64,000 nucleotides of DNA. Origin: a virus. This document shows, in pieces, positions 1 through 64,000 of this stretch. The position numbers and the translations under genes were made by a program. Every line of letters starts with the position of its first letter. Within the stretch, counting starts at the first letter, position 1. The stretch is from IMG/VR virus record IMGVR_UViG_3300022699_000293, positions 23,131 through 87,130 of that record, one strand, 5' to 3'. Under the pieces are notes generated by a model. It ran no database searches, was not told where the DNA came from, and was given only the letters and a program-made list of their open reading frames with translations.

Positions 1-63
1 CTAACTTTGACGGCGAAATAGTCATTGTTTTGTCCTTAGTAATTACGCTGTTTACCTTAAAGT

Positions 64-101
64 GAAAAAAATGAGAGAGAGCTATAAGCTAACTCTCTCT
101 C
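64..101 (-). terminator. Intrinsic terminator for the 123..1214 gene
   Basis: tgagagagag...ctctctctca inverted repeat preceded by an A7 run (U-tract on minus strand). Confidence 0.7.
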
Positions 102-122
102 ACGTATACTTACAATTGCGCT

Positions 123-1214
123 CTAAATGTTATCATCTTCCGAGTCAAATTCATCGTAAACATCTTGGGCTTTTTCTGAATTTGTAGAAGAAGAATCTTC
201 GTCCAGAGTATCTATGTCCACTTCAGCAGCACTATTGTAGATACTTGCTAAACCTGGCAGAATGAAATCGTGTTCTACAGTTGAGCAAAGAGCTGCACAA
301 AACTCGTTCAATTCTGGGGACATTGTTTCATCTTCATGTGCGTCAATACGCATAACGTGCCATTTAATACTAGCCCCGCCTCCACCTTGACGTTCGGCAG
401 AAGTAATACGGAAAAATCTCCTCCAAGGAACCAAGTCTTTCGCGACTAATTTTGATAACTGTCGTCCAGCTGCCTCGGATGTACGAGAAAAACGAACTAA
501 AACTAAGTCATCCAAATCCGGAGGAAGCATGAAAACAACGACATCATCATTGCAACGAGTTTTTTCTCCTTTATTCCAAGGACGTTCCGGACATGTTGCG
601 CAGGTGCCGTATTTCGAACCTACCTGACGATCCATTGAGGAGCAAAGAGGAGCACCTCTAGCCTCGTCAGCACCAGGCCACATAGTTCTTCCTTGCCAAA
701 GAGCAACTACGGCTCCTACAAATGCAGAACCAACATTACGTTTGGTTGTAAAGTAGAAATCACCAACACGGCAATTATCGGGACGATTTGGATCTGACCC
801 GGTACCTTGGTAAAGTCTTAGTTCTGTAAACTGGGGTCGATTGTCTGCTAGATACAGACCTGGCCGTTCTGTGTCCATCTTTTTAATCAGATTTACAACT
901 TTTTCATAATGCTCTTCCGACAAACCTTCTACTATGGTTGCAAAATTAGTTGTGGTAGGGCGTTCTATACGTTCGAGACGACTACCATACCGTTCCAGAA
1001 AAGCCGGATGTTTTGAATTTTTAGCGATATCCGCCAAAATTGGGGATTTGATTTTAGCCAAGTCTAGAGACGCATCAGTTACGTTTGCTAGTGTTGTTTC
1101 ATTTTTTGATGATTCTTTTTCTAAAGAGTTTTCTTCTTCTTTTTCTTCTGGTTGGTTTTCTAAATTTTCTGTAGTTTGTTTAGAAGTTTGTTTGTTTTTC
1201 TTTTTCGATGCCAT
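123..1214 (-). CDS. Putative ssDNA-binding/recombination protein with Cys cluster and acidic C-terminal tail
   Basis: 363 aa; SD aaggagg; C..CxxC..C cluster (PLCSS..GTCATC..TRC); very acidic C-terminus typical of phage SSBs. Confidence 0.5.
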   Translation of the reverse strand: MASKKKNKQTSKQTTENLENQPEEKEEENSLEKESSKNETTLANVTDASLDLAKIKSPILADIAKNSKHPAFLERYGSRLERIERPTTTNFATIVEGLSEEHYEKVVNLIKKMDTERPGLYLADNRPQFTELRLYQGTGSDPNRPDNCRVGDFYFTTKRNVGSAFVGAVVALWQGRTMWPGADEARGAPLCSSMDRQVGSKYGTCATCPERPWNKGEKTRCNDDVVVFMLPPDLDDLVLVRFSRTSEAAGRQLSKLVAKDLVPWRRFFRITSAERQGGGGASIKWHVMRIDAHEDETMSPELNEFCAALCSTVEHDFILPGLASIYNSAAEVDIDTLDEDSSSTNSEKAQDVYDEFDSEDDNI

Positions 1215-1330
1215 GTGCGGTCCTCCTTGGTATTGACATAGTTCTCAATGTACTCAATATGTGTGGACAAGTCAAACTAATTCTGATAAATTTTTTCACA
1301 GGTAATGACACAAAATAAGGATTTTATTCA

Positions 1331-2359
1331 ATGGAAAATGAAGATACTTTTACAGATAGAGTTTTACAAAATTACTACAAAGATTTAAGCAGGAATTCAA
1401 TTTTATCTTCTGAGGAAGAACGGAATTTACTTCAACGCTACAACTTTTGTAGCAAATGTAAAACTCGGATTCCAAATCGTGTACAGCGTAAATATTGTAT
1501 CGAGTGTGGTACGCCCATACTTAATGTAGTAGAACACCACACAACCATCTGCAAGGTATGTCGTGCTAAATTTGATACCTTCTATACTCCTTCTTATTGT
1601 ATTCAATGTGGCCAACCTCGAGATCTAGCTGCTCGCGACGAATTAATTAAAGGTAATTTACGTTTTGTAGTCAAGATGGCTAAATCTATTACAAAAGATC
1701 CTTACCGTATTAAACAATTAACTTCTGCTGGAAATCTTGGTTTAATGACAGCTATAGATAAATTCGATGTTGAACAACCTACACGATTTCTAACATACGC
1801 GGCCCATTGGATACGTAAAGAAATGTTTGAAGAAATTCAAAATAGTGATTTAGTTCACATACCTTCGCACAAACAAAAAACACAGCGTAAAATTGCCAAA
1901 CATGGAATTTACGAGTGTGTACATTGTGGCCTTCAGATTGAAGAGAAACATCCTACTAAAAAATTACCTCCCTGTGTTGAGGAAAAACATGAATTTATCG
2001 AAACCAAAGAGACAGAAAATTTAAATACTGTAGTACCTTTAGAACCTAAGTTAACTTCTGTATTACCTGTCGAAGATCAAACTGAAGAAACTATAGTAGA
2101 CGTGTCTGCAGCAAATTTGTTAAGAAAAGTATTAAGCAAAGTTAAAGCTAGAGCACGAGATAAATTTATATTATTACAATATTATAACGTTCCAGAAGAG
2201 TCCCGACGCACTTCTTCTAAAAGTCTACATCAGCTTGCAATTTTAGCAGATATCACGCCTGAGCGTGTACGCCAGATTAAACAACGTCTTTTAAAAGAAG
2301 TGCGTGGGGAATTATGTCGGATGGCTATCACAGATATGGATGATATTTACGGTATATAA
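1331..2359 (+). CDS. Sigma-70-family RNA polymerase sigma factor with zinc-ribbon insertions
   Basis: Region 1.2 (YYKDL..ILSSEEE), region 2 (ARDELIKGNLRFVVKMAK..GNLGLMTAIDKFD..RFLTYAAHWIR), region 4 (ITPERVRQIK); five CxxC pairs inserted. Confidence 0.9.
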   Translation: MENEDTFTDRVLQNYYKDLSRNSILSSEEERNLLQRYNFCSKCKTRIPNRVQRKYCIECGTPILNVVEHHTTICKVCRAKFDTFYTPSYCIQCGQPRDLAARDELIKGNLRFVVKMAKSITKDPYRIKQLTSAGNLGLMTAIDKFDVEQPTRFLTYAAHWIRKEMFEEIQNSDLVHIPSHKQKTQRKIAKHGIYECVHCGLQIEEKHPTKKLPPCVEEKHEFIETKETENLNTVVPLEPKLTSVLPVEDQTEETIVDVSAANLLRKVLSKVKARARDKFILLQYYNVPEESRRTSSKSLHQLAILADITPERVRQIKQRLLKEVRGELCRMAITDMDDIYGI

Positions 2360-2361
2360 GA

Positions 2362-3516
2362 CTACTCACGGAGCCCCGCGCAACGTTCGATTCCTCTTAA
2401 TTCACCTTTAAGAGCAATCTTAGTTTTGTCTGATGTCGCGCGGGATAAACGTTCCGCTACCCCTGCTAAGTATCCTTTTAGCTCTGTCTTGGATGCTGGT
2501 TTAATTTTAGCATCATCATACGCAACAGGAACACTTTTCTCAGGACGTCCACGTTTCTTAGTACCCTTAGAAGGTGTGTCTGTTTTACTGGATTTGGAAG
2601 ATGTTTTCTTCGTTGTATCCTTTCTGTCAGAGCTGTCTTTTTCTTTGGCTTTTCTTTTAGCTTCTTTTTCTCGTTGTTTTTCTTCGTAACGATCAAGATA
2701 TGTTATAGTTTTATCGTCCGCAGTTTGTGCATCTAATCCTTTATCGATCATTTGGTCAAATAGCTTATAAAAGAAGGCAGAATGTTCTTCAGCGTTTACT
2801 TTGCAAAGAACACGAGCTTGGGACATTGTAATTTGAGCTTTTTCAATAGCTTTTTGAACAGTGGTGTCTAAGTGTAGTAAAGCTAAATGTTGGGATACGT
2901 GTCCTTGCGACTTACCGTAAATTTGTGCGATGTCCCGATTGGAAATTCCATTTTCGCGGACTTCTTCGTACATTCGAGCCATTTCCATAGGGTTGTGAGC
3001 TTCCCTAACAATATTAGCTACACCGCTGCGCACGTAAGATTGTGTGTCGTCTCCTTCTGCAAGGGTGATGTGAGCTTGTTTAACTCCCAACTCTTGAAGT
3101 GCCATGTAACGACGACGCCCGTCAATTAAAATGTATTTATCTTTTGCGGTTGGATGCTTTCTTACAACCAGAGCTACAATTTGTCCAACAGCTTTAATGG
3201 AAGTTACCAGAGAAGCTAAATTTCCAGGAGATTTGCGATTCCATTTTTCAGGCAATACGATTTGAGACAGGTTAACAACGTAGTTAGATTCTTTCTCATT
3301 CAAAGGATCGGGGAATTGCAAATCTGCTTTTTTCTTAGGTGCCTCTTTTTTGTTAGAAGTTTGTTTCTTTTTAGTCTTAGGCGCTGCTGTCTTCTTAGTG
3401 TTTTTCTTTTTTGTCGTTTTCTCAGTTTTGGTTTTTTGTTCTGATTTACTCTTACTCATTGGAGGTACCTCCTCTTGATTGACTGGTGCTTGATTGCTAT
3501 TTTTCGTTGCTTTCAT
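2362..3516 (-). CDS. ParB/Spo0J-like protein
   Basis: ParB-N motif LIDGRRRY, ANIVREAHNPME, HTH (NRDIAQIYGKSQGHVSQHLALL); Lys-rich termini. Confidence 0.85.
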   Translation of the reverse strand: MKATKNSNQAPVNQEEVPPMSKSKSEQKTKTEKTTKKKNTKKTAAPKTKKKQTSNKKEAPKKKADLQFPDPLNEKESNYVVNLSQIVLPEKWNRKSPGNLASLVTSIKAVGQIVALVVRKHPTAKDKYILIDGRRRYMALQELGVKQAHITLAEGDDTQSYVRSGVANIVREAHNPMEMARMYEEVRENGISNRDIAQIYGKSQGHVSQHLALLHLDTTVQKAIEKAQITMSQARVLCKVNAEEHSAFFYKLFDQMIDKGLDAQTADDKTITYLDRYEEKQREKEAKRKAKEKDSSDRKDTTKKTSSKSSKTDTPSKGTKKRGRPEKSVPVAYDDAKIKPASKTELKGYLAGVAERLSRATSDKTKIALKGELRGIERCAGLRE

Positions 3517-3546
3517 TTTTGTTTTAGATCCTTTTTTTGAAAAGAA

Positions 3547-3843
3547 TTAATCGAAGTATTCTAATTCTTCTAGCAATGCTTGTTTCTGTATATTGTTAAG
3601 ATTTAATTCTTCAGGAGCGTGGCCTTCTAAGATTTCTCCGAGAACATGGAAAAGTTCAGTTGATTGTAAGATTAAACTATCCTCGTGGTTATAAACAATA
3701 AAATAAAGAGCTCGTATAATCCGCAATTTTTCTTCGGGAGACGTTTTGTCTAAGACTCGAAAGGTTGACTTCCGCATTGAGGACAAATTAGAACGCCTCC
3801 GGTTTTGTTTAGATTTTTTAATTTTTTTCCGCACGTGGGGCAC
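3547..3843 (-). CDS. Hypothetical protein
   Basis: 98-aa ORF within the minus-strand operon. Confidence 0.5.
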   Translation of the reverse strand: MPHVRKKIKKSKQNRRRSNLSSMRKSTFRVLDKTSPEEKLRIIRALYFIVYNHEDSLILQSTELFHVLGEILEGHAPEELNLNNIQKQALLEELEYFD

Positions 3844-3919
3844 TTCAATTCATCCGTTTTTTGCGCAGTTTTAGTTTTTTTTGTTTGACTCGAAACTTCA
3901 TCTACTCCGTATTTTTCCA

Positions 3920-4282
3920 TTAGTCTTCAGATTCTTGCTTTGTAGTTTTTTTACGAGATACCCGGTGAATATCGTCTATTAAAGTATGCACGCGATTAAG
4001 GCAACCACTACGATTTCGTTTCTTAGTTTCGTCAGGCCCACAGAGAGTTGCCAAAGCTTTCACTTCCAAATAACCGTTACCTTGAGCGTCTTCCTTTCGT
4101 GTTAAGGTAATTGCTTCGGGTAAAGGATCCTCAAAACTTTCTACAAGTTCTTTTATTTCTTCCACAATTCTTTTGACTGCATCCTCTTCTTCAATTTTTT
4201 GACGCATAAGTGCCGCGTCAGCAGGGATGGTTACGGTTTTTCCACAACGACTACAAACTTCATTCAATTCCATGGCGATCAC
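3920..4282 (-). CDS. Hypothetical Zn-binding protein
   Basis: CSRC plus two later Cys; overlaps the upstream stop. Confidence 0.6.
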   Translation of the reverse strand: MIAMELNEVCSRCGKTVTIPADAALMRQKIEEEDAVKRIVEEIKELVESFEDPLPEAITLTRKEDAQGNGYLEVKALATLCGPDETKKRNRSGCLNRVHTLIDDIHRVSRKKTTKQESED

Positions 4283-5499
4283 TCCTTTTCAAAAGTTGCT
4301 AAAGCCTCACATGTGTTGGGTCCGGGTATTCCATCAATTTTCAAAGTGTGTGCATCATCTGGTTGCTTCATGTTATACATTGTTTGAAATTTAGCAACAA
4401 TTTTTTTAGTTTCTGGTCCGAAACTATCATCCACGTTGACCGAGTATCCGTGCTGATTTAAGTAACGCTGTACTTCGGAGATACCAAGTATTTTTTGTTG
4501 TTCTTCGTTACTATCTTTATCATGTGTAGGAGCATCAGAGCTATGCCCGTATTCGGGACTATCCGCCAGATACTGGGTTTCTAGATTCAACGTTTCTGCC
4601 TCAATATCAGTTAATACACCATCTTCCAAAGCTAAGTCATATTTGGAAAGTAATGAATATTGTTCTGGAGGAATAACATCGAACGCCGCATCGTTAACAT
4701 CTTTGAAAGGCCATAAAGGTCCCATATCTAACTTATATTTGCTCCATTCTTGATGTTGGCTAAAACGTTCTCTTGGTAATTTACCAGGTAAAGCAGCTAA
4801 AATAATGCGTTTGAGTAAAATATTGAGACGTATTTGACTCGCTGTAAAGGGTTGTAAAACATCAGCATTTCTAAACTTATGCGGTAATCTCACAGGGGGC
4901 AAAGAGTCAACTAATTTAGAAGGCAAGGGTGCTGTATACTTGCGGGGCCAGTAACACCATTTTCCTCCGTGTTGCTTTAGCTTCCCTGCATTGACCATTT
5001 CGATACTAATAGAATCCTTGTTTCTAGCAGGTAAATGCCAAGCCCCATGAGACAATGGGATGATATAAAAAGGATATCCTTGATATCCTAAAACAAAATG
5101 TGTAGAAGCCCCATGGTAGCGAAGTCGTCCTTTACGTTTAGATTTTTTAGAACTGAACCAACTTAAGGTAGACCATTTAGATATACCTGCGGTGTAATGG
5201 TCAATCCACCACAAATATGCGTCATTCTCTAATCTATTTTTTGAAAATTGCTGTGTAGGGTAGTACTTTGCTAAAGCTGCTGAATACTCTTTAATACGTC
5301 GATGACTGTCGATGAATAGCGCATCTAATCCTTGTATTGCTTCAAAAGAATTTAATCGTTGGTCAGCAGCTTTAGAAAAAATTTCGCGAACTGTTTGACG
5401 TGCTTGTTCTGCTTGTGAATCGACTAATTTCCAAAAATCTTTTTTTGTGTATTGCGTAGTAAAATCGGTTATTGAAATGTCCGTTTTGTTATGTATCAT
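4279..5499 (-). CDS. Endolysin: N-acetylmuramoyl-L-alanine amidase plus C-terminal peptidoglycan-binding domain
   Basis: Amidase_2-type motifs IDHYTA, ASTHFV, AWH, SISIEMVN, QH..K.DMG; PG-binding motifs VQRYLN..VDDSFGPET..FQ..IDGIPGPNT; ATGA overlap places the start at 5499. Confidence 0.85.
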   Translation of the reverse strand: MIHNKTDISITDFTTQYTKKDFWKLVDSQAEQARQTVREIFSKAADQRLNSFEAIQGLDALFIDSHRRIKEYSAALAKYYPTQQFSKNRLENDAYLWWIDHYTAGISKWSTLSWFSSKKSKRKGRLRYHGASTHFVLGYQGYPFYIIPLSHGAWHLPARNKDSISIEMVNAGKLKQHGGKWCYWPRKYTAPLPSKLVDSLPPVRLPHKFRNADVLQPFTASQIRLNILLKRIILAALPGKLPRERFSQHQEWSKYKLDMGPLWPFKDVNDAAFDVIPPEQYSLLSKYDLALEDGVLTDIEAETLNLETQYLADSPEYGHSSDAPTHDKDSNEEQQKILGISEVQRYLNQHGYSVNVDDSFGPETKKIVAKFQTMYNMKQPDDAHTLKIDGIPGPNTCEALATFEKE

Positions 5500-6353
5500 T
5501 TTGGCCCTCGACACCTTTCATAGTACCCACAAAATTTAGAATCGCAACACCAATCTGTCGGATGGCAACGAGGAAATATTCCCCGTTTGATTAAATCTGC
5601 AGTTTCTTCGAAATCTTCAATTAAAAGTTTTGCATCTTGAGGAGTTCGCGTAGACCGTTCTTGGGTATATTTTGGCCCCGTTTTTTGGTTAAGTAGAAAG
5701 TCAACACGTACGCGGGGTAGTCCTTTTACATGAGCATACAAAGTTAACTGCGTGTCTTTACGCAATTTCTTGGGTGCCCATTTACGTCCTGTAAACTTTA
5801 AATCAGAAACTATTTCTGTTACTAGCGGTCCTTCGCCAGGAACTAAAATGTCTTTATCTCGTTCTAACAATATTTCATCAACTAGGTCTATAAAACCGAT
5901 AACAGGAACATTTCCTATATTGACTGCAAAAGCTTCTTCTACTGTCTTAGGACGGATTAAAGGAACAGCTTGGGTATAGTAAACTTTGTAATGCGCAAGA
6001 ATAGCATCTTTAATTACTCCAGGCGCGACATCTTCCCAATCTACAATTTGATCTTTTCTAAGTTCAAATTCGTCAGATACTATACTTTCTCCCTGCTCTA
6101 GAGGTAAGGGTTTTCCGTAATCTAAAGTATGTTGGTGTGTCTTTTCTGCACCTACATGCAATACAGAACCTTGAGTCATTGCTATGCCTGGAGGTTGTCT
6201 GATGTTTAAAATATATCTATACATGTATTGGCGCGGACACCTTTTATACATATTATATTGCGAGTGTGAGAAATATCCTTGACCCGGAAGTTTTAAATCT
6301 TTAAAATTTTCAGGAACTTTAATTTTTTTCCCATGAACATCGATTTCTGTCAT
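5496..6353 (-). CDS. PD-(D/E)XK exonuclease (RecB/Cas4-like)
   Basis: SHSQ..CPRQY, GSVLH, GFIDL, DLKF, QLTLY and C-terminal C..CC..C..C. Confidence 0.85.
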   Translation of the reverse strand: MTEIDVHGKKIKVPENFKDLKLPGQGYFSHSQYNMYKRCPRQYMYRYILNIRQPPGIAMTQGSVLHVGAEKTHQHTLDYGKPLPLEQGESIVSDEFELRKDQIVDWEDVAPGVIKDAILAHYKVYYTQAVPLIRPKTVEEAFAVNIGNVPVIGFIDLVDEILLERDKDILVPGEGPLVTEIVSDLKFTGRKWAPKKLRKDTQLTLYAHVKGLPRVRVDFLLNQKTGPKYTQERSTRTPQDAKLLIEDFEETADLIKRGIFPRCHPTDWCCDSKFCGYYERCRGPK

Positions 6354-6730
6354 AATTGTTCCTTCCCGTTTCGTGTAGGGGGTGGAGAAGCAGTAAATCG
6401 ATTAGACGTTTGTGATGCTTTTTGTGACGGAATGGGGGAAGCATCTTGCATGAGTTCTTCATTTTGGCGTTGTAATTCTTCCATAGTTAGCGGAGAATCA
6501 TCAGTACTTGGGAGAGATTCTGATTCGTCCTCAGCTTGCATAGTTTTCTTTGTTGCTTTTTCAGAATTTAAAATTTCTGTTTCCTTAGTTCCGACAAATT
6601 CATGTTTTCTTAAATATTGGGCTGCGTCCTCAATAATTGCTGAAATTTTATTATTGTCTATAACGCGTATTCTCACTTTTTGTGCACCCTCAAAAATTCC
6701 TAACGTGTCTGCGATTAGTATGCGAATATC
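6350..6730 (-). CDS. Hypothetical protein
   Basis: ORF track gives 6350..6754 (134 aa), tightly packed in the operon; exact start uncertain. Confidence 0.5.
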   Translation of the reverse strand, partial: DIRILIADTLGIFEGAQKVRIRVIDNNKISAIIEDAAQYLRKHEFVGTKETEILNSEKATKKTMQAEDESESLPSTDDSPLTMEELQRQNEELMQDASPIPSQKASQTSNRFTASPPPTRNGKEQL

Positions 6731-6753
6731 CTCTTCGGATAAGATGATATCCA

Positions 6754-8820
6754 TTACGCATCCTCCTTTGTATCTTCTTGCAGTTCAATGATTCCCGCAC
6801 GTGTAGGTTGTTTTATTACATTTTTTTGTAAAATGCAATCATCACTCCAAGGTTCTATACCTTCTTTTAAACATTTAGAATATCGTGAACAAATTAAACA
6901 ATTGATATGTTGCGTTAGAGTGGATGCTATATCTTTTTTGGATCGCAAAGCACTTAATTGTTGTATTTCAACAGTGTGCCTCCCGCATAAGATATACACT
7001 ACGGTTTTTTCTTCCTGACCAATTCTATAATTACGATTTTGTGATTGTAACCAATTTTCTAATGACCAGTTACGTGAGTAGTAAATAGTATACTTAGCTG
7101 CTGTAAGAGTAATTGAAATACCTACAGATACTTGACCCAAAAATATGCGGCAACTTGGATCTGTTTGAAACGTTGATTCCATTAGATACATTTGACTTGT
7201 ATTTGTACCGTCAGCACGAACATACTTTAATTTTTTAGCTTGTAGTATTTTTTCTATATCGTCTAATTCAGCTATAAAATTAGCCCAAATAATAACTTTA
7301 TTGTTAGGGGCGTTAAGGAGATTGTCTAAAAATTCATTCAGGAATTCTAATTTAGGGTTAGGGGAATAGCGAACAATTTCTCTAGATTGTTGGGTTAGTT
7401 GTGTTTTATTGTACACACATTTAGATGATCCTGGTTGGGTACCTCGAGCTATGCATTGACGTAGATACGGACAATCATCACAAATGTCTGTAAGCTTATG
7501 AGTATCATAGTAAAAACCGCTACAAATCTGGAGAAGTTTAGACAAACAAATTGCATTATTTTGGATTTCTAAAGGATCGTGCAAATAACGAGTAATTGAC
7601 ATATCTGTTATAGCTTCGTTATAATCTTTACGCTGTTTTTGTGTCAAATCAAAATATAGAGGAACAAAAGTACGCTCAGGTAAGTCAACACAATCAGCCA
7701 ATTTTTTTTGGTCAGAAACCCAAGACACTAATCGGTTTAATTCATCTAGCTTCTTATACCCGACAACTATGGGTTTATTTTGATGTGCGTAAGCTATATG
7801 CTTACGACAAAATTTATCATATTGTGTAGGAAGTATATACGGAGCTAAAAACTTTAATTGAGGGTAAAGATCACGAGGATCTCCTAAACTTAGAGTACCG
7901 CTAAGTAAGTATCGACGAGAAAATTTAGCGGCAAGCCGCATACAAACCTTAGTTCGTTGACTTTCAATTGTTTTTATACGGTGGGACTCATCGGCTACTA
8001 TAATAGAAAATTCAGTTAACTGTGAAATCCATTGATATGAATCTCTTGTTAAATCTTTTACTTCTTCTTTAATGTCTTTAACTTCACGTCCTTTAATCCA
8101 ATCATCCATTAATTGCGTTTGTTTCTTAGGATCATTAACCATACGCAGTGCACGAGTTAGGGAAATAGGTTCTTCACGTTGCTTCTTTTCTAGTACCAAT
8201 TTTCGAGCTTGTCCAAAAACTGTAGGTATACCGTAACGACGTGCAGTATCATAAGATACTATTAGAAAATCTTTTTGAGCACAATTATTGAGTATTTTCA
8301 ATTTACGTTTGCGTGTTCCTGTCATGCCTACAGCTGAAAGAGTGCTATCAGTATGCTTTTCAACTTCTTTTAACCAGGTACCGATAGCTACAGGAGGACA
8401 AAGAACAAGAACTTTTTTACGGAGTAAATAAGCTAAATCGATTACAGGTTTAGTTTTTCCCGTACCCATTTCCCACTGCAAGATATACCTATAATTACAC
8501 AGAAGTCTACCTAACCCTTCAGACTGATGCTGATAACTTTTGTAAGAACCTGGCAATGTTACGTTTCGAGCATAGTCAAACCATTCTTCTTCCGTGTGTT
8601 GGTTATCTAAATAATTTTGAGCTTCTGGGGAAAAGTCCAAATGTTTGTAGACTTCTTCCAAATCGTGTAGTACTCTATCTAAAAATGGAGGAAATGCTGG
8701 GTAGCGCCAAAATTCTTTAGATTTATCCAAGGATGCTCCAAAAATTTTACTACCCAATGTTTTAGGATTTTTTGTTATGAATACAGGAAGTTTGTTGATA
8801 TATTCTAATTCAATTTTCAT
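6754..8820 (-). CDS. SNF2-family (SF2) helicase/ATPase
   Basis: EMGTGKT, DESH, LSGT and QSQNRNYRIGQ motifs; Cys-rich insertions; likely start ATG 8820. Confidence 0.9.
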   Translation of the reverse strand: MKIELEYINKLPVFITKNPKTLGSKIFGASLDKSKEFWRYPAFPPFLDRVLHDLEEVYKHLDFSPEAQNYLDNQHTEEEWFDYARNVTLPGSYKSYQHQSEGLGRLLCNYRYILQWEMGTGKTKPVIDLAYLLRKKVLVLCPPVAIGTWLKEVEKHTDSTLSAVGMTGTRKRKLKILNNCAQKDFLIVSYDTARRYGIPTVFGQARKLVLEKKQREEPISLTRALRMVNDPKKQTQLMDDWIKGREVKDIKEEVKDLTRDSYQWISQLTEFSIIVADESHRIKTIESQRTKVCMRLAAKFSRRYLLSGTLSLGDPRDLYPQLKFLAPYILPTQYDKFCRKHIAYAHQNKPIVVGYKKLDELNRLVSWVSDQKKLADCVDLPERTFVPLYFDLTQKQRKDYNEAITDMSITRYLHDPLEIQNNAICLSKLLQICSGFYYDTHKLTDICDDCPYLRQCIARGTQPGSSKCVYNKTQLTQQSREIVRYSPNPKLEFLNEFLDNLLNAPNNKVIIWANFIAELDDIEKILQAKKLKYVRADGTNTSQMYLMESTFQTDPSCRIFLGQVSVGISITLTAAKYTIYYSRNWSLENWLQSQNRNYRIGQEEKTVVYILCGRHTVEIQQLSALRSKKDIASTLTQHINCLICSRYSKCLKEGIEPWSDDCILQKNVIKQPTRAGIIELQEDTKEDA

Positions 8821-8873
8821 GAAATTTACCTTACACTTTGTTGAAGGTTGGATGGTTACAGGAGAGTAAGTAC

Positions 8874-10613
8874 ATGGCAAACGAATTTAATACTAGCGAT
8901 CCCTACTTGTTTACAGGTCGTCGCAATGTAGCGCCACATAGTAATCCTTATCACAGCTATACACAAGTTTTTAGTCCAAGACGTTTAAAAGACTTGTTTA
9001 AATGGTGTGAGTTTTTATTTGCTAATTCTGCCCATATCTATGCTGCTTTGCGGAAATTTGGGGAATACCCTATTACTGAAATTTTATACGAAACAAATAA
9101 TGAAACACTTAAAACCAAACATAAAAATATTTTAGAAAAAATTATACACATTCGTGAATTGCTTATTGAAATGACCTTAGATAAATACGTGTATGGGAAT
9201 GCTTTTCTTTCCATGTACCAACCATTTATCCGCTTTTTAAAATGTACTAAATGTCAAACATTGACGAACATTCAAAATGTTAAATATGAGTATAATTACC
9301 AAGCAATGAAGTTCACGTATGAGTGTCCTGCGTGTCATAAAAAAGTCGTTGCTACAGAAAAACATATTATAGATCGAAAAGTTTCGGTTAGTCGCAAAAT
9401 TAATTTTATTCGATGGGATCCTAAAAAAATAGATATCGACCATAACCCCCTAACAGGAGCTTCAGTTTATTATTACAATATTCCAGAATCTGTAAAAGAA
9501 AGCGTAAAAAAAGGACATAAGTTTTTAATAGACAGTATGCCTTTAGGCTTTTTGAAAGCAATAAAAGAAAAACAACAATTCAGATTTGCTCCTGGATATA
9601 TTTTTCATATGAAGATAGGAGGTCCCGCAGGTATTAATCCGCAATGGGGACTGCCTCCGTTACTTTCGACATTACAATTGTTCCATTATACCGCTATTTT
9701 AAGAAAAGCTAACGAAGCTATTTCTCTGGATTATTTAACTCCTCTTCGTATTGTCCACCCAGCACCGCAAAGTGGTAACGCAGATCCTGTCACTACAATT
9801 AGTTTACAAGAGTGGCAACAAAACTTAAAAGGAAATATAAAGGATTGGAGACAAGATCCTTTACATATGATGTTTGCACCTGTTCCTGTAGGAATGACGC
9901 AAGTAGGGGGACAAGGACGAGCATTATTAACTTTAGGAGAAGTGCAAGAAGCGGAAAAAAATATTGTAGCCGCTTTAGGAATTCCTCTAGAATTTCTTTA
10001 CGGAGGCTTAACGCGAAGTGGTATGGAAGCTACTTTAAGATTAATAGAGAATCAATTAGAGACACACATTAGTGATTTGAATGACTGCATACAATGGATA
10101 TCTGATAATTGTGCTAAGTTTTTGGGTTATGATAAAGTTTCTATGGAATTAGCCCCGTTCCGGATGATCGACGACCAAACACAAAAGAATATTTCGTTAC
10201 AATTATACCAAGCAGGACACCAACTAGGTCGGAAAATAATTTCGGAAAAAACCATAGCAGAACAGAACAACTTGGATTTAGACAAAGAAGAAGATCGCAT
10301 CAAACAAGAAGAGCTGGATGCTGTGCGGCGTGATGCAGAATTGCAAATCGAGATAAGTAAGCTACAAAACAACATGGCAAATCGAATTAGGCAAGAAACC
10401 CAACAAAGCGAAATGGCTATGGGTGGTGGTGGTGCTCCTACAGGTTATAACCAACAACAAGTAATTGCACAAGCTGATCAACTTGTAGCACAATGGGCAC
10501 AAATGGAAGAAGGGAGACGTAAAAGTATGATGGATTCTTTAATGAAAGAAGACTTCGTGTTGTACTCTGTAGCTATGCAACGTTGGGAAGACTTTGAACA
10601 ACAACAACAATAA
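8874..10613 (+). CDS. Probable portal protein with zinc-ribbon insertion
   Basis: YVYGNAF, WGLPPL and IVAALGIPLEFL motifs; position at the start of the structural region; SD aggag; CTKC..CPAC insert. Confidence 0.7.
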   Translation: MANEFNTSDPYLFTGRRNVAPHSNPYHSYTQVFSPRRLKDLFKWCEFLFANSAHIYAALRKFGEYPITEILYETNNETLKTKHKNILEKIIHIRELLIEMTLDKYVYGNAFLSMYQPFIRFLKCTKCQTLTNIQNVKYEYNYQAMKFTYECPACHKKVVATEKHIIDRKVSVSRKINFIRWDPKKIDIDHNPLTGASVYYYNIPESVKESVKKGHKFLIDSMPLGFLKAIKEKQQFRFAPGYIFHMKIGGPAGINPQWGLPPLLSTLQLFHYTAILRKANEAISLDYLTPLRIVHPAPQSGNADPVTTISLQEWQQNLKGNIKDWRQDPLHMMFAPVPVGMTQVGGQGRALLTLGEVQEAEKNIVAALGIPLEFLYGGLTRSGMEATLRLIENQLETHISDLNDCIQWISDNCAKFLGYDKVSMELAPFRMIDDQTQKNISLQLYQAGHQLGRKIISEKTIAEQNNLDLDKEEDRIKQEELDAVRRDAELQIEISKLQNNMANRIRQETQQSEMAMGGGGAPTGYNQQQVIAQADQLVAQWAQMEEGRRKSMMDSLMKEDFVLYSVAMQRWEDFEQQQQ

Positions 10614-10633
10614 TAAAGTTAAAAGGCAAGTAC

Positions 10634-11203
10634 ATGGTTAAGGACACACGACAAGATTCAACTTTTGCAACTTTGGTTCAATCAGCAAGAGACAAACCTC
10701 CTCGCATGTCTCAAGAAACAGAGATTCCTTCTTTATTTTCGCCACCATCCGACGATTCTTCAAAAGATTCGTTTGTAGCTAAAGAATTAACAAACAATAA
10801 ACCTGGACGACAAATACGTCTTGTAAGTTTTACGCGTACTTTTGTATTGTGGCGTCCTTGGGAAAAATGTTCTCGATGTTTGGAAATGTTAAAACAGGGA
10901 GAAATAGAATTACCTTCAATAGGGGATATGACTTGCCCCCATGTACAGCTTGCGGAGTATAAAGAAATTAAAGATGCTGTTCTCAGAGGTGACGGTATTA
11001 AAGAATTTGAAGAATACTTTCAATTACATGACGGTACTCGATGTGTTCAATTTTCTTGGTTGGAAGCTGATCCAGAATTTTTAGAAAAAATGAAAAAAGA
11101 AGCTCAAAAAAACAAGGATAGCGTGTACCCACCAAACCCTGAAAAAGTTTTTAACCAAAAAGAGGAGGAGACTCCGAATAATGATTCTGAAGTCTCCTCC
11201 TGA
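10634..11203 (+). CDS. Hypothetical protein (CxxC..CPH)
   Basis: 189-aa ORF downstream of the portal. Confidence 0.6.
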   Translation: MVKDTRQDSTFATLVQSARDKPPRMSQETEIPSLFSPPSDDSSKDSFVAKELTNNKPGRQIRLVSFTRTFVLWRPWEKCSRCLEMLKQGEIELPSIGDMTCPHVQLAEYKEIKDAVLRGDGIKEFEEYFQLHDGTRCVQFSWLEADPEFLEKMKKEAQKNKDSVYPPNPEKVFNQKEEETPNNDSEVSS

Positions 11204-11425
11204 CGGTTCTGGGGTGAGTTTGTCGACGGTTCTTAGGGATTTTTCAGACTACTTAAATAGTCTGAAGAATTCCCACAGGAGTTCGACAATCACCCCAGGC
11301 TTTTCGCCAGCATTCCCATTTTTATCCTCCTTGTAAAAAGCCGTCTACCGTCATCTTCTTTTACCAAAATGTCTTTTCGAATCTGAAAGAATGTTCTATA
11401 CTTGAACCGTTCAGAAGGAGAGCAA

Positions 11426-14400
11426 ATGCCTAAGCTAACACCTTTGATGATAGGTCCAGATCAACGTAGAACTCTTATTCACGAAAAAGTGAAAGAGGGT
11501 TTGAATGAATCATTTCCTATACAGTCTCGGAATAAGACATTGGAAGTGAAAGATCTTCGCATAATAAATAAAGACTATACGCCGACAGAACAGAAACGCG
11601 CAATTCTTTCTGGAGATTCTCTCTTTGAATCTGTTAAAGGAACTGTAAGTATAAAAGATAAGAAGGGTAAAATTTTAGATGAAGCCAAAAACTTTACTTT
11701 AGTCCGAATTCCTTATTTTACTCCTCGACATACTTTTATCATTGGGGGTAACGAACATTCTGTTTCTAATATGGTACGTCGTAAACCGGGAGTTTATTCT
11801 CGTAAAAGAGCTAATGGTATTTTAGAGGCAGGGTTTAACACCATCGGAGGATCTAATTTTCGAGTAAGCATGGATCCTTCTAAAGGACAGCCACAATTAG
11901 AATACGGGTCGACTAAAATTCCATTATATCCTATTTTACGTAAATCTGGAATTTCTCACGACAATATAGCTAAAGCGTGGGGGTCTAAATTAGCAGATAT
12001 TAATGAAAAAGAACTATCTTCTAAAACAGACAGATATATTGATAAGTTATATAACAAAGAAATTCCTCCTTATTTTAGAGACGAAACAAAAACTTCTCAG
12101 GAAAAAATGGAGGATATTTTAACACGTTATAAAGATGCTAAAATGGATCCTGAAGTTAATCAAAAAACTTTAGGACGTCCTCACACGCATGTTACTCCTG
12201 ACAGTTTGCTGGACGCGTCTACTCGTGTATTGAAAATATTTAACAAAGAAGAAGACGTGGACGATCAAGATAATTTGGGCTTTAAAACATTAATGTCTGT
12301 TGATGATTTTTTTAAAGAGCGTATAAAATTACACGCTAGAAACGTTGCTAATAAAACAGCGATAAAAATGGAAAGAACCCCGCAACTTAAGAAAGCATTA
12401 CCTCCAGGCCCATTTACAAAAGATCTGTTACAATTTATTTCTACTTCCTCTTTGTCTTCAATTCCAGATCAAACTAACCCTGTGGATTTGATTGACTCAG
12501 CTATGAGAGTAACGTCTTTAGGTGAAGGTGGAATCTCAACTGAACGTGCTATTCCTATCGAAGCTCGACAAACCCATGTAACTCAAATGGGTGCTTTAGA
12601 TCCTATTAGAACACCAGAATCTAGTCGTGCCGGTATTGATGTAAGAGCTGCAGTAACAGCTCAACGAGATGAAAATGGAGATATCTACGTTCCTGTTTAC
12701 GACGTAAAAAGTCAACGAGAAAAATACATTAAAGCAGGTCACCTCCAGGACTCTGTTGTAGCTTTTGCGAACCAACCCTTGAAAGGGTCTGTTGAGGCTG
12801 TCGCACGAGGTGTTGTTCGTCGTGTACCTGCACGAGAAGTAGACTACCAAATACCGCACCAATCTCGTTTATACAGTGCTACAACAAACTTAATTCCTTT
12901 TTTGGAATCGGCACAAGGCAATCGAGCTGTAATGGGTTCGAAAATGCAAGTGCAAGCGTTATCCTTGGTTAATCGTGACGCTCCTTATGTTCAAGTTGCG
13001 ACGCCTTCACAAAAATCTTTCGAACGAATGATAGGTAAGATTGTTAATCCCCATTCTCCAGTATCAGGCACTGTTAAAAAAATAGATAATGATTACATTT
13101 ACGTGTTGCCCGACCAAGAAAAACAAGCCGCAATTAACAAAGCTATTAAAATTCCTTATGACAATAATTTTCCGTTAGCTACCAAAACATATTTAAATCA
13201 TGATTTGTTTGTCAAACCTGGAGATAAAGTTAAGAAGGGTCAAACTTTAGGTACTTCTAATTTTACTAAAAATGGGGTTTTGGCACTAGGTAAGAACATG
13301 AGTGTTGCTTACATGCCGTATTACGGAAAAAATTCTAATGATGCGGTAGTGATTAGCGACAAAGCAGCAAAAAACTTAACGTCTGAACGTATGTATAAAA
13401 TCGTAGTACCTCAAGAACCCAACTTAACTTTAAACCAAAACAAACATAAAACGTATTACGGGCATAGATATAAAAAGGATCAATATAGAAGGTTAGACAA
13501 AGATGGAGTAATCGAAGCAGGTACTAAATTAACTCCACACGACCCATTGGTGGTAGGTGTTCGAAAAACTGAATTATCTCCGGATGACTTAATACTAGGA
13601 CGATTGCATCGTTCTCTTGCAAACCCTTACAAAGAATTTAAACACGAGTGGGATCACGATTATGAAGGAGAAGTTGTAGATGTAGTCAAAACACCTAAAC
13701 GTGTAACCATGACAGTTAAAACACGAGAACCTGCACGAATAGGAGACAAGTTAAGTGGGCGTTTTGGGAATAAGGGGGTTGTTTCTGAAATCATTCCTCA
13801 AGATGAAATGGTTAAGGATGAGGCTGGAAAGCCTATTGATATTATTATGACTTCCGCTGGTGTTGTGTCACGAATTAATCCTAGCCAAATTATAGAAACA
13901 GCGGTAGGGAAAGTTGCTGAAAAAACAGGAAAACCAATTATTGTAGATAACTTTACTAGAAAAGATAATGTTAAATGGGCAAGAAAATTATTAAAAGAAC
14001 ATGATTTAAAAGATAAGGAAACTGTTTACGATCCAAAATCAGGAAAAAAAATTCCTAACATTATGGTAGGTCGTCAATATCTTTATAAGTTATCTAAATC
14101 TACTGATACAAATTATAGTGCTCGAAGTATGGGTACTTATGACATGAATATGCAACCAACTCGGGGAGGAATTCAAGGAGCTAAGGCTTTAGGCAAAATG
14201 GAATTCGATGCTTTGCTAGGTCATAATGCACGCAATATTTTAAGAGAAGCTGCTACAGTTAAAAGTCAAAAGAATGATGAATTTTGGCGTGCTATTCAAC
14301 TAGGTCAAATGCCTCCTACACCAAAATCTATTTTTGCTTACGATAAATTTCTCAACATGTTGAAAGGTGCAGGTGTTCGCGTAGACCGCGAAGGTAGTAA

Positions 14401-15787
14401 AATGTCTTTAGCCCCCCTTACGGACAAAGATGTTACTGAAATGTCTTCCGGTGAAATCAAAGATGCTAAGATAGTACGCGCCAAGGATTTACGTCCGGAA
14501 ACCGGAGGTTTGTTTGATCCGGGAATAACTGGAGGTTTACGAGGAACTCGCTGGTCTCATATTTCTTTGGCTGAACCTATAATTAACCCTGTATTTAAAG
14601 AACCTGTTAGGCGGTTACTAGATATGTCTAACGCACAATTGACAGATACGCTAAAAACTAAAGGAGGAAATCATATTAAAAAAGAATTGGGTAAGATTGA
14701 TTTGGATGCTAAAGAAAAAGAGCTTAAACGACAATTAAAGAAAAAGAATCCAAGTCAAGTAGATAATTCTTTAAAACAAATAAAATACATACGCGCATTA
14801 AAAAAATTAAATTTAAAACCTGATGAAGCGTATACAATGACGAAAGTACCCGTTGTTCCGCCGGTGATTCGTCCTGTAGTACCCGGTAAAGGTGGGACAC
14901 AACTTGTTTACGGTGATGCCAATCCTTTATACCAAGATTTGATTTATATTAATAATCAAATGAAAGAAATAAAGGATCCTAAAAATCCTACACCTCCGGG
15001 TGAAGAAGAAAAACTTAGACCTTCATTGCAACAAGCTGTAGGCGCAGTTTATGGGACTGATGAGCCCGCCACAGCAAAATCTCGAGGACGAAAGCATAAA
15101 GGTTTTTTAACTTATATCTCGGGAGAGGGAGGACCAAAGCATGGATTTTTTCAATCAAAGTTGATGTCTCGAGCTCAAGATATGGCTGGGAGAGGAACAA
15201 TTGTTCCTGACAGTACTTTGGGAGTAGATGAGATTGGCGTACCTGAAGAAATGCTATGGACGATGTACCGAGATTTTATCATCAGGGGCTTAGTTCAAAA
15301 AGGTTTTCCGGCTATCCAAGCTCGTCAAATGGTGGAAGACAAACATCCAGCTGCAAAAGATACGCTAAACCGAATTATTAAGGAACGTCCTGTATTAATG
15401 AACCGCGCACCTACGTTACACAGGTACAACATTGTAGGAGCTAAACCTGTACCTGTACCAGGACGTACATTACGAGTTAATCCTTTTATAGAAGCGCATA
15501 TGAATGCAGATTATGACGGAGATGCAATGACCCTACATGTTCCCATCTCGCCTGCTGCTGTTAAAGAAGCGGAGGATATTACGCTTTCTAAACTTTTATA
15601 CGGGGATAAAACCAAAAATGACTTATTAGTTTTCCCACAGCACGAAGCGATAATGGGGATACACCAAGCTAGTGGCGCGGACGATAAGAATACAATACCT
15701 AAAAAATTTAAAAATCAGGGTGAAGCAATAGCAGCTTACAAACGTGGAGAAATTGGACTAGGAACTCGGGTAACTATTGGAAATTAA
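11426..15787 (+). CDS. Phage multisubunit RNA polymerase: beta subunit fused to the N-terminal (catalytic) half of beta'
   Basis: Beta motifs TPES..G, NRAVMGSKMQ.QA, GDKLSGRFGNKGVVS; beta' motifs GGLFD, HISLAEP, PVVPP..RP, NRAPTLHR, catalytic NADYDGD; SD gaaggag. Confidence 0.92.
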   Translation: MPKLTPLMIGPDQRRTLIHEKVKEGLNESFPIQSRNKTLEVKDLRIINKDYTPTEQKRAILSGDSLFESVKGTVSIKDKKGKILDEAKNFTLVRIPYFTPRHTFIIGGNEHSVSNMVRRKPGVYSRKRANGILEAGFNTIGGSNFRVSMDPSKGQPQLEYGSTKIPLYPILRKSGISHDNIAKAWGSKLADINEKELSSKTDRYIDKLYNKEIPPYFRDETKTSQEKMEDILTRYKDAKMDPEVNQKTLGRPHTHVTPDSLLDASTRVLKIFNKEEDVDDQDNLGFKTLMSVDDFFKERIKLHARNVANKTAIKMERTPQLKKALPPGPFTKDLLQFISTSSLSSIPDQTNPVDLIDSAMRVTSLGEGGISTERAIPIEARQTHVTQMGALDPIRTPESSRAGIDVRAAVTAQRDENGDIYVPVYDVKSQREKYIKAGHLQDSVVAFANQPLKGSVEAVARGVVRRVPAREVDYQIPHQSRLYSATTNLIPFLESAQGNRAVMGSKMQVQALSLVNRDAPYVQVATPSQKSFERMIGKIVNPHSPVSGTVKKIDNDYIYVLPDQEKQAAINKAIKIPYDNNFPLATKTYLNHDLFVKPGDKVKKGQTLGTSNFTKNGVLALGKNMSVAYMPYYGKNSNDAVVISDKAAKNLTSERMYKIVVPQEPNLTLNQNKHKTYYGHRYKKDQYRRLDKDGVIEAGTKLTPHDPLVVGVRKTELSPDDLILGRLHRSLANPYKEFKHEWDHDYEGEVVDVVKTPKRVTMTVKTREPARIGDKLSGRFGNKGVVSEIIPQDEMVKDEAGKPIDIIMTSAGVVSRINPSQIIETAVGKVAEKTGKPIIVDNFTRKDNVKWARKLLKEHDLKDKETVYDPKSGKKIPNIMVGRQYLYKLSKSTDTNYSARSMGTYDMNMQPTRGGIQGAKALGKMEFDALLGHNARNILREAATVKSQKNDEFWRAIQLGQMPPTPKSIFAYDKFLNMLKGAGVRVDREGSKMSLAPLTDKDVTEMSSGEIKDAKIVRAKDLRPETGGLFDPGITGGLRGTRWSHISLAEPIINPVFKEPVRRLLDMSNAQLTDTLKTKGGNHIKKELGKIDLDAKEKELKRQLKKKNPSQVDNSLKQIKYIRALKKLNLKPDEAYTMTKVPVVPPVIRPVVPGKGGTQLVYGDANPLYQDLIYINNQMKEIKDPKNPTPPGEEEKLRPSLQQAVGAVYGTDEPATAKSRGRKHKGFLTYISGEGGPKHGFFQSKLMSRAQDMAGRGTIVPDSTLGVDEIGVPEEMLWTMYRDFIIRGLVQKGFPAIQARQMVEDKHPAAKDTLNRIIKERPVLMNRAPTLHRYNIVGAKPVPVPGRTLRVNPFIEAHMNADYDGDAMTLHVPISPAAVKEAEDITLSKLLYGDKTKNDLLVFPQHEAIMGIHQASGADDKNTIPKKFKNQGEAIAAYKRGEIGLGTRVTIGN

Positions 15788-17377
15788 ATGACTCATTCTT
15801 CACCAGCGCAGCGTACTGCAGCCTGGGCTAATCGGAAATACCCAGATGTAGAAAACTTGAATACTGTTTTAGTAGATAGTCCAAGTACTAGCCTACGAAT
15901 GACAAAAAAAGATGTATTAGATTATTATACAACACCAGAGGTGCAACGTAACTTGTTGCCCCAATTACGTCAAAAAGATTTAATTGCCTTAGTTGCTAGA
16001 GATCCTAACAATCCAATAATCAGAAGGTATCGTAGAAGAAAGGAACCTGTCCGCATATCTGATAAAAAAGACTTAGATTGGTATGCCAAGCGCAGATATG
16101 TTGAATTTCACCCAACGTTAAAATCCAAATCTAAAGAGTTGTGGGTAGACTTGGATGCGGGTAAGAATGTAGGTATCGACGAAATAAAACCTGCAGTTAA
16201 AGATGTACAAAAAGCTGTTTCTAAAATCCCCAACATTAAAAAAACGGACATAACATTTTCTGGTGGTCGAGGTTTTCATGTTCGAGGAGAGTTAAATAAA
16301 GAACAAAGAACAAGTTCCTTAGAAAAAGTTATCAAACGCGTTATGGCTCGTTTGGCACGACGAAATAAACGTTACACTACACGCCCTCCCAAAACCAATG
16401 AAATTCGTCTTGACACTTCTACGTTTCACGAACGAGGTTCAATACGCGCTCCTTTTTCACTTAATCAAAAAACAGGATTAGTTTCAGTTCCTGTAAAAAA
16501 TAATCATTTAAAATCTTTTGATCCTATTGCTCATGCTAACCCTTGGGCAGTGATTGCTGAATTACGACGTAAAAAGAAAACTTCGCGTGAATTTGCTCCA
16601 GGCATTCCCGAAAATAGAGCTATTAAATCTTTACCTAGCTTTAAACAACCTAAATCGTGGATTATGTCTGTTCAAGAGCATGACGCAAAAAAAGCAGGAA
16701 AACATTACGATTTACGTTTAGTGGATCCTTGGAGTGACTACGCTCACTCTTGGGCAATCCCTAAAAGTAAACTACCTCGAGCAGGAGAAAAACCTGTTCT
16801 AGCAATCCAAACTCCTACACATACATCGAACTATGCATTAACCTTTGGAGCTAAAAAACCTGAGCATATTGCCAAGGGCTACGGAGCAGGCACAGTACAA
16901 ATAAAACATAAGGAACCTGTACAATTAACTTCTTCTCCAGATTTTATTAAATTCAAAAGACAAAAAGGTCGTGGCCAAGAAGAAAATTTTGTGCTATTCC
17001 GAACTAAAGGAGATTCTTGGTTATTACGTAATGTGACAAAATCGGGAACAGTAAAGGAAGCTGTAATGAGTTCTTTATATTGGAATGGATTTGAAGAAAC
17101 GCTACAAAAATTAGGTATGTCTAATGAAGTGCGTGCGGCTATAAAACAACGTGGTCAATCGGAAAATATGCAACAATCTTTAGAAACAGAAGATCAAGGA
17201 TTACCTTCTGCGGCTTTAGCTAAACAACTACAGAAATTACCTGTACCTGAAATTGTACACAAAAATAAAGGACAAGATAGCGTTGAAAATAGACTAAATA
17301 GATCTGTATCTTGGGGACCTAAACAAGAAATTTCACATGAAGTTGCTACGGGACCTTCCCCGATAATGGGAATTTAA
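15788..17377 (+). CDS. LigD-like protein: AEP primase-polymerase domain, 3'-phosphoesterase domain and C-terminal tail
   Basis: VEFH, VDLD, FSGGRGFHV, RAPFS (LigD-Pol); VQEHDA..HYDLRL..SWAIPK..LAIQT..H..Y..F..GYGAG.V (LigD-PE); no ligase domain. Confidence 0.85.
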   Translation: MTHSSPAQRTAAWANRKYPDVENLNTVLVDSPSTSLRMTKKDVLDYYTTPEVQRNLLPQLRQKDLIALVARDPNNPIIRRYRRRKEPVRISDKKDLDWYAKRRYVEFHPTLKSKSKELWVDLDAGKNVGIDEIKPAVKDVQKAVSKIPNIKKTDITFSGGRGFHVRGELNKEQRTSSLEKVIKRVMARLARRNKRYTTRPPKTNEIRLDTSTFHERGSIRAPFSLNQKTGLVSVPVKNNHLKSFDPIAHANPWAVIAELRRKKKTSREFAPGIPENRAIKSLPSFKQPKSWIMSVQEHDAKKAGKHYDLRLVDPWSDYAHSWAIPKSKLPRAGEKPVLAIQTPTHTSNYALTFGAKKPEHIAKGYGAGTVQIKHKEPVQLTSSPDFIKFKRQKGRGQEENFVLFRTKGDSWLLRNVTKSGTVKEAVMSSLYWNGFEETLQKLGMSNEVRAAIKQRGQSENMQQSLETEDQGLPSAALAKQLQKLPVPEIVHKNKGQDSVENRLNRSVSWGPKQEISHEVATGPSPIMGI

Positions 17378-17378
17378 T

Positions 17379-19175
17379 ATGACTACACAAACTTTTGGGC
17401 GATACTTACTTAACCAACATATTCCTAAAGATTATCAATTGTCGGGAGAATCTGGGAAAAAAGAATTACGTACCAAAATGAACGCATTGGCAAAAAAAGA
17501 TCCGGTGGCTTATGTGAAAACAATTACAGATCTTAAGCGTGAAGGTGATTTCTTAGCTACAATGTCGGGACTTTCTGTGGGCTTGGATGATATTTCACCG
17601 GCACCGACACGCGATGAAGTATTGAAACCTTTGGTATCTGCTTTTAATCGCGCACAAACAGATAAACAAAGACGGCGTATTGCCGAACAAGCACAGGAAA
17701 AATTACTCAGTACTGTATCCAAACATCCAGGATCCATGACACAACAAGTAAAAAGTGGGGCTCGAGGAAAACCTGTACAGTATATGAAAATTGTCGCATC
17801 TCCTGCTGCAGCTAGAGATTCTTACGGATATACAGAACCTTGGTTGATTACTCGGTCATATGCCGAAGGTTTACGCCCTTCTGATTATTGGGTTGCGGGT
17901 AACGAAGCTATCTTAGACACTATCAAAAGCACTGTTTCAGTGTCTGAACCAGGGGAATTGACTAAAGTCCTTATGAGTAATATGGCAGATACGCTTGTAA
18001 TTGAAATTGATTGCGGCACACATAATGGTATTTCCTTAAATGTTAGTGACTCTAATATTTTAGACAGGTACTTGGCTCGAGATACCGGACGCTTTAAGCG
18101 TAATACTTTAATTACATCACAAGTACAAACGGCTTTAAAAAAAGCAGGAAAACAAAAAATCCTGGTACGTTCTCCTATGACTTGTGAGTCTGATGATGGA
18201 GTTTGTCAGAAATGCCAAGGGTTGGATGAGAAAGGTAATCCTCAAGAATTGGGTGTGAACGTTGGTGTGCGTGCAGCTTCTGCGTTAGGGGAACCTTTAA
18301 GTCAATTTGCCTTGGATGCTAAGCACGGAGTACGTACGGCTAAAGGAGATCGTGCTAGATTGCAAGGAGTTTCTGGCTTTCGTCAAATAATAGAATCGCC
18401 ACAACAATTTTTAAACAAAGCAACTCTTGCGGAACACGGCGGGAATGTAGATAAGATTGAAACTGCTCCTCAGGGAGGTCATTTCGTATACGTGAATGCT
18501 AAAAAACATTTTGTACCTCCTAATTTACAAGTAACAGCAAAAAAGGGGGATTCCATAGAACCAGGAGATTCTCTTAGTGAAGGCATTCCCAAACCTGATG
18601 AAATAGTTCGTTACAAAGGACTCGGTGCAGGACGGCAGTATCTTGTAAATACTTTGCGTGATTTGTATGCTAATCAAGGACGAGACTTAGATCAGAGACA
18701 TTTTGAATTATTAGCAAAGAACGAATTGAACCATGTGCGCGTTTTAGAAGATCCAGGTAACAATTTTTTAAAAGGAGACGTGGTATCTTATAATGCTCTT
18801 CGATCTACATTAGCTAAACAATCAAAAGAAATACCTATTAACGAGTCGTTAGGGCAAGTATTAGGAAAACCTTACTTTCATTTTTCTGTAGGTCAGCGTA
18901 TTACTCCAGCAGTTCTTCACTATTTAAAGAAAGAAGGTTTGAAATCTGTACTCATTGCTTCAAAAGCACCTAATGTAGAATTTATTATGAAACCTGCAAC
19001 ACGCGCACCCTTGTTAAACCCTGATTGGATGGCTCGATTAGGTCACAGGTACTTAAAAACAACTCTAAAGGAAGCTGCTCATTTTGGGGATATTTCTAAT
19101 TTACAAGGTACCCACCCTGTTCCTGCTTACGCTGCTGGCGTAAACTTTGGTCAGGGAAAACAAGGACGCTATTAG
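17379..19175 (+). CDS. RNA polymerase beta' C-terminal half
   Basis: SGARG, SYAEGL, DCGT, RSPMTC..GVCQKC, GVRAASALGEPLSQ..KHG (trigger-loop region), RHFE, LKEAA. Confidence 0.9.
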   Translation: MTTQTFGRYLLNQHIPKDYQLSGESGKKELRTKMNALAKKDPVAYVKTITDLKREGDFLATMSGLSVGLDDISPAPTRDEVLKPLVSAFNRAQTDKQRRRIAEQAQEKLLSTVSKHPGSMTQQVKSGARGKPVQYMKIVASPAAARDSYGYTEPWLITRSYAEGLRPSDYWVAGNEAILDTIKSTVSVSEPGELTKVLMSNMADTLVIEIDCGTHNGISLNVSDSNILDRYLARDTGRFKRNTLITSQVQTALKKAGKQKILVRSPMTCESDDGVCQKCQGLDEKGNPQELGVNVGVRAASALGEPLSQFALDAKHGVRTAKGDRARLQGVSGFRQIIESPQQFLNKATLAEHGGNVDKIETAPQGGHFVYVNAKKHFVPPNLQVTAKKGDSIEPGDSLSEGIPKPDEIVRYKGLGAGRQYLVNTLRDLYANQGRDLDQRHFELLAKNELNHVRVLEDPGNNFLKGDVVSYNALRSTLAKQSKEIPINESLGQVLGKPYFHFSVGQRITPAVLHYLKKEGLKSVLIASKAPNVEFIMKPATRAPLLNPDWMARLGHRYLKTTLKEAAHFGDISNLQGTHPVPAYAAGVNFGQGKQGRY

Positions 19176-19182
19176 GAATAAA

Positions 19183-19686
19183 ATGGATTACGATTTTTAT
19201 AAGTTAGGATGGGATGCAGCACTTGTAGACTTAGGCTTATGTAAAGAAGCTGCGTGGCCTAAAAGTTTAGCACGTGTGGGGAAATTTTTAAAAAGTAAGG
19301 TTCCTTCTAAAGCAGGTGTAAAAAAATTTTTTATAGGCAGTCCTAGACGTTTTATGCATGAATTTCGCAGTAAAAAATTATTGCAACCTGGAAGTACTTT
19401 GCGTGAGGGTTACAGAGCACGCAGTCCTCTGGAAAAAGCGCTGCTTTACGGTTTTCCATTGTACGAGGGAGGCCGTATTTTAACAGGAGACCCTGGACAA
19501 AGAGCTGAAAATATAGGAGGATTGCTGGGAGGTATGACTCTTGGTTTGGGTGCGTGGGGGCCTTCAGGTATGTTAGGCTCCATAGCTGCAGGTAGCTTGG
19601 GAGACTATTTAGGAAGAGGACTTGCCCGAACAGCTAAACATTCTTTGGGAGTAACCCCCGACGTAACGAATATATACAAAAAATAA
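19183..19686 (+). CDS. Glycine-zipper putative internal virion protein with KxA leader
   Basis: FYKLGWDAALVDLGLCKEAA leader; C-terminal GxxxG repeats. Confidence 0.55.
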   Translation: MDYDFYKLGWDAALVDLGLCKEAAWPKSLARVGKFLKSKVPSKAGVKKFFIGSPRRFMHEFRSKKLLQPGSTLREGYRARSPLEKALLYGFPLYEGGRILTGDPGQRAENIGGLLGGMTLGLGAWGPSGMLGSIAAGSLGDYLGRGLARTAKHSLGVTPDVTNIYKK

Positions 19687-19752
19687 AATTAAATCTTGGT
19701 AATTTTCACCGAATGCCATATACTTGGCGTGAACACTTTGGAGGTAAATAAA

Positions 19753-20196
19753 ATGGATACAGCAACAGCTAACGCATTAATCAAAGCCGCTTATGCCGAA
19801 GGCGTGAAACAAGCATTAACTGAGCGTGGATTAGACGAAAAAACAGCGTCTATTCGAAGTGAAGTGTTTACAGAAGAAAAATTTGCCGGTATTGCAGATG
19901 TCGGACAAGCTATTCGAAGCGGTCTTGGTCGCGCTGGGCAAGCTGTAGGCGGGGCTGCTAGCCGTGCTGGGCAAGCTGTAGGCGGGGCTGCTAGCCGTGC
20001 TGGGCAAGCTGTAGGCGGGGCTGCTAGGTCTGCAAAAGAAACCGCAAGCATCCCTATTGAAAATTTGAAGCTTCTACGTGAAACCAATCCGGAAGCCTTT
20101 AATGCTCTTATGGGTGGTGGTATCATCGGTGGTGGTGCAGGTTTAGGTGCTGGAATTGGTGGGACGTTGGGTACTCAAGCTCTTTTAGAAGATTGA
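19753..20196 (+). CDS. Glycine-zipper putative internal virion protein with 11-aa repeats
   Basis: SD ggagg; AYAEGVKQAL..KTAS leader; (RAGQAVGGAAS)x3; Gly-rich C-terminus. Confidence 0.6.
   Translation: MDTATANALIKAAYAEGVKQALTERGLDEKTASIRSEVFTEEKFAGIADVGQAIRSGLGRAGQAVGGAASRAGQAVGGAASRAGQAVGGAARSAKETASIPIENLKLLRETNPEAFNALMGGGIIGGGAGLGAGIGGTLGTQALLED
19930..20027 (+). repeat. 33-bp tandem repeat x3 (coding)
   Basis: cgtgctgggcaagctgtaggcggggctgctagc repeated almost perfectly three times. Confidence 0.95.
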
Positions 20197-20228
20197 GTTT
20201 TTAAAAAAAGCAACCGGGAGAAAACACC

Positions 20229-21251
20229 ATGGGATTGTTCAAACGTGCACATGTAAGGGGCATCAATCATGAATTGGTACGACAAGGAATGATTGGATGG
20301 CCTTCTGAAAAAATTGCTGAAGAAGCAACTGATGTCATAGCCGACGAACTTGCAGAAGAAGAAATACCTGAAGTTAGCGGTGACGAAGGTTTGTCTGCTG
20401 AAGAAGCAGCAGCTATCATTGATCAATTGGTCGAAGTAGCAGAAGCTATTGCAGAAAAAACCGGACAAGTACATGATGATAACTTGTCTAAGATGGCTGC
20501 TTCAGTGAATTATGAAACAGCAGCATCAGCGCATGCTACGTCTTTGTTGCAAAAAGCAGCAGCCGAGGCAGGTACTGATGTTACAGGGGATGGAAGATTT
20601 CAGGAAACTATGATGGATGGGGGCATGGGGCATATTGATGCTCGAAAAGATCCTTCATCGGAAAAAGTTGGTCCTCAAGGTACTAGTACTTTAGATACTT
20701 CTCCTGGAGAGGTTGGAGCACAAACACCCCAACCCGAAACTATCGGTCCGGCAGAAGAAGTTAGTTCAGAAGTTTCTAAACTTTCGTCACGTATTGAAAA
20801 GTTAAATGACCTTCTGAACAAGCAGTCCAGTACCGACCCAGGGTCAGGAAATACAGGTACTCCTGCGCGAAAAGAACCTAAGGATAACCAAGAAATGTCG
20901 GGTGTAGCTCCGGCTCAAGGAAAAACTACACAACCTAAGGGTCCTCTAATGGGTTCGCAACAACCACAACCACGCGCAGAAAGCCCTGCTACTCCTGGTG
21001 AAGTAGCTAAACTGTCTTCTTTGCTTCAAAATGCCCTTAATAAGTTGTCTGGTGAAGTGCCTCCTGAGTTGAAAGAAAACGCAGAAGATATGAAACAACA
21101 AGAGGCTAAGGAAGAAAAGGCAAAGCAAGAGGGTAAAAAACCTCCTAAAGAAGAAAAAGACGATAAAGCTGATTCTGAAAAAAGCGAAGAAGAGAAAAAA
21201 GCTCAGTTCGCGCACGCGTTACAAATTTTACAGAACTATGCAGGAAGCTGA
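20229..21251 (+). CDS. Acidic low-complexity head/core protein (KxA-rich)
   Basis: 340 aa; many EKIA/SKMA/QKAA/AKLS sites. Confidence 0.6.
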   Translation: MGLFKRAHVRGINHELVRQGMIGWPSEKIAEEATDVIADELAEEEIPEVSGDEGLSAEEAAAIIDQLVEVAEAIAEKTGQVHDDNLSKMAASVNYETAASAHATSLLQKAAAEAGTDVTGDGRFQETMMDGGMGHIDARKDPSSEKVGPQGTSTLDTSPGEVGAQTPQPETIGPAEEVSSEVSKLSSRIEKLNDLLNKQSSTDPGSGNTGTPARKEPKDNQEMSGVAPAQGKTTQPKGPLMGSQQPQPRAESPATPGEVAKLSSLLQNALNKLSGEVPPELKENAEDMKQQEAKEEKAKQEGKKPPKEEKDDKADSEKSEEEKKAQFAHALQILQNYAGS

Positions 21252-21330
21252 AAATCTTCCTTTCCTATCTTCGAATTCAACGGTATAATTTAAATCAAGA
21301 ATATAAACCCTTTGGAAGGGAGAGATACCT

Positions 21331-23946
21331 ATGCCTATGATTACGCCCCAAGCACAACAGGGTATTCCAGCTGCGCCTGCAGCAGAACAAGCTGAGCAGA
21401 TGCTTAAAGAGCGTTTTTCACAAACAGCTTATAGTGTACTGTTCTCTAAATTTCCTGATCTGGCGCAAAATGTTGTGACTTTCAAAATTTTGGAAACTGA
21501 CGGAGAAAAAGGTAATGGGGTAGGGGCATTCATAATTTTACAGGATCAACTTCCCTTTTATATTCCTGTTGTTTTGGTGGATGGGCAACTGAAACCGTTA
21601 GAAATGTTTTATTATAAGCCTTTAAATATTTTCTTGCCTTTAAACAAAAAATGGATTGACGAAATTGGAAAGATGACTCTTGAAGAAATGGGAGAATCTG
21701 AGAACGCACCGGATGTTGTACCGAAAGATATGAGTGTGCGTAATTTAGTTTTACCTCCAATGACGACAGGGAGGTTTGGGTACGCGAGTGTTTCTGAAGA
21801 AAATTTAGAACACGGTGTAAATTCAATGATCAAAGCAGCGGAAGATCATTCCTTGGATACCCATCCCCAATTTTTAAATATTCTTCAAGAAGGAAATCGT
21901 TTATTACTAGATGGCGTAAAAATAGCTTTTGAGCAACATCCTCAATTGTTGCAAAAATTAGCTTCTGTTTACGGTGTAAAAGAATTAATACAAGCATTTA
22001 ATAAAGGATACGCCAAAGCAGAACAAACAGAAAAGATTGCAGAAAAACACGAACCTGAAAACCCTGCTTTAAAAGTACTTACGATAGACGCGTCTCCAGA
22101 AGAGTTACAAGAATCTTTTGGGGATTCAGCGAAGATTGCTTTTCAAAATATTTTAAAACATGGTTACGATGCTGCTGATAACCGAGATAAAAATGATCTG
22201 AACCGTGTCGTAAAAGTAGAAGGAGAACGTTTTCTACAGGAACCAGGACCTGAAGGAGGCTGGTACCGTCTTTATTTTGTGGATACGAATCCTGAAATTT
22301 ACTACGTAATTCCCTGGCCTGTAGAATGTACAGGAGAAACAGGATTTGTAGAAAATTCAAAACAAAGACCTATAAAATATCTTGCGATACGTAAAGATAC
22401 ACAAATAGCCTTTGTCGTATCTCAATTGATGGGCGAGCCTGTACACTTAATGGATAAAACAATTACGAAATCTCCTCTGTACAAAATTTTGACAGAAACT
22501 TCAAAAAACTCTACTAAACCTAAACCAGATGTTTACGGATGTTTTATAGTACCTTGTGACAAAGGTGCTCAGGCTACGGCTCCTACATGGATAGAACAAG
22601 CTATTTCCGACAATGGAAAACAACGTTACATTTCAGCATATGGAGATGTTACATATATCCTTGATGACGATCCTACACGAAAATATATACAAAGAGTACC
22701 ACCGGCAACGGAAGACAGGTATACAGATTTAATATTTCTTCCAGCAAATGCTAAATGGATTCCTTTAGGATCTTTTTCTAGAGATACAAAAGCTCCTGAA
22801 CTAAAGTATGAACGTAAGCGAAAAGTTGAAAGTAAGCAACGAAGACATTCTATCATTCGGGATCCTCGTTTAGTAACTCGCTGGTTAGATGCTAAATTAC
22901 AAAAAGAAGGTGCTCAAGTTATTAATGTTCGAAGTGATGGTTCTAGTTTCTGGAGAATAGAAGATGATTCCCTATCATATCCTTTTAAAAATGCTTTGGA
23001 GAAAGTAGCTTTACAATACCATATAAGTGTACCCGAAGCCGAAGAAGTCTTAAAAGAAGCTCAACAGTATGGGCGTGCTCCCGTGCGTTTAGTTAAAGGT
23101 GGTAATGTATTGGAAAATTTTTTTGAAAACATTGGCAAAGAAGCACAAGCACCAATGCCTATAGCTACCCAACAAATGCAACAAATACCTGCTGGAACTA
23201 TGCCACCGGGTGGGATGTTACCTCCTGCAGGAGGTCAACAGCAGCAACCAGCTGTAGACCCAACAGATTTAGCTATTACAGAAGCTATACAAAATCTACA
23301 ACAACAAAACCAATTGCAAACGCAAGAAATGCAAGCACAGGCTGAACAATTACAGCAAGCTACACAGCAACAAGCACAACAAACACAGCAGTTAGTTGGT
23401 GTTTTACAAGGGATACAACAAAGGTCAGCAGAGATCGGACAAGCTACAGGCGGAATGATTCCTCCAGAAGCTATGGAAGCTCCTGCAGCTGCTGCTGAAA
23501 TGTTAGCACCTACTCCACCTCCAGAGAGCGTACCTCCGCCAATGCCGATAATGGATGAAGACACTGAATCGGTTACACCCGAAATGGTGGCGCAACAAAT
23601 TAATCCATTTTTAGTTGATCAAGCTGAAGAGTTACAAGATAACCAAATATTCGATACAGCTGCCATCTCCATGTTGGCAACGTCGCCAATTTTACAAAAC
23701 ATTGTTTCTATTTATGTTCCTAATATGGAAAAATGTTTAGATAATTTAGGAAGAGTTTTACTAACTCTATGGCTAACTGAGGAAGAAACTAAAAAAGCTA
23801 TAGGTGATGAGGCATTTATTTCTTTAGAAGATAAATTACGAGCTGTATTCAAATCTTTAGGAGACATAATTATTAACTTGAGTCAAAACGCAATTAGTAC
23901 TAGCCCTGAAATGCAAGCACAGCAAGGGCCTGCTACTGGGGTATAA
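21331..23946 (+). CDS. Large putative head/core protein with Q/P-rich C-terminal region
   Basis: 871 aa; KxA sites; TATAAT upstream at 21284. Confidence 0.6.
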   Translation: MPMITPQAQQGIPAAPAAEQAEQMLKERFSQTAYSVLFSKFPDLAQNVVTFKILETDGEKGNGVGAFIILQDQLPFYIPVVLVDGQLKPLEMFYYKPLNIFLPLNKKWIDEIGKMTLEEMGESENAPDVVPKDMSVRNLVLPPMTTGRFGYASVSEENLEHGVNSMIKAAEDHSLDTHPQFLNILQEGNRLLLDGVKIAFEQHPQLLQKLASVYGVKELIQAFNKGYAKAEQTEKIAEKHEPENPALKVLTIDASPEELQESFGDSAKIAFQNILKHGYDAADNRDKNDLNRVVKVEGERFLQEPGPEGGWYRLYFVDTNPEIYYVIPWPVECTGETGFVENSKQRPIKYLAIRKDTQIAFVVSQLMGEPVHLMDKTITKSPLYKILTETSKNSTKPKPDVYGCFIVPCDKGAQATAPTWIEQAISDNGKQRYISAYGDVTYILDDDPTRKYIQRVPPATEDRYTDLIFLPANAKWIPLGSFSRDTKAPELKYERKRKVESKQRRHSIIRDPRLVTRWLDAKLQKEGAQVINVRSDGSSFWRIEDDSLSYPFKNALEKVALQYHISVPEAEEVLKEAQQYGRAPVRLVKGGNVLENFFENIGKEAQAPMPIATQQMQQIPAGTMPPGGMLPPAGGQQQQPAVDPTDLAITEAIQNLQQQNQLQTQEMQAQAEQLQQATQQQAQQTQQLVGVLQGIQQRSAEIGQATGGMIPPEAMEAPAAAAEMLAPTPPPESVPPPMPIMDEDTESVTPEMVAQQINPFLVDQAEELQDNQIFDTAAISMLATSPILQNIVSIYVPNMEKCLDNLGRVLLTLWLTEEETKKAIGDEAFISLEDKLRAVFKSLGDIIINLSQNAISTSPEMQAQQGPATGV

Positions 23947-23950
23947 TTTA

Positions 23951-24664
23951 ATGCATGTACTACACACTCCAGATCCATGTTGGCGTTGGAACATGCTGCG
24001 CAAGTGTGTGGAAGAGGGTGCACCTCCTAACGAACCTTATTTAAAAGAGTTTTATACTATAATTGTCCAACAACAGGGAGATACAGAGAAACAATATGCC
24101 TTAGATTTAGTTCGTAAAAGACTACACCGAGAAATTTTGCAAGCTTTTTTTCTTTGCAACTCTAAATTAGAATTAATTTCAGATACTTTAAAAATAGAAA
24201 TAGATGTATTAAATCATGTAAAATTACTGGTTGCGGATACCTCAGAATTTAGGAATCGTTTAGAACATTTTAGCTATGTTCAAGAGTTACTAGAAAACCC
24301 TAACGCATTAACGGATTCGGGTAAAAAGTATCTGTTTATGGCAATGACACACGGTCCCGAGTTTATGGCAAATCACTTCAACATTGGTGATGAAAAATTT
24401 GTAGTTACGCCTAAAAAGTTAATAGAGAAATTTATACAAACAGCGTATCATTTAGGTGCGAATGCACAAGGAAATTCTGTGACAGCTGATGTAACAAAAC
24501 AAGCACGTTTGTGGATGTTGGACGGTGTGAAGTATTTGGAAGCGTATAAAGATGCCGAAGGTGGAGGTGATGTAGACGATGATCCGCTAATGGCTATAGA
24601 AGAACGTAAACGTACGATTTCTGTCACAGATTTAGATGCTAGTCCTGAAGATATCATTCATTGA
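23951..24664 (+). CDS. Hypothetical protein
   Basis: 237-aa ORF in the operon. Confidence 0.6.
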   Translation: MHVLHTPDPCWRWNMLRKCVEEGAPPNEPYLKEFYTIIVQQQGDTEKQYALDLVRKRLHREILQAFFLCNSKLELISDTLKIEIDVLNHVKLLVADTSEFRNRLEHFSYVQELLENPNALTDSGKKYLFMAMTHGPEFMANHFNIGDEKFVVTPKKLIEKFIQTAYHLGANAQGNSVTADVTKQARLWMLDGVKYLEAYKDAEGGGDVDDDPLMAIEERKRTISVTDLDASPEDIIH

Positions 24665-24685
24665 TCGGGGAGATAGAGGACAACA

Positions 24686-25513
24686 ATGTTAACGAAAAAT
24701 GATTTTGAAAAAGCTGCTGAAACAATAGCTAAACAATACATGCAAACTGAAGGAAATAAGACAATAAATCAGTTAGCAAAAAAAATAGCATCTGATAACA
24801 ATCTGAATCCTGATCAAATTAGAACTATGGTTCGACTAGCTAACGTGTCTGTGTTTGGCAAGCTATTTCAAACCAAGACGGGAGAAGATAAGAACATCCA
24901 ATTTGAAACTGGTGATCCAGAAGTGGTGATTGACGCTCTTTATGATGATACGAAAACTTTGAAACTTGCTAGCAACGCTGACACGTATGATCAGACTTTA
25001 GATTTTTACGGAGATATGTATACTGTAGAGCAAGCTGAAAAAACGGCAGCTGCTGAAGAAGATCCTGATGAAACAAAGCCTATCAAGTTAGGATATTCTA
25101 AAAAAGAATTGGTGATGCAATTAAAACGAGCATCTGACCGCTTTGATATACGTAGCAAACAAGCAGAACAACGATGGAAAACATGTATGGAAACTGCTAC
25201 ATCAATGTTTAATAAAACTGCAGGAATGGAAAAAACTTCTCATTTTTCTAAATTTGAAAAAGATGTCTTAGCAGCAAATACCGAATTAATACCAGAAGTC
25301 CAAGCATTGCGGGTAATGTCCATGCGTGGTAAAGTTGCATCACCTACAAAGGAAACTCTTGAAAAAATCGCTAATACGCATGTAGCTAATTTACAAGGGG
25401 ATACTAAGGAAATTTTTGAACACTTAAAACAGGCTGCTGCGGCTCGTTTGGACTACCAAGAATGTCGGGAATGCTTAACAAAAATAGATGATAGTATTTT
25501 GAAATTGTCATGA
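24686..25513 (+). CDS. KxA-rich putative prohead core protein
   Basis: About 10 KxA sites in 275 aa. Confidence 0.6.
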   Translation: MLTKNDFEKAAETIAKQYMQTEGNKTINQLAKKIASDNNLNPDQIRTMVRLANVSVFGKLFQTKTGEDKNIQFETGDPEVVIDALYDDTKTLKLASNADTYDQTLDFYGDMYTVEQAEKTAAAEEDPDETKPIKLGYSKKELVMQLKRASDRFDIRSKQAEQRWKTCMETATSMFNKTAGMEKTSHFSKFEKDVLAANTELIPEVQALRVMSMRGKVASPTKETLEKIANTHVANLQGDTKEIFEHLKQAAAARLDYQECRECLTKIDDSILKLS

Positions 25514-26283
25514 ATTTTGAAACTGTAGAAAAATTAGCAACTCCTGGAACAGGAAAAACGGCTAAATCTTTGCTAAGCCGAATAAAAAATTTGTACCGAA
25601 CACACCCAAAAAAAATGATGGCAGGGACTGTTGCAGGAGTAGGCGGAGCAGGAATGTTAGCAGCACTGCCTAAAGCACGACGAGAAGGACAAAGATTGGA
25701 GGCTGAAATGGCTGAGGCGTATACAGGAGCTCCGGGAGGTAAATATGTTTTTGCGGCACTAGAAAAGTTCGCAGAACGCAAACAATATTTAAGTGAAAAA
25801 ATAGCGATGGTAAAGAAAGCTTATAACTTTGCACAACCTGCTTCTAATTATCCCGGGAGACGGGAACGTCCATCTTTTGCTGAAAACGTTGAAGGAGGCG
25901 TTGCAAAAGCGTTAGGTGGGGGGATAGCTCAAGCAGGTATTTCTGCGTTGGGTAAGCTTATTAGCGGTACTGCAAAATCTCTTAAAGAGCGCATGGTTCT
26001 AGACAAGAAAAGAGAAGCTATTGTAGACCACATTATGGAGCATGACCCCATCGTTTCTGTTCAGGAAGAACTTAACCCGGGATCTACTATTCAAGCATAT
26101 TCGACCATGGTCAAGTTTGCTCCTCGCTTAAGTACGGACCCAAACGTAGTAACATCATTTTTACGTGAAGCTTCTCAATCTGAAGGTGGGATTAATCCCT
26201 TGACGGTTCAACAATTAGCTAAGACTGAATCAGCCATTAACCAGATTTACGGCCCCTCCGGAGGCGGCGGTAAAGGTCGATAA
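25510..26283 (+). CDS. KxA-rich glycine-zipper putative internal protein
   Basis: EKLA/EKFA/EKIA; two Gly/Ala-rich hydrophobic helices. Confidence 0.6.
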   Translation: MNFETVEKLATPGTGKTAKSLLSRIKNLYRTHPKKMMAGTVAGVGGAGMLAALPKARREGQRLEAEMAEAYTGAPGGKYVFAALEKFAERKQYLSEKIAMVKKAYNFAQPASNYPGRRERPSFAENVEGGVAKALGGGIAQAGISALGKLISGTAKSLKERMVLDKKREAIVDHIMEHDPIVSVQEELNPGSTIQAYSTMVKFAPRLSTDPNVVTSFLREASQSEGGINPLTVQQLAKTESAINQIYGPSGGGGKGR

Positions 26284-26298
26284 AGAAGGAGATACGTC

Positions 26299-26517
26299 AT
26301 GGACGAATTTAAATTATTAGACACGTTATTGCCTGCTAATTTAAAATTAGCGATGCTGACGGGGAATGCTGACAAGATTGCAACAGCATGTACAGGTTTA
26401 GACAAATTTGAATTTAGAGATGTGGCACAGTATGTCGGTACTAAACTTGCCGAACATGGACGGCATTATCAAAAAATAAGTCGTGGATTGTTAGCACTTG
26501 AAAAGTTAAAAGGTTAA
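26299..26517 (+). CDS. Small KxA-containing protein
   Basis: SD aaggag; LKLA, DKIA, TKLA. Confidence 0.6.
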   Translation: MDEFKLLDTLLPANLKLAMLTGNADKIATACTGLDKFEFRDVAQYVGTKLAEHGRHYQKISRGLLALEKLKG

Positions 26518-26522
26518 TCACC

Positions 26523-26897
26523 ATGCAACGTAAATTTGCAAAAGACGTATCTTGTGCTGTACATGAATTAGGGCAGTTAGAAACTATTGCAGTTAAAACA
26601 GCATCAGAAAATGCCAGCGCAGAAGCACAACGAACTATCTCAATGGCAGCTAGCGGTATTTACGACGTAATACAACAAAAAGCTGCGGAAGAATGTGCTG
26701 GTGATTTTTGTCAATGTGTCGACAAAGTAGCAACAACTTTACAAAAGCCCAAAATGTCTGTAGACGCTAAAACTAAATTAGCGGCAGCTGTTGCTGTAGA
26801 TACTGTATTAACGGAACAACCGCAAACAGAGAAAATTGCTCGTGCTCGGGCTTACGGTCGAGAATTTATAGCAGAGTTTCTGAGAGAAATTATTTAA
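26523..26897 (+). CDS. KxA-rich protein
   Basis: RKFA, VKTA, QKAA, DKVA, TKLA, EKIA. Confidence 0.6.
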   Translation: MQRKFAKDVSCAVHELGQLETIAVKTASENASAEAQRTISMAASGIYDVIQQKAAEECAGDFCQCVDKVATTLQKPKMSVDAKTKLAAAVAVDTVLTEQPQTEKIARARAYGREFIAEFLREII

Positions 26898-26898
26898 A

Positions 26899-28980
26899 AT
26901 GCTTTCAAAAATATTACATTTAGATTCGCATTTCCCTACAGGCGAGTTAACAGTACAGCCTGTATTTTTGTGGGCTAATGGAAAAGCATGTCTTGAAAAT
27001 ATAAGCAAGTATGCAAGTGTGGGTCACGATTACTTCAAAACAATTGAACCTATTCCCGGACACTCCGTTGTTTATGTTCTTGCTGTTAGTGGTTGGGAAA
27101 CTTACGGAGAAAATAAAAATGGGGACGGTTTTCCTGAATTCCCATATAAAGAAGATTCTTCTCCACCATGGATTGCTCCTGATGAAGTTCTTCCGTTACA
27201 TTATAAATCTTTTGAAAAACACGGAAATAACTTTCGACATCATCAAAATAAAGATCCTAAAAAAGCTGTAGGGAAAGTTATAAAATCTTTTTGGAATCCT
27301 ACAATGCACCGAGTTGAACTTCTAATTGATTTAGAAGATGAAAAAGCTCCAGATTTAGCGGAAAGAATTGCTTCCGGTGAATTCCCTCCTGTTAGTATGG
27401 GAACTCGAGTTAGGTACGATGTTTGTAACATTTGCGGTAATCGCGCACCTACTCGTGCTCAATATTGTGACCATCTTAAATTTCAAATGAAGCAGACACT
27501 ACCAGACGGTAGAACTATTTGTGCTTTAAACCCTAATCCTAAATTTTTTGATATTAGTTGGGTTTTTAAACCAGCAGACCCGACAGCGTATATGCTAAAA
27601 AAAGTAGCTGATAACGAACCTTATGAGTTGTCAGGTGCAGCTGCAGGAGAGTACTTAGACAAGATGGCGGAACGAAAATTAGCCGCTAAAAAATTAGCTG
27701 TAATTGACAAACTTATTCAAGGTTATCCTCTAGACGCTAAATGCGAAGGATTTAATCCCTCCGATATACATAACATTCAAGCTATAAGAGATCTTGTTCT
27801 ATCCGTAGTAGACGACATTCCTGAATTCTCAGACGATACTTTGAAAGAATTGTCGATCCACCCTCTTAACAAAATTTTTTCTACTTTGTTTTCAGGAGGA
27901 ATTTCTCTTTCTACTCCGGAGTTAGTAAAAATAATCGTCTATAAAAATTATCCTAATACGGAAATAGGGGATGATATTTTAGACAAGTGCGTTATTATGC
28001 AACAACCTTTAAGGGAATTTATTGAAGATTGTCCCCAAATTATGGATCAGTTTGAAAAAGATGGGTACTTTGACTTAGGTATCGATAAAGTAGATACCAA
28101 AATAGCTTCAATTGTTGATCCTTATTTTGAAAAACGTTCTGGTATTCCTCAATATTTAAAACGACAATTTGTACCTTCAAAATATCGAGATGTGCCTGAG
28201 CCTAAAACAACACCTCTTACCGTTAGTGATCCAGTTACAGGAACTCGATACCAAACTACACGAGGTGCTGCTCTAACGGCACATGACGAAATAGCTAAAA
28301 AGAATTTAATGAAAGTTTTGGGGGGTGCTGCTTTGTTGGGCGGTGCTTATAAGTTACTTGGAACAGGTTTAGAGCATATAGGGAAACGAAAATTAAAACC
28401 ACTATTAGGGTTATCTTTAGCAGGTTTAGGTGTTAGTCAGTGGCCTGATATGGGTCCGCATTACAGGACAGACCAAGGCGTTCCTGTGCCGACATTGACT
28501 GAAATGGTACCTAAGCAGGCAGCTATAACATCTTCTTTAGCATTGCCTGCTTTAGGTACTTTAGCAGCTATGACTGCTTTGGGCTTAGACTATAAATCTC
28601 GATTACGGCGAGGAGAACCTATAGGGCATCCTGCATTACCTTTATCTCGACGACTATTGGATAGGGTTGAACGTTTTACTTATGAGCACCCTGTAGTTAC
28701 TGCTATTGGTGGAACAGCTGCCTTGAAAGGTCTTGGAAAAATTCCTCTTGTGCAGAAAGGTATGGGTTATGCCGGACGTGCAGGAGAATATGCAAAAAGA
28801 AAAGCTCAAGATGCTGCTTCAAATGTGCGCGATGCTTTTCGTACTATGGCTCGGGAACGTGTAAAAGTATCTGAACTTCTCGAACCAGATTTACCAACAC
28901 CTACAGGTACAGTAGAATTGCCCCCTATAGATTTGGATAAAATAGCTACAAAAATTGGTTATCTAATTTGGGAAGGCTAA
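26899..28980 (+). CDS. Probable prohead (capsid maturation) protease with Zn finger and long C-terminal extension
   Basis: NKNGDGF, HHQNK..AVGKV (His), VSMG (Ser), CNICGN..CDH, FFDISWV..PAD, resembling HK97/herpes-fold phage proteases; upstream of scaffold and capsid genes. Confidence 0.7.
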   Translation: MLSKILHLDSHFPTGELTVQPVFLWANGKACLENISKYASVGHDYFKTIEPIPGHSVVYVLAVSGWETYGENKNGDGFPEFPYKEDSSPPWIAPDEVLPLHYKSFEKHGNNFRHHQNKDPKKAVGKVIKSFWNPTMHRVELLIDLEDEKAPDLAERIASGEFPPVSMGTRVRYDVCNICGNRAPTRAQYCDHLKFQMKQTLPDGRTICALNPNPKFFDISWVFKPADPTAYMLKKVADNEPYELSGAAAGEYLDKMAERKLAAKKLAVIDKLIQGYPLDAKCEGFNPSDIHNIQAIRDLVLSVVDDIPEFSDDTLKELSIHPLNKIFSTLFSGGISLSTPELVKIIVYKNYPNTEIGDDILDKCVIMQQPLREFIEDCPQIMDQFEKDGYFDLGIDKVDTKIASIVDPYFEKRSGIPQYLKRQFVPSKYRDVPEPKTTPLTVSDPVTGTRYQTTRGAALTAHDEIAKKNLMKVLGGAALLGGAYKLLGTGLEHIGKRKLKPLLGLSLAGLGVSQWPDMGPHYRTDQGVPVPTLTEMVPKQAAITSSLALPALGTLAAMTALGLDYKSRLRRGEPIGHPALPLSRRLLDRVERFTYEHPVVTAIGGTAALKGLGKIPLVQKGMGYAGRAGEYAKRKAQDAASNVRDAFRTMARERVKVSELLEPDLPTPTGTVELPPIDLDKIATKIGYLIWEG

Positions 28981-29044
28981 ACCTTGTAAAAATAAAAAAC
29001 TTACCCTATCATTAGGGCATCGTAACCTGAAGCGAGGTACTAAA

Positions 29045-29806
29045 ATGGAACTGGAAGCAATCATCAATGAACTGAAAAAAGATCCGGAGACTGAGAAAGT
29101 CGCCAATGACAACAGTTCAACAACCCCTGCTCAATCCCAGGACAAAAGTGCGGAAGAATTGAGTGATGCGTTAAAGGATGCCCTCAAAACGGGGGAACCA
29201 AATAAGCAAGCTTCTGCAGAAGAAGAAAATCCTGTGGAAGCTTTGATGAAAATGGCGAGTGAAATGTCTAGCATGGACAAAGAAGCAGAAGAAGCCACTG
29301 TACGAAATTTAGGTATTGCTTTTGCAGATAGTGCACACCGCCGATGGAACGAGTTAAATGAAAAAGTAGGTAACGTTTTAGATCCTCTGGCTGAAGCAGT
29401 GAAAATTGCAGCTATGCAGGGTTACGAGGATACTAATACCGCTTTAGGAAAACAAGCAACACTTCAGCAAGGTTACGAAGATACTGATCTTGCATTAACA
29501 AAACAAGCAGCACTCCAACAAGGTTATAGTGATGCTAACGCTACTTTAGATGGCTACCAAAAAACAGCGGCGGGACAGACTGACGTGTCTGACGAACAAG
29601 TATTAGAGCAACTCGTAAAGCATGCAGAAGCTGGTGACGCTGAAGCTCAGCAATACTTACAAAAAATTGCAGAAGAATATGAAGCTGGTAGTCAAGCTGC
29701 ATTGCAAATGGCTCACAAGGTAGCATCTGAAGAATTTTTAAAGGGTGCGGCAGAAGTTCAGGTTTTGCTTAACGCTCTGCGAGAACAACAACAGCAACAA
29801 CAATAA
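29045..29806 (+). CDS. Probable scaffolding protein
   Basis: Acidic and helical; about 12 KxA sites; 17-aa internal repeat QGYED..KQA; between protease and capsid. Confidence 0.6.
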   Translation: MELEAIINELKKDPETEKVANDNSSTTPAQSQDKSAEELSDALKDALKTGEPNKQASAEEENPVEALMKMASEMSSMDKEAEEATVRNLGIAFADSAHRRWNELNEKVGNVLDPLAEAVKIAAMQGYEDTNTALGKQATLQQGYEDTDLALTKQAALQQGYSDANATLDGYQKTAAGQTDVSDEQVLEQLVKHAEAGDAEAQQYLQKIAEEYEAGSQAALQMAHKVASEEFLKGAAEVQVLLNALREQQQQQQ

Positions 29807-29807
29807 A

Positions 29808-29894
29808 ATGTACGATTCAAGTACCATAAAATTCTATACTGAATTGTACAAACAGGCATATGAGATTGCTGCTAAAAGGTTTAATACACTATGA
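29808..29894 (+). CDS. Small ORF missing from the track (MYDSSTIKFYTELYKQAYEIAAKRFNTL)
   Basis: Fills the gap exactly; ATGA overlap with the next gene; contains KQA. Confidence 0.5.
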   Translation: MYDSSTIKFYTELYKQAYEIAAKRFNTL

Positions 29895-30142
29895 AACGTG
29901 TACCTAATGTGCGAGAAGTTATGGACGCTGTTCAGACTGCTGTCCAAACATCTTCTCAAGAAAAATTGGCTGCTGACATAGATGCACCTTCTAATTTCGT
30001 TGTGGAAACATCACAACAATTAGAAAAATTGGCTAGAAAAATTAGACGTGGAAATTTTGCGCCAGTGACCTATAATGATGTTATGGAATTCGGCTCGTTT
30101 GTTAAAAAGGCAGTGAATCGTGAAAGCCACGGAACAACTTAA
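29891..30142 (+). CDS. Small KxA protein
   Basis: EKLA twice. Confidence 0.6.
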   Translation: MKRVPNVREVMDAVQTAVQTSSQEKLAADIDAPSNFVVETSQQLEKLARKIRRGNFAPVTYNDVMEFGSFVKKAVNRESHGTT

Positions 30143-30275
30143 AAAATTTGCTCAAGAACTTCGCGAAGTGGCGCAAGAAGTAGAGCAAGAAAAAATGCGC
30201 AAATGTGCGCAAATTCTTGTGGCGGCTCAAGGACTGTCAACTTTACAAACACGAATTACGGGAGATGTGGATTAA
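30120..30275 (+). CDS. Small ORF missing from the track (51 aa, MKATEQLKKFAQELRE...)
   Basis: GTG start; TAATG coupling to the next gene; KFA and KCA motifs. Confidence 0.55.
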   Translation: MKATEQLKKFAQELREVAQEVEQEKMRKCAQILVAAQGLSTLQTRITGDVD

Positions 30276-30625
30276 TGCAAGTCGATTCTACCATGCTGTC
30301 TAAAATTGCTTCAGTCATTGAAAAGACTGCAGAGTATATTGAACGGCGCGAAGCACAAACGGTCACAGAACAACAAGAAAAGCGTGCAGAAGAGGCTAAA
30401 CGCATCGCAGATAAGTTGTCTTCTCTTACGGGTGAAGACTTAGATAACAGTATTACTGAAAAATTAGCAGAAATAGATCCTAGGATTGTCAACGTTCTTG
30501 ATAGGATTACGGGAGACGATGTTGAAATCGACTCTATGGGTGGCCCTGGTACTGCCAGGGAAAAAGTAGCATCGAGCATAAGATCCGCTAATGATGAGTT
30601 TGTTGAGTGGGTCACGGGACCGTAA
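30275..30625 (+). CDS. Scaffold-like KxA protein
   Basis: SKIA, EKTA, EKRA, EKLA, EKVA; coiled-coil character. Confidence 0.6.
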   Translation: MQVDSTMLSKIASVIEKTAEYIERREAQTVTEQQEKRAEEAKRIADKLSSLTGEDLDNSITEKLAEIDPRIVNVLDRITGDDVEIDSMGGPGTAREKVASSIRSANDEFVEWVTGP

Positions 30626-30640
30626 ACGGAGGAAACTGAA

Positions 30641-31138
30641 ATGAGTCTACTGAACAACAATTTCGATATCATCACAAAGGACCCGCATCCTAATGCCTTG
30701 GCGAGTCTTATGGTTATTTTGGATGTTTCTGGTGCTCCTGGCCCAGCACCGTCCGGAACACCTACTCCAGGTACGATTGAACCTGGGCATATCGTCATGA
30801 TGGACGCAACAGGCGAAGCTGTTTTGGGTGACCGTGCTGCCTGGACTACAGCTACCCCCATTATGTATATGGCTGCGGTAGATGGTGATATGGATATGGA
30901 CGGTGCATTTTTACACCGTATTACATGTCTCCAAGGTGGTTTTGAGATGACCACAGAACAATACGTTGCTGCTGCGTACACTCCAGGTCAACCTTTGACT
31001 GTAGGTACAGGCGCAAACGTAGGTCTGTTAGAAGGGTTGACGTTAGCAGGACAACCTTTATATGGTTTTGTAGGACCGAGAGGCGTAGGGTCTGACGGTA
31101 CGTTAGATGTAATTGTACCTCAGAGTAATGGCCGCTAA
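30641..31138 (+). CDS. Probable capsid decoration/cement protein
   Basis: 165-aa beta-rich protein directly before the major capsid gene; YTPGQPLTV; SD ggagg. Confidence 0.6.
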   Translation: MSLLNNNFDIITKDPHPNALASLMVILDVSGAPGPAPSGTPTPGTIEPGHIVMMDATGEAVLGDRAAWTTATPIMYMAAVDGDMDMDGAFLHRITCLQGGFEMTTEQYVAAAYTPGQPLTVGTGANVGLLEGLTLAGQPLYGFVGPRGVGSDGTLDVIVPQSNGR

Positions 31139-31152
31139 TAAGGAGGGCAGCC

Positions 31153-32064
31153 ATGGATTATAACGTTGAAACACCTGAAGCAAGCGCACAGCTTATTAAT
31201 TCTAGTTTCGTACGGAAGCTCGAAGAAGGTCGTGTGAAGGAAGCCGCAGACCAGAGTACAGCTTTTATTCGCGAAAAGCTACGTCAAGAAGCTGCCGTCC
31301 GAGAATTAATGGCTCCGGAAGGTATTTCTGAAGAAGAAATCGACCGGGACGAAGACACGGACCAACCAAAGAAAATTATCGACAAAGAACCGGACTCGTA
31401 CGCTACATTCGTACAGTTCCAAGGTTCTGGTCCGCGCACATGGTTTAAAGGACCCCGTTACGCTATTTATTTTGGTAAGGTAGAATCTCAGCGCTTTACC
31501 AAGAATAAATGGGAATTAATGTCCTATACCAGCGACATTAGGAAGATTCTGTCTGACAATTCTGTAAAGGACATGGCAGACGAGGAAGATTCCAAGTGGA
31601 ATAATCTCGTAACCGACATCATTAACGGGAACCCGCTAGAACAACGTACGGCAGGACCATTTCAAAGTACCACGTTTAAGCGTGCTATGCAGAAAATGAT
31701 CGGTCGTCGGCGTCCTATCGGTAAGATGCTAATGACGAAATATCGTTATTTCGATGCTTTAGATCTTCCCGCTTTGAGCGTTGGTGATGATATTGCTACG
31801 CGTCATTTTGACGAGGGTATCGAAGCTTCTGAAAAGTTATGGGGTCTTCCAGTAGTAACTACTATCAAGGGAGACATCTACGACGAAAGTAAAGCGTGGA
31901 TCTTTTCACCGCAAAAGCCTAATAACTATTTAGGGAACTTTTACCTTCTGCAAGATGCTACATTGTTTATCAAGCAAGAAGCAGATGTCATCATGTTCTG
32001 GAGTTACGAAGCTCCGGGTATTGGAATAGGTAATCGTTTATCGATGCAAGAAATTCAGTTCTAA
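31153..32064 (+). CDS. Probable major capsid protein
   Basis: 303 aa; strong SD aggagg; position after protease, scaffold and decoration genes; HK97-like features (LWGLPVVTT, YEAPGIGIGN). Confidence 0.7.
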   Translation: MDYNVETPEASAQLINSSFVRKLEEGRVKEAADQSTAFIREKLRQEAAVRELMAPEGISEEEIDRDEDTDQPKKIIDKEPDSYATFVQFQGSGPRTWFKGPRYAIYFGKVESQRFTKNKWELMSYTSDIRKILSDNSVKDMADEEDSKWNNLVTDIINGNPLEQRTAGPFQSTTFKRAMQKMIGRRRPIGKMLMTKYRYFDALDLPALSVGDDIATRHFDEGIEASEKLWGLPVVTTIKGDIYDESKAWIFSPQKPNNYLGNFYLLQDATLFIKQEADVIMFWSYEAPGIGIGNRLSMQEIQF

Positions 32065-32103
32065 TAGTGTCTTGTCACAAAAGTCTACTAAGGGAGTTTA
32101 ACT

Positions 32104-32595
32104 GTGAAGTACGTTAAATTGGAGAATTTAACTGATAACCGTCTTTCTTTTTCTGGTTTACGTGACGGTGAAGGTCGACCCTTACGTATCGAACCTCGTC
32201 AAGTTGCGCTAGTTCACCCTCGAGTTCCTGACCACCCTAAAGTAAAAGGATTGCTAGGTACTCTTGTCAAAGTTGTTAAATCTGGAAATGAAGCAAAAGT
32301 TAAAAATAAAGAAACTGCTCCTATTAAAGAAAAGCCAGAACTCAATGATAAAGAAAAGTTACCTGTAAAAGAAAAAACGGTTAAAGAAGAAGACGAAAAA
32401 GAATTGACGGAATATGTTCCAAAAGAACTATATCTAGAAGCTCCTGGAATTACTGAAAAAAACGTTGATTCTGTTTTTGGTAAATTTTCTAATCTAAAAG
32501 AATTAGCGTCAGCCAAAGAAAAAGATTTAGTTGGTTGCGGTGTGCAAAAATCTTTTGCTGGGCGTGTGATTGATTGGGCAAAAGAACAAGCCTAA
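32104..32595 (+). CDS. Protein with C-terminal helix-hairpin-helix DNA-binding domain
   Basis: APGITEKNV..FSNLKELASA..L..CGV..AGRV. Confidence 0.6.
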   Translation: MKYVKLENLTDNRLSFSGLRDGEGRPLRIEPRQVALVHPRVPDHPKVKGLLGTLVKVVKSGNEAKVKNKETAPIKEKPELNDKEKLPVKEKTVKEEDEKELTEYVPKELYLEAPGITEKNVDSVFGKFSNLKELASAKEKDLVGCGVQKSFAGRVIDWAKEQA

Positions 32596-32662
32596 GCATA
32601 TAATTATTTCGTTAAATTCTTTTGTACTTTAATCTCCCTTATAGTTGCCGTATCCTTATAAT

Positions 32663-32938
32663 ATGGCAACGAAAGTAGACCATAATTACCCAACGGTTGA
32701 CGCTCTAACTGTTACAGATTCTGAAACATTAGAACCTGTACAGTACGCAATCATTAGAATTTATCATGCTGACAGCTATCCTACTACCTCAGATTCTTAT
32801 ACTTGGGTAGGAGGTACGATTACAAATGAAAGGGGGCGATGGGCAGATCCTATTTTTTTGGATGATGGTCTTGAGTGGGTAGTCGAAATTACTCGAGAAT
32901 TAACATACGACACGCAAACAGTGAACATTACAACATGA
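32663..32938 (+). CDS. Small beta-sandwich virion protein (paralog 1)
   Basis: VDHNYP..L..D..IRIY..TN..G.W..I.L.DG..WVV. Confidence 0.6.
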   Translation: MATKVDHNYPTVDALTVTDSETLEPVQYAIIRIYHADSYPTTSDSYTWVGGTITNERGRWADPIFLDDGLEWVVEITRELTYDTQTVNITT

Positions 32939-33204
32939 GTGTTACAGTAGACCATAATTACCCACATCGAAATGATCTAAAAATTGTAGATCATGCAGGT
33001 GCTCCTTTAGAAAATGTAGAAATTAGGATTTTTGCTTTAGAGAAATTTTTGGCTTGTGACACAAATGTACCTGTCGCACAAACAACTACTAACCATAAAG
33101 GTGAATGGACGGACAGTATCGAATTACCAGACGGTCGCTCATGGGTTGTACATTTTCAAAAATTAGGTGTAGTTGGTCCTGCACATCGTGAAATTATTAC
33201 TTGA
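32935..33204 (+). CDS. Small beta-sandwich virion protein (paralog 2)
   Basis: Same motif pattern as the upstream gene; ATGA overlap. Confidence 0.6.
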   Translation: MSVTVDHNYPHRNDLKIVDHAGAPLENVEIRIFALEKFLACDTNVPVAQTTTNHKGEWTDSIELPDGRSWVVHFQKLGVVGPAHREIIT

Positions 33205-33213
33205 GGTGCTGTT

Positions 33214-33813
33214 ATGTCTTCTTCGAGTTCCACACCCCCTTCTACTTACAGGCTTGGTAACAATGGAAGTGCTTATAAATGGATTGAACGAGAATTGCAA
33301 CGTCTTGATAAAGGTAAAACAGATAAATCCCATTGCACACCTACAACAAGCGCTATAAATGGAAAATTGAAAGATCTAGGACGAGAAATTCATGATCTAA
33401 AACAAGAACTAGACAAGGACATAACAGGAATACAGGATGTAGCTTCCGAAGCTCGTAAAAAAGCTATCAATCTTGTTTGTCCTAATGAAGCAAGGGTGAA
33501 TGCTATGGAAAAAACCGTAAGTCTTTGGAGCTCATGGTTAATTAGAGGATTGGCAACTATTATTATCTTGTTACTGACTGCTGGTGGAGGTTGGGTTTAT
33601 TCTTATGTACGCTTAGAAGAAACCGCTAAAACTGCCAGTAAAGCTGTAGACTCTTTCAAGGGTACTGTTGAGCATGTGCGCATGGAACAGAAAAAACAGC
33701 AAGAAACTCTTGAACGCATAGAACGTACGAATGATATTGCTTCTAACAATTTAAAAGATGTTTTGAAGCAAGCTCTTGCAGAAGCTCTAGAAAAAGCAGA
33801 TGAAGATTCTTAG
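33214..33813 (+). CDS. Coiled-coil single-TM membrane protein
   Basis: TM segment GLATIIILLLTAGGGWVY flanked by coiled coils. Confidence 0.55.
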   Translation: MSSSSSTPPSTYRLGNNGSAYKWIERELQRLDKGKTDKSHCTPTTSAINGKLKDLGREIHDLKQELDKDITGIQDVASEARKKAINLVCPNEARVNAMEKTVSLWSSWLIRGLATIIILLLTAGGGWVYSYVRLEETAKTASKAVDSFKGTVEHVRMEQKKQQETLERIERTNDIASNNLKDVLKQALAEALEKADEDS

Positions 33814-33856
33814 AAATAGGCTATAATGTAATTAGAAATAATTAGAGGAGGCTCGA

Positions 33857-34660
33857 ATGCCCAAAGTCATACCCACACGTACGCTAGATTCTAATACACT
33901 TGTAGGCCACGCTCTTATAGGAGTGCGCCAACGTGTTGACGGTACTAAACAAATTACGGGGGTATCTCCAACTATAACCGGACCCCCTGCAATACGTCCT
34001 TGGGACGGAGTTATGTTTAATAAAGATTTGTACACTTATGCAGACATACAATCCGAATGTTTAGTCGGGGATTCTGCAAACATTAATGCTCAAGTTATTC
34101 TAAAGGCTCTAGACGAAACTGTAGACGCACAAAAAATGACAGTAACTGTCGCGGAATCCACGGCCGCTTCAGTTACAGTAGTCGGGCGTGTGATTAGAAT
34201 CAATTTTGTTCCTGGAGTCACTACTTATGCTAACATTAACGCTATGCTTGGAGCGCATCCTGATTTACCTCTTAGTTTAGCTTTTATTTTGCCAGGGACA
34301 GGAGCTCCTAATGTGTTTGCGCAAGATAAGCTATATTTCAAACAACCAGCATTAACGCAAGCAGTCCAGGATGACGGGGGGATTTTCAGGTTCGCGGAAA
34401 CAGAACGTTGCTATACCTTACAAGCAATTAGCTTAGTGTGCGGAGCAGGGTCTACTGTAGATGCGTATATCCAAGATGCGGGTGGTGGGCATCCCAGAAA
34501 AATTTTAGCGGGTGTCAGCGGAGTAGCCGACGACCACCAAATAGACTTACCTCTTTTATCTAATGAAGAAGTACTAATCGAAGAAACTGTATCAGGAGGT
34601 CCCGCACCAGGAACCGATAAATATATAACACTTTACCTCGTAAATACTAATTCAAGTTAA
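33857..34660 (+). CDS. Putative virion structural protein
   Basis: Beta-rich 267 aa; SD gaggagg. Confidence 0.5.
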   Translation: MPKVIPTRTLDSNTLVGHALIGVRQRVDGTKQITGVSPTITGPPAIRPWDGVMFNKDLYTYADIQSECLVGDSANINAQVILKALDETVDAQKMTVTVAESTAASVTVVGRVIRINFVPGVTTYANINAMLGAHPDLPLSLAFILPGTGAPNVFAQDKLYFKQPALTQAVQDDGGIFRFAETERCYTLQAISLVCGAGSTVDAYIQDAGGGHPRKILAGVSGVADDHQIDLPLLSNEEVLIEETVSGGPAPGTDKYITLYLVNTNSS

Positions 34661-34662
34661 AA

Positions 34663-35166
34663 ATGGCTACTTCATTAAATCCGAATGCTGCTCCTCTAAC
34701 AATGGACGTGATCCGTATGTTCTTACGGGATCAACCAGAAAAAAATCCTTTGTTGGAAGATGTTGAATGGGAACCAGAAGAGATCAATAACGCAATAGAT
34801 TTAGCTGTATCTAAATACAATGCTATGACCCCTATTACCCGCACTTATCCGGAACAAATGAATGCTTGGTTGTTGTTGAGTGGTGTGTGCTGTATTTTAT
34901 TTCGCTCAGAGGGAGCGCGACAATTAAGAAACCAAGTTCAGGCGCAAGATGGCGGTATCGCTCCTGTTGGTCTGGATGAAAAAGAATCTCTGTATATGCG
35001 TTGGGCTGACTGGTTCTGTCAAGAATTCGAACATTTGGCTCGAGGTATAAAAACTCAAGCTAATATGGAAGGTGGATGGGGAGGTTTGACAAGTGGGGGT
35101 GGTGGTGCATATGGTAAAGTGTCTTCAGGGTATCGTTGGACAGGGCGATGGTATCGTAGGAGTTAA
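34663..35166 (+). CDS. Probable head-tail adaptor
   Basis: IRMFLRD..EEINNAIDLA pattern; synteny after capsid. Confidence 0.5.
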   Translation: MATSLNPNAAPLTMDVIRMFLRDQPEKNPLLEDVEWEPEEINNAIDLAVSKYNAMTPITRTYPEQMNAWLLLSGVCCILFRSEGARQLRNQVQAQDGGIAPVGLDEKESLYMRWADWFCQEFEHLARGIKTQANMEGGWGGLTSGGGGAYGKVSSGYRWTGRWYRRS

Positions 35167-35177
35167 GGAGAATTTTT

Positions 35178-35489
35178 ATGAATCCGAAATTACGTGAAAA
35201 AATAGCACAATTTTTAGAACAACAAGGTGTATTTATTAAAGAGGCGATATCCTCTAGAGCTGTTGGGTCTGCGGGAGAAAGTCTAGGCGGACTTTTAGCA
35301 AAACATAGAGGAAAGATAGGATTAATTGGTGGTTTAGCAGGGGGTGGAGGTACCGCAGCAGGTGTAGCAGCATTAGGTAAAGAAGAATTGCAGAATCAAC
35401 AAGAAGCCGCAGAACTGAACCAATTGTTGGAAGCCTATCCTGAATTGCTATACACAACACCTACAACACCTTATACGCCACCTCAGTAA
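35178..35489 (+). CDS. Small glycine-zipper KxA protein
   Basis: EKIA, IKEA, then GLIGGLAGGGG. Confidence 0.55.
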   Translation: MNPKLREKIAQFLEQQGVFIKEAISSRAVGSAGESLGGLLAKHRGKIGLIGGLAGGGGTAAGVAALGKEELQNQQEAAELNQLLEAYPELLYTTPTTPYTPPQ

Positions 35490-35502
35490 GGATTAATCTT
35501 TT

Positions 35503-36366
35503 ATGGGAACTCCTTATTCCCAGACTTACGGGAAGCAACGTACTCCCGCATTGCCTAAAAACTTTAGTGTAGAAATTACACGCACTGTAGCGGCTTATCC
35601 TAAACAAGTATTTGTTCAGTGGACATTAAGAAAACCTCCTTCAGGTACAGGATTCACGTTTGATATTTACCGCTCAGGATCCTCAGAAGGTCCTTGGGAA
35701 GAGTTAGCTACAGATTTAGTAGATACTTTTTTTTATGTTGATGCTAAGTTTGGAAAAAAACACGATGCAAATCTTTTTTCTATCCAGCGTGTTATCTACT
35801 ATCGCATAGTCTGTCATTATACAGACGTAACTGTAGAAGATATTAGACAACTAGAGCCTGGTTTAGACCGGAGGAGAAAAGGTATACGCCGTAAATTAAT
35901 TCGAGACGCGTCTAAAGCTCTTAAATTAGTGACGGGAACCGAAGTAGCTATTTTAAAAAAACGTCGTTGGGGCGAACGTTGTACCCATTGTGTTTCTAAG
36001 GGAACTTCTCAAAATGTTCGTGCCCATTGTGCTTATTGTTGGGGTACAGGATTTCTCCATGGTTATTGGGATCCTGTATACGGTTACGCGCAACGTCGTA
36101 GAGTTCCTGTACAGACACAAATAGCTCCAGAAGGAAACGTAGAAACGCACAGAATAGAGATCCTAATGCTGAATGTGCCTAAAGTAGAACCTGGAGATTT
36201 GTTGATTTTTCTCAGAGACGACACCAGATATTTGGTAGAAATGTCCAACCCCACACAGTTACACTCTGTAGACGTACACCAAGAAGTACAAGTTTCTGAA
36301 TTATCTAGATCTTCGAGAGAATATGGGCCTCCCGTTGATCCTTGGCATGACCCTGTATGGTTTTGA
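35503..36366 (+). CDS. Probable neck/head-closure protein with FN3-like N-terminus and Zn finger
   Basis: VQW..FDIYRS..GPW; CTHC..CAYCWGTGF..GY. Confidence 0.5.
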   Translation: MGTPYSQTYGKQRTPALPKNFSVEITRTVAAYPKQVFVQWTLRKPPSGTGFTFDIYRSGSSEGPWEELATDLVDTFFYVDAKFGKKHDANLFSIQRVIYYRIVCHYTDVTVEDIRQLEPGLDRRRKGIRRKLIRDASKALKLVTGTEVAILKKRRWGERCTHCVSKGTSQNVRAHCAYCWGTGFLHGYWDPVYGYAQRRRVPVQTQIAPEGNVETHRIEILMLNVPKVEPGDLLIFLRDDTRYLVEMSNPTQLHSVDVHQEVQVSELSRSSREYGPPVDPWHDPVWF

Positions 36367-37100
36367 ACATGGGTGGTATAGTTATAACTCAGCCAGAAAA
36401 TTCTCCTCGTTTACGAGGAGAGCATCAAGACATTGTACCGGGTACTCCCCTGGCTGTTATTGGTGTGTGGTTAGCAGCTCTGCGTTATAGGTTTAACGAC
36501 AATCGTGGAGAACCTCTTCCGTGGGTTTGGGATCCTGATTTACGTCCTGAGGATGATGAAAATGCTCAACCTAGAAATGAAGAAAATGGAGAACCTCGAA
36601 AATTACTGATTGAAGCAGCTTTTCATACAGAAAAAGAAGTTAGAAATTACCGGCCAGCTATTTATGTAGATCGAGGTACTATTACGCCTATGAAGCACCA
36701 CGTAGATAACTTCGTAGGCAAGTACATTCCTACAAATTATAAAGCTTTTCATGCTATGGCGGACATGCCCATTTCGTTTTTGGTGGATTCCGAATCAGCT
36801 GGAGAATGTAGCTTAATTGCAGATACTGCTTGGTTTTTTGTTTTAGCCACGCGAGATATTTTCAGAAAAGACTTTGGTTTTCATGAAATTTCCAATCCCG
36901 TAATGGGGCCTACACAACCCCAACCAGCACAAGATAAAACTGTATGGCAAACTTCCATTGACTTTAATGTACAATTTGATTTGCGTTGGACTACAAAACC
37001 CGTTGCTCCATTCTTGCAAGACATCAGTTTAAAAATTAAAAAATCGTCGGATGCACAGTTACTTTACCACGAGATAGCACTACGCGAATCTCAAGAATGA
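36357..37100 (+). CDS. Probable tail terminator/completion protein
   Basis: RPAIYVDRG motif; immediately before the sheath. Confidence 0.45.
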   Translation: MVLNMGGIVITQPENSPRLRGEHQDIVPGTPLAVIGVWLAALRYRFNDNRGEPLPWVWDPDLRPEDDENAQPRNEENGEPRKLLIEAAFHTEKEVRNYRPAIYVDRGTITPMKHHVDNFVGKYIPTNYKAFHAMADMPISFLVDSESAGECSLIADTAWFFVLATRDIFRKDFGFHEISNPVMGPTQPQPAQDKTVWQTSIDFNVQFDLRWTTKPVAPFLQDISLKIKKSSDAQLLYHEIALRESQE

Positions 37101-37150
37101 CCGTATAATTGTGCGCGTAGACAAGAAGTTTCAGACGTGGAGGATATCCC

Positions 37151-40054
37151 ATGGCTATGCAACGACCTAACGTACTTGTTTTCCAAGAATACGAATCTAT
37201 TACTGTAGCTCCGGACATCCCTGATTTGGATGTCCTCGTTGTGGGTTACGCGTATCAAATTTTAGATTACTTAGATGATAAATCTGATTGTCAAGCAGAA
37301 TCAGACTATGGAACAGAAAAAGGGGATATCCCTGTAGCCGGTGGTGACAACTATACCTCACCTTCTCAAGTTGTTTTATCCGACCCTCCCAATGTAAAGG
37401 CTGGAGGGGTATTAGTAGAGGATAGTGTTTCTATTTATTTTGATAGCGTAGAAGCTGTTATTGCAGAGCATGATGGTGCGGCCAACTCTTACGGACGATA
37501 TCTCACAGGAGATAATCTTTTTTGGGCTAACAGTACAGATGGTTCGTCTCCCCTTCCAGGCGCAACAGGACAACATCTAGGTCAAGCGGGTATCGCACCT
37601 GGTGACTTATTGTTTGTACAACAAAACGCCGGTGGTTCCGCAGATATTCAGAAAACAGTGAGAGAGTTATGTTACACATTTTACGATGGTAGTGTCTCTG
37701 CTCTTCAATTTGTGACTAACGGTGTTTCTCCTGGAGACACTATGACCGTTTGGAATGACGGGGCTGGAACGTCTAGAGACGGGGAATACACAGTAAAACG
37801 TGTGTTAAGTGAAACTGTTTTAGAAGTTGAAGAAACTATCCCAGGTGCGGGGAATCTAGCAGCGGCACCAAACTGTTATATCCGTATTCAAGCTCCTTCA
37901 GGCACAATTCGAGTAGAGAACACAACTCCTGCAGACGGAGCTCTGTACGATTGGTGTAACGCGCGTACAAATTCAGATTTTGGGTCTGATTATGTAGGTC
38001 CTCCTCCGGGAGCATCGTCAGAAAAATGGCGTTTTGAAAGAGAGTTAACGGATGTAGAGTTAGGTGATTCAGATTATTCAATTAGTGATAATACCATCAC
38101 TCTTAATGGAAGTATCACAATCGATGTGAGTCCTTCATTGTTAGGTTGTGCCGTTACGTACTCAAAAATTTATGTCGAGTATCAAGCGTTAAGAACAGAC
38201 TTGCAAGACGTTACAACGTTATCATCGACATCTGAAATGGCCTCTACATTGGGTAAGTTAGATGCTCGTAACCCACTGTATGTCGGGGCTCATGTAGCTA
38301 TGGCCAATACAACTACGCCTATTAAAATTTACGGTCTAGGAAATTTTGCTAGTGAGTTATTGGCTTATCAGGACTTTATTGACCGTATTAGTTCAGAACG
38401 AAACGTGTACGCTATTGTTCCACTCACGTATAGTTCTTCCGTATACGGTGCTTTGAAAGCCATGACGGAAAACTTAGCAGACCCTAATTACGTTTTAGAT
38501 AACGGTGTACGTCAAAAATTCCGGATGATTTTGGGTGCGATTGAGTTAGAAACCAAAAAAGTTGTTGATGACGTTACTGGTGGCGCATCTACCCTTCAAA
38601 AAACAGGGACTAAACCTATTCCTGCAACCAATGATGACTATCTGACAGCTAAACTATCAGGTACTATCTTGCCTGCTCTAGGGGACGCGGGTGCTAAGCT
38701 GGTACCTGGAGATATTTTTGAAGTTAAGTTGTGGGACGGTGCCGCAAACCATACGTATCAATTTACAGTCGCACATTACAACGGATTGAATGTAGGTGTA
38801 GAAAACTTAGAAATCGATTTACGTGCATCGGAACCTGTAGGACAACAAGCATTACCTGTATGGGGTGGTGCTCCAGGAACATGGAATGATTGGTCTGCTC
38901 CGTATGATTTGGACAATACGGGAATTCCTGGAGGTAGCGAACAGCATATCGATATTTTGGATGGTTCGACAGGGCTGACAAAAATAGGCGGGCCAATTGC
39001 CCCGGGAGCTGCGGCTGGTGAAATTATTGTTGAAGCAGACGAGTTAGATGACTACTACTTGATCTTAAAATCTCCAGGTGCGACTTTCATTTCTGACGGT
39101 GTTACTCCGGGAGATTTGCTACAAATGGCCGTTAACTGTGAATCTGATCCTGGAGATTGGGACGATGAAGCAGTGTTGCAAGAATGGACTATTAATACAG
39201 TACTCAGTGAAGAACGTGTAGAAATTGTAAATGAAGGTTCGAATACTTCTACCGTGGCTAACGAATTACCCCATAATTTCAAACGTTCTCTAGTGAGCGG
39301 TGTATTGGAAGAGGTGACTAACGGAGATATTTACTTCCGTATCATGCGAGATATGGATAAGACAGAACAAGTCGACAATATGGTATCGGTCGCATCTAGT
39401 TTCTCGAGTCAAAGATTAGTTCTCGCATATCCGGATTCTGTGGATGTTTCAAACCTAGTTGATGGAAGCAAAGACCGTTACGGTGCAAATACTGCTGCAG
39501 AAGCAGATCCTCAACCAGGTTACTATTTATCTTGTGCTATCGGGGGACAAACTGCTGGACAACCTTCACAGCAAGGTTTTACTAATTTAGGAATTAACGG
39601 AATTTCGAAAATCTACAATTCTCGAAATTATTTTACAGAAAAGCAACTTACTGATTTGTCCAATGGTGGTGTGTACGTGTTTGTGCAAGATACGCCAGCA
39701 GCATTGCCGTACACTATTCACGAAGTGACTACTGATACGACAGCTATAGAGACTGGCGAATACATGAACATCAAGAATTTTGATTTCATTTCTTGGACAT
39801 TTTTAGATACGTTACTGCCATTCTTAGGTATTTGGAACGTTACTCCAGAAACTATCGAGTATATCCGTCAAGCCTTACGTACCGTTCAAGAAAACTTAAA
39901 AGCTCGATACGTAACTAAAATTGGTCCACCTTTAATAGATGCTGTAATCGATACAGTTGAAGAATCAGAGTTAAGTAGTGATCGTATAGAAGCATATGTC
40001 AGCGTGGATTTACCTGCAGTATTGAATACAATAGGTCTACATTTAGTAGCGTAA
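37151..40054 (+). CDS. Tail sheath protein (large, with insertions)
   Basis: N-terminal RPNVLVFQE; C-terminal sheath-like region (PSQQGFTN, QLTDLSNGGVYVFVQ, HEVTT, GIWNVT, V.LP.VLN.I). Confidence 0.75.
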   Translation: MAMQRPNVLVFQEYESITVAPDIPDLDVLVVGYAYQILDYLDDKSDCQAESDYGTEKGDIPVAGGDNYTSPSQVVLSDPPNVKAGGVLVEDSVSIYFDSVEAVIAEHDGAANSYGRYLTGDNLFWANSTDGSSPLPGATGQHLGQAGIAPGDLLFVQQNAGGSADIQKTVRELCYTFYDGSVSALQFVTNGVSPGDTMTVWNDGAGTSRDGEYTVKRVLSETVLEVEETIPGAGNLAAAPNCYIRIQAPSGTIRVENTTPADGALYDWCNARTNSDFGSDYVGPPPGASSEKWRFERELTDVELGDSDYSISDNTITLNGSITIDVSPSLLGCAVTYSKIYVEYQALRTDLQDVTTLSSTSEMASTLGKLDARNPLYVGAHVAMANTTTPIKIYGLGNFASELLAYQDFIDRISSERNVYAIVPLTYSSSVYGALKAMTENLADPNYVLDNGVRQKFRMILGAIELETKKVVDDVTGGASTLQKTGTKPIPATNDDYLTAKLSGTILPALGDAGAKLVPGDIFEVKLWDGAANHTYQFTVAHYNGLNVGVENLEIDLRASEPVGQQALPVWGGAPGTWNDWSAPYDLDNTGIPGGSEQHIDILDGSTGLTKIGGPIAPGAAAGEIIVEADELDDYYLILKSPGATFISDGVTPGDLLQMAVNCESDPGDWDDEAVLQEWTINTVLSEERVEIVNEGSNTSTVANELPHNFKRSLVSGVLEEVTNGDIYFRIMRDMDKTEQVDNMVSVASSFSSQRLVLAYPDSVDVSNLVDGSKDRYGANTAAEADPQPGYYLSCAIGGQTAGQPSQQGFTNLGINGISKIYNSRNYFTEKQLTDLSNGGVYVFVQDTPAALPYTIHEVTTDTTAIETGEYMNIKNFDFISWTFLDTLLPFLGIWNVTPETIEYIRQALRTVQENLKARYVTKIGPPLIDAVIDTVEESELSSDRIEAYVSVDLPAVLNTIGLHLVA

Positions 40055-40773
40055 TGGCAATGTTGGATACCAAAGATTTGATTAAAATAGCACAGCTTTT
40101 AGGAACAACTAGGGCTTTGTTAGATGCCGGTTATTCTGAAAAAAATGTAAAGTTAGCTTTCATGCAAACTGACATTTTTTCTGAATACGTAGCTGAGACT
40201 TTTACAAAAGAAGCTTCTGGAATAAGTTCAGAAGATTTGATGGTTAAAGAAGCTTTATGGGGTGCAGTAGCCAACATAGGATCTAAAATTTTACCCTGGT
40301 TAACCCGCACTGGGAGTAAACTTGTAGGTAGTGCAAAAACTATAGGTAGCGCTACCGGAAAAGCACAAAGACGTTTGATGCAAGGCGGTAAAATACCTCG
40401 ATTAGCTGGAAAAGTAGTTGGGGGAGCCGGGCACATTGCAGGAAAAACTACTAAAGGGTTGGGTAAAAAAACATTTCAAGCTACCCAAGCTTTACGCCAA
40501 GCTGGTCGAGGTATGCAAACAGCTCCTTTTAAAACTTTAGGAAAAGGTATGCTTAATTTCGGAAAAGGTGCTGTTATTGGTGGAGGGAAAGGTATTGGAG
40601 GCACTCTAGGCAAAGGTACGCTTTACGGGGGATTGGCCTATACAGGAGCTTCTATGTTGGGGGGTAGTAGTGGGGGTAGACAAATCCCACAAAATATGAG
40701 AAACTTACCACAGATAAGTCCAACGACTGCGCAACAATATGGAAGTGCAGGTCGTAGCTTTTACGGAGGATAA
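40054..40773 (+). CDS. Basic Gly-rich KxA protein inserted between sheath and tube
   Basis: IKIA, VKLA, TKEA, VKEA followed by a Gly/Lys-rich amphipathic region. Confidence 0.55.
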   Translation: MAMLDTKDLIKIAQLLGTTRALLDAGYSEKNVKLAFMQTDIFSEYVAETFTKEASGISSEDLMVKEALWGAVANIGSKILPWLTRTGSKLVGSAKTIGSATGKAQRRLMQGGKIPRLAGKVVGGAGHIAGKTTKGLGKKTFQATQALRQAGRGMQTAPFKTLGKGMLNFGKGAVIGGGKGIGGTLGKGTLYGGLAYTGASMLGGSSGGRQIPQNMRNLPQISPTTAQQYGSAGRSFYGG

Positions 40774-40774
40774 G

Positions 40775-41548
40775 ATGCCAGGGCAAGTACCATTAGGGAT
40801 AACTAAAGGAATCGGTAACTGGTTTTCACAACAACATTCAGTAGAACGTGTCATGGATAATGCTGCATATACTTCAGCACATCCCGACGATACGTTAGTA
40901 CTTGCCGGGCCTCCACGTAAATTGAGTGTGCAAGAACAAGATACAGCAGGATGGCAAAGTTTATTAGCTGTTGGAATGATGCAAACATTTCAAATAACGT
41001 CTCAAAAACCAACACAACCTATGATGGCCTTGGGTTCTGGGCGTACTTTTTTCGTTAGTGGAAAAACTCAAAATACGTGGAGAATTGGGCGTTTGTTTGC
41101 AAACGGGAGGAATTTACTACGTGCGCTCTACCACAATGCTGTAGCCGGGGGTGTTGAAACTCAAAAATTTGACGATCCTGCTGCGGAAAATCGTTTGGAT
41201 AATATGTTTGCTAACTTGGATTCCGAGCTTTACTACGTACCCTTCGGTCTTGGTGCTATTTTTAAAGATAAAATACAAGATTTAATTGGAGGGTTTTACG
41301 CAGAACTTTGTATGATCAATAGTTATACTGTAGGATTTACAGCAGGACAAAATATGGTCATGGAAGACGTGGGAGGTATGTGTGATAGGATATTACCTTT
41401 CCGACCTACGTCAGTCGCACAAATGGCCAACGTACCTCGTTCAACCATTGACCAAGTAATCGGATTTGCGCATAGCGATCCTAGCGAATTAACTCAAAAC
41501 ACAGGCATAACAGACGATGATTTAAATAAAACTGATGAATATCCATGA
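40775..41548 (+). CDS. Probable tail tube protein
   Basis: Follows the sheath; VGMMQTFQITSQK..MALGS.R..FVSG, YAELCMINSY..G..E; SD ggagg. Confidence 0.6.
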   Translation: MPGQVPLGITKGIGNWFSQQHSVERVMDNAAYTSAHPDDTLVLAGPPRKLSVQEQDTAGWQSLLAVGMMQTFQITSQKPTQPMMALGSGRTFFVSGKTQNTWRIGRLFANGRNLLRALYHNAVAGGVETQKFDDPAAENRLDNMFANLDSELYYVPFGLGAIFKDKIQDLIGGFYAELCMINSYTVGFTAGQNMVMEDVGGMCDRILPFRPTSVAQMANVPRSTIDQVIGFAHSDPSELTQNTGITDDDLNKTDEYP

Positions 41549-41569
41549 TTTTCCTGATATAAAACAATA

Positions 41570-43138
41570 ATGCCATCCAAAAAAAATTTTAGCCATCTGG
41601 ATTCTTCTGAAGAAACCAAAAGAACCGCTTTGGGTGAACAACCCATGCGTGACAATCTTTTTGGGTCTTCTAAAAAAGTACTTGCTGACGTTAAACAATA
41701 CGATCCTAAGTCCGACACATATCGTGTCGTTACTCGAGGCGCAGGTGGAAATCCTAACGATCCCGGAGGAAGAAGTTGGGGAGGTGTTCCTAGAAAAGTA
41801 GAAGATCCGGGCACTATAGCACCTCTAGAAATAGGTACAGCTGTAGTCGTAGATACCTCTTTAGGTTTTCCCTACATTGATGGAGTTTTGAATATTAATG
41901 CAAGTAGGTCTAAAAGAGACCGTTCTCCTGTTGCTGGAAAACTAGCAGGAGCTCAGGGGGAAGTTATTACTGAAGCCACACAATCTTCAGGGATGCCGGG
42001 ATACTACAAAAATATTCAAACACCTGATGACGTAGTTCCTGGAGATTTTGTTCGTATGTCTCCTGACCAAAATTATATCGCAGTTTTACGCGGTAAAGAA
42101 ACTCGCTTATTTGGTAGCGAAAAATGCCAAATTACAGCTATAGGTCTTAATGATCTTCTTCGTGTTATTTGTGAGGATTACGAACATATTAACGGTTTTG
42201 GTACTTTTAGAATTACTAACGCTGAGGGTCGAGGAAATATAGAAATTAGAGGTGGGGCAGATCAACTTACTGAAACGGGGGGTTCTGAAGAAGAATGGAC
42301 CTTTCATTTAGATGTAGGGGATAGTGGTGAGCTACTAGATTTACGTGTTACTTCCCCAGAAGGTAAAACTCTTTCTCAAATTAAGTTAACTCCAGACGGC
42401 CAGATTCGTTTAATGGCAGTTAAAGGTATTGAGTTGGTTAACGCTGATGGAGCTCCTAGAAGTGAAGAAATTGGAGGAGATCATTATCGTCGTGTACTAG
42501 GAAGCACTAAAGATACTATTTCCGGGTCTAGTCGAAAAACTGTAGAGGGCTCTCAAACTGATAAGATTTCAGAAACTAAACGTACTGTCATTGGTAATGA
42601 CGATGTTAAATCTGTAAATCGTCACCAACAAGTGCAAGTAGGAGGGAACCTAACAAAGACAATTACTGGGGGAGATCCTCTCACAGCCAAACCAACTAAT
42701 AAAGCTGCAGATGTTCAAGTTTTGAATGGGAGTTATTTCTTGGAGTTAGGTAATCCTACGGCTGGAGCTAATCCCCAAGCAATGGCTAGTTATAATGTTT
42801 TTGTAAATAACGGGGCAATTAATCTAGGAGAAAACCCTAGTCCCTTTGCTGTACCTGCATCTCTCGCAACAGTTAATTTAAATACGACAAAACCCGAAAC
42901 CATAGCATTAGGGGGGACAATCGAACCTGGCTCGAACATGGCTACGCAACACGCCATGTTGTTCGAACCTTTTTCGTCTATGATGACGCAATTAATTAGT
43001 TTGTTAGATTCGCACACACACTCAACTGCATGGGGTCCATCTAGTCCTGCGATGGCTCCCAACCCTGGAGGTTTTTCTTCGGCCTTATCAAGTATGGTTC
43101 CTAATATTTCTAGTATTCGAGTAAAAATTGGTGCGTAA
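41570..43138 (+). CDS. Baseplate hub/spike (gp5/VgrG-like)
   Basis: OB-like N-terminus, beta-helix repeats (IGGD..VLGS..ISGS..VEGS..IGND..VGGN), C-terminal HTH metal-binding tip motif. Confidence 0.65.
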   Translation: MPSKKNFSHLDSSEETKRTALGEQPMRDNLFGSSKKVLADVKQYDPKSDTYRVVTRGAGGNPNDPGGRSWGGVPRKVEDPGTIAPLEIGTAVVVDTSLGFPYIDGVLNINASRSKRDRSPVAGKLAGAQGEVITEATQSSGMPGYYKNIQTPDDVVPGDFVRMSPDQNYIAVLRGKETRLFGSEKCQITAIGLNDLLRVICEDYEHINGFGTFRITNAEGRGNIEIRGGADQLTETGGSEEEWTFHLDVGDSGELLDLRVTSPEGKTLSQIKLTPDGQIRLMAVKGIELVNADGAPRSEEIGGDHYRRVLGSTKDTISGSSRKTVEGSQTDKISETKRTVIGNDDVKSVNRHQQVQVGGNLTKTITGGDPLTAKPTNKAADVQVLNGSYFLELGNPTAGANPQAMASYNVFVNNGAINLGENPSPFAVPASLATVNLNTTKPETIALGGTIEPGSNMATQHAMLFEPFSSMMTQLISLLDSHTHSTAWGPSSPAMAPNPGGFSSALSSMVPNISSIRVKIGA

Positions 43139-43226
43139 TAATCACCTTGTACGCCCCTGTAAGTTACCCTATACTTGGAACAGTAATTGAGGTGAGCTAA
43201 AAAGTCCCTAAACGGAGGGTTAAACG

Positions 43227-44144
43227 ATGAAACTGCTAGCGACTGCTTTAGTAAATGACCTAGTTTTGCAAGATCCCTATCCTTCAGATGGAAAGAAAGT
43301 CATTACACTTCCCATCACAACACCCACTACAACTGTTGAAACGGAAGTTACTCGAGGCCAGTTAGAACGGTTGCGCCCTCAATTAGTATCTTTCGAAGCT
43401 AAAGGTCTGGTACATTGGGCAGTAGAAGCTTCGGATGAAGATGATCGTGTTGATGAGTTTGGCTATGAAGGTTTACCTATGATACAACTCATCGACACCA
43501 ACGCTAACCCCCTATCAGTCGGTGGTGGTGTCGCAGGTGGAACAATTACTGGAATTAATTTGCTTGGTGGTCAAGTAAAGGACCATGTGACTGTAGGAGA
43601 TACTACAGACCCTAATAATTGGATGCGTGTGGATTTAAATACTGCAGCTTATCCTGAAAGTGGTGACAGTAATACAGGCGGATTTTTTACTTTTTCAATT
43701 GTGGATGCAGGTGTAGGTAATCCTATTGCTGTAGACACATATAATCCTGCAGTAGGTACTGATCCTTACGATCCTACTTTCGTGCCTGCTGAAATTATCA
43801 TGGAAGTAGACTTCGCTAATGCCGCACACACGTGGGCAGCTTTAGGAGCTGCCATTAACGCTGCGGCAGGGCCTGGTCCGGCAGATATTGTTCGAGCGGT
43901 ATGGGATGTTGGTACAGATCAAGCAAACATTGCTACAGCCGCTACGCGTTCTTCCGGATTGCTGAATGGAGCAGGGCACAGTTTATTAATTGGAGGAGCT
44001 CCCGCGACCATCGATTTTATTGATAACACTACCTTAACTTATTCAATTGCCGCACCTATCGTGGGTGCTGCGGGTGATTATGTCATGCTTGACTTGCGCA
44101 CTAATAACAAACTTGCCCAATTAGGCGCTGTCCTAGCTGCGTAA
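43227..44144 (+). CDS. Putative virion structural protein
   Basis: Own TATACTTG motif, SD ggagg and terminator; acidic, beta-rich. Confidence 0.5.
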   Translation: MKLLATALVNDLVLQDPYPSDGKKVITLPITTPTTTVETEVTRGQLERLRPQLVSFEAKGLVHWAVEASDEDDRVDEFGYEGLPMIQLIDTNANPLSVGGGVAGGTITGINLLGGQVKDHVTVGDTTDPNNWMRVDLNTAAYPESGDSNTGGFFTFSIVDAGVGNPIAVDTYNPAVGTDPYDPTFVPAEIIMEVDFANAAHTWAALGAAINAAAGPGPADIVRAVWDVGTDQANIATAATRSSGLLNGAGHSLLIGGAPATIDFIDNTTLTYSIAAPIVGAAGDYVMLDLRTNNKLAQLGAVLAA

Positions 44145-44153
44145 TTCAAAGCC

Positions 44154-44195
44154 AAAAAAAGAGGGTATACCTTTTAAATAGGCATACCCTCTTTT
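44154..44195. terminator. Bidirectional intrinsic terminator
   Basis: A7-gagggtat...ataccctc-T4 between convergent genes. Confidence 0.8.
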
Positions 44196-44204
44196 AACGT
44201 TATT

Positions 44205-44573
44205 CTATTTTTCTACATCCTTTTCCGCACTAAATGCATCTTGCTCATAGGGATTATTGTCTGTATCTCCCGATAAGAGCCATGCTTTGATCATCTGATA
44301 GTAATACCTAGGAAGAAAATTAAGCAGCCCTCCGTATCGACGAATTTGTTCACAATGGCGCAATTCATGACGTAGCACGTCGGGTGTAAAGTCTTCGTCT
44401 GACCTGTACACAATCAAATCGCCCAAAGCAAATGCTGCTTTATTTTTATGTTTTTTATCCCATAGGTTAATATTTTTATACCTAAAAAGTTCTACACCTT
44501 CTTCTGTTATACCCTGATAGCTAGCTCGGGTATGTGCCCAAAGATGCAATATGTCTAAAAACCACCCGTCCAC
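44205..44573 (-). CDS. Small HExxH metallopeptidase-like protein (DUF4157-like)
   Basis: AFALGD..VLRHELRHCEQ..NPYEQDA. Confidence 0.65.
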   Translation of the reverse strand: MDGWFLDILHLWAHTRASYQGITEEGVELFRYKNINLWDKKHKNKAAFALGDLIVYRSDEDFTPDVLRHELRHCEQIRRYGGLLNFLPRYYYQMIKAWLLSGDTDNNPYEQDAFSAEKDVEK

Positions 44574-44586
44574 ACCACCTCCCTCG

Positions 44587-45195
44587 TTAAGGAAGCAATT
44601 CTCGGTTCAAAAATTCTTCATAAAATTCATCAAGTTTGGCGTATGCATCTTCTTGCTCTACGTAAAATTCTTCTTCTGGATATAAATACACAGGTGGAGA
44701 CGCTATTTCTTCTAACTCTGCTACCCACTTAATTCTCTTAGTTCTTCTCTTGATATTTAATCTACGTATTAATATAGTTGAATCTTCTAATTCTTTATCC
44801 GAAAGTTGGCTTAGCTCAACTACTTTACCTTCTGAGTTCATCCATAGGTCAAAATCATCTACCCATTGCCAACTTTCCGATACTTTCTTCTCTGGTGACT
44901 TGCATTGTAATTTTTCCTCTGGTGTATACACGTATATCTCTCGAGAATCTACAGATAAAATTTTTTTACCCTCTTTTATACGTATTTTCTCAATTCTATC
45001 CGCTGTTCCGTTACTTTCTATACTGGCTTTAACAGAATGAACAAATGCCGCATGTTCTAAGCATCCTGGAATTTTTACATATTCTCCATTTTCACATTTT
45101 GCTGTAAGTTCCACGCAACAATCGCTAGAACACCCTTCTACAGCACACCCTACATATTTGGACTTATGGTGTCGTTGTTTTAGGTAGTACCCCAT
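44587..45195 (-). CDS. Hypothetical protein with Cys-rich N-terminus
   Basis: CAVEGC..CLEH. Confidence 0.55.
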   Translation of the reverse strand: MGYYLKQRHHKSKYVGCAVEGCSSDCCVELTAKCENGEYVKIPGCLEHAAFVHSVKASIESNGTADRIEKIRIKEGKKILSVDSREIYVYTPEEKLQCKSPEKKVSESWQWVDDFDLWMNSEGKVVELSQLSDKELEDSTILIRRLNIKRRTKRIKWVAELEEIASPPVYLYPEEEFYVEQEDAYAKLDEFYEEFLNRELLP

Positions 45196-45212
45196 CAGTA
45201 AAATCTTTCATA

Positions 45213-45265
45213 CAAAAAAAAGGCGTGCGAACCGGGAGGTTTCGCCGGTGGTACGCACGCCTTTT
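45213..45265. terminator. Intrinsic terminator (bidirectional)
   Basis: A8-ggcgtgcg...cgcacgcc-T5. Confidence 0.75.
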
Positions 45266-45278
45266 TGAAGAAGAAGAG

Positions 45279-45407
45279 CTACTTGCTCTTCTCCTTCTTC
45301 TGCTTCTTCTTCTTCTGGTGGCGGCGTATTGCCGCCACCCCGGCTTCGCCTCCCCTGAGGACCATATAGGTCCCCACGGGGATTATCAGATTTTTCAGAA
45401 ACTGCAT
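45279..45407 (-). CDS. Small peptide with hydrophobic N-half and poly-Lys tail
   Basis: SD aaggag; CGGTACAAG motif upstream; terminator downstream. Confidence 0.55.
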   Translation of the reverse strand: MQFLKNLIIPVGTYMVLRGGEAGVAAIRRHQKKKKQKKEKSK

Positions 45408-45426
45408 GCCATTCTCCTTTCTTGGT

Positions 45427-45639
45427 TCAATTTCTTGTACCGTTTTCACCCCCCTTTTTTTGATTTTTTGTAGATTCTTTTTCAACCTTTTTTTCTGACT
45501 TATCTGGTCTCTTAGATTTTACCCATTCAAAGGCTCGTTTTGATACTTCTTCACCTAAAACAGCTGTAAGTGTCAGCCCAATTTCCATCAACGTACGTTT
45601 CCAAGTTCCTCCGGACGATGTTTCTGTAGTTTTTCCCAT
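45427..45639 (-). CDS. Small peptide with amphipathic helix and Lys-rich tail
   Basis: SD aaggag upstream of ATG 45639. Confidence 0.55.
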   Translation of the reverse strand: MGKTTETSSGGTWKRTLMEIGLTLTAVLGEEVSKRAFEWVKSKRPDKSEKKVEKESTKNQKKGGENGTRN

Positions 45640-45864
45640 TGCTCAAAGCTCCTTTCCTTGTTATGCTTTCAAATATGTCGTGGCAACAAAAACCACATTC
45701 GTCTGAATTAGAAAAATTAGGTAAAATGACTGTACGTTTATTACGCGTTGTTACTTATGAAAAATTAGCTAGAGCTCAAGCTCAATTACGAGCACAAGGA
45801 ATAAAAACAGATTTTGTAACACCTTTTAAACATCACGCTGCTCGAGATTTAGAGCGTTTAAAAA

Positions 45865-46581
45865 TTGATGGAACTTCAAGCCAAACAAAAAGCAAAACGT
45901 GATAAAACTCTATATACTAGAGCTCAAAAACGTTTTGGAGGAATTATTTCATCTTTGCGCGGAGGCGCGCCTATAGGCTTATCAATAGGACATGTTCTTA
46001 GAGTAAATCCGAAACTCGAAAAAACCCCAGCAATAAAAAAAGATAGACGCCGTGGCTTTATGAAAGCTTCTTATTCTGAAGCACGTACTTTAAATATTTC
46101 TTTTGAACAACTTGACGACGAATCAACTTGCGCTTTTATTTATAGTCGAGAATTAAATAAGTCTGCTACATTTCTTTATACCACATACGGACACTTATTT
46201 ACGAAAGCTAGTCGAGACCTTTGGAAATGTGCTTACTTACGCACCACGTTAGGAGATTCTGTGTTTAAATGGTTGTGGGATAAGGCGTGTCCTACGATTA
46301 CAACTACAGAAGAACCTGTTTGGAAAACTTCGGGAAATTGGAAAATTGAAACTAAAACTGTCAAAGATTCTTCTAACGATGTATACGGTGATATTTTACA
46401 AGCTACTGAAAAACTAACATCTGCTCCTGCGGGACATAAAACGACACCATTTAAACACTTGATTTTATACGACTGTAATTATGTTTTTTATCTATGGAAA
46501 TTGTACGGAGCCGGTACGTTTTCCTTGGGTAAATTACCTGTATTAAGTACACAACAAATGCGTCTTATCATGGATAGGTAA
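45865..46581 (+). CDS. Hypothetical protein
   Basis: 238-aa ORF. Confidence 0.5.
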   Translation: MMELQAKQKAKRDKTLYTRAQKRFGGIISSLRGGAPIGLSIGHVLRVNPKLEKTPAIKKDRRRGFMKASYSEARTLNISFEQLDDESTCAFIYSRELNKSATFLYTTYGHLFTKASRDLWKCAYLRTTLGDSVFKWLWDKACPTITTTEEPVWKTSGNWKIETKTVKDSSNDVYGDILQATEKLTSAPAGHKTTPFKHLILYDCNYVFYLWKLYGAGTFSLGKLPVLSTQQMRLIMDR

Positions 46582-46585
46582 TTTT

Positions 46586-48406
46586 ATGGGATGGAAAAAA
46601 TGGGAATTAAATCTTCCTGATTTAAGTCCTGCCGAGGACTTAGCGGAGATTATAGACAAGATACGAGAATATCTAGAAACCATTGTAGGTATCTTAGAAA
46701 CTATTTTAAATTTTCTTGTTGCTTTTAGTGACCCTCTAGCGGAAGCTATAAAAAGTTTAATTGATGCTATAAAAGAAGTTATCGAAGGTTTCCTAGAAGA
46801 CGTTGGTCTTTATGTTTTACACGTACCTGTACGTAAACGTTTTATGACCAATTTTTTGGATTTGGGAGATATTACTCCTGGCTGGGCAGGCGATCTAGGC
46901 ATTTTTGGCGAAGGGGTTGCTGACACTGATAATCCGGGAAATGAAGATCAAATAAAACCTCCATGGCAAGATGACAGTTTGAATGATTTTCTTGTTAATG
47001 CCAACAGATACAATGGAGGAAATTTTGGATTCTTTAAAACCGTAGTAGACTCTCTATACGATAATGGGGATATTAATCGTCCTCAGTTTTTTGATGAAGA
47101 TGACTACATCGGAGGAGTAGTTTTTCTGGTAGGGACCAATTTCGATCCTTTAGGATTTCTTGACGACATATGGAAACTTTTTGGGTTATTTGATTTAGGT
47201 GTAGACGGCGTACCCAAAGCACCCCGTCCGAAAAACCTACAAGCTCGCGCTATTACACCTATAATTAAAAGTTCCGCAAATTCTTCTGGAGGAACTTTCA
47301 GTGCTTACTTAGAATGGGATCCTATGGAAGTACCTATTACTACCTTAGCCGATTTGGGTGGTATGATTCTTTACCCTCAACGTTATGCTATTTTACGAAG
47401 TAAAAATAACGTTAATGCTTTATCCGCCAATTCCATTCCGGATTTGATGGGATCTCGAACACTTTCCCAAGGGGACAAATTCGAATCTACTGAAGTAATT
47501 TATGAAGGCCCTTACGATATGGCAGCGGTGACTCACTTAGATGAGAATATTCACGCTGAACCTGACGATTCTTTTTATTACACCGTAGCTTGGAAATTGA
47601 AAGGTTATAATAAAGACGATAATAGACTAGATTCTTCTGCGGGAAAAGAATACGAGTACTGGTACACCTCTAATGTCGCACGCGTTGTTCCGTATCCTAC
47701 ATTACCTGCTAGTACGCCTCCAGATTGGATCCGCACACCTTCCGTAGCTTCAATATTTCCTCAATTTGCTTATTTCCTACGTTTAATGGTTGCGGAATTG
47801 GAAAAGTTAGCCGACAAAATTACAGGAGGTTTGGACTTACTTAAAGAGTACGTGGATTTTCTTAAATCCGAAATTAACAGATACGAAGCTCTAGTTAATC
47901 GAATTTTAGACGCTATTGAAAAATTGCAAATTAAATTTCAACTTCCTGATGCAGGAGTTTATTACCGTTTTTTCGAAGGAAAAGGAGGTAATACATTTTT
48001 GATTCAAGATTTGGCCCTCTCTTTAAGAGAGTCTTATAAGTCAGCACCTCCTTTTCATGAAGGTGATGAATATGTCACAGGTATAGTTTTATTGACTGGG
48101 GGACCTACGGCAAGTTCCGAGTTGGGAGAAGGTGTGAGTTCCGGAAAAGAATCAGTTAAAACTTTAATAACTCTTTTAGGGTGGTTGTTTGGGAGTGGTT
48201 CTAGCAAACTAACTCCAGTTCTTGAAAACTTAGATACTGCGGTAAATCAAATTGAAGAAAAGTATTTCGAAGAAGATATGTCCGTTGGTTCTCCTCCACC
48301 TCCTAGCGAGTTAGATTTAGCACCAACATTATGCGAAGAACCGCAACCCGCCCCACAAAAAACTTTTAATTCCGATATGTCTATAGAAACGGAGACAAGT
48401 GAATGA
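46586..48406 (+). CDS. Putative baseplate/virion protein (helical ends around an FN3-like middle)
   Basis: 606 aa; repeated Y.l..G.GGN/GG.V patterns at both ends; P.NL.A..LEWD..YYTV. Confidence 0.45.
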   Translation: MGWKKWELNLPDLSPAEDLAEIIDKIREYLETIVGILETILNFLVAFSDPLAEAIKSLIDAIKEVIEGFLEDVGLYVLHVPVRKRFMTNFLDLGDITPGWAGDLGIFGEGVADTDNPGNEDQIKPPWQDDSLNDFLVNANRYNGGNFGFFKTVVDSLYDNGDINRPQFFDEDDYIGGVVFLVGTNFDPLGFLDDIWKLFGLFDLGVDGVPKAPRPKNLQARAITPIIKSSANSSGGTFSAYLEWDPMEVPITTLADLGGMILYPQRYAILRSKNNVNALSANSIPDLMGSRTLSQGDKFESTEVIYEGPYDMAAVTHLDENIHAEPDDSFYYTVAWKLKGYNKDDNRLDSSAGKEYEYWYTSNVARVVPYPTLPASTPPDWIRTPSVASIFPQFAYFLRLMVAELEKLADKITGGLDLLKEYVDFLKSEINRYEALVNRILDAIEKLQIKFQLPDAGVYYRFFEGKGGNTFLIQDLALSLRESYKSAPPFHEGDEYVTGIVLLTGGPTASSELGEGVSSGKESVKTLITLLGWLFGSGSSKLTPVLENLDTAVNQIEEKYFEEDMSVGSPPPPSELDLAPTLCEEPQPAPQKTFNSDMSIETETSE

Positions 48407-48672
48407 CTGTTATGTACGATTTTGAATGTCTTGCTTGTGGTAAAATTTTTGAAGAAGTTGTAAATTCTTCCAAAGAAAGCGTTTCTTGTCCTTATTGCGG
48501 TAGTGACACTACTCAAAAAATCTGGATTAAGAGTCCTTCATGCTTAACTGAAATAATTCCATCTTATCCTGGATGTAAAAAACAAAAAGCGGGATACGTT
48601 CATACACATGGAAATCGACCTGCAACTAAAATAATGTCGGGTCCCGGGGGAGTTACAACACCTAAAAAATAA
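48403..48672 (+). CDS. FmdB-family zinc-ribbon protein
   Basis: MYDFECLACGKIFE..CPYCGS. Confidence 0.8.
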   Translation: MTVMYDFECLACGKIFEEVVNSSKESVSCPYCGSDTTQKIWIKSPSCLTEIIPSYPGCKKQKAGYVHTHGNRPATKIMSGPGGVTTPKK

Positions 48673-48780
48673 AAAAAGGGGGAGACCCGGAATTAGTCTC
48701 CCCCCAGGACGGTCCACTAGTTTCCAAACCAGGGTTAGTCCCTCTTCTTTTACCATGAAAAATGCCCTATAATTGAAAGC

Positions 48781-49416
48781 ATGACGCACGGTTTATTAAA
48801 AAATGCGTACCCCGTTTGGACACGAATTCCAGGTACACCGTTTACCTTACCTGGACGTCCAGACTATAGAGAACGTTTAACGGGTATGACTGAATGGGCT
48901 CCTCGACCTATGGTAGAACGTATGGGTAGAGGTTTAGAGCAAGGTCGATCTGTAGAAGACTTGGTTCAAGACGAAAAAAGTCGAGGTTTATTGCGCCATG
49001 TAGGTATTGGCACACTAGGTGGAGGAATTATTGGAACTGCTGCAGGCCGGATAATGGGTGGTGAAGCAGCATCGCGTCCCTGGAAAAATATCTTAAAATC
49101 TGGTATTAGTCGAAGTACTTTGGCTAAGTTAAAGAATATTCCTCGTGTAGGTAAGATAGCTCCTCTCATAGGAGCCGGGGCTGGGCTGCTTACAGGTGCA
49201 GGATTGTGGAAAGGACAAGAATCTGAACGGCAGCAAAAAGCTCAAGAAGTTGCAAGAGGACTCACAGCAGAACGCATTTTACAACGTAATGCATTGCAAC
49301 AAGCACTGCTAGGTAGTACACAACCTACAAGTCAACCTCTTTTACGAGGTGTTCCTCTTACGTCCGCCACTTCCCAAGTACCTCTTGCAGTAACTTTAAG
49401 TAATTCTGGATTATAA
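48781..49416 (+). CDS. Glycine-zipper KxA protein
   Basis: LKNA leader; two GxxxG helices; TATAATTG just upstream with no SD. Confidence 0.6.
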   Translation: MTHGLLKNAYPVWTRIPGTPFTLPGRPDYRERLTGMTEWAPRPMVERMGRGLEQGRSVEDLVQDEKSRGLLRHVGIGTLGGGIIGTAAGRIMGGEAASRPWKNILKSGISRSTLAKLKNIPRVGKIAPLIGAGAGLLTGAGLWKGQESERQQKAQEVARGLTAERILQRNALQQALLGSTQPTSQPLLRGVPLTSATSQVPLAVTLSNSGL

Positions 49417-49417
49417 C

Positions 49418-50362
49418 ATGTTCGATTTGTTAGAAAAAATAGCAATACCTGAAGACGCCTTTTCGAAACGACTCAAAGCGCGTGAACGTGCTTTAGCCGA
49501 AGCTCGAGGAATGGCTCATAAACCTCCAGGTTCTAGAATTTCTGGAGTAGGTTCACATCCTGTTTTAGAAAAAGAGATTATAAAACAAACAGGACCTAGT
49601 ACAGGACAGAAAATCAAATACCATACGCTGGGACGTTTAAAACGTTTTTGGGGCCAACCAGGAAAATATAAATTATTACGCCGTGCTGGCGTGTTAGGAG
49701 GGTTAACTGGTTTGGGGTTATTAGGAAAAGCTTGGTATGACGCAGCACAAAATGAGAAAGTATTGAAAAATTTACAAGCACAACAAGCGCTACGAAAATT
49801 TAGTGCCAAAAAAGATTACCGTCCAGAAGCTCCCGTAACACCTAAACCTCCAGGATACCCATCAGAGCCTGCTCCTATGAGTACATCTGCGGGACCCCCG
49901 AATACTCCGCCGCCCCCAGAAAGTTTGGAATACGCTGAGAAATCTCAAAAACCTCCGAAACCTCCTAAGTTAAAAACAGCAGAAGAGGTTATTTCAAAAA
50001 TAGCATTTTTAGAAGAAGGTGCTACTCCCTGGCTTGCCGGTGCGGGTGGGGGTGTGGGAGGTTACCTTCTAGGTAAGAAAGTTGTTGATCCTTTACTTAA
50101 AATGAAACAAGAATCTATTTTAAACAATATACGTAAAGGACGTAAGATCGTTGAAGGTTTAGAAAAAAGTAGAAAAATAGCGCCTCTCGCGGGTGCTACT
50201 ATCGGAGCTCTTCTCTTAGCTGCTTTGACTGCTAAAAAAGCTAAAGATAAGCAAATAGAAGATATGTTGCGTATACAAGCAGCGGGAGGGCCAGGGCAAG
50301 AAGGTTTTTATCCCTATAATGTACGAAGTGTACGAGATCCGAGAGCAGCGTACTATGGCTGA
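49418..50362 (+). CDS. Multi-segment glycine-zipper KxA protein
   Basis: MFDLLEKIA, RKFS, LKTA, SKIA separating hydrophobic modules. Confidence 0.6.
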   Translation: MFDLLEKIAIPEDAFSKRLKARERALAEARGMAHKPPGSRISGVGSHPVLEKEIIKQTGPSTGQKIKYHTLGRLKRFWGQPGKYKLLRRAGVLGGLTGLGLLGKAWYDAAQNEKVLKNLQAQQALRKFSAKKDYRPEAPVTPKPPGYPSEPAPMSTSAGPPNTPPPPESLEYAEKSQKPPKPPKLKTAEEVISKIAFLEEGATPWLAGAGGGVGGYLLGKKVVDPLLKMKQESILNNIRKGRKIVEGLEKSRKIAPLAGATIGALLLAALTAKKAKDKQIEDMLRIQAAGGPGQEGFYPYNVRSVRDPRAAYYG

Positions 50363-50554
50363 ACCTACAATATATCGAAGAGCTACCATCACTCTTCCAG
50401 CAAAACAACCAAAAAAAAGAGATTTAGAAAAATGGTATAAGCATCGAAAACATAAAAGTCGTTCCTTAACCCCTCCCCGTTCTCATAAAAATTAGTTGAA
50501 AAACTAGATATTCTCTGGTACAAGAAAATCACAGGAATGGATCTTTGATATTTC

Positions 50555-50938
50555 GGGGGTGACACGGTTTCTACGTTTGTGCAGGCCATGTTTTAGGTGC
50601 ACGTCCCGCTTTGTGTATTTCAGCGGGTTAAAAAGAATACACAAGTAAAGTTGGCAACAACGTAATTCCTTTCCCGAAGGTTGCAGCGACACCCGTCGCC
50701 AAAGCTGCCTGATGTGGGAATGTTCTGCGCGTAAGGTGCTCAAGTAGCGCGTAGGGCAACATTCACTTGAGCTAAGCTAAAGGGATCTCTGCTATCTTTA
50801 GTCGAAAAACAAGCACGCAGAGCAATGCTGTTTCACATTCGTTTGCTTGTGTGTAACAGTAAGGAAAAGCAAACTAAACGTGTGAATGACCTGGGCATAA
50901 CCCACAGGCGGACTCGGGTTCGACTCCCGACACCTCCA
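50555..50938 (+). ncRNA. ssrA: tmRNA; tag peptide (A)GNNVIPFPKVAATPVAKAA
   Basis: GGGGGTG/CACCTCC acceptor with G3:U wobble and discriminator A; T-arm TCGGGTTCGACTCCCGA; tag ORF 50653-50712 ending in AA-stop; CCA not encoded. Confidence 0.92.
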
Positions 50939-50973
50939 CTAGTTCTTTGACAACATAATACCATGATTTCCTC

Positions 50974-51039
50974 TGTCCCCTCACGAAACATCCTTAATAA
51001 GGATGTCTCAGATCTCCTGACTGACGAGTTGAGGGGACA
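50974..51039 (+). ncRNA. Type II hammerhead ribozyme
   Basis: C-GAAA, stem III ACATCCTT/AAGGATGT, GUC cleavage triplet (51005-07), stem I TCAG/CTGA, CTGACGA-G core, stem II TGTCCCCTC/GAGGGGACA. Confidence 0.88.
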
Positions 51040-51128
51040 AAGCAGTTAACTGATCTGCTTATCAATAACAGTTGGTACAGTGATTTCTGTGGAAAAAAAG
51101 TTTAAGGTCTACGTACTTTAACCTTTTT

Positions 51129-51237
51129 GGGAAATTAGTCGACGGACTAAAAAGGGAGACATTGCAATTGTCGCCTGGAGGTTCGAACCCTCACGCTGTA
51201 TCCGAAAATAAGTAAACTTCGGCAACTTGTTTTCCCT
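51129..51237 (+). pseudogene. Aberrant tRNA-Cys(GCA)-like element with ~37-nt insert after the T-arm
   Basis: GACA-TTGCAAT-TGTC anticodon arm; GAGG-TTCGAAC-CCTC T-arm; GGGAAA/TTTCCC acceptor with U discriminator displaced downstream. Confidence 0.5.
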
Positions 51238-51264
51238 GTTAACAATTTGCCGAATAAAGAAAGA

Positions 51265-51348
51265 GCCGGGATGGCGGAATTGGTAGACGTGAGGGACTTA
51301 AAATCCCTTGGGCAATTACCCGTGCGGGTTCGATTCCCGCTCCCGGTA
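51265..51348 (+). tRNA. tRNA-Leu(TAA)
   Basis: Full cloverleaf with long variable arm. Confidence 0.95.
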
Positions 51349-51357
51349 TTGTCATAT

Positions 51358-51431
51358 TGCAGGGTGGAGCAATTCGGTAGCTCGCCAGGTTCATACCCTG
51401 GAAGTTGCGGGTTCAAATCCCGTCCCTGCTA
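51358..51431 (+). tRNA. tRNA-Met(CAT), probably initiator
   Basis: Cloverleaf; 1:72 mismatch (T/T). Confidence 0.9.
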
Positions 51432-51664
51432 ATGTTCGTTGGCAGCGAACTAGTCATGGTAGGGAGACTCTAAAGATCAGGAATGCTAATTCCTTGCCCC
51501 CCCCCTACCCAGCTACTAGAGCTGAAATTTTCACTGAGTATTCTAGTCCCTGCTCAGTGTGCTGCTACAAATAAATAATAAAGTAAGCATATTCCCATCT
51601 TTCCCAAACTGTTTCTTTAACTCGCAGTATGTTACGTACTGCAGAAAAATCCTAGGAGGAAATC

Positions 51665-52309
51665 ATGACACAACAACAGAAAACAACTTTAGCAGAACTC
51701 CTACTCCGGAGAAAGGAATTGAACGTTCTGTATAACACGCGGGCGTTCGCCGTATCCAATCTTCGGGATCAATTGCGTAGGAGGCAAGTCTCCGACGAAG
51801 TGGACCAGTTGGAGGGACAAGTGTCCCTTGTAGATCCCGAAGAGCTGGAAAAGGAGACCAACTACTACGCACATCAGCGCCGGTTATCAGACAGCGTGGT
51901 CCAACAAGCCAATTGGACAACAACGCTTGAGGTGCCTCAAGCGTTGATGGATGACGAAAACACGGACGGAACCATGTCCTGCAAGCTGGCAGAACTCCTC
52001 GTGCGTCGCAAGGAACTCGACAGCGCGACACATTCGCGGAGCGTCGATCTGGGAGTCGTGGGACCTTACGTCGAGCAAAACGGCGTCTGGAAGCAAGTCA
52101 ACGAAAGAATCCCCGTGGAGAAGGGACTAAGCGAACTCTACCAGAAAGTAGAAAGGAAAGGACCGTCCCAGATCAGGGCGTTCATGCTGGTAGACACGTG
52201 CCAGAAGAAACTGCGTCTTCTGGACACCTACATCCAGAAGACAAACTGGGACACCGTGGTGGAGGTGCCCGCCACGGTCTTCGAGCCCTACCAACCTCAG
52301 AACTTGTAA
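51665..52309 (+). CDS. DIP1984-like protein, two tandem domains
   Basis: LAELLLRRKEL..VQQANWTT and LAELLVRRKEL..IQKTNWDT; SD aggagg; visibly higher GC than flanks. Confidence 0.7.
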   Translation: MTQQQKTTLAELLLRRKELNVLYNTRAFAVSNLRDQLRRRQVSDEVDQLEGQVSLVDPEELEKETNYYAHQRRLSDSVVQQANWTTTLEVPQALMDDENTDGTMSCKLAELLVRRKELDSATHSRSVDLGVVGPYVEQNGVWKQVNERIPVEKGLSELYQKVERKGPSQIRAFMLVDTCQKKLRLLDTYIQKTNWDTVVEVPATVFEPYQPQNL

Positions 52310-52382
52310 ACTTTTCTGATGTGACTCAAGTTGCCTGTAGTGGTTTTCTCGAGAAAGCTCACTGCAGGCAACTTGCTCACAT

Positions 52383-52669
52383 GGAGCAAGCGTAGCGTAC
52401 AGGATAAGGGGTTTGCACAGCACCCCGCCCCAAGCTGTAGTGTTGCTGGTAACACGTTGCATTCAGGAACATGATAAAGATGTTCATCATACGAATTTTG
52501 AGACTGCGTGAATTCCGATTGACCGACTGACCTTTTCTAGTTGTTAGTACTTACATTGAAACTCGCAACCAGATACCTCCAGAACATCCGATTGGAACCG
52601 AAAAATTGAACTTCCGCGCATACCCGATTACCCGAATTCCGAATTACCATATCCTGGGACGCTTGTTCC
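52383..52669 (+). ncRNA. Putative structured ncRNA with CCGA repeats downstream of the DIP1984-like gene
   Basis: Closing stems GGAGCAAGCGT/ACGCTTGTTCC and CAGGATA/TATCCTG; three internal hairpins; seven CCGA copies. Confidence 0.6.
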
Positions 52670-52674
52670 TTTTT

Positions 52675-52745
52675 TGGGGTGTCGACAAGTGGCAAGTCGC
52701 AAGGTTTTGGTCCTTGTATCGCAGGTTCGAATCCTGCCACCCCAG
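52675..52745 (+). tRNA. tRNA-Gln(TTG)
   Basis: Cloverleaf. Confidence 0.95.
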
Positions 52746-52817
52746 CTGGTATGCTCTACGTAGCTTAGGTTTTCTTTGCTATTTTCCTTTCTCCTTCCTA
52801 GGCTACGTAGAGTATAC

Positions 52818-52891
52818 GGCCCCGTCGTCTAACTGGTTAGGACATTGGCCTTTCACGCCAAAGACTGCGGGTTCAAATCCCGCCGGGGTCG
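52818..52891 (+). tRNA. tRNA-Glu(TTC)
   Basis: Cloverleaf. Confidence 0.95.
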
Positions 52892-53337
52892 CAGACCACG
52901 TTTTTCACAAGGGAATCCAAGTACTCTAACAAACAGTTAGAAGAAAGGGCAGTATTCTCTTCTGGACGTATCCCAGTACGTACAGTGACAGAAAAACTAG
53001 CACAAAGATGCCGTTCGCTTTGTGTGAAGGTCTTTAATAGCCGTAACGGCACGGCTACGGAGTGAGAAACTCAAGGAAAGTCTTTAGAAACTCTGCGGAA
53101 GTTTCTAAAGTAAGCTGCTAGGAAGCATGTGTCAGCCTAAGCAGTAAAGCAAGTACGCAGATATTTGAGCGCGACGCCGGTAGCGACGACACAACCGGCA
53201 CTTTTTCTCTTTTCTAAATCAAGTAAAATATACCTTTGGTTTAATTAAAGAACATTCGTATACTTCGATTAGGCAGCAGATTGTGTAGGTTTGTTCCCCC
53301 GCTTCCTATTCAGTTTGCTGCCTTTTAGTATCTTTTA

Positions 53338-53421
53338 GGAAGCGTGGCCGAGTTGGTTTAAGGCGGCGGTTTTGAAAACCGTTGAACTAACGTTCCGTGG
53401 GTTCGAATCCTACCGCTTCCG
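53338..53421 (+). tRNA. tRNA-Ser(TGA)
   Basis: Cloverleaf with long variable arm. Confidence 0.95.
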
Positions 53422-53497
53422 TCAATTTTTTTGGTAAAGATAATTTTTCGATAATTTTTAATTGTAGTAAGTTTACGCATATCGTATACTTGGAGGT

Positions 53498-53914
53498 ATG
53501 AAAAAGACAGCCAAAGAATTAGCAGTTCAAGTACTGTACAAAGTTGCGCGTACGCGTCAAAATATTGTAGGCGTTAGTAACCCTCAGGACGTTGCAGCGT
53601 TATCACGTGCGTACCAGGAAGGGGATTATGACGCTCCCTGGGAAATGCAATCTACAGATCCCAATCCTGTAACAACTTGGATTAAACGCTATAAAGCGAA
53701 AAACTTTGGAGAAATGCCTTCAGACATTGCGTTTGATCAGATGTACCCATACGGAATTTCTCCCGTAACAGGAAGTGAAGTTCCAGGATACGTGAAGCGG
53801 GAAGGATTGTTGAAAGCTCTAAGAGGCAGTGAGCACAAAGAACAGTCAAAACAACTTCTGGAACAACTTGAAGCAAGCGACTATCCATACTTCACCTCTA
53901 CCGAATTGGGTTGA
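53498..53914 (+). CDS. KxA-leader protein embedded in the tRNA island
   Basis: MKKTA..LYKVA; TATACTTG motif and GGAGG upstream. Confidence 0.6.
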   Translation: MKKTAKELAVQVLYKVARTRQNIVGVSNPQDVAALSRAYQEGDYDAPWEMQSTDPNPVTTWIKRYKAKNFGEMPSDIAFDQMYPYGISPVTGSEVPGYVKREGLLKALRGSEHKEQSKQLLEQLEASDYPYFTSTELG

Positions 53915-53941
53915 TCTAATCTTCTCAAATAGTTTTTTCTA

Positions 53942-54015
53942 CGGGGCATAGCGCAGTCTGGTAGCGCGCCAGCTTTGGGAGCTGGATGTCGTAAGTTCGA
54001 ATCTTACTGCCCCGA
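53942..54015 (+). tRNA. tRNA-Pro(TGG)
   Basis: Cloverleaf. Confidence 0.95.
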
Positions 54016-54066
54016 CAAAAAACAAATGACCGAAAATCTTGTTAAACACAAAGGAGTTTAAAATTC

Positions 54067-54309
54067 ATGAAAGATCCGAAGGTGGGAGATACTGCATACG
54101 TCGAAGATTGTAACGGAAAATGGACGCAATATTACTATAATGGGAATAATTGGATTTCCTGTCGAACTACGCAAACTACCGCTACTCCGACAATACCTCT
54201 AGAATTTCGTACCAACGCGGATAAGGATAAACATATTGGAATGAATATATTGAAAACTACCAAAGTTGCTCACAATCCACGCCTTTCAAAAAATGGTGAA
54301 GAAAAATAA
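54067..54309 (+). CDS. Hypothetical protein
   Basis: SD aaggag; 80 aa. Confidence 0.5.
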   Translation: MKDPKVGDTAYVEDCNGKWTQYYYNGNNWISCRTTQTTATPTIPLEFRTNADKDKHIGMNILKTTKVAHNPRLSKNGEEK

Positions 54310-54323
54310 ACGGAGGTGTTTTT

Positions 54324-54656
54324 ATGGGTTTGGTGACGCCTATCCTGATCAGAAATGATAGTTTGAATCATATTAAAGGAGATAAGGAAGAATTTGTAAA
54401 AAAGCTGTTGAATGCAGCTCAAACAGTCTCCTCTAAAACTTTAAGAGCAGGAAATTTCGTAAATGCTGCTGACTCGTTAGGAGCGCGCCATGCAAGCGTA
54501 ACTAGAGTGTTGGTAATATCTGAGAACACCATAATAGACCTCACAGAATTAATCTACGGTCGTCCTGATAAATCGTTGCACAAATTTCCACGCAAATTTA
54601 TAAAAAAATGTTTGAAAACAGTTAGACAACTGGTAAAAGATGCTCGAGGTTTGTAG
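54324..54656 (+). CDS. Hypothetical protein
   Basis: SD ggaggt; 110 aa. Confidence 0.6.
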   Translation: MGLVTPILIRNDSLNHIKGDKEEFVKKLLNAAQTVSSKTLRAGNFVNAADSLGARHASVTRVLVISENTIIDLTELIYGRPDKSLHKFPRKFIKKCLKTVRQLVKDARGL

Positions 54657-54670
54657 GTAATAATCTTTGA

Positions 54671-54744
54671 GGCTCAGTAGCTCAACGGACAAGAGCGACG
54701 GCTTGTTAAGTCGTGGGTTGCAGGTTCGAATCCTGCCTGGGCCG
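54671..54744 (+). tRNA. tRNA-Asn(GTT)
   Basis: Cloverleaf. Confidence 0.9.
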
Positions 54745-54796
54745 TTTTAATAGTCCAAAAAACATAACTGCAAACTTTAAATCGAAGGAGAAAAAA

Positions 54797-55054
54797 ATGG
54801 AAACAAACGGAAAATTGTTAGTATCGTGTACAGATCCTTATCAAGAACATCATAGTTGTGAGTGTTATTCCAGTAAAGGCCAAACAGCAATAAAGTTTGT
54901 AAACCACCACAGTAGAACTCAAGAATCGGGTTTTTCTAAAAAATGCGAATTTGCGACCATTGTTGACAAAAAGCATTTTTGCGAACATCCTTCAGTAGTT
55001 TCCCAATGTGTAAAAGATATTTTTCAAAATGAACTACACAAAAAAGCAACGTAA
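54797..55054 (+). CDS. Hypothetical Cys/His-rich protein
   Basis: SD aaggag before ATG 54797. Confidence 0.55.
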   Translation: METNGKLLVSCTDPYQEHHSCECYSSKGQTAIKFVNHHSRTQESGFSKKCEFATIVDKKHFCEHPSVVSQCVKDIFQNELHKKAT

Positions 55055-55194
55055 AGAACTTAAACAAAAATTAGAATTTTATAAAAATGATCCAATTTTC
55101 AATTTTCGAATTGACGAAGCGACCGTGTTAGCTTTGATAGAAGATTTGGAATTATTGGAATCACAAATTGAAAAACAATTTACTGGGTAAATTT

Positions 55195-55494
55195 ATGAAA
55201 TTGTGGATAGGCCCAGAACCTCCTTTGGACAACTCTTCATGGATTTGGGCACGTACTTTTAAAACTGCCATGCGTCTACTAGAACAAACTGATTGGATGT
55301 TTGACATAATTAGTACTGATTATTACTTGGGAGGAGAAAAAACAGGTTACCACATTTTAGAAAAAATATTACAACGCGTATACCTGAATAAACGTCCATT
55401 TCCTTTGATAGGCATACACGCAAAAAAACGCGAAGAACAGGCTACTTTACAACTGATGGCTGCTAGAATAAATAACGCTAAAATGAAACATTAG
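55195..55494 (+). CDS. Cyclic-phosphate-processing receiver-like domain protein (degenerate)
   Basis: KLWI..P..WIWART..A..LL..IISTDYYLG..TGY.IL..IH pattern. Confidence 0.55.
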   Translation: MKLWIGPEPPLDNSSWIWARTFKTAMRLLEQTDWMFDIISTDYYLGGEKTGYHILEKILQRVYLNKRPFPLIGIHAKKREEQATLQLMAARINNAKMKH

Positions 55495-55568
55495 GCCGTC
55501 CTAGCTCAATCAGGTAGAGCAGCTGGTTTGTAACCAGCAGGTTGCAGGTTCGATTCCTGTGGACGGCT
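55495..55568 (+). tRNA. tRNA-Thr(TGT)
   Basis: Cloverleaf. Confidence 0.95.
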
Positions 55569-55629
55569 TATCTTTCTTATTGTATACTTATTTTATTCAA
55601 AATTAGCTAAAGCCGCAGTGCTGGTTTTC

Positions 55630-55703
55630 GGGTCCATAGCGCAACTGGCTAGCGCTCCCGGCTCATAACCGGGTGGTTCTCGGTTCGATTCCGAGTGGAC
55701 CCA
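55630..55703 (+). tRNA. tRNA-CAT (elongator Met or Ile2)
   Basis: Cloverleaf with paired 1:72. Confidence 0.9.
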
Positions 55704-55721
55704 AATGCTGGTATTGGTTTC

Positions 55722-55794
55722 AGGCGGATAGCTCAGTTGGAAGAGCACAGCCCTTACAAGGCTGGGGTCGCAGGTTCGAACCCTGTTCCGCCTA
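55722..55794 (+). tRNA. tRNA-Val(TAC)
   Basis: Cloverleaf. Confidence 0.95.
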
Positions 55795-55801
55795 TTGCTC
55801 A

Positions 55802-55874
55802 GGGCCTGTAGCTCAGTTGGGAGAGCTCCGGCTTTGCAAGCCGGTTGTCGTCGGTTCGAATCCGACCAGGTCCA
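55802..55874 (+). tRNA. tRNA-Ala(TGC)
   Basis: Cloverleaf with G3:U70. Confidence 0.95.
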
Positions 55875-55915
55875 TTCCAGGTCCCTACAAACCAAAAAAA
55901 CAAACGGAGGAAAAA

Positions 55916-56278
55916 ATGAAAATTAGAGAAGGTATTCGCTACAAACATTACAGAACAAAGTACGACGGTGCTGTGACCGTAGCGTACGAAACAACACCAA
56001 ACAAAAATAAAGACAATGTTCACTTATGTATCGGTTTAGCGTGGTGTTCTCCCCGCGATCAATTTTGTAGAGCTAAAGGGCGTTTGATCGCAGAAGGCCG
56101 TTTAAAGTCTGATAAAAGTTGTATAGGAGACATGTACGAACGTAAAATCTTAGAAGAACAACCCGTACAAGATGTTGTGTTTTCTCTCATTGAGACTCAT
56201 GCTTCTGTCCCCAATTGGTATATACTTATGAAAACAACTTTACAATATAACCAAGAAACTAAAGACAGCAATTGTTGA
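55916..56278 (+). CDS. Phage hypothetical protein
   Basis: SD ggagg; G.TVAY..AWCSPRDQFCRAKGRLIA.GR motif seen in many phage proteins. Confidence 0.65.
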   Translation: MKIREGIRYKHYRTKYDGAVTVAYETTPNKNKDNVHLCIGLAWCSPRDQFCRAKGRLIAEGRLKSDKSCIGDMYERKILEEQPVQDVVFSLIETHASVPNWYILMKTTLQYNQETKDSNC

Positions 56279-56291
56279 TATGTTCTGTAAT

Positions 56292-56374
56292 GCGAGTGTG
56301 GCGGAATTAGGTAGACGCGCTGGATTTAGGTTCCGGTGGGATTTCCCGTGGAGGTTCGATTCCTCTCGCTCGCA
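56292..56374 (+). tRNA. tRNA-Leu(TAG)
   Basis: Cloverleaf with long variable arm. Confidence 0.95.
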
Positions 56375-56415
56375 TTTTTTTTCTTTCCAAACCAATCAAA
56401 TTGGGAGAATTTTCT

Positions 56416-56706
56416 ATGTCAAACAAAAAAGAACCAACGCGTAGTGAAGCAATGTTAGCAATGTGTCATGAGTGTTGTGGACACTATCAAGATGGAAAAG
56501 TCGATTGTGAAAATCCTAGGTGTCCTCTCTACAAGTGGATGCCCTACCGTAAACAGGAACCTATACTTGCCTGGACGGAATACAACCCGAAAGCTAAAGG
56601 TAAAGTTTTAAAAGCAGAAACAAAAAGAGAAATATCAGAAGAAAAGAAAAAAGAATTAGCAGAACGTATGAAAAAAGCTAGAAAAGCTAGGAAGAAAAAC
56701 ACCTAG
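56416..56706 (+). CDS. Small Zn-binding basic protein
   Basis: CHECCG..C...CPLY; basic tail. Confidence 0.65.
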   Translation: MSNKKEPTRSEAMLAMCHECCGHYQDGKVDCENPRCPLYKWMPYRKQEPILAWTEYNPKAKGKVLKAETKREISEEKKKELAERMKKARKARKKNT

Positions 56707-56789
56707 ATTTACCTTGTAAAATACCCTAAAATACAAAGTAGATAAATTTTTGGTACACGTTGTTGTGCAGGATTCAAAGGTGGTATTCT

Positions 56790-57482
56790 ATGAGCTTTTT
56801 AGGTACTTTCATCAAACAAGCCGTAATAACAGATGAAGACGTTGCTGCTGGTCTTGCAGGCTTAGGCAGGCAAGGTATTACTCCTGAAGAAGTAGAGGGT
56901 TTAGCTAGTAGACATCGAGAACTGGCAGCAGAATCCGCCAAGAACTATCCTTATGCAGGAGCGGGAGTAGGTGGTGCGTTAGGTGCTTTGGGCGGAATTT
57001 TGTTAGGAGCATCTCAAAAAACACCTTCGTGGTTAGGTAAAGCTACAGGAGCAGGATTAGGAGCATTGGCAGGTGGTGGTTTAGGAGCTCTTGGCGGTTT
57101 AGGAGGAAAAAAATCACGTACAGAAAAAGCACGTACTTTAGGACAAACTTTGGGCGAAATAGCTCGGGAAGGACGGGTTCCTTCAGACTTACCTAAAGGT
57201 GTATCTCCTGAAGCTCTAGTACCTTATGCTCGAGGAATCCAAGAACAAACCGCATCCCCTTTATCTCCGACAGAATATAGTACTATACGTTCCGCACTTG
57301 CACAACAACTTGGACCCCAAGCACAAGCAACCGGAACGTTTATAGATCCTGAAGATCCAGCTACAGGTGCTTTATTTGCTGCAGGTGGGTTAGAAGAAGC
57401 TAGAGATAAAGCTAACATGTTAGCAGATTTATATGAGAGAGGTTACGGACAATTAGCTGCGAAGATTTACGAAAGATTGTAA
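56790..57482 (+). CDS. Glycine-zipper KxA protein
   Basis: MSFLGTFIKQA leader; GAGVGGALGALGG and GAGLGALAGGGLGALGG. Confidence 0.65.
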   Translation: MSFLGTFIKQAVITDEDVAAGLAGLGRQGITPEEVEGLASRHRELAAESAKNYPYAGAGVGGALGALGGILLGASQKTPSWLGKATGAGLGALAGGGLGALGGLGGKKSRTEKARTLGQTLGEIAREGRVPSDLPKGVSPEALVPYARGIQEQTASPLSPTEYSTIRSALAQQLGPQAQATGTFIDPEDPATGALFAAGGLEEARDKANMLADLYERGYGQLAAKIYERL

Positions 57483-57485
57483 TCA

Positions 57486-57695
57486 ATGACTGTACACCAT
57501 GCAGATTACTATCAAAGTCCTTACTATCGAATTCATTGCTCTAATAAATGGGTCGAGACGGAATTTGAAAAAGACCCATCTCCTTTAGATGAAGTGTACA
57601 TGACAGTTGAAAATCTAAAATTCAGTCCTGTAGAAAAGTATGTAACTTGTTCAAAATGCTTGGAACTCATTCGAGAAGACGAACCTTCCGATTAG
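57486..57695 (+). CDS. Hypothetical small Zn-binding protein
   Basis: VH..C..VTCSKC. Confidence 0.5.
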   Translation: MTVHHADYYQSPYYRIHCSNKWVETEFEKDPSPLDEVYMTVENLKFSPVEKYVTCSKCLELIREDEPSD

Positions 57696-57748
57696 ATTTT
57701 TCTTCGTTTCTGCCCTATAATTGTTCCTGAAAACTCAATGAGGACGTT

Positions 57749-58309
57749 ATGGCAGAAACAAGCATACCTGGCGAATTTCCCAATCCTAATACACTTCCTT
57801 CAGGGGCAAGTGTTTTATCGACGGAATTATCTTCTACGTTCGACTTAGGAAACGACGAAGATCGCGACGCTGTTTGGCAAGAAGCAATCGAGGATATCGA
57901 ATACAATACGATGTTCTCGAGAGAGTATGAATTCGATCCTAGCACTACTCACTATTATATGGATTCCGCTACCGGACTGTATTCCGCCTACCCTATTTTT
58001 AAACCGGCATATACTTACGAGGACACCCCTGGCGTTCAGGGATACTTAGTGGCCTTGTTAATTAAATGTACTAAGGGTTCCTGTGTACTTATAAATGATG
58101 GAGGAAACGGCAAATCCATTCAGTATTTACCGTATCCCATGCACGTTGGAGACTTTCTTTTTTGGGCGGATCCACACGAACCTTTGGTGGGAATCAACGA
58201 AGACGGTTCATCCGATTCAATTTTAGGTCTTTTGGGAATAAAGGCAGCTACAGATGTAGGTGTTAGATTATCTGTGTATTCGTTTTATAGATTTGTGGAG
58301 AAGTCATAA
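57749..58309 (+). CDS. Acidic putative virion protein
   Basis: TATAATTG upstream; SD gagg. Confidence 0.55.
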   Translation: MAETSIPGEFPNPNTLPSGASVLSTELSSTFDLGNDEDRDAVWQEAIEDIEYNTMFSREYEFDPSTTHYYMDSATGLYSAYPIFKPAYTYEDTPGVQGYLVALLIKCTKGSCVLINDGGNGKSIQYLPYPMHVGDFLFWADPHEPLVGINEDGSSDSILGLLGIKAATDVGVRLSVYSFYRFVEKS

Positions 58310-58956
58310 TGGGAAGTACACCGTCCCCAGCATTCGAAATGTCCCATCTCATAGCTCTGTACGGGGACAATTCAGGAGAAGTAAAAACCGAAGGACAGAT
58401 TACTTTCCCTTTCGGTGACGAATCTTCCGGTTCCAGAAATCCTGTACTGCACATGGATATCGACACCGATTACAAGTCTCGTATCGCTACCACACTCGAC
58501 ATAGGTCCCACAAATCCCACACGCGACTTGTCAACATTTCCTTCTTACGATTCCAACAATATTTCAATATATATTGATCCAGGCTGGCTGGACGTAGTAT
58601 TGGGTATGGGGACTATCGAAACTCAACCAGCATGGGGCGGACAATTATTTCTTCGTCATCTTGTCATAAAATGTGAAGCAGGAGCTATCTCTCTTGTTTA
58701 CGGTGCGTTAGACCCTTACAACGATACTGCCATGAACTCTCCCGCAGAAATACGTCCTTTTGTACTGCAAGAAGGTGGCGTATTCGCACAATCGTTTACA
58801 GGTACTCGCGCACCCACCACAATTATAGATCCTGGCCCGTTGGGAACTCATTTAACTCCTACAGTACAAGGAGTTCCTTCTCTTGTAATGCAGACCTTCG
58901 AAGATTTGAATCGTATAAAAATTTTAGCATTCGTACAACGCCATAATTTAAGGTAA
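58309..58956 (+). CDS. Acidic putative virion protein, possible distant paralog of the upstream gene
   Basis: TAATG coupling; LVIKCEAG vs LLIKCTKG. Confidence 0.55.
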   Translation: MGSTPSPAFEMSHLIALYGDNSGEVKTEGQITFPFGDESSGSRNPVLHMDIDTDYKSRIATTLDIGPTNPTRDLSTFPSYDSNNISIYIDPGWLDVVLGMGTIETQPAWGGQLFLRHLVIKCEAGAISLVYGALDPYNDTAMNSPAEIRPFVLQEGGVFAQSFTGTRAPTTIIDPGPLGTHLTPTVQGVPSLVMQTFEDLNRIKILAFVQRHNLR

Positions 58957-58969
58957 AAGAAAAGTAAAG

Positions 58970-59626
58970 ATGCCTCAACCACGCTCCCATTTTTACGATT
59001 TCCTGGCGGGAATAGACCCGACAGGAACGAAAACATTCCAATACGGAATGGAAGATATTGAGCATGGAAAACCTTCAGGTGCTCGTGGAGCCAGTAGAGC
59101 TATCGGTACAGTTGGAGGAATTCTCGGCGGTGCCGCTGTAATACCTGGAGCAGTAGGAGGAGTTATAGGCGGTACTAAGGGTTTGTTGATGGGCCGAGGA
59201 GGATGGAGAGGACGTTTACTGGGAGCTGCTCGAGGTTTGTTGAGTGGTGCAAAAAAACCTTACACGTCTTTATACCGGGGCGGACAAGCTAAACGAGCAC
59301 TTGGCGCACATCAAGCAGGAAAAAAATTAACAAAACAACAAGCAGAACATATTCGTAAATTTGTTAAAGAACAATTACCGGAAAGTGTTGCTCGAGCAGG
59401 AAATATACATCCTAGCGCAATTCAACAAGGTCTTAATCGACTTTCTCCTTCCCAATTAGCCAAAGTTCATAGAGAGTTAGGGAGTGAGCTGGGTGCGGGA
59501 GCAGCATCTCTAGGATTGTCCGGAGCTATTAGTGGCGGCAGTGCCTATGCACAGTATGGTAAAGGCGTAACTACCGGACAACGAAAAAAAACAAACACTG
59601 GTTTGTTGCGACACAAAATTAAATAA
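58970..59626 (+). CDS. Basic glycine-zipper protein
   Basis: GTVGGILGG..GAVGGVIGG; GAGAASLGLSGAISGG. Confidence 0.6.
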   Translation: MPQPRSHFYDFLAGIDPTGTKTFQYGMEDIEHGKPSGARGASRAIGTVGGILGGAAVIPGAVGGVIGGTKGLLMGRGGWRGRLLGAARGLLSGAKKPYTSLYRGGQAKRALGAHQAGKKLTKQQAEHIRKFVKEQLPESVARAGNIHPSAIQQGLNRLSPSQLAKVHRELGSELGAGAASLGLSGAISGGSAYAQYGKGVTTGQRKKTNTGLLRHKIK

Positions 59627-59870
59627 AAACGCATCAGTTTTTCTAGCGCACATGCAAAATTTTCATGCGTCCTTAGATATGTCTATTTTGCGTGTTTTCT
59701 AAGGAAAAATAGTTCGTTACGAACTCTGAGACTGTTAATTAACAAGCATATTAGGTAAAGTTTTTAATAAGTTATATTATCATTATTATGTACCATAATA
59801 ATAATAATACTAACTTATTAAAAGACTTAATAATTCAAGTGATGCGTCACTTAAGTTCTATGCTATAATT

Positions 59871-59947
59871 GGACCCGTAGTTCAGCCAGGAAGAATAGCG
59901 GACTTTTAATCCGTAGGTCGTGGGTTCGAATCCCACCGGGTCCTCCA
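59871..59947 (+). tRNA. tRNA-Lys(TTT), CCA encoded
   Basis: Cloverleaf ending in T-CCA. Confidence 0.95.
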
Positions 59948-59990
59948 AAAACTCGAAAAGAAAAACTGACAAAAAAACAAGGAATACAGC

Positions 59991-60188
59991 ATGAAAGTAC
60001 GAATCGAATTTAACATGGACAACGCAGCTTTCGAAGACAACGGTTTTCAAGAAATACGTCGCATTACCCATAAAGCTGCAGTAAAGGCAGATGAAATGCT
60101 GCACAACCACGAATACGTTTCCGGTGCTTTGAAAGATACTAACGGTAACACTGTAGGTTCTGTACAACTTCTTGAAACAGAGGAGTAA
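59991..60188 (+). CDS. Phage hypothetical protein
   Basis: DNAAF..D.NGN.VG motif common in small phage proteins. Confidence 0.65.
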   Translation: MKVRIEFNMDNAAFEDNGFQEIRRITHKAAVKADEMLHNHEYVSGALKDTNGNTVGSVQLLETEE

Positions 60189-60191
60189 CTC

Positions 60192-60413
60192 ATGTTTATG
60201 AATGATCGGAAAAAACAACAAGAAAAAAAGCGTGACTATCATGCGTTGTGGCTATTTTTATGCGTAACCTTAATAGCTATGCTTTTTACTAATTTCTACA
60301 TAGGGTTGGCACTTGGTAGTATTATTACAGCTTTATATTGGTCAACTGCAACAGAAGAAATAAGGGAAGAAGAACGACAACGTAGACTATACGAGCAAAA
60401 AAGAAATTTCTAA
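60192..60413 (+). CDS. Small two-TM membrane protein
   Basis: SD gaggag; two hydrophobic segments. Confidence 0.55.
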   Translation: MFMNDRKKQQEKKRDYHALWLFLCVTLIAMLFTNFYIGLALGSIITALYWSTATEEIREEERQRRLYEQKRNF

Positions 60414-60830
60414 TTCTTCTAAAATTTTAAACAAACATGTTAGCTAAGACTTTCCAGTGTAGTTCGTTACGAACTATGTATTCAATGAATATACTCTATT
60501 TACACAATATTTTTTTTGCAATACCATATGCTTGTCCAAGCGCTTTCACTGGGGATGACCCCAGTGACGCACCGACAAGCATATACTTGAATTCAAGTAA
60601 CATGTTTCACGTATTGGTTTAGTGTGTAGACTTCACTAAGTCGAGCGTTACGCTCGAGTTCTAGTCTTTAAGTATCCCTAGAAGAGATTTTTCAAAGTCG
60701 TTGGAAAATTTGCTTACGGCTCCTTCTTTTTATTTAGGACCTCGAAGAGCTGACTAAATAAAAACAAAGAGCCCGACGCAAACTTTTCCATACACTTTGA
60801 AAACTAATTCAAGCAATACGGAGAACAACT

Positions 60831-61109
60831 ATGGCAAAGAAAATGACTCTTAGAAAGTGTACTACTCCCGGATGTAACATTCTAATCGAAGTCCTTAAAA
60901 CTACACCTTTGAATGCCCGACGCTATTGTTCTAAGTGCATGGCTGAAAAAAGAAAGAAAGGTTGTGTGGTTTGCGGTGCTTTTGCAGGAAACCGACGAGA
61001 ACTAGTTTGGTTCAAAGGTGCCTACTATTGTCGGGAACATGTAAATACTCCTTACAAACCGGAAACTCTTCGAACTCGGCGTTGTAGTAGCTTGGCTTCT
61101 GCAATATAA
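60831..61109 (+). CDS. Zn-finger protein
   Basis: C..C, CSKC, CVVC, CREH; SD ggag. Confidence 0.6.
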   Translation: MAKKMTLRKCTTPGCNILIEVLKTTPLNARRYCSKCMAEKRKKGCVVCGAFAGNRRELVWFKGAYYCREHVNTPYKPETLRTRRCSSLASAI

Positions 61110-61129
61110 TCGAACGCACGGAGGAAACC

Positions 61130-61510
61130 ATGAAGTCGTCGGAATACGTTAAAAAGTGTGTTGTTACTGAATCCTACGATCTAGAAGAGATAAGAAGCCG
61201 GTTGCAAGACGAGAGCTTGATCAGGGTACTGCATGCGGCTTTGGGCTTGGCGACAGAAGCAGCAGAGATACTTGACATGGTAAAGAAGCACGTATACTAC
61301 GGCAAGGAACTAGACTTGGTTAATCTGAAAGAAGAGTTGGGAGATTCTAATTGGTATCAGTCAATTCTCGTAGATCTTTTGGACTTGTCTTGGGAAGACA
61401 TATGGGAAACTAATATAGAAAAACTACAAAAAAGATACGGAAACAAATTCAGTAAAGAAAAAGCTTTGAACAGAGACTTGGAAAAAGAAAGAAAAATTTT
61501 AGAAAAATAA
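61130..61510 (+). CDS. MazG-like nucleotide pyrophosphohydrolase
   Basis: LGLATEAAEILD.VKK..EELGD..WY..NIEKL.KRY. Confidence 0.9.
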   Translation: MKSSEYVKKCVVTESYDLEEIRSRLQDESLIRVLHAALGLATEAAEILDMVKKHVYYGKELDLVNLKEELGDSNWYQSILVDLLDLSWEDIWETNIEKLQKRYGNKFSKEKALNRDLEKERKILEK

Positions 61511-61525
61511 TTTTGGAGGTCTGAA

Positions 61526-61897
61526 GTGATGAAGAAAAAATTGAGCGAATTGTGGGGATGGTACAGAAAACTTCCTTGGTGGGGGAAGTTGTTATGTATT
61601 CTCCCTGTTGTGTTGTTCGCGGGTGCTTTGGTGTTTTACTACGTCTTTGCACCTAGCGGCATTGGTCGTGGCAAGTCTGACGAGAAACACGAAGAAGTAG
61701 TAGACGAAGCTTTAGACCGCAATGAAGAACTTATCAACACTTTAGACCACCTTGTAAAAACCAAAAAAAAAGAAATAGCCACCAAATTAAATCAAGCTCA
61801 TGCTGTAGATACGGATACACTTAAAGCAAGAGAAAAGATACAGCAGGCCAACTCTATGGAAGAACTTCTAAAATTACAAAAGGAGCTAGGGTTATGA
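61526..61897 (+). CDS. N-terminal TM plus coiled-coil protein (spanin-like?)
   Basis: TM segment LLCILPVVLFAGALVFYYVF; overlaps the next gene. Confidence 0.5.
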   Translation: MMKKKLSELWGWYRKLPWWGKLLCILPVVLFAGALVFYYVFAPSGIGRGKSDEKHEEVVDEALDRNEELINTLDHLVKTKKKEIATKLNQAHAVDTDTLKAREKIQQANSMEELLKLQKELGL

Positions 61898-62358
61898 AAC
61901 TCCTAAGTTTTATGTGTGTTTTGTTATTTGCTTATCCTGCAGTGGCAGAAGAACCCTACACTCAATTGTACAAGTTACCTGTTCCTGAAAAATGTAACGT
62001 AGAGGATGAAGAAAAGTGGTGCATAGACTTAGATGACTGGAAAACAATCGTCCTTATGGCTAACGATTATCGTGGTCTCTTTATGTGGCGCTTGGAAATT
62101 TCCGGAGCTTTAGACGCACATGAAGATGTCATCATGGGCTATGACCTCAAGGTACAAGCTTTAGAAAACTCTTTAAGTATCCTGCAAAAAGAACGAGATT
62201 ATAAGAATACACGCATAGAAGAACTCGAAAGTTATTTTCGGCAAGGCAATCGAGAACACAAGTTAGAAAAATGTTTGATGTGGGGGGTAATTCTTGTAGA
62301 AACTATAGCTATTGGAGCTTTGGGAATTTCAGGGTTTGCGCATACCGTGAACAACTAG
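61894..62358 (+). CDS. Signal-peptide, coiled-coil, C-terminal TM protein (spanin-like?)
   Basis: MKLLSFMCVLLFAYPAVA signal; C-terminal hydrophobic helix. Confidence 0.5.
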   Translation: MKLLSFMCVLLFAYPAVAEEPYTQLYKLPVPEKCNVEDEEKWCIDLDDWKTIVLMANDYRGLFMWRLEISGALDAHEDVIMGYDLKVQALENSLSILQKERDYKNTRIEELESYFRQGNREHKLEKCLMWGVILVETIAIGALGISGFAHTVNN

Positions 62359-62732
62359 TATCTCGAGCGATACCGTTGCCCATAACCGATTGCCTGTAAT
62401 TCCGGATTTGTGTTGTAGTTGTCATACCGGCTAGGTTGGTCGTCATTCTCTTTACCGTGTAATAAAGCTGCTCCCCCTAACAAACCAGCTCCAGCACCTA
62501 AGCCAATTTTCGCGGCCAAAGGTAAACCCTTCACTTTAGACCATATTCTACGAAAAACTCCAGACTTGGGTTGTTCGCGAGCGGGTATGTGGACCAATCC
62601 AGGTGTTCCAGGAGGTCGTGGTGGCCGTGCACCTGGCGGAAGCCAATCTGATATAGGTACGTCAGCACCTAATTTAAATAGAGTCCAAGTATCCGCAAAA
62701 CCATGTTGAAACGATGTTGATAGCTTATACAT
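62355..62732 (-). CDS. Glycine-zipper protein with FxxGF..KLG leader
   Basis: SFQHGFADTWTLFKLG; GLGAGAGLLGGAALL. Confidence 0.6.
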   Translation of the reverse strand: MYKLSTSFQHGFADTWTLFKLGADVPISDWLPPGARPPRPPGTPGLVHIPAREQPKSGVFRRIWSKVKGLPLAAKIGLGAGAGLLGGAALLHGKENDDQPSRYDNYNTNPELQAIGYGQRYRSRY

Positions 62733-62793
62733 ACCTTAAATATAGGCTATTCGCTGGTACAAGACAATAGTTTCCAAACAAGGGGAGGTTGGT

Positions 62794-62982
62794 TTGACGG
62801 AAGAAGGACGGTACGCGATCCGGTATGATGGGCATCTAAACAATAACGGAAAGGAGGTAATTCGAGGTGGGGCGCTGGAGACGCCCGAGGAACGATTTGG
62901 ACTGGGTTGTTTGCAGGAGGAAGAGGCGGTAGTGTTCCAATTACCGGAAGAAAAAAATTGTTTTTTCGACCCCCTTCTGTAA
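62794..62982 (+). CDS. Small hypothetical protein in its own transcription unit
   Basis: TGGTACAAG motif; SD ggaggt; TTG start; terminator downstream. Confidence 0.5.
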   Translation: MTEEGRYAIRYDGHLNNNGKEVIRGGALETPEERFGLGCLQEEEAVVFQLPEEKNCFFDPLL

Positions 62983-63008
62983 TTTAACAATATTTTCGTA
63001 TTGCGATG

Positions 63009-63034
63009 GAGGGGCTTCGCGCCCCTCTTTCTTT
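63009..63034 (+). terminator. Intrinsic terminator
   Basis: gaggggc-ttcgc-gcccctc followed by tttcttt. Confidence 0.8.
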
Positions 63035-63146
63035 GGCCTATAATTGAAATGAGTGCTCAATTCGTTACGCGGAGTTTTGATTTGGCGGTCACTCCTCCTT
63101 GGGCTAACGAATTTGAGCACTCTTTAGTATCTAAAGGAGATTCTAA

Positions 63147-63440
63147 ATGCAAACACTAAAAGAAGTTTTCTTACACGAACTGAAAAATAAAGAAAAACAG
63201 TGTACGGAATACGACAAAAAATTAAATAAAGAACCCTTGGATACATCTCCTGAACAAGCACTCATGTGGCGAAAAGCTTTTAAATATGTAAAATTAGCAA
63301 GAATGCATTTACTCAGTGCTAAGCATAAGCTTCAGTTGAACGATTATAATGCATTTCCTTATACTTTCGGACAAGCCTGTTCCAATCTAGGAAGAACTTA
63401 TGAAATCTACGAACAAATCCGCAATTACAATCAACTTTGA
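63147..63440 (+). CDS. Hypothetical protein
   Basis: SD aaggag. Confidence 0.55.
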   Translation: MQTLKEVFLHELKNKEKQCTEYDKKLNKEPLDTSPEQALMWRKAFKYVKLARMHLLSAKHKLQLNDYNAFPYTFGQACSNLGRTYEIYEQIRNYNQL

Positions 63441-63711
63441 GTCTCCCGAGAATGCCGAAGATTTTGTTGACAACATCGTTCTTCATATAACCACCAATGA
63501 TGACGGTAAGCCTATAGTCTCCCTGGGACAGCTTTTAAACATTTTAATAAGGTGTACCGCTGTGTTAACTTTAATTTCTTGTAAAAAATTAGAAGACGTT
63601 TACCATAACGCCTCGCACTTTAGTAGCTTTATTGCCGACGCTATTCAAGAAGCTTTGGAAAACAAATTTCAAGTAAATATTAATATACAAGATCGTACGG
63701 ACGTAAATTAG
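63400..63711 (+). CDS. Hypothetical protein
   Basis: 103-aa ORF. Confidence 0.45.
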   Translation: MKSTNKSAITINFESPENAEDFVDNIVLHITTNDDGKPIVSLGQLLNILIRCTAVLTLISCKKLEDVYHNASHFSSFIADAIQEALENKFQVNINIQDRTDVN

Positions 63712-63760
63712 GTTGTTTTAGCGGTACAAGAATATGAACTCTAACAAGAAAGGTTGTCTG

Positions 63761-64000
63761 ATGACTGAGCGATACGAAGTCAACGGTGAGACTGTTCTGG
63801 ATACCGCCACTGGCCTGGAGTGGCAAACCGAGGCGGCTGAGCCGATGACTCGGGACGCGGCAACAACATATGCCGCATCCCTCGGCGACGGCTGGGAGTT
63901 ACCGACAGCTCAAGAGCTGTTTGAGCTGCCCGTCGACTGGGCGGCCTGGGGGTACAACAAAAATCAGTTTTGGTCGTCATCGGTCTACCCGGGCTATCCA
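63761..64000 (+). CDS. DUF1566/Lcl-C (C-type-lectin fold) protein, truncated by the window end
   Basis: Own translation: MTERYEVNGETVLDTATGLEWQ..A..YA..L..GWELPTAQEL..FWSSS; absent from the ORF track. Confidence 0.8.
   Translation, partial: MTERYEVNGETVLDTATGLEWQTEAAEPMTRDAATTYAASLGDGWELPTAQELFELPVDWAAWGYNKNQFWSSSVYPGYP

Follow-up and report, generated by a model that had tools for sequence, protein, structure and literature searches.

A phage RNA polymerase core encoded by two genes, with beta fused to the N-terminal half of beta'

Introduction

The window analysed here, a stretch of 64,000 nucleotides from an uncultured phage of ~180 kb, raises the question of what kind of RNA polymerase (RNAP) is made when beta runs directly into the first half of beta' and the second half of beta' is encoded separately. 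We propose, at a probability of roughly three in four for the explanation taken whole, that the phage's own RNAP core, apparently the sole one it has, is encoded in the three-gene block 11426-19175 as a two-chain, split member of a family of single-chain enzymes, and that this core would depend on a phage sigma factor and be packaged in the virion.

Results

One chain carries beta and the first half of beta'

11426..15787, + strand: fused beta-beta'N gene (P0001, 1453 aa), from Pfam domains, phmmer and an Arash homologue
11426..14395, + strand: beta module, P0001 aa 1-990, from alignments to E. coli and cyanobacterial beta
14375..14416, + strand: beta/beta' fusion junction, about aa 990/991, without linker, from flanking alignments
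14396..15784, + strand: beta' N-half (clamp, clamp helices, catalytic DPBB), aa 991-1453, from profile alignments
14504..14560, + strand: scar left by loss of the beta' N-terminal Zn-binding domain (E. coli beta' 76-97 missing)
15503..15523, + strand: NADYDGD catalytic Mg loop, aa 1360-1366

The open reading frame spans 11402/11426..15787; its ATG at 11426, with GGAG 6-11 nt upstream, opens a chain of 1453 aa and gives an N-terminus that agrees with homologues. The preliminary description of this locus had read the chain as beta fused to the N-terminal part of beta', which is borne out by the order of its Pfam domains, two of beta (Rpb2_3, Rpb2_6) preceding two of beta' (Rpb1_1, Rpb1_2) and each passing the Pfam cut-off, and by alignments to the E. 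coli subunits across the junction. A phmmer search of PDB sequences returned 3.5e-71 against bacterial beta and 2.8e-47 against beta', and the chain aligns over its full length with gp206 of phage Arash at 35% identity.

Within the beta module, two stretches match E. coli beta (1342 aa), aa 256-753 its residues 420-931 and aa 731-989 its residues 1014-1340. Against cyanobacterial beta (1104 aa), aa 19-986 align with residues 27-1056. Residues 934-1037 of the E. coli subunit have no counterpart, nor does most of 194-353. Beta is thus shortened, as had been noted, in that inserts are gone, but it is otherwise complete, having lost mostly lineage-specific inserts. Its two active-site lysines are found in GDK...GNKG at aa 773-784 (Rpb2_6, 1.3e-49). 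Alignment to beta and beta' sequences and profiles, the kind of check that had been suggested, places the fusion at about aa 990/991 and the split after the beta' barrel. The fusion is tightly bounded, E. coli beta residue 1340 corresponding to aa 989 and residue 2 of RHph_TM30 beta' to aa 992, and the linker-less junction is kept in 50 of 50 aligned homologues as well as in single-chain relatives.

On the beta' side, aa 1080-1451 correspond to E. coli beta' 181-550, to positions 161-533 of 1147 in rpoC_TIGR and to 181-551 of 619 in rpoC1_cyan. The suspected loss of the N-terminal Zn ribbon is confirmed by deletion of the CxC...CxxC segment (E. coli beta' 76-97), which leaves GGLFDPGITGGLRGTRWSH, free of Cys; no Cys occurs at this scar in the alignments of split or single-chain relatives alike, and P0001 has none in the whole chain. 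The DxDGD metal loop is present (Rpb1_2, 4.8e-25), and the Tyr already remarked on in it proves to be clade-wide among split forms: DYDGD occurs in every split form (8 of 8), and 49 of the 50 close homologues have it. NADFDGD is the form in 59 of 70 single-chain sequences, and SLDYDGD occurs in 2 of 70 fused rows, which we take to be the sisters L057/L059.

The second half of beta' is a separate gene

17379..19175, + strand: beta' C-half gene (P0003, 598 aa), Pfam Rpb1_5, 9.5e-16
17886..17984, + strand: bridge-helix region, position read from the sequence, inside the match to E. coli beta' 573-936
18012..18215, + strand: second Zn site (Cys212, 269, 276, 279), ligands of Zn site II
18288..18329, + strand: trigger-loop N-arm, GEP...KHG aligned with the E. 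coli trigger loop, conserved His kept

As first described, the rest of beta' is a gene of its own, with Rpb1_5 in a 598-aa ORF; this chain supplies bridge helix, trigger loop, Zn site II and the C-terminal clamp. Two of its stretches match E. coli beta', aa 5-316 (residues 573-936) and aa 376-475 (residues 1187-1286), and SI3 is missing; on the rpoC_TIGR profile it covers 549-1068, and it is 30.6% identical to Arash gp216. P0003 has exactly four Cys, the sole Cys of both chains, and the equivalents of these Zn site II residues are invariant in seven single-chain relatives. The trigger-loop position equivalent to E. coli R933 is Asp. Judged from these alignments, all catalytic signatures of a two-barrel (cellular-type) RNAP core are intact in P0001 and P0003.

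The split form is probably derived from single-chain enzymes

The two-chain topology is shared by Salmonella phage Arash, Vibrio phages D69/D148/D181 and >120 metagenomic protein clusters, the fused-chain clusters lying on contigs of up to ~196 kb. Because the architecture recurs in isolates and in >120 independent clusters, the fusion and split are neither chance nor misassembly. The source is a single metagenomic contig, and the preliminary description had allowed that an assembly error might be to blame; a frameshift artefact or contaminating host rpoBC could be imagined as well. Against all of these stand the same junction and split point in two cultured phage groups and the independent clusters, scores far under every bacterial equivalog cut-off, and flanking genes that are phage genes. 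We consider such readings effectively refuted by conservation across independent assemblies.

Hundreds of relatives in IMG/VR carry beta and beta' on a single chain, about 1990-2190 aa long, with representatives reaching about 2560 aa (e.g., P0163, L017-L096); P0163 has beta and beta' domains on one chain, and the ORF is single and complete in 70 of 80 IMG/VR loci. These relatives show full-length homology to the window enzyme, with the same linker-less junction and the same Zn-ribbon deletion. In a FastTree phylogeny, rooted on E. coli as sole and long-branched outgroup, the eight split rows group in a single clade with support 100; this clade has the fused L057/L059 as its sister and is nested among single-chain forms, and one change accounts for the split and fused states. 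The phylogeny that had been called for thus makes the split forms monophyletic inside the single-chain family, and their nested position suggests that the split is derived and arose once, a polarity that rests mainly on parsimony. What the preliminary description missed is that, by this sequence comparison, the window enzyme belongs to a huge family of single-chain beta-beta' enzymes and is a split form derived within it. That family is very large and almost unstudied; we found no paper describing its topology.

The split point is the end of a length-variable hairpin after the beta' barrel, missing in some single-chain forms, and the C-terminus of P0001 and the N-terminus of P0003 align flush with continuous single-chain sequence. 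Mobile DNA is evident elsewhere in the family: the RNAP gene of D181 is interrupted by a homing endonuclease (HEG-driven fragmentation), and inteins are common in the fused-chain family, even inside the catalytic loop.

A LigD-like gene fills the gap

15788..17377, + strand: LigD-like PrimPol and 3'-phosphoesterase gene (P0002, 529 aa), Pfam LigD_Prim-Pol and LigD_N

The two RNAP genes are not adjacent; the preliminary description had left out P0002, which fills the entire gap between them, with junctions TAA-ATG and TAA-T-ATG. In L010 a 41%-identical gene sits at this position, where L007 and L009 have ORFs of 496-528 aa, and no LigD-like gene lies between the RNAP halves of Arash or D69. The gap is taken up in Arash by ten genes on both strands (4.8 kb) and in D69 by two small ORFs.

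Given inteins and the D181 endonuclease, the halves might be supposed to be rejoined, either by RNA splicing, with the LigD-like gene inside an intron, or by a split intein. The LigD-like ORF, however, fills the gap to the base, so that an intron core would have nowhere to fit; a search of 10500-19800 against Rfam gave neither an intron nor a match to any other RNA family; the flush chain ends leave no spare intein halves; and the halves of Arash are 4.8 kb apart with opposite-strand genes between them. We give rejoining very little credence, and favor two chains that would reassemble non-covalently.

Sigma factor, promoter-like element and neighborhood

1331..2359, + strand: phage sigma-70-family factor (342 aa) with N-terminal double zinc ribbon, Pfam Sigma70_r2 and DZR
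8838..10613, + strand: portal homologue, two genes 5' of the RNAP gene, 30% identity, E 4e-97, to Arash portal gp204
11397..11404, + strand: TATACTTG, resembling a -10 promoter element, with the RNAP start codon 22 nt downstream

The motif reported ahead of the RNAP gene holds up as a conserved TATACTT element ~22 nt upstream. The TATACTTG element occurs eight times in the window, each time on the + strand, where 2.4 copies would be expected; none of 100 shuffled sequences had as many. Several copies immediately precede an SD-ATG. At equal distance 5' of the RNAP gene, L004, L005, L008 and L010 have CTATACTT within diverged flanks.

The sigma factor retains regions 2-4, phrog_351 covering its aa 94-326 and RpoD_Cterm matching over 1-227 of 238. 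A Sigma70_r2 ORF is present in all five split-type records tested, and was detected in two of five complete fused-type genomes. The placing of the RNAP within a head-gene block also stands: it follows the portal homologue, the order portal, small gene, RNAP is common to the window and Arash, and phage genes flank the block. A protease-domain protein is encoded at 26899-28980.

No alpha or omega was detected

Alpha (PF01000, PF01193) gave no match in the window's contig (~49% complete), Arash or D69, with controls found in 14 of 14, and PF01000 gave none in five single-chain relatives that are 93-100% complete. Omega (PF01192) gave no match in five records (controls 14 of 14), though an omega that is small and diverged might be missed by such a search. 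Conceivably, the phage has a subunit of alpha or omega type whose sequence has drifted beyond the reach of Pfam. Each genome has one Rpb1_2 locus. The NCBIfam equivalog scores are 355 bits for beta against a cut-off of 896, and 236 and 185 bits for beta' against 963.5. Relative to the bacterial core (alpha2-beta-beta'-omega), the phage enzyme therefore comes without detected alpha or omega, without the beta' Zn ribbon and below the rpoB/rpoC cut-offs; the sigma-70 of the bacterial holoenzyme has a counterpart in the 342-aa ORF, on gene evidence, with putative binding to the core.

Packaging, maturation and rifampicin

12443..12523, + strand: rifampicin-pocket equivalent (E. coli beta cluster I), from alignment to E. 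coli beta
13118..13132, + strand: EKQAA, within a variable surface loop where Rpb2_6 begins, from alignment of homologues

A virion-packaged form of RNAP is known for phiKZ and AR9. Virion proteomics of Arash recorded 3516 spectra for gp206, the highest of all proteins and above the major capsid protein, with 1210 for gp216 and 467 for the sigma factor gp10 (PMC10585845). These homologues, 31-35% identical to the window chains, lend indirect support to packaging of the window RNAP. The enzyme could instead be real but absent from the particle, made after infection as a middle/late polymerase only, with the host enzyme reading early genes. The Arash particle proteome is very inclusive, its 116 proteins taking in ribonucleotide reductases, and its authors allow for carry-over of abundant proteins (PMC10585845). 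The phage sigma might, besides, be able to work with the host core. The top rank of gp206 in the presence of gp216 and a sigma, the position of the RNAP gene behind the portal gene in both phages, and a single RNAP set per genome all weigh against a purely post-infection enzyme, which we regard as unlikely yet deserving of real weight.

The preliminary description went further and took EKQAA as a sign of proteolytic maturation, that is, a prohead protease cutting the packaged RNAP at a K-x-A type site. In the close subclade the loop is fairly conserved as K-x-[AGS]-A (of 48 sequences, 42 have the K and 36 the A), the motif persists after an InPase insert in relatives, and the protease-domain gene noted above could supply the enzyme. 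Yet the length of this loop is variable, and Arash and D69, which alone among the relatives have virion data, do not have it; it is a hot spot for insertions, P0091, P0092 and P0100 carrying one or two InPase domains at exactly this point; the +2 residue is G rather than A/S in half of the relatives; and cleavage would fall within the Rpb2_6 domain of beta. Nor is K-x-A enriched, with 13 in P0001 against 9.3 expected (p ~0.12) and 3 in P0003 against 3.8. We consider maturation at this site improbable.

In the rifampicin pocket (E. coli numbering), Q513 is replaced by Ser, H526 by Ser and S531 by Thr, and D516 and R529 are retained. From known resistance positions, the window RNAP is probably insensitive to rifampicin.

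Discussion

We infer that the covalent link between beta and beta' replaces the alpha dimer as assembly platform, and that an ancestral single-chain gene was cut once by insertion of foreign DNA in the variable surface hairpin past the beta' barrel, leaving a gap occupied today by different genes from lineage to lineage, in the window by the LigD-like gene. P0001 and P0003 would reassemble non-covalently, like engineered and natural beta' splits near the same site; work by Severinov and co-workers in 1996-97 reportedly showed that RNAP tolerates both a beta-beta' tether and beta' splits. The core and the phage sigma would act on phage promoters such as the TATACTT element, and the RNAP, carried inside the capsid and entering the cell together with the DNA, would start transcription independently of the host enzyme, probably with no sensitivity to rifampicin.

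A wider proposal, which could go either way, is that the window holds a two-chain offshoot of an undescribed and very abundant family of minimal, bacterial-type RNAPs, with one or two core chains, no alpha or omega and a phage sigma, capsid-injected by host-polymerase-independent phages of ~180 kb and remodelled by mobile DNA (one split, inteins, HEG cuts and a pyrophosphatase graft). If so, one or two core genes plus sigma, with no assembly platform, would be the simplest known sigma-dependent cellular-type RNAP. This would bear on how the large subunits assemble without alpha, on how often subunits fuse and fission in an otherwise rigid enzyme, and on whether beta' tolerates division quite generally at the place where jumbo phages and cyanobacteria have it split. 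Such a compact, orthogonal, sigma-dependent polymerase could also serve as a tool. Because Arash, D69, D148 and D181 are cultured, biochemistry, cryo-EM and infection work with rifampicin are feasible now.

Comparison with known systems

RNAPs of the phiKZ/AR9 type (also RP13 and IME392) resemble the window enzyme in being phage-encoded, in having no alpha or omega, and in a beta' split just past the catalytic barrel. In jumbo phages this split sits after the DPBB barrel (Sokolova 2020). In alignment to P0003, residue 23 of the RP13 beta'C corresponds to residue 18, residue 37 of IME392 to 5 and residue 182 of AR9 to 101, so that the three beta'C chains start within a few tens of residues of the window split, in agreement with the PHROG profile ends. 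The statement that phiKZ-like RNAPs are split differently therefore holds for beta, which is cut into two or three pieces and never fused to beta' in those phages but intact and fused in the window, and fails for beta', where the split nearly coincides. Those phages also differ in having two paralogous sets (virion and non-virion) and no sigma-70 homologue, and their enzymes are far more diverged from bacterial ones (PHROG E 1e-24, against 1e-71 for the window versus bacterial beta).

Cyanobacterial and plastid RpoC1 (gamma)/RpoC2 likewise divide beta' downstream of the catalytic barrel. The similarity drawn earlier with cyanobacteria and archaea is sound for the cyanobacterial inter-domain region, but the site differs, P0001 ending at about 551-556 of the 619-626-position gamma profiles and gamma running ~65 positions further, and the archaeal A'/A'' split is far downstream. 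Cyanobacteria and plastids, unlike the window, have a separate beta, alpha and omega, and a large RpoC2 insertion.

The RpoBC of Helicobacter and Wolbachia (NF007172, NF011417) is also an end-to-end beta-beta' fusion, but a cellular one of ~2840-2890 aa in which beta' is intact, the Zn ribbon is kept, and alpha and omega occur as well. With these two models the window reaches 369 bits (cut-off 5372) and 321 bits (cut-off 4632), and its fused chain does not hold the whole of beta', the C-half being a separate gene; from scores so far under the equivalog cut-offs, the phage fusion is independent.

Among tailed phages, the uncultured mReC group also encodes bacterial-like beta and beta' (Weinheimer and Aylward 2020, PMC7481178); in the rows compared here from the table of that paper, every phage has separate beta and beta' (~900-1520 aa), and "fused" is used only for crAss-like phages. 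Single-chain phage RNAPs, encoded in likewise large phage genomes of ~160-210 kb, differ from the window in a continuous beta' and mostly NADFDGD. The closest likeness is with Arash (OQ632216; gp206, 1525 aa, and gp216, 606 aa), D69, D148 and D181. The Arash paper annotates the genes plainly as beta and beta', with the fusion and split unmentioned (PMC10585845). At 31-35% identity between the Arash/D69 group and the window, these phages share its two-chain topology and junction, a split point within ~3 residues, AADYDGD, the missing Zn ribbon, the order of portal, small gene and RNAP, a sigma factor of their own and the lack of alpha and omega, and with it they form one clade.

Architecture of the two-chain RNA polymerase

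The RNA polymerase (RNAP) block between 11426 and 19175 is filled by three close-packed genes, all on the + strand:

11426-15787, +, P0001, the β-β′N chain, 1453 aa; its ATG at 11426 is accompanied by a Shine-Dalgarno sequence
15788-17377, +, P0002, LigD-like protein, 529 aa; begins on the base right after the TAA of P0001
17379-19175, +, P0003, the β′ C-terminal half (β′C), 598 aa; begins one base past the TAA of P0002

In Pfam, P0001 carries Rpb2_3 and Rpb2_6 followed by Rpb1_1 and Rpb1_2, P0003 carries Rpb1_5, and P0002 carries LigD PrimPol and LigD 3′-phosphoesterase domains. The preliminary description had read a fused chain and a separate β′C from this block, and Pfam, structure searches and E. 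coli alignments bear out both chains; the LigD-like gene between them had been left out. P0002 is a LigD-like protein without a ligase part; its gene sits between those of the RNAP chains and is translationally coupled to them. Because an Rfam scan of 10500-19800 matched no RNA family and scans for consensus σ70 promoters and terminators inside the block were at or below chance, the three genes probably form a single operon. An intron between the RNAP halves was rejected because P0002 fills the gap to the base and no Rfam intron lies in 10500-19800. At an estimated completeness of 49%, the source contig (87 kb in IMG/VR, of which the window covers 64 kb) points to a phage genome of about 180 kb.

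The fusion is end to end. Against solved structures, P0001 residues 19-986 match residues 27-1056 of a 1104-residue cyanobacterial β (E 3.5e-71) and residues 1079-1451 match β′. By BLASTP against E. coli K-12, residues 256-753 correspond to β 420-931, residues 731-989 to β 1014-1340 of 1342, and residues 1080-1451 to β′ 181-550, while residues 992-1433 align from residue 2 of the unsplit β′ of Rhizobium phage RHph_TM30. Together, these alignments indicate that β reaches its natural end at about residue 990 and that β′ begins at the next residue, without a linker. P0003 residues 5-316 and 376-475 correspond to E. coli β′ 573-936 and 1187-1286 (BLASTP), placing the split at E. coli β′ ~551-572, directly past the catalytic barrel.

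Relative to E. coli, the enzyme lacks the β lineage-specific inserts (most of 194-353, and 934-1037), SI3 and the β′ Zn-ribbon segment (76-97). This last absence had been suspected in the preliminary description, and P0001 indeed contains no cysteine. P0003 contains exactly four (212, 269, 276 and 279), which are the ligands of the second Zn site. The β GDK...GNKG lysines, NRAPTLHR, NADYDGD, the bridge helix and the trigger-loop His are all kept, so that the catalytic core, though divided over two chains, is intact in sequence; single-chain relatives also exist.

Conservation of the fusion and the split

With tblastn, the full 1453-aa chain was recovered unbroken, at 35% identity, in the cultured Salmonella phage Arash (gp206, 1525 aa) and the cultured Vibrio phage D69; both phages encode a separate β′C (gp216, 606 aa, in Arash). 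More than 120 protein clusters (90% identity), whose contigs reach about 196 kb, combine β and β′N domains and lack Rpb1_5. The recurrence of junction and split in Arash, D69 and these clusters excludes an assembly error. Contamination by host rpoBC was rejected because NCBIfam scores fall far below the bacterial equivalog cut-offs and phage genes flank the block. A split intein was also rejected, as the chain ends align flush with single-chain forms and no spare intein halves are present. An alignment of 50 split-type proteins preserves the β-β′ junction, the Cys-free scar of the Zn ribbon and a C-terminal ...RV.IG; the Tyr in the catalytic metal loop, already noted in the window, is present as DYDGD in 49 of them.

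The DNA between the RNAP halves varies by lineage. A LigD-like gene occupies the gap in the window and in the phage loci L007, L009 and L010 (41% identity in the one direct comparison, with L010) and is kept in this slot down to 57% RNAP identity. Arash and D69 lack it there, with the gap occupied by ten genes on both strands in the former and by two small ORFs in the latter. In Vibrio phage D181 (L097, 3501-9015), small ORFs together with a homing-endonuclease gene break up the β-β′N gene itself at about residue 514, a cut that is not present in the sister phage D69, indicating that mobile DNA does fragment these RNAP genes.

A single-chain family and the origin of the split

An exhaustive search with P0003 returned 1150 representatives at E<1e-30, among them proteins of about 2010-2565 aa whose final ~600 residues are homologous to P0003. 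One of these, P0163 (2042 aa), carries Rpb2_3, Rpb2_6, Rpb1_2 and Rpb1_5 in one chain. P0163 alone as query matched nothing in IMG/VR; an alignment of seven single-chain proteins matched at least 491 stretches, of which the best 80 loci were kept and their ORFs sorted by BLASTP against the window's β, β′N and β′C pieces. Among these best 80 of at least 491, 70 complete loci hold all three pieces in one ORF of 1993-2304 aa, three further single-chain loci are interrupted solely by in-frame TGA, and the split form is confined to near relatives of the window (L004-L011). The in-frame TGAs lie at L071:10167, L083:9048 and 10860, and L091:10050. Two of the four fall in nearly invariant Trp columns (77/82 and 80/82), which points to translation of TGA as Trp (code 4) in the sister phages L071 and L083.

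For phylogeny, 82 concatenated sequences were aligned with FFT-NS-2 (2001 columns) and analyzed with FastTree, with E. coli as sole outgroup; a single long branch carries the root. The eight split rows (window, L004, L005, L008, L009, L010, Arash and D69) form one clade with support of 100. Its sister group is the single-chain pair L057/L059, and the clade nests within the single-chain radiation, such that one change of state is enough. In bacteria, the β and β′ genes are separate and each is unsplit. Since the fusion is common to all phage members, fusion followed by one split requires fewer events than the reverse. As judged from the tree and from parsimony, which agrees with it and is independent of the root, the split is derived from the single-chain form in a single event. 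The Tyr metal loop is common to the split clade and two fused rows carrying SLDYDGD, which are taken to be L057/L059; NADFDGD is kept in 59 of the 70 single-chain forms. The split falls at the end of a variable-length hairpin (E. coli β′ ~515-572) that is altogether missing in several single-chain forms, which argues that the site is permissive. At the level of sequence, these comparisons confirm the window enzyme as a two-chain member of a large single-chain phage RNAP family. The open-access literature searched, including jumbo-phage reviews and the mReC paper, yielded no description of the fused phage β-β′ family or of its split offshoot.

Many fused chains (e.g., P0007, P0008, P0022 and P0045) harbor inteins (LAGLIDADG/Intein_splicing), and P0168 is an intein-bearing single-chain form. 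In L004 (1708-7728), an insert is positioned within the catalytic loop, between NADYDG and D. P0125 (1096 aa), P0124 (1040 aa) and similar β′C chains extend C-terminally by about 400-500 aa, and in P0125 this added part includes a GNAT acetyltransferase domain.

Subunits, σ factor and a putative promoter element

The alpha models PF01000 and PF01193 matched nothing in the window contig (49% complete), two further partial contigs, Arash or D69, and PF01000 alone matched nothing in five single-chain genomes that are 93-100% complete. The omega model PF01192 was likewise without a match in the window contig, Arash, D69 and two of the complete single-chain genomes. Each of these models matched 14 of 14 control genomes. 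A single Rpb1_2 locus in each genome indicates one polymerase set. The window encodes its own σ factor:

1331-2359, +, σ70-family protein; regions 2-4, with an N-terminal double zinc ribbon at aa ~33-97

Counterparts occur in all five split-type records, with two in Arash. The element TATACTTG occurs in eight copies in the window, all on the + strand, versus 2.4 expected; one lies 22 nt upstream of the RNAP ATG and others directly precede Shine-Dalgarno-ATG pairs. The position of CTATACTT upstream of the RNAP gene is kept in relatives 57-78% identical, in which the flanks have diverged. Such a pattern fits a putative -10-like element in promoters read by the phage holoenzyme. As far as sequence can tell, then, alpha and omega have no detectable gene, a dedicated σ is encoded and the upstream element is conserved. 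We propose that the covalent β-β′ tether substitutes for the alpha platform, that the two chains come together again across the surface hairpin and that the core depends on σ. The equivalents of E. coli β Q513, H526 and S531, which are known rifampicin-resistance positions, are Ser, Ser and Thr in the alignment, which predicts a rifampicin-insensitive enzyme.

Likely packaging and proposed maturation

Three further genes of the window bear on virion association or lie near the RNAP block:

6754-8880, -, SNF2-family helicase, between the σ and portal genes
8838-10613, homolog of the Arash portal (E 4e-97)
26899-28980, downstream of RNAP, 693-aa protein with a head-maturation-protease-like domain at aa ~99-236 (phrog_18299)

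The gene order portal, small gene, RNAP is common to the window and Arash. In Arash particles, gp206 gave 3516 spectra, the most of any protein, gp216 gave 1210 and a σ factor 467; the authors warn of possible carry-over of abundant non-structural proteins (PMC10585845). By analogy, the window RNAP is likely, with a fair margin for doubt, to be packaged in the virion, and it may enter the cell along with the phage DNA. Helicases also occur in the matching Arash region, and jumbo-phage RNAPs are likewise linked to a Swi2/Snf2 helicase (PMC7824862). At 693 aa, the protein with the protease-like domain greatly exceeds the usual length of prohead proteases.

Proteolytic maturation at an EKQAA loop, which the preliminary description had proposed, is not borne out: the loop is missing in Arash and D69, K-x-A is not enriched in either RNAP chain, and relatives 55-58% identical carry one or two inorganic-pyrophosphatase (InPase) domains exactly at this spot. 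A K-x-[AGS]-A motif is fairly conserved at the C-terminal edge of the loop. The InPase (PF18823) inserts lie at aa ~590-820 of P0091, P0092 and P0100, in the β loop equivalent to window 13118-13132, and the resulting chains, found in many clusters, are RNA polymerases with a built-in pyrophosphatase. Overall, what had been observed in the window is confirmed, and its interpretation is partly supported.

Comparison with known RNA polymerases

Both window chains score far below the cut-offs of the fused RpoBC models (Helicobacter and Wolbachia) and of all bacterial equivalogs in NCBIfam, indicating that the phage fusion arose independently. The likeness drawn earlier to the cyanobacterial rpoC1/C2 split holds for the region but not for the site: the NCBIfam gamma profile runs about 65 positions beyond the end of P0001, which locates the split near, not at, the cyanobacterial one. 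Querying the PDB with P0003 residues 1-80 gave no cyanobacterial or plastid chain among the matches listed. Similarly, the statement that phiKZ-like RNAPs are split differently holds for β but fails for β′, as β′C of the jumbo phages RP13, IME392 and AR9 starts at most a few tens of residues away from the P0003 start; the jumbo-phage β′ split has been placed after the barrel (Sokolova et al. 2020). In the mReC phages, β and β′ are separate proteins in every row covered of the phage table (Weinheimer and Aylward), different from the fused β-β′N chain of the window.

What the first reader, a model, noticed from the sequence alone, without database searches (positions are those of the whole stretch)
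50974..51039. Complete type II hammerhead ribozyme 35 nt downstream of tmRNA
Seen: all core nucleotides are present (CUGACGA, GAAA, GUC) with three paired stems, and cleavage is predicted after 51007. Known: HDV-like theta ribozymes process phage tRNA 3' trailers. Inference: this hammerhead cuts the tmRNA precursor away from the downstream tRNA polycistron. Cleavage leaves a 2',3'-cyclic phosphate, and a cyclic-phosphate-processing receiver-like gene lies in the same island (55195).
Basis: partly seen in the sequence, partly recalled or inferred. Interest (0 to 1): 0.75.

Follow-up and report, generated by a model that had tools for sequence, protein, structure and literature searches.

The report
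Orphan hammerhead ribozyme behind phage tmRNA
A complete self-cutting hammerhead RNA motif of a well-known class really does sit just after this uncultured phage's ribosome-rescue RNA (tmRNA) gene, far beyond chance, but it is absent from all related phages found, its cutting is untested, and its proposed link to a nearby repair-type gene does not hold up.

Summary
Observation confirmed. Window 50974-51039 (+) has every conserved hammerhead core base and type II topology, with cleavage predicted between C51007 and U51008. It is the only such motif in the 87-kb record. No equal appeared in 3000 shuffles or 1500 decoy cores, and none of 45 same-pattern hits in 596 Gb of genomes folds as one. It passes the published type II descriptor. 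The Rfam model matches full length at 22 bits, below the 37-bit cut-off.

It is atypical: stem I has only 4 bp, and stem II is an 11-bp clamp that should hold the two products together. The usual pseudoknot is possible only in competition with that clamp.

Five related phage records have a homologous tmRNA but no hammerhead. The motif lies in a ~126-nt indel between the tmRNA end and a shared trailer hairpin. No homologue was found anywhere, so there is no covariation evidence.

The cut would fall 66-69 nt past the tmRNA end, so it cannot make the mature 3' end. The cREC gene also occurs in hammerhead-less relatives, so that link is unsupported.

Earlier notes of this scan report hammerheads beside phage tmRNA or tRNA genes on other DNA. 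Verdict: a new member of a known kind, of modest interest.

The parts
50555..50941 (+). One-piece tmRNA gene. It has the G3.U70 pair and discriminator A50938, followed by CUA instead of CCA.
   Evidence: Rfam RF00023 at 100.1 bits, full length. It is homologous to the tmRNAs of L001-L005 (alignment A2).
50653..50712 (+). tmRNA tag reading frame, GNNVIPFPKVAATPVAKAA followed by a stop.
   Evidence: Translation. The frame and the ...AA ending are conserved in relatives.
50942..51067 (+). Indel of about 126 nt relative to related phages. It holds a linker, the hammerhead and one extra hairpin (51040-51060).
   Evidence: Alignments A1 and A4. The shared trailer hairpin follows the tmRNA directly in relatives but sits at 51068-51091 here.
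50974..50984 (+). Hammerhead stem II, 5' strand (11.x), ending in C11.1.
   Evidence: Read from the sequence; scanner; fold.
50985..50987 (+). Core bases G12 A13 A14.
   Evidence: Aligned to GAA of RF02276.
50988..51006 (+). Stem III hairpin: 8 bp, loop AAU, closed by A15.1-U16.1.
51007..51008 (+). C17 and N1.1. The predicted scissile bond lies between 51007 and 51008.
   Evidence: Position follows from hammerhead numbering applied. Cleavage itself was not tested.
51008..51020 (+). Stem I hairpin: 4 bp (UCAG/CUGA), loop AUCUC. It is unusually short.
   Evidence: RF02276 has 18 nt where this RNA has 9.
51021..51027 (+). Core bases C3 U4 G5 A6 C7 G8 A9 (CUGACGA).
51028..51039 (+). Stem II 3' strand (10.x), with U51030 bulged. 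GAGG at 51031-51034 could instead pair with loop I bases UCUC (51013-51016) as a pseudoknot.
51068..51091 (+). Trailer hairpin shared with related phages. In them it starts directly after the tmRNA CCA.
   Evidence: The pattern ACAGTYGGYA...CTGTG is unique in the window and occurred in 0 of 100 shuffles. Alignment A4.
51128..51237 (+). Degenerate tRNA-like element. It aligns to the first tRNA after the tmRNA in relatives and is not called by ARAGORN or Rfam.
   Evidence: Alignment A1; scan note e1-6083644.
51265..51432 (+). tRNA-Leu(UAA) and tRNA-Met(CAU), the first regular tRNAs of the downstream array. Neither encodes CCA.
   Evidence: ARAGORN, Rfam, 3' ends.

Best explanation
The 66-nt element is a genuine type II hammerhead ribozyme. 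It is carried in a lineage-specific segment of about 126 nt between the phage tmRNA gene and the trailer hairpin that related phages place directly after the tmRNA.

It is transcribed with the tmRNA and the downstream tRNA or tRNA-like genes. It most likely self-cleaves between C51007 and U51008.
- The upstream product is the tmRNA with a 66-69-nt trailer. That trailer ends in the stem III hairpin and a 2',3'-cyclic phosphate.
- The downstream product is a 5'-hydroxyl RNA that carries the tRNA array.

The cut is a host-independent nick in the stable-RNA precursor. It does not make the mature tmRNA 3' end, which still needs trimming to A50938 and CCA addition by host enzymes.

The extended 11-bp stem II should keep the two halves paired until they are unwound or degraded.

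Shown: the motif, its non-random quality, its context and its absence from relatives. Inferred: co-transcription, catalysis and the biological role.
For: - Complete core, and Watson-Crick pairs next to the core in all three stems.
- It is the only hit in 87 kb.
- None of 3000 shuffles and none of 1500 decoy cores reach its 23 stem bp.
- None of 45 same-pattern hits in 596 Gb of genomes folds as a hammerhead.
- It passes the type II RNAMotif descriptor and scoring of Perreault et al. 2011, by my hand scoring: bonus about -9, where -7 or lower is needed (PMC3088659 Text S1).
- RF02276 aligns over its full length with all core columns matched, at 22.0 bits, E 0.008.
- The 66-mer folds far better than shuffles, z -4.2.
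- It is on the same strand as the tmRNA and tRNAs, in an ORF-free spacer. No promoter or terminator is predicted between them.
- Hammerheads that process long phage transcripts into units are documented (PMC3088659).
- A 4-bp loop I / 3'-tail pseudoknot, UCUC with GAGG one nt after a 2-bp stem II, is possible with the geometry that paper describes.
Against: - The Rfam score is below the gathering cut-off (22 against 37 bits). The model was silent on longer stretches.
- There is no homologue anywhere, so no covariation evidence. It is absent from five related records. Two pattern scans of IMG/VR, one of GTDB genomes and blastn against 50,697 phage records found nothing.
- Stem I is only 4 bp.
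- A competing register sequesters core bases C3-A6 and is 1.9 kcal/mol more stable in the nearest-neighbour model.
- The pseudoknot competes with a much stronger 9-bp helix. It would arise by chance in roughly 10-25% of cases (my estimate).
- The 11-bp stem II (-18.8 kcal/mol) is outside the 2-5 bp of the published type II descriptor. It would hinder product release and favour religation.
- Host RNase P and 3'-end nucleases could separate these RNAs without a ribozyme, as they must in the relatives.
Confidence: 0.55

Rival explanations
1. The hammerhead is real and active, but it belongs to the inserted module or to the RNA downstream of it, not to the tmRNA. It sets a 5'-hydroxyl end for the structured RNA that follows (hairpins at 51040-51127 and the tRNA-like element at 51128-51237). 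Alternatively it is simply a passenger of a small inserted segment, and its place next to the tmRNA is incidental.
For: - The hammerhead lies inside a ~126-nt indel that separates the tmRNA from its otherwise adjacent trailer hairpin.
- Relatives mature a homologous tmRNA without it.
- The cut is 66-69 nt from the tmRNA end.
- Earlier notes of this scan on other phages reached this reading for hammerheads beside tmRNA or tRNA genes (e1-6031148, e1-5879070). These are leads only, not evidence.
Against: - No homologue of the downstream 51040-51127 stretch was found, so nothing shows it is a functional RNA.
- The direction of the indel cannot be set, because the window's tmRNA is the outlier of the five.
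Confidence: 0.25
2. It is a hammerhead-derived element that is now inactive, or too slow or misfolded to matter. It acts only as a stable three-way junction or hairpin in the tmRNA trailer.
For: - Stem I is short. The only candidate for a tertiary contact is a 4-bp pseudoknot that is outcompeted. The alternative register is favoured by 1.9 kcal/mol.
- A 10-bp hairpin within the 3' half also competes.
- The clamp-like stem II favours religation.
- The Rfam score is below threshold.
- Perreault et al. report some hammerhead-like candidates that were inactive in vitro.
Against: - Every core base is intact, and so are all three closing pairs. That is not expected after long neutral decay.
- The inactive examples in that paper mostly carried core deviations.
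Confidence: 0.15
3. It is a chance look-alike: a structured spacer whose junction bases happen to spell the hammerhead core.
For: - It is an orphan sequence with no conservation evidence.
- The scan covers very many windows, so rare chance hits must occur somewhere.
Against: - A motif of this quality occurred less than once in 3000 shuffled windows, and never with 1500 decoy cores on real phage DNA.
- Extrapolating from those counts gives about 1e-4 per window, well below my rough estimate of how often phages carry real hammerheads.
- It also lies on the right strand, in a non-coding cluster of RNA genes.
Confidence: 0.04

Closest known systems
Type II hammerhead ribozymes of bacteria and phages (Rfam RF02276, clan CL00010; Perreault et al. 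2011, PMC3088659)
   Same: - Identical core: CUGANGA, GAAA and UH.
- Same permutation: stems I and III are capped and stem II is open.
- G10.1-C11.1 and A15.1-U16.1 closing pairs.
- Intergenic position in a phage transcript.
- It passes the paper's type II descriptor.
- The Rfam model aligns over its full length.
   Different: - It scores 22 bits against the 37-bit cut-off.
- The stem I hairpin is 13 nt against about 22 in the consensus.
- The 3' tail normally pairs with loop I as a pseudoknot. Here it pairs with the 5' flank, turning a 2-bp stem II into an 11-bp clamp with a bulged U.
- No sequence relatives were found.
Theta (minimal HDV-like) ribozymes next to phage tRNA genes (Kienbeck et al. 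2024, PMC10879173)
   Same: - A small self-cleaving ribozyme in the 3' trailer of a phage-encoded translation RNA whose gene lacks CCA.
- The proposed role is host-independent processing.
   Different: - It is a different ribozyme class; no HDV-like match was found.
- Theta ribozymes cut at their own 5' end, directly at the tRNA 3' end. This hammerhead cuts internally and leaves a 66-69-nt trailer.
- No phage CCA-adding enzyme or RNA ligase was found in this fragment.
Hammerheads that flank genes in prophage polycistronic transcripts (Perreault et al. 2011, Figure 3)
   Same: - A hammerhead between functional units of one long phage transcript.
- Its presence is sporadic and lineage-specific.
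   Different: - There is a single copy here, not a cluster.
- The units it separates are stable RNAs (tmRNA and tRNAs) rather than mRNAs.

Membership tests
Hammerhead ribozyme, type II (RF02276) | Conserved core: C3 U4 G5 A6 N7 G8 A9, G12 A13 A14, A15.1-U16.1, H17 | tested here: met
   CUGACGA at 51021-27, GAA at 50985-87, A50988-U51006 and C51007. All are aligned to the model's core columns.
Hammerhead ribozyme, type II (RF02276) | Three helices around the core, with standard pairs directly next to it | tested here: met
   G51028-C50984, U51008-A51020 and A50988-U51006. Stems are 4, 11 and 8 bp.
Hammerhead ribozyme, type II (RF02276) | Type II permutation: stems I and III closed by loops, stem II open | tested here: met
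   The order is 11.x, GAA, stem III hairpin, C17, stem I hairpin, CUGACGA, 10.x.
Hammerhead ribozyme, type II (RF02276) | Published RNAMotif type II descriptor and score (Perreault 2011, Text S1) | tested here: met
   I read the descriptor and scored it by hand. With stem II counted as 2 bp, stem III 8 bp, stem I 4 bp, loops of 3 and 5 nt and a 7-nt core, the bonus is about -9 (-7 or lower needed). This was not run in RNAMotif itself.
Hammerhead ribozyme, type II (RF02276) | Rfam covariance-model score at or above the gathering cut-off (37 bits) | tested here: not met
   22.0 bits, E 0.008, and only when 87 nt were searched. There was no hit on larger stretches. The loss comes from the short stem I and the non-consensus tail, not from the core.
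Hammerhead ribozyme, type II (RF02276) | Tertiary contact between stems I and II; in most type II members this is a pseudoknot of 4 bp or more between loop I and the 3' tail | tested here: inconclusive
   UCUC 51013-16 can pair with GAGG 51031-34 (3 Watson-Crick pairs plus 1 G.U) one nt after a 2-bp stem II. The same tail forms a 9-bp helix with 50974-82. The chance expectation is about 0.1-0.25 (my estimate).
Hammerhead ribozyme, type II (RF02276) | Conservation and compensatory changes in homologues | tested here: inconclusive
   No homologue was found.
Hammerhead ribozyme, type II (RF02276) | Mg2+-dependent self-cleavage 3' of position 17 | not testable with these tools
   This needs in vitro transcription or RNA-end mapping. 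No sequencing run was listed for this DNA.
Theta / HDV-like ribozymes | Nested double-pseudoknot HDV fold, with the cleavage site at the ribozyme's 5' end next to the tRNA 3' end | tested here: not met
   No HDV-like family matched at E up to 10. The fold is a three-way junction, and the predicted cut is internal, 66-69 nt after the tmRNA.

The most novel reading that the evidence does not exclude
Phages may repeatedly and independently recruit hammerheads to the trailers of their own tmRNA and tRNA genes. That would make them a ribozyme route for processing stable-RNA precursors, the hammerhead counterpart of theta ribozymes.

In this instance a variant has the usual loop I pseudoknot partner captured by a 5' strand. 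This gives two exclusive states, an 11-bp clamp and a pseudoknot. Such a pair of states could make cleavage, or the release of the tmRNA from the tRNA array, conditional or reversible.
Probability: 0.12. Interest if true: 0.6.

Novelty: new member of a known kind. Interest (0 to 1): 0.3.

Why it matters
The biological roles of bacterial and phage hammerheads are still mostly unknown. A hammerhead placed between a phage tmRNA and a tRNA array gives a concrete, easily tested case of ribozyme processing of stable RNAs. The clamp-versus-pseudoknot architecture is a small structural variation that could be tested for its effect on speed and product release.

By itself this is one orphan example of a well-known ribozyme class. 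It adds an instance, not a principle.

Tried and rejected
- **Rfam at gathering threshold, and at E up to 10 on 381 nt:** no hammerhead. The genome search with RF02276 on the own record at E up to 10 also found none. These blanks were filter effects, because 87 nt gave a 22-bit match.
- **Related loci by neighbouring proteins:** the 314-aa protein found none in IMG/VR. The 606-aa and DUF6847 proteins gave L001-L004. A tmRNA tag pattern gave L005. A metagenome scan gave L013. All have the tmRNA and none has a hammerhead.
- **Another ribozyme class in the relatives' spacer:** none at E up to 10.
- **Hammerhead-specific pattern scans:** IMG/VR gave 1 chance hit in a coding region. The stem I pattern gave 7 chance hits. 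GTDB genomes gave 45 hits, none folding as a hammerhead.
- **blastn of 50942-51130 against phages at E up to 1:** no match.
- **Spacer-to-spacer local alignment with L003:** not above shuffles.
- **The look-up of sequencing runs:** no run was listed, and no RNA holder was listed.
- **Second hammerhead in the 87-kb record, allowing one core mismatch:** only weak hits at coding-region level.
- **RNA ligase, RtcB and CCA-adding enzyme in the 87-kb fragment:** none. The fragment is about half a genome, so this does not show absence.
- **Literature searches for hammerhead plus tmRNA or tRNA processing in phages:** no paper describes this arrangement.

Full report
**Context.** The window is bases 23131-87130 of an 87-kb IMG/VR virus record, estimated about 49% complete.
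- It encodes a sigma factor, ParB, an SNF2 helicase, a LigD-type polymerase/phosphoesterase and other phage genes.
- From about 50.5 kb it carries an island of RNA genes on the + strand. These are a one-piece tmRNA (50555-50941, Rfam 100 bits) and 13 tRNAs.
- The tmRNA looks functional. It has the G3.U70 pair, discriminator A50938 and a tag frame GNNVIPFPKVAATPVAKAA-stop that is conserved in relatives.
- Its gene reads CUA where CCA should be. Nearly all the tRNA genes also lack CCA.

**The observation.**
- Stem II is 50974-84 / 51028-39: 11 bp, with U51030 bulged and G10.1-C11.1 at the core.
- GAA is at 50985-87.
- Stem III is 50988-95 / 50999-51006: 8 bp, loop AAU, closed by A15.1-U16.1.
- C17 is at 51007.
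- Stem I is 51008-11 / 51017-20: 4 bp, loop AUCUC.
- CUGACGA is at 51021-27.

This is the type II permutation, and the scissile bond is 51007/51008.

**Is it more than chance?** Yes.
- A scanner for the type II layout finds only this site in the window and in the whole record. That holds even when one core mismatch and all three permutations are allowed.
- Among 3000 dinucleotide shuffles of the window, loose motifs occur 0.24 times per window. Only 2 shuffles reach 20 stem bp and none reach the observed 23.
- I kept the real sequence (171 kb of this and related phages) and replaced the core by 1500 decoy cores of equal information. None reached 22 bp, while the true core gave exactly one hit, this one.
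- The core-plus-closing-pair pattern occurs 45 times in 596 Gb of prokaryote genomes. None of those folds as a hammerhead; the best has 12 bp.
- Extrapolating from these counts, I put chance at about 1e-4 per window.

**Membership.**
- The element meets the criteria of Perreault et al. 2011: consensus core, no mispair next to the core, and no multiple mispairs in short stems.
- By my hand scoring it passes their type II RNAMotif descriptor.
- Rfam was silent at the gathering threshold and even at E up to 10 on 381 nt.
- When only 87 nt were searched, RF02276 matched over its whole length (model positions 1-66) at 22.0 bits, E 0.008, below the 37-bit cut-off.
- That alignment shows where the score is lost. 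The stem I hairpin has 9 nt where the model has 18, and the 3' tail does not follow the consensus. All core columns match.
- It is therefore a hammerhead by the class definition. By Rfam's curated threshold it is an outlier.

**Atypical anatomy.**
- In most type II hammerheads stem II is 2-5 bp, and the 3' tail right after it pairs with loop I as a pseudoknot needed for fast cleavage at low Mg2+.
- Here a 2-bp stem II (G-C, U-A) is followed by one nt (U51030) and then by GAGG. GAGG can pair with loop I bases UCUC (51013-16), which is the consensus geometry.
- The same tail forms a far stronger 9-bp helix with 50974-82. This gives the 11-bp stem II, with a duplex energy of -18.8 kcal/mol.
- The two states exclude each other. 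The pseudoknot alone is not statistically remarkable, about 0.1-0.25 by chance on my estimate.
- The repeated CUGACUGA allows stem I to pair in a register that sequesters core bases C3-A6. That fold is the RNAfold minimum (-28.8 against -26.9 kcal/mol for the hammerhead fold).
- After cleavage the two products would stay paired (net -12.5 kcal/mol). This hinders release and favours religation.
- None of this abolishes catalysis in principle, but it lowers my confidence in fast, complete cleavage.

**Relatives.**
- Five related viral records (L001/L002, L003/L005/L013, L004) carry a clearly homologous tmRNA inside a tRNA island.
- Their neighbouring proteins are 52-72% identical to those of the window.
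- None has a hammerhead after the tmRNA or elsewhere.
- No other ribozyme family is detectable in their spacer.
- In all of them a hairpin (CACAGTTGGCAGCTGTG, then AAAAAG) follows the CCA directly.
- The window keeps this hairpin at 51068-91. The pattern is unique in the window and occurred in 0 of 100 shuffles (alignment A4).
- The hammerhead therefore lies in a ~126-nt indel (50942-51067) between the tmRNA and its trailer hairpin.
- Whether this was a gain or a loss cannot be decided, because the window's tmRNA is the outlier of the set.
- No homologue of the hammerhead or its flanks was found in IMG/VR, GTDB genomes or GenBank phages. There is no covariation evidence.

**Function.**
- Same strand, an ORF-free spacer and no predicted sigma-70 promoter or terminator between tmRNA and tRNAs all fit one precursor. 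The phage has its own RNA polymerase and sigma factor, so unknown promoters cannot be excluded.
- The most likely mechanism is self-cleavage at 51007/51008. It nicks the precursor between the tmRNA and the downstream tRNA-like and tRNA genes.
- Theta ribozymes cut at the tRNA 3' end. This cut leaves a 66-69-nt trailer, so it cannot produce the mature tmRNA end.
- Relatives mature the same tmRNA without any ribozyme. The role may instead concern the downstream RNA, or the hammerhead may simply be a passenger of the inserted segment.
- Earlier notes of this scan describe hammerheads beside phage tmRNA or tRNA genes in other phages, with similar conclusions. I used them as leads only.

**The cREC link.**
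- The gene at 55168-55494 does match PF20274 (E 3e-9). Iyer et al. 2021 (PMC7824862) predicted this domain to process cyclic phosphates; this has not been shown.
- The same gene sits in the tRNA islands of relatives G001 and G002, which lack the hammerhead.
- No RNA ligase or RtcB was found in the fragment.
- The gene does not co-vary with the ribozyme, so the proposed coupling is unsupported.

**Verdict.** This is a real, complete but orphan type II hammerhead in an unusual neighbourhood: a new member of a known kind. My confidence by claim:
- About 0.9 that it is an evolved hammerhead.
- About 0.6 that it cleaves in vivo.
- Lower that its purpose is tmRNA processing.

Interest is modest.

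Noticed in passing
window 50936-50945: The tmRNA gene reads ...CCUCC-A-CUA instead of CCA, while all five related tmRNAs encode CCA. Nearly all tRNA genes of the window also lack CCA, so the host must add it.
   Followed up: partly
window 50555-50941: ARAGORN did not report the tmRNA, although Rfam scores it at 100 bits over its full length.
   Followed up: no
window 51128-51237: A degenerate tRNA-like element aligns to the first regular tRNA after the tmRNA in relatives. Its 5' end, GGGAAAUUAGUCGACG, resembles a tmRNA 5' end and produced a weak 'tmRNA_permuted' match (14.5 bits). It is not called by ARAGORN or Rfam. See also scan note e1-6083644.
   Followed up: partly
window 55168-55494; L014; L015: A cREC_REC (PF20274) gene is a conserved member of the tRNA island in this phage group. 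It is present in G000, G001 and G002, about 3-4 kb downstream of the tmRNA in G000 and G001.
   Followed up: partly
window 51093-51125: An A/U-rich 13-bp hairpin is flanked by an A-run and a U-run (AAAAAG...CUUUUU). It could be a weak bidirectional terminator or a processing site. The terminator scan did not call it.
   Followed up: no
L003 7487-7580 (also L004, L005, L013): This subgroup of relatives has an extra segment of about 90 nt between the trailer hairpin and a conserved GC-rich block. L001 and L002 lack it. No Rfam family matches it.
   Followed up: partly
window 51665-52309: A DUF6847-domain protein gene (E 4.7e-10) lies inside the tRNA island and is conserved in relatives.
   Followed up: no
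window 51013-51037: The 3' cleavage product can fold on its own into a 10-bp hairpin (UCUCCUGACU with AGUU-GAGGGGA, -10.2 kcal/mol). This extends the loop I / tail complementarity and could displace the 5' product after cleavage.
   Followed up: no

What the first reader, a model, noticed from the sequence alone, without database searches (positions are those of the whole stretch)
51665..52669. Tandem DIP1984-like gene coupled to a closed ~290-nt RNA with CCGA repeats: candidate uncharacterised RNP module
Seen: a GC-rich gene encoding two LAELL.RRKEL...Q..NW.T domains is followed by a long hairpin (52319-52382). A domain then follows (52383-52669) whose ends pair (GGAGCAAGCGT/ACGCTTGTTCC, CAGGATA/TATCCTG). 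It holds three small hairpins and a weakly paired tract with seven CCGA copies (52515, 52523, 52588, 52598, 52624, 52632, 52639), ending at a U-run before tRNA-Gln. The compositional shift suggests gene and RNA arrived as a unit. Inference: the oligomeric coiled-coil protein binds the repeats, by analogy to CsrB-type sponges or type III antitoxin RNAs. I know of no established function for this family.
Basis: partly seen in the sequence, partly recalled or inferred. Interest (0 to 1): 0.8.

Follow-up and report, generated by a model that had tools for sequence, protein, structure and literature searches.

The report
Phage repeat-tract RNA with partner protein
Behind a small gene of unknown function in this phage's tRNA cluster lies a real, knotted ~290-base non-coding RNA with evenly spaced CCGA units; the same gene-plus-RNA pair recurs in about a hundred very different phages and prophages, so the two most likely form an undescribed protein-RNA particle whose job is unknown.

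Summary
A 214-aa tandem DIP1984/DUF6847-like gene (51665-52309) is followed by a long hairpin and a closed 287-nt RNA (52383-52669) with seven CCGA copies, a U-run and then tRNA-Gln.

The RNA is real and conserved. Two related phage contigs keep the closing stems P1 and P2, a hairpin and a pseudoknot through compensatory changes. Single-domain (~100 aa) homologues of the gene in Vibrio podophages, 80 IMG/VR contigs and prophages (e.g. Legionella maceachernii) carry the same RNA.
- Gene-first, a covariance model of the 5' domain hits 75 of the 80 IMG/VR loci (79 of all 85 sources).
- RNA-first, 14 of 14 assessable RNAs have the gene alongside.
- Covariation is strong for P1, P2, the pseudoknot and P4.
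- CCGA units sit on a ~7.6-nt lattice.
- Most relatives, but not this window's copy, embed a tRNA-like arm.
- The module sits in different genomic neighbourhoods, so it moves as a cassette.
- The RNA core matches no Rfam family, and no paper in the library names the protein family.

Protein-RNA binding is inferred, not shown. The function is unknown.

Earlier notes of this scan describe the same module on other DNA. Their claim that it occurs in phage T5 was not reproduced with my models.

The parts
51665..52309 (+). Tandem DIP1984/DUF6847-like gene (214 aa; two beta-alpha-beta-beta-alpha-beta halves); RBS AGGAGG at 51654-51659
   Evidence: ORF. Pfam PF20935 scores 40 bits against a cut-off of 27. 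AF2 model pLDDT 93. 3KDQ aligns at Z 12.2. Ten homologues at about 50% identity.
52319..52382 (+). Long hairpin between the stop codon and the RNA, with no U-run. Possible processing site or insulator.
   Evidence: A hairpin of different sequence sits at the same place in L004 (long) and L002 (short).
52383..52393 (+). P1, 5' strand (pairs with 52659-52669)
   Evidence: Compensatory changes in L002 (GGACAGGCGU/GCGCCUGUCC) and L004 (GGAUGGGCGU/GCGCCCAUCC). P1 in the wider family is 100% paired, with 8 of 10 pairs changed on both sides.
52394..52399 (+). Asymmetric internal loop between P1 and P2 (AGCGUA, opposite GG at 52657-52658). Family consensus is 5' KGCGW / 3' GR, which looks k-turn-like but is untested.
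   Evidence: Read.
52400..52406 (+). P2, 5' strand (pairs with 52650-52656)
   Evidence: CAGAGC/GCUCUG in L002 and CAGGAC/GUCCUG in L004. P2 in the family is 95.7% paired, with 4 of 6 pairs changed on both sides.
52408..52426 (+). P3 hairpin: GGGG (52408-52411) pairs with CCCC (52423-52426). Its loop holds the 5' strand of the pseudoknot, ACAGC at 52417-52421.
   Evidence: Model R1 matches 52394-52464 at 30.4 bits, E 4e-4.
52434..52438 (+). Pseudoknot 3' strand GCUGU, pairing with 52417-52421
   Evidence: Covaries across relatives: ACGGC/GCCGU in L002 and L004, ACUUU/AAAGU in Vibrio phages. All 5 pairs change on both sides among 52 sequences.
52440..52455 (+). P4 hairpin (GUGUU/AACAC), followed by the conserved CGUUGC at 52455-52460
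   Evidence: 6 of 6 pairs change on both sides.
52467..52485 (+). P5-like hairpin with an A-rich loop, at the start of the variable central region. In most relatives a tRNA-like arm sits in this region.
   Evidence: ARAGORN finds no tRNA inside 52383-52669.
52510..52649 (+). Repeat tract with CCGA at 52515, 52523, 52588, 52598, 52624, 52632 and 52639. The last unit is CCGAAUUACCA (52639-52649), matching the family's 3' motif CCGAHURACCA.
   Evidence: In the family CCGA is 8.8-fold enriched and spacings peak at 7-8, 15-16, 22-24, 30-31 and 38 nt. The 3' motif is conserved in about 60 loci.
52650..52656 (+). P2, 3' strand
52659..52669 (+). P1, 3' strand. Locally it can also form a small terminator-like hairpin (52656-52669).
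52670..52675 (+). U-run marking the probable 3' end; conserved in L002 and L004
52675..52746 (+). tRNA-Gln(UUG) directly downstream. It is a neighbour, not part of the closed RNA.
   Evidence: L002 has the same neighbour.

Best explanation
The region is a two-part phage accessory cassette. One part is a DIP1984-fold protein, here a fused tandem that pairs into a dimer. The other is a stable structured non-coding RNA encoded next to it on the same strand.

The RNA has four features:
- It is closed by a long end-to-end helix (P1, an internal loop, then P2).
- It has a pseudoknotted 5' domain (P3, pseudoknot, P4).
- It has a variable centre, which in most relatives is a tRNA-shaped arm. That arm is absent in this window's clade.
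- It has a largely unpaired 3' tract in which CCGA-type units sit on a ~7.6-nt lattice, ending in CCGAHURACCA.

Proposed mechanism:
1. The RNA is made on the gene's strand, probably on the same transcript. It ends here at the U-run, and is perhaps trimmed at P1 or at the upstream hairpin.
2. Multivalent protein units dock on the periodic units, and possibly on the P1/P2 loop.
3. The result is a ribonucleoprotein (RNP) that acts in trans during infection. The most plausible field of action is a tRNA-linked or inter-element conflict.

Shown here: the RNA structure, its conservation, and the two-way gene-RNA linkage.
Inferred: transcription, binding and role.
For: Structure and conservation of the RNA:
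- Compensatory P1, P2, pseudoknot and P4 changes between the window, L002 and L004.
- The same architecture follows 32%-identical single-domain homologues in Vibrio podophages.
- 52-sequence 5'-domain alignment: 79.5% of cells paired against 58.2% in shuffles; covariation score 0.622 against 0.233 (0 of 500 shuffles as high); slid controls at most 0.197.
- Full-length alignment of 8 sequences: 94.2% paired, 24 of 36 pairs changed on both sides, score 0.565 against 0.204.
- Duplex energy between a locus's own 5' and 3' flanks averages -32.1 kcal/mol, against -15.6 for flanks taken from different loci.
- G-U pairs are frequent in the stems, and the tRNA-like arms and the U-run all lie on the gene's strand.

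Gene-RNA linkage:
- Model R1 hits 79 of 85 sources, always on the gene's strand and once per locus.
- In the RNA-first scan, 16 true RNAs were found, and 14 of the 14 assessable ones have the gene adjacent.
- 7 of 10 loci in bacterial genomes also carry the RNA.

Cassette behaviour:
- The neighbours differ from locus to locus: terminase and portal, AAA_24 and helicase, DNA methylase, ParB, helicase and sigma factor, or a tRNA island.
- The order is reversed (RNA upstream of the gene) in L087 and L125.

Repeat lattice:
- CCGA is 8.8-fold enriched in the tract, with periodic spacing.

Protein:
- The AF2 model has pLDDT 93.2.
- One DIP1984 chain (3KDQ) spans both halves of the tandem at Z 12.2.
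- Homodimer prediction: score 0.76, best of 3 controls 0.00. That mark was reached by 20 of 30 proteins solved as pairs and by 1 of 23 solved as single chains. The runs share at least 98% of contacts and the partner's pLDDT is at least 87. Because 3KDQ was solved with four chains, the pass may partly reflect memory of that structure.
Against: - No experiment or computation here shows that the RNA is transcribed or that the protein binds it.
- No RNA run could be listed for this sequence, so transcription stays untested.
- The protein family is acidic to neutral (median pI 6.07; window protein 5.41), which is unlike most general RNA binders.
- Its only structural relative has no known function.
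- Tight linkage could also arise from co-transcription of two parts that work independently.
- The window's copy scores weakly on the family model (30.4 bits, E 4e-4, with the window in the seed) and lacks the tRNA-like arm.
- Within the window's own phage clade the synteny is conserved throughout, so the linkage there is uninformative on its own.
Confidence: 0.55

Rival explanations
1. The RNA works on its own as a stable tRNA-linked RNA, for example a tRNA carrier or precursor scaffold, or a decoy for host enzymes or nucleases that recognise tRNA shape. The neighbouring protein is merely co-expressed, or acts on the same pathway without binding the RNA.
For: - Most relatives embed a tRNA or tRNA-like arm, and the window copy abuts tRNA-Gln inside a tRNA island.
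- Some arms are permuted in the YrlA manner and cannot be released as tRNAs.
- The protein family is not basic.
Against: - The gene is adjacent in 14 of 14 RNA-first cases, across unrelated contexts. That is tighter than co-expression alone would require.
- The window, L002, L004 and the Vibrio copies have no tRNA-like arm, yet they keep the core and the gene.
Confidence: 0.2
2. A VIPR-like guide particle. Protein protomers polymerise along the repeat tract, the conserved CCGA cores are held by the protein, and the variable spacer bases read a nucleic-acid target in a noncontiguous way.
For: - VIPR systems are phage-encoded, with a small protein next to RNAs made of short-period repeats (conserved GGY alternating with variable NN) plus a pseudoknotted tail. 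Vipr protomers form a filament on the RNA (bioRxiv 10.64898/2026.04.26.720920 and 10.64898/2026.04.26.720927, abstract).
- Here the CCGA/GA cores are conserved while the spacers differ among close relatives.
- The lattice is regular.
- The protein is predicted to self-associate.
Against: - The unit is 7-8 nt, not 5 nt, and positions +1 to +3 after CCGA are also constrained, so few bases are free to carry a code.
- Fold searches returned no RAMP or RRM protein.
- The RNA is 3-5 times longer than a vrRNA, closed, and often carries a tRNA-like arm.
- No complementary TCGG clusters occur in the window.
- No target search was done.
Confidence: 0.12
3. A toxin-antitoxin-like pair (type III logic): the protein is harmful, and the adjacent repeat RNA neutralises it.
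For: - A protein gene is tightly linked to a repeat-bearing RNA.
- The pair travels as a mobile cassette in phages and prophages.
Against: - Known type III systems have about 36-nt tandem repeats upstream of an endoribonuclease toxin, separated from it by a terminator. Here the RNA lies downstream, the units are 7-8 nt, and they are embedded in a large fold.
- There is no PADLOC hit.
- The protein fold is DIP1984, not ToxN-like.
Confidence: 0.06
4. The element works at the DNA level: a replication origin with iterons, a miniature transposable element bounded by inverted repeats, or simply a structured 3' UTR or terminator of the gene.
For: - Terminal inverted repeats and short repeated motifs are present.
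- The Vibrio copy lies in a replication module.
- A U-run follows the 3' strand.
Against: - There is one copy in the 87-kb record.
- Pseudoknot covariation and abundant G-U pairs are strand-specific RNA features.
- The genomic position varies from the head module to the replication module to a tRNA island.
- The tRNA-like arms are always on the gene's strand.
- The structure is far more elaborate than a terminator.
Confidence: 0.05

Closest known systems
VIPR systems (Vipr RAMP protein plus vrRNA; bioRxiv 10.64898/2026.04.26.720920)
   Same: - Phage-encoded minimal locus.
- A small protein gene lies beside non-coding RNA built of short-period units, in which a conserved core alternates with variable bases.
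- The RNA has a pseudoknotted conserved part.
- The protein is expected to bind in multiple copies.
   Different: - The protein has a DIP1984 fold, and no RAMP or RRM relative was returned by the fold searches.
- Units are CCGA-type on a 7-8-nt lattice, not YNNGG on 5 nt.
- The RNA is 290-500 nt, closed by a long helix, and often carries a tRNA-like arm.
- There is no vap accessory gene.
- Binding and targeting are untested here.
Bacterial Y RNAs (YrlA, Rfam RF02553) with Ro60/Rsr
   Same: - The RNA is closed by pairing of its two ends.
- It is encoded next to its presumed protein partner.
- Many relatives carry a tRNA-shaped module. In L052, L106 and L079 that module is permuted as in YrlA and gives sub-threshold YrlA matches (33-36.5 bits against a gathering score of 69).
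   Different: - There is no Ro60/TROVE gene.
- The Ro-binding stem is not matched.
- The pseudoknot domain and the repeat tract are extra features.
- The window's copy has no tRNA-like module. The only YrlA match in the scanned stretch (E 0.38, at 51301-51417, over two adjacent tRNAs) lies outside the RNA.
DIP1984 family / Pfam DUF6847 (PF20935; crystal structure 3KDQ)
   Same: - The protein passes the Pfam threshold.
- Its model superposes on 3KDQ at Z 12.2 over 151 residues.
   Different: - The phage forms are either half-size single domains (~100 aa) or tandems of two such halves.
- The protein scores below the NCBIfam cut-off.
- The cellular family has no known function, and no RNA partner is described in the literature I could search.
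Type III toxin-antitoxin systems (ToxIN, CptIN, TenpIN)
   Same: A protein gene tightly linked to a repeat-containing RNA, on phage-related mobile DNA.
   Different: - The gene order is opposite.
- The repeats are short units inside a large fold, not ~36-nt tandem copies.
- The protein is not ToxN-like.
CsrB/RsmZ-type protein sponges
   Same: Many copies of a short motif that could titrate a dimeric protein.
   Different: - The motif here is CCGA on a regular lattice in a mostly unpaired tract, not GGA in hairpin loops.
- The partner gene is linked here.
- The partner has a different fold.
RAGATH-27 (RF03100), and the large phage RNAs ROOL and GOLLD
   Same: - All are orphan structured RNAs found in phages, often near tRNA genes.
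- Earlier notes of this scan say that RAGATH-27 covers the first ~86 nt of related RNAs in other genomes.
   Different: - No match to RF03100, ROOL or GOLLD at E up to 1 in 50000-57000 of the window or in 18 related loci.
- The link to RAGATH-27 is untested for this subfamily.

Membership tests
Pfam DUF6847 (PF20935) / DIP1984 family | Sequence match above Pfam's gathering score | tested here: met
   40.0 bits against a cut-off of 27, E 4.7e-10, in 2 stretches. Residues 4-88 align to profile positions 62-141.
Pfam DUF6847 (PF20935) / DIP1984 family | NCBIfam NF038048 curated cut-off | tested here: not met
   37.8 bits against a cut-off of 70. This is a divergent phage branch.
Pfam DUF6847 (PF20935) / DIP1984 family | Fold of the solved member 3KDQ | tested here: met
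   Foldseek E 1.8e-4, TM 0.71 on the target. VIA-align Z 12.2, 151 residues aligned, model range 6-200.
Any Rfam 15 family (for the RNA core) | Covariance-model match at or near the gathering score | tested here: not met
   No match in 52310-52670 at E up to 1. In 18 related loci, only the embedded arms match, as tRNA or sub-threshold YrlA.
YrlA / bacterial Y RNA | tRNA-like module (T-arm, closed acceptor stem, D-arm) plus a Ro60-binding stem, with an rsr gene nearby | tested here: not met
   The window RNA has no T- or D-arm. In L052 only the tRNA-like module aligns, and the Ro-binding stem positions are marked non-canonical. No TROVE protein was seen among the neighbours examined.
VIPR | vrRNA with at least 4 tandem YNNGG units (5-nt period) | tested here: not met
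   Units are CCGA-type, with spacing peaks at 7-8 nt and multiples of that. Definition taken from 10.64898/2026.04.26.720920.
VIPR | Vipr protein with a RAMP fold (RRM core, G-loop, thumb) | tested here: inconclusive
   Each half of the model runs beta-alpha-beta-beta-alpha-beta, but no RAMP or RRM chain was listed by Foldseek or VIA-align. A missing match does not exclude the fold.
Type III toxin-antitoxin | Tandem ~34-36-nt antitoxin repeats upstream of a ToxN-like endoribonuclease gene | tested here: not met
   No such repeats were reported in 51400-52800. The RNA lies downstream of the gene. There is no PADLOC match.
The new gene-RNA module itself (as defined here) | 5' pseudoknot domain (model R1) on the gene's strand beside a DUF6847-like gene, with a CCGA tract ending in CCGAHURACCA and P1/P2 closure | tested here: met
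   R1 matches window 52394-52464 at 30.4 bits, E 4e-4, with the window in the seed. The tract, the 3' motif and the closure are read directly from the sequence.

The most novel reading that the evidence does not exclude
This is a second, independent class of phage repeat-coded ribonucleoprotein. DIP1984-fold dimers polymerise on a 7-8-nt CCGA lattice. The variable spacer bases act as programmable specificity determinants against competing genetic elements or host tRNA-directed defences. In most members the fast-switching anticodon of the embedded tRNA-shaped arm would do the same.
Probability: 0.12. Interest if true: 0.95.

Novelty: categorically new. Interest (0 to 1): 0.82.

Why it matters
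If the pair is a true RNP, it gives a first functional handle on the DIP1984/DUF6847 family, which has had a crystal structure since 2009 but no known role.

It also adds a widespread, ornate RNA class to phage biology. The module is found in phages of Vibrio and in prophage-like regions of Legionella. It is also found on contigs assigned to Acidobacteriota, Firmicutes, Planctomycetota and other phyla.

The RNA joins four features not known together: an end-closing helix, a covarying pseudoknot, an optional tRNA mimic attached in two different topologies, and a periodic short-unit tract. After the recent VIPR discovery, a second protein-on-repeat-RNA system with an unrelated protein would suggest this logic evolved more than once.

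Cultured carriers (Vibrio phages PS32B.1 and 1.264.O; Legionella maceachernii ATCC 35300) make it directly testable.

Tried and rejected
- blastn of the locus against GenBank phages found no match.
- A 17-mer from the P3 hairpin scanned over IMG/VR gave 35 hits. Only the two known relatives were real; the rest were chance.
- Alignment A6 was too diverse for a locus scan. Alignment A7 found nothing in IMG/VR.
- The first genome-contig scan, with the tandem alignment, found nothing.
- PHROGs gave no significant match (one at E 0.28) and PADLOC none.
- A profile search of PDB sequences found only 3KDQ, at E 0.35.
- The look-up of sequencing runs listed no run, and no RNA holder was listed.
- Phage T5 (AY543070) gave no match with PF20935, the A8 profile, model R1 or RF03100. 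A more divergent subfamily could still be present.
- No complementary TCGG clusters were found in the window that could serve as antisense targets.
- RNase P RNA, SRP RNA, 6S RNA, retron msr-msd and group I intron were considered, because the RNA is closed or lies next to tRNAs. All were dropped: the Rfam scan at E up to 1 returned no match to any of them, I could not recognise their conserved core motifs by eye (from memory, not a tool test), and no reverse-transcriptase gene was noticed next to the RNA.
- A full-length covariance model was not attempted, because about 300 positions exceeds the calibration limit.
Full report
**Setting.** The window is part of an 87-kb IMG/VR virus record that CheckV estimates to be 49% complete. 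The finding lies in an island of stable-RNA genes, all on the + strand: a tmRNA at 50555-50941 (Rfam, 100 bits) and 13 tRNAs.

**Observation.**
- ORF 51665-52309 encodes 214 aa behind an AGGAGG site. It matches Pfam DUF6847 at 40 bits (cut-off 27) in two stretches, and NCBIfam DIP1984_fam below its cut-off.
- A long hairpin at 52319-52382 follows the stop codon.
- The next 287 nt are closed by an 11-bp helix (52383-52393 with 52659-52669) and a 7-bp helix (52400-52406 with 52650-52656), in both the MFE and the centroid structures.
- Seven CCGA copies lie between 52515 and 52642. The next densest 160-nt stretch in the 64 kb has three.
- A T-run and tRNA-Gln follow.
- The G+C rise concerns the gene only.

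**Close relatives.**
- The protein has about ten homologues at roughly 50% identity.
- Two IMG/VR contigs, L002 and L004, hold the complete locus in the same tmRNA/tRNA island.
- Both have a homologous RNA after the gene, and their helices differ from the window's by compensatory changes:
  - P1: GGAGCAAGCGU/ACGCUUGUUCC (window), GGACAGGCGU/GCGCCUGUCC (L002), GGAUGGGCGU/GCGCCCAUCC (L004).
  - P2: CAGGAUA/UAUCCUG, CAGAGC/GCUCUG, CAGGAC/GUCCUG.
  - Loop-to-downstream pseudoknot: ACAGC/GCUGU in the window, ACGGC/GCCGU in L002 and L004.
- All three end in a U-run. Because these phages are syntenic, linkage within this clade alone proves little.

**Distant relatives.**
- A profile search of 1.8 billion representative proteins found 124 proteins at E below 1e-3. 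They are either tandems of 205-230 aa or single domains of about 100 aa.
- tblastn found the single-domain form (32% identity) in cultured Vibrio podophages of the Zobellviridae, lying between a helicase gene and sigma-factor genes. The 300-370-nt gap behind it holds the same RNA, with closing helices, a GGGUUUGUACUUUACCC hairpin, an ACUUU/AAAGU pseudoknot and five or six ACAUCCGA units.
- A locus scan with 14 single-domain proteins returned 80 IMG/VR loci. Most show a CCGA cluster 200-320 nt after the stop codon and a strongly conserved 3' motif, CCGAHURACCA.

**Structure and covariation.**
- On a 52-sequence alignment of the 5' domain, RNAalifold itself picks the pseudoknot stem and P4.
- Counting my structure (P3, pseudoknot, P4) on that alignment gives 79.5% paired cells against 58.2% in shuffles. 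The covariation score is 0.622 against 0.233 (0 of 500 shuffles as high), and slid controls reach at most 0.197. All 5 pseudoknot pairs and all 6 P4 pairs change on both sides.
- On a full-length alignment of eight diverse RNAs, P1 is 100% paired with 8 of 10 pairs changed on both sides, and P2 is 95.7% paired with 4 of 6. Overall the score is 0.565 against 0.204 (0 of 500), with slid controls at most 0.113.
- Independently of any alignment, the duplex between a locus's own 5' and 3' flanks averages -32.1 kcal/mol, against -15.6 for flanks from different loci.
- Between P1 and P2 sits a conserved asymmetric loop (5' KGCGW, 3' GR). It looks k-turn-like, but I did not test that.
- Frequent G-U pairs, the tRNA-like arms and the U-run place the RNA on the gene's strand.

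**Linkage in both directions.**
- A covariance model of the 5' domain (R1) matches 79 of 85 sources, once each and always on the gene's strand. Among the matches are loci that were not in its seed.
- In L087 and L125 the RNA lies upstream of the gene. In a few loci one or two ORFs intervene.
- For an RNA-first sample I scanned IMG/VR with an 18-nt pattern from the RNA's 3' end. Of 45 hits, 16 have an R1 domain 150-300 nt upstream on the same strand. Of those 16, 14 have the gene adjacent (HMM E below 1e-34). The other two are cut by the end of the fetched sequence exactly where the gene would be. Six of the contigs were new.
- In bacterial genome assemblies, 7 of 10 loci carrying the gene also carry the RNA. 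These include a Legionella maceachernii ATCC 35300 contig and Mb-scale MAG contigs.

**Genome context.** The module's neighbours differ between loci: large terminase and portal, AAA_24 and helicase, DNA methylase, ParB, helicase and sigma factor, or a tRNA island. It therefore behaves as a mobile accessory cassette. That argues against an origin of replication or a packaging element.

**The repeat tract.**
- In the last 150 nt of 60 RNAs, CCGA is 8.8-fold over expectation (297 seen, 33.7 expected). In the last 170 nt there are 4.9 copies per RNA on average.
- Start-to-start spacings peak at 7-8, 15-16, 22-24, 30-31 and 38 nt, which is a lattice of about 7.6 nt.
- Weakened units such as CUGA, CAGA and GAAC fill the empty positions.
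- The unit consensus is Y-CCGA-H-U-R.

**The tRNA-like arm.**
- In about a third of the relatives ARAGORN calls a tRNA inside the RNA. Many others show recognisable D- and T-arms.
- In L052, L106 and L079 the arm is permuted, with the T-arm first and a closed acceptor stem, and it gives sub-threshold YrlA matches. The Ro-binding stem is not matched.
- Thus the same scaffold carries a tRNA-shaped arm attached either by its acceptor ends or by its anticodon stem.
- The window, L002, L004 and the Vibrio copies have no such arm. In the window and L002 a tRNA-Gln gene lies directly downstream.
- Among embedded tRNAs at least 80% identical to each other, 9 of 10 pairs differ in the anticodon.

**The protein.**
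- AlphaFold2 with 38 sequences gives pLDDT 93.2 and pTM 0.80. Each half runs strand, 24-residue helix, beta-hairpin, 28-residue helix, strand.
- The only convincing structural neighbour is 3KDQ (DIP1984, function unknown). One 3KDQ chain spans both halves of the tandem.
- A homodimer prediction passes: score 0.76, best of 3 controls 0.00. That mark was reached by 20 of 30 proteins solved as pairs and by 1 of 23 solved as single chains. The runs share at least 98% of contacts and the partner's pLDDT is at least 87. Because 3KDQ was solved as four chains, the pass may partly be memory of that structure.
- The family is acidic to neutral.

**What is known.**
- No Rfam family matches the RNA core.
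- No paper in the searchable library contains 'DUF6847' or 'DIP1984'.
- Earlier notes of this scan describe the same module in other genomes. They pointed me to VIPR and to RAGATH-27.
- I read the VIPR preprint. Vipr is a RAMP protein, and vrRNAs are about 100-nt arrays of YNNGG units. That is a different protein and a different unit, but a suggestive parallel in logic.
- RAGATH-27 does not match here. The T5 claim was not reproduced with four different queries.

**Reading.**
- The RNA's structure and conservation, and the obligate gene-RNA pairing, are shown.
- Transcription, processing, protein binding to the lattice and the biological role are inferred.
- I put direct protein-RNA association at a little over one half. 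The leading alternative is an RNA that acts alone with a co-expressed protein.

Noticed in passing
L054, L058, L059, L062 and L064 (embedded tRNA at about 1910-1990 in each): Embedded tRNAs that are 80-89% identical to each other and share the same anticodon stem carry different anticodons (TCT, GTT, CCT, GAT). Nine of 10 close pairs differ. Several family members have odd anticodons (AAT, ATG, ATC, TTA, or a 4-base anticodon). This looks like rapid anticodon switching, or drift in a tRNA mimic.
   Followed up: partly
L052:1915-2020; also L106:1942-2001 and L079:2055-2122: In some relatives the tRNA-shaped arm is circularly permuted, in the order T-arm, closed acceptor hairpin, D-arm, as in bacterial Y RNA (YrlA). 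It gives YrlA matches at 33-36.5 bits, below the gathering score of 69.
   Followed up: partly
window 50555-50941: A phage-encoded tmRNA (Rfam, 100 bits) that ARAGORN did not call in the window. In L002, L003 and L004 ARAGORN calls the homologous tmRNA, with an unusually long 30-residue tag (for example GQTQAEFCAMTPGKRKRSKTVMTRLSEVTV).
   Followed up: no
window 51265-59947: An island of 13 tRNA genes, all on the + strand, interspersed with small ORFs and ORF-free stretches.
   Followed up: no
L181 (NZ_FUXJ01000015.1, Legionella maceachernii ATCC 35300), gene 2501-2794, RNA 5' domain 2827-2892: The gene-RNA module occurs in the genome of a cultured Legionella strain, probably in a prophage. That offers a laboratory system besides the Vibrio phages.
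   Followed up: partly
L087:1203-1271 and L125:1133-1200: In two loci the RNA's 5' domain lies upstream of the gene instead of downstream, still on the same strand.
   Followed up: no
L079, L085, L086, L092, L097 and L124 (just 5' of P1); L002:2915-2925 and L004:2873-2883 (upstream of the gene): A shared CTTTGAAA-type motif precedes the RNA or the gene in several clades. It may be a phage promoter or a processing signal.
   Followed up: no
window 52394-52399 with 52657-52658; family loop 5' KGCGW / 3' GR: The conserved asymmetric internal loop between P1 and P2 resembles a kink-turn (a 3-nt bulge followed by G-A opposite G-A in members with GGCGA/GA).
   Followed up: no
The genome search control genomes: Among the 14 control genomes, only Deinococcus radiodurans has a DUF6847 match above the cut-off. 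It is also the classic Ro60/Y-RNA organism. Whether its gene has an RNA neighbour was not examined.
   Followed up: no
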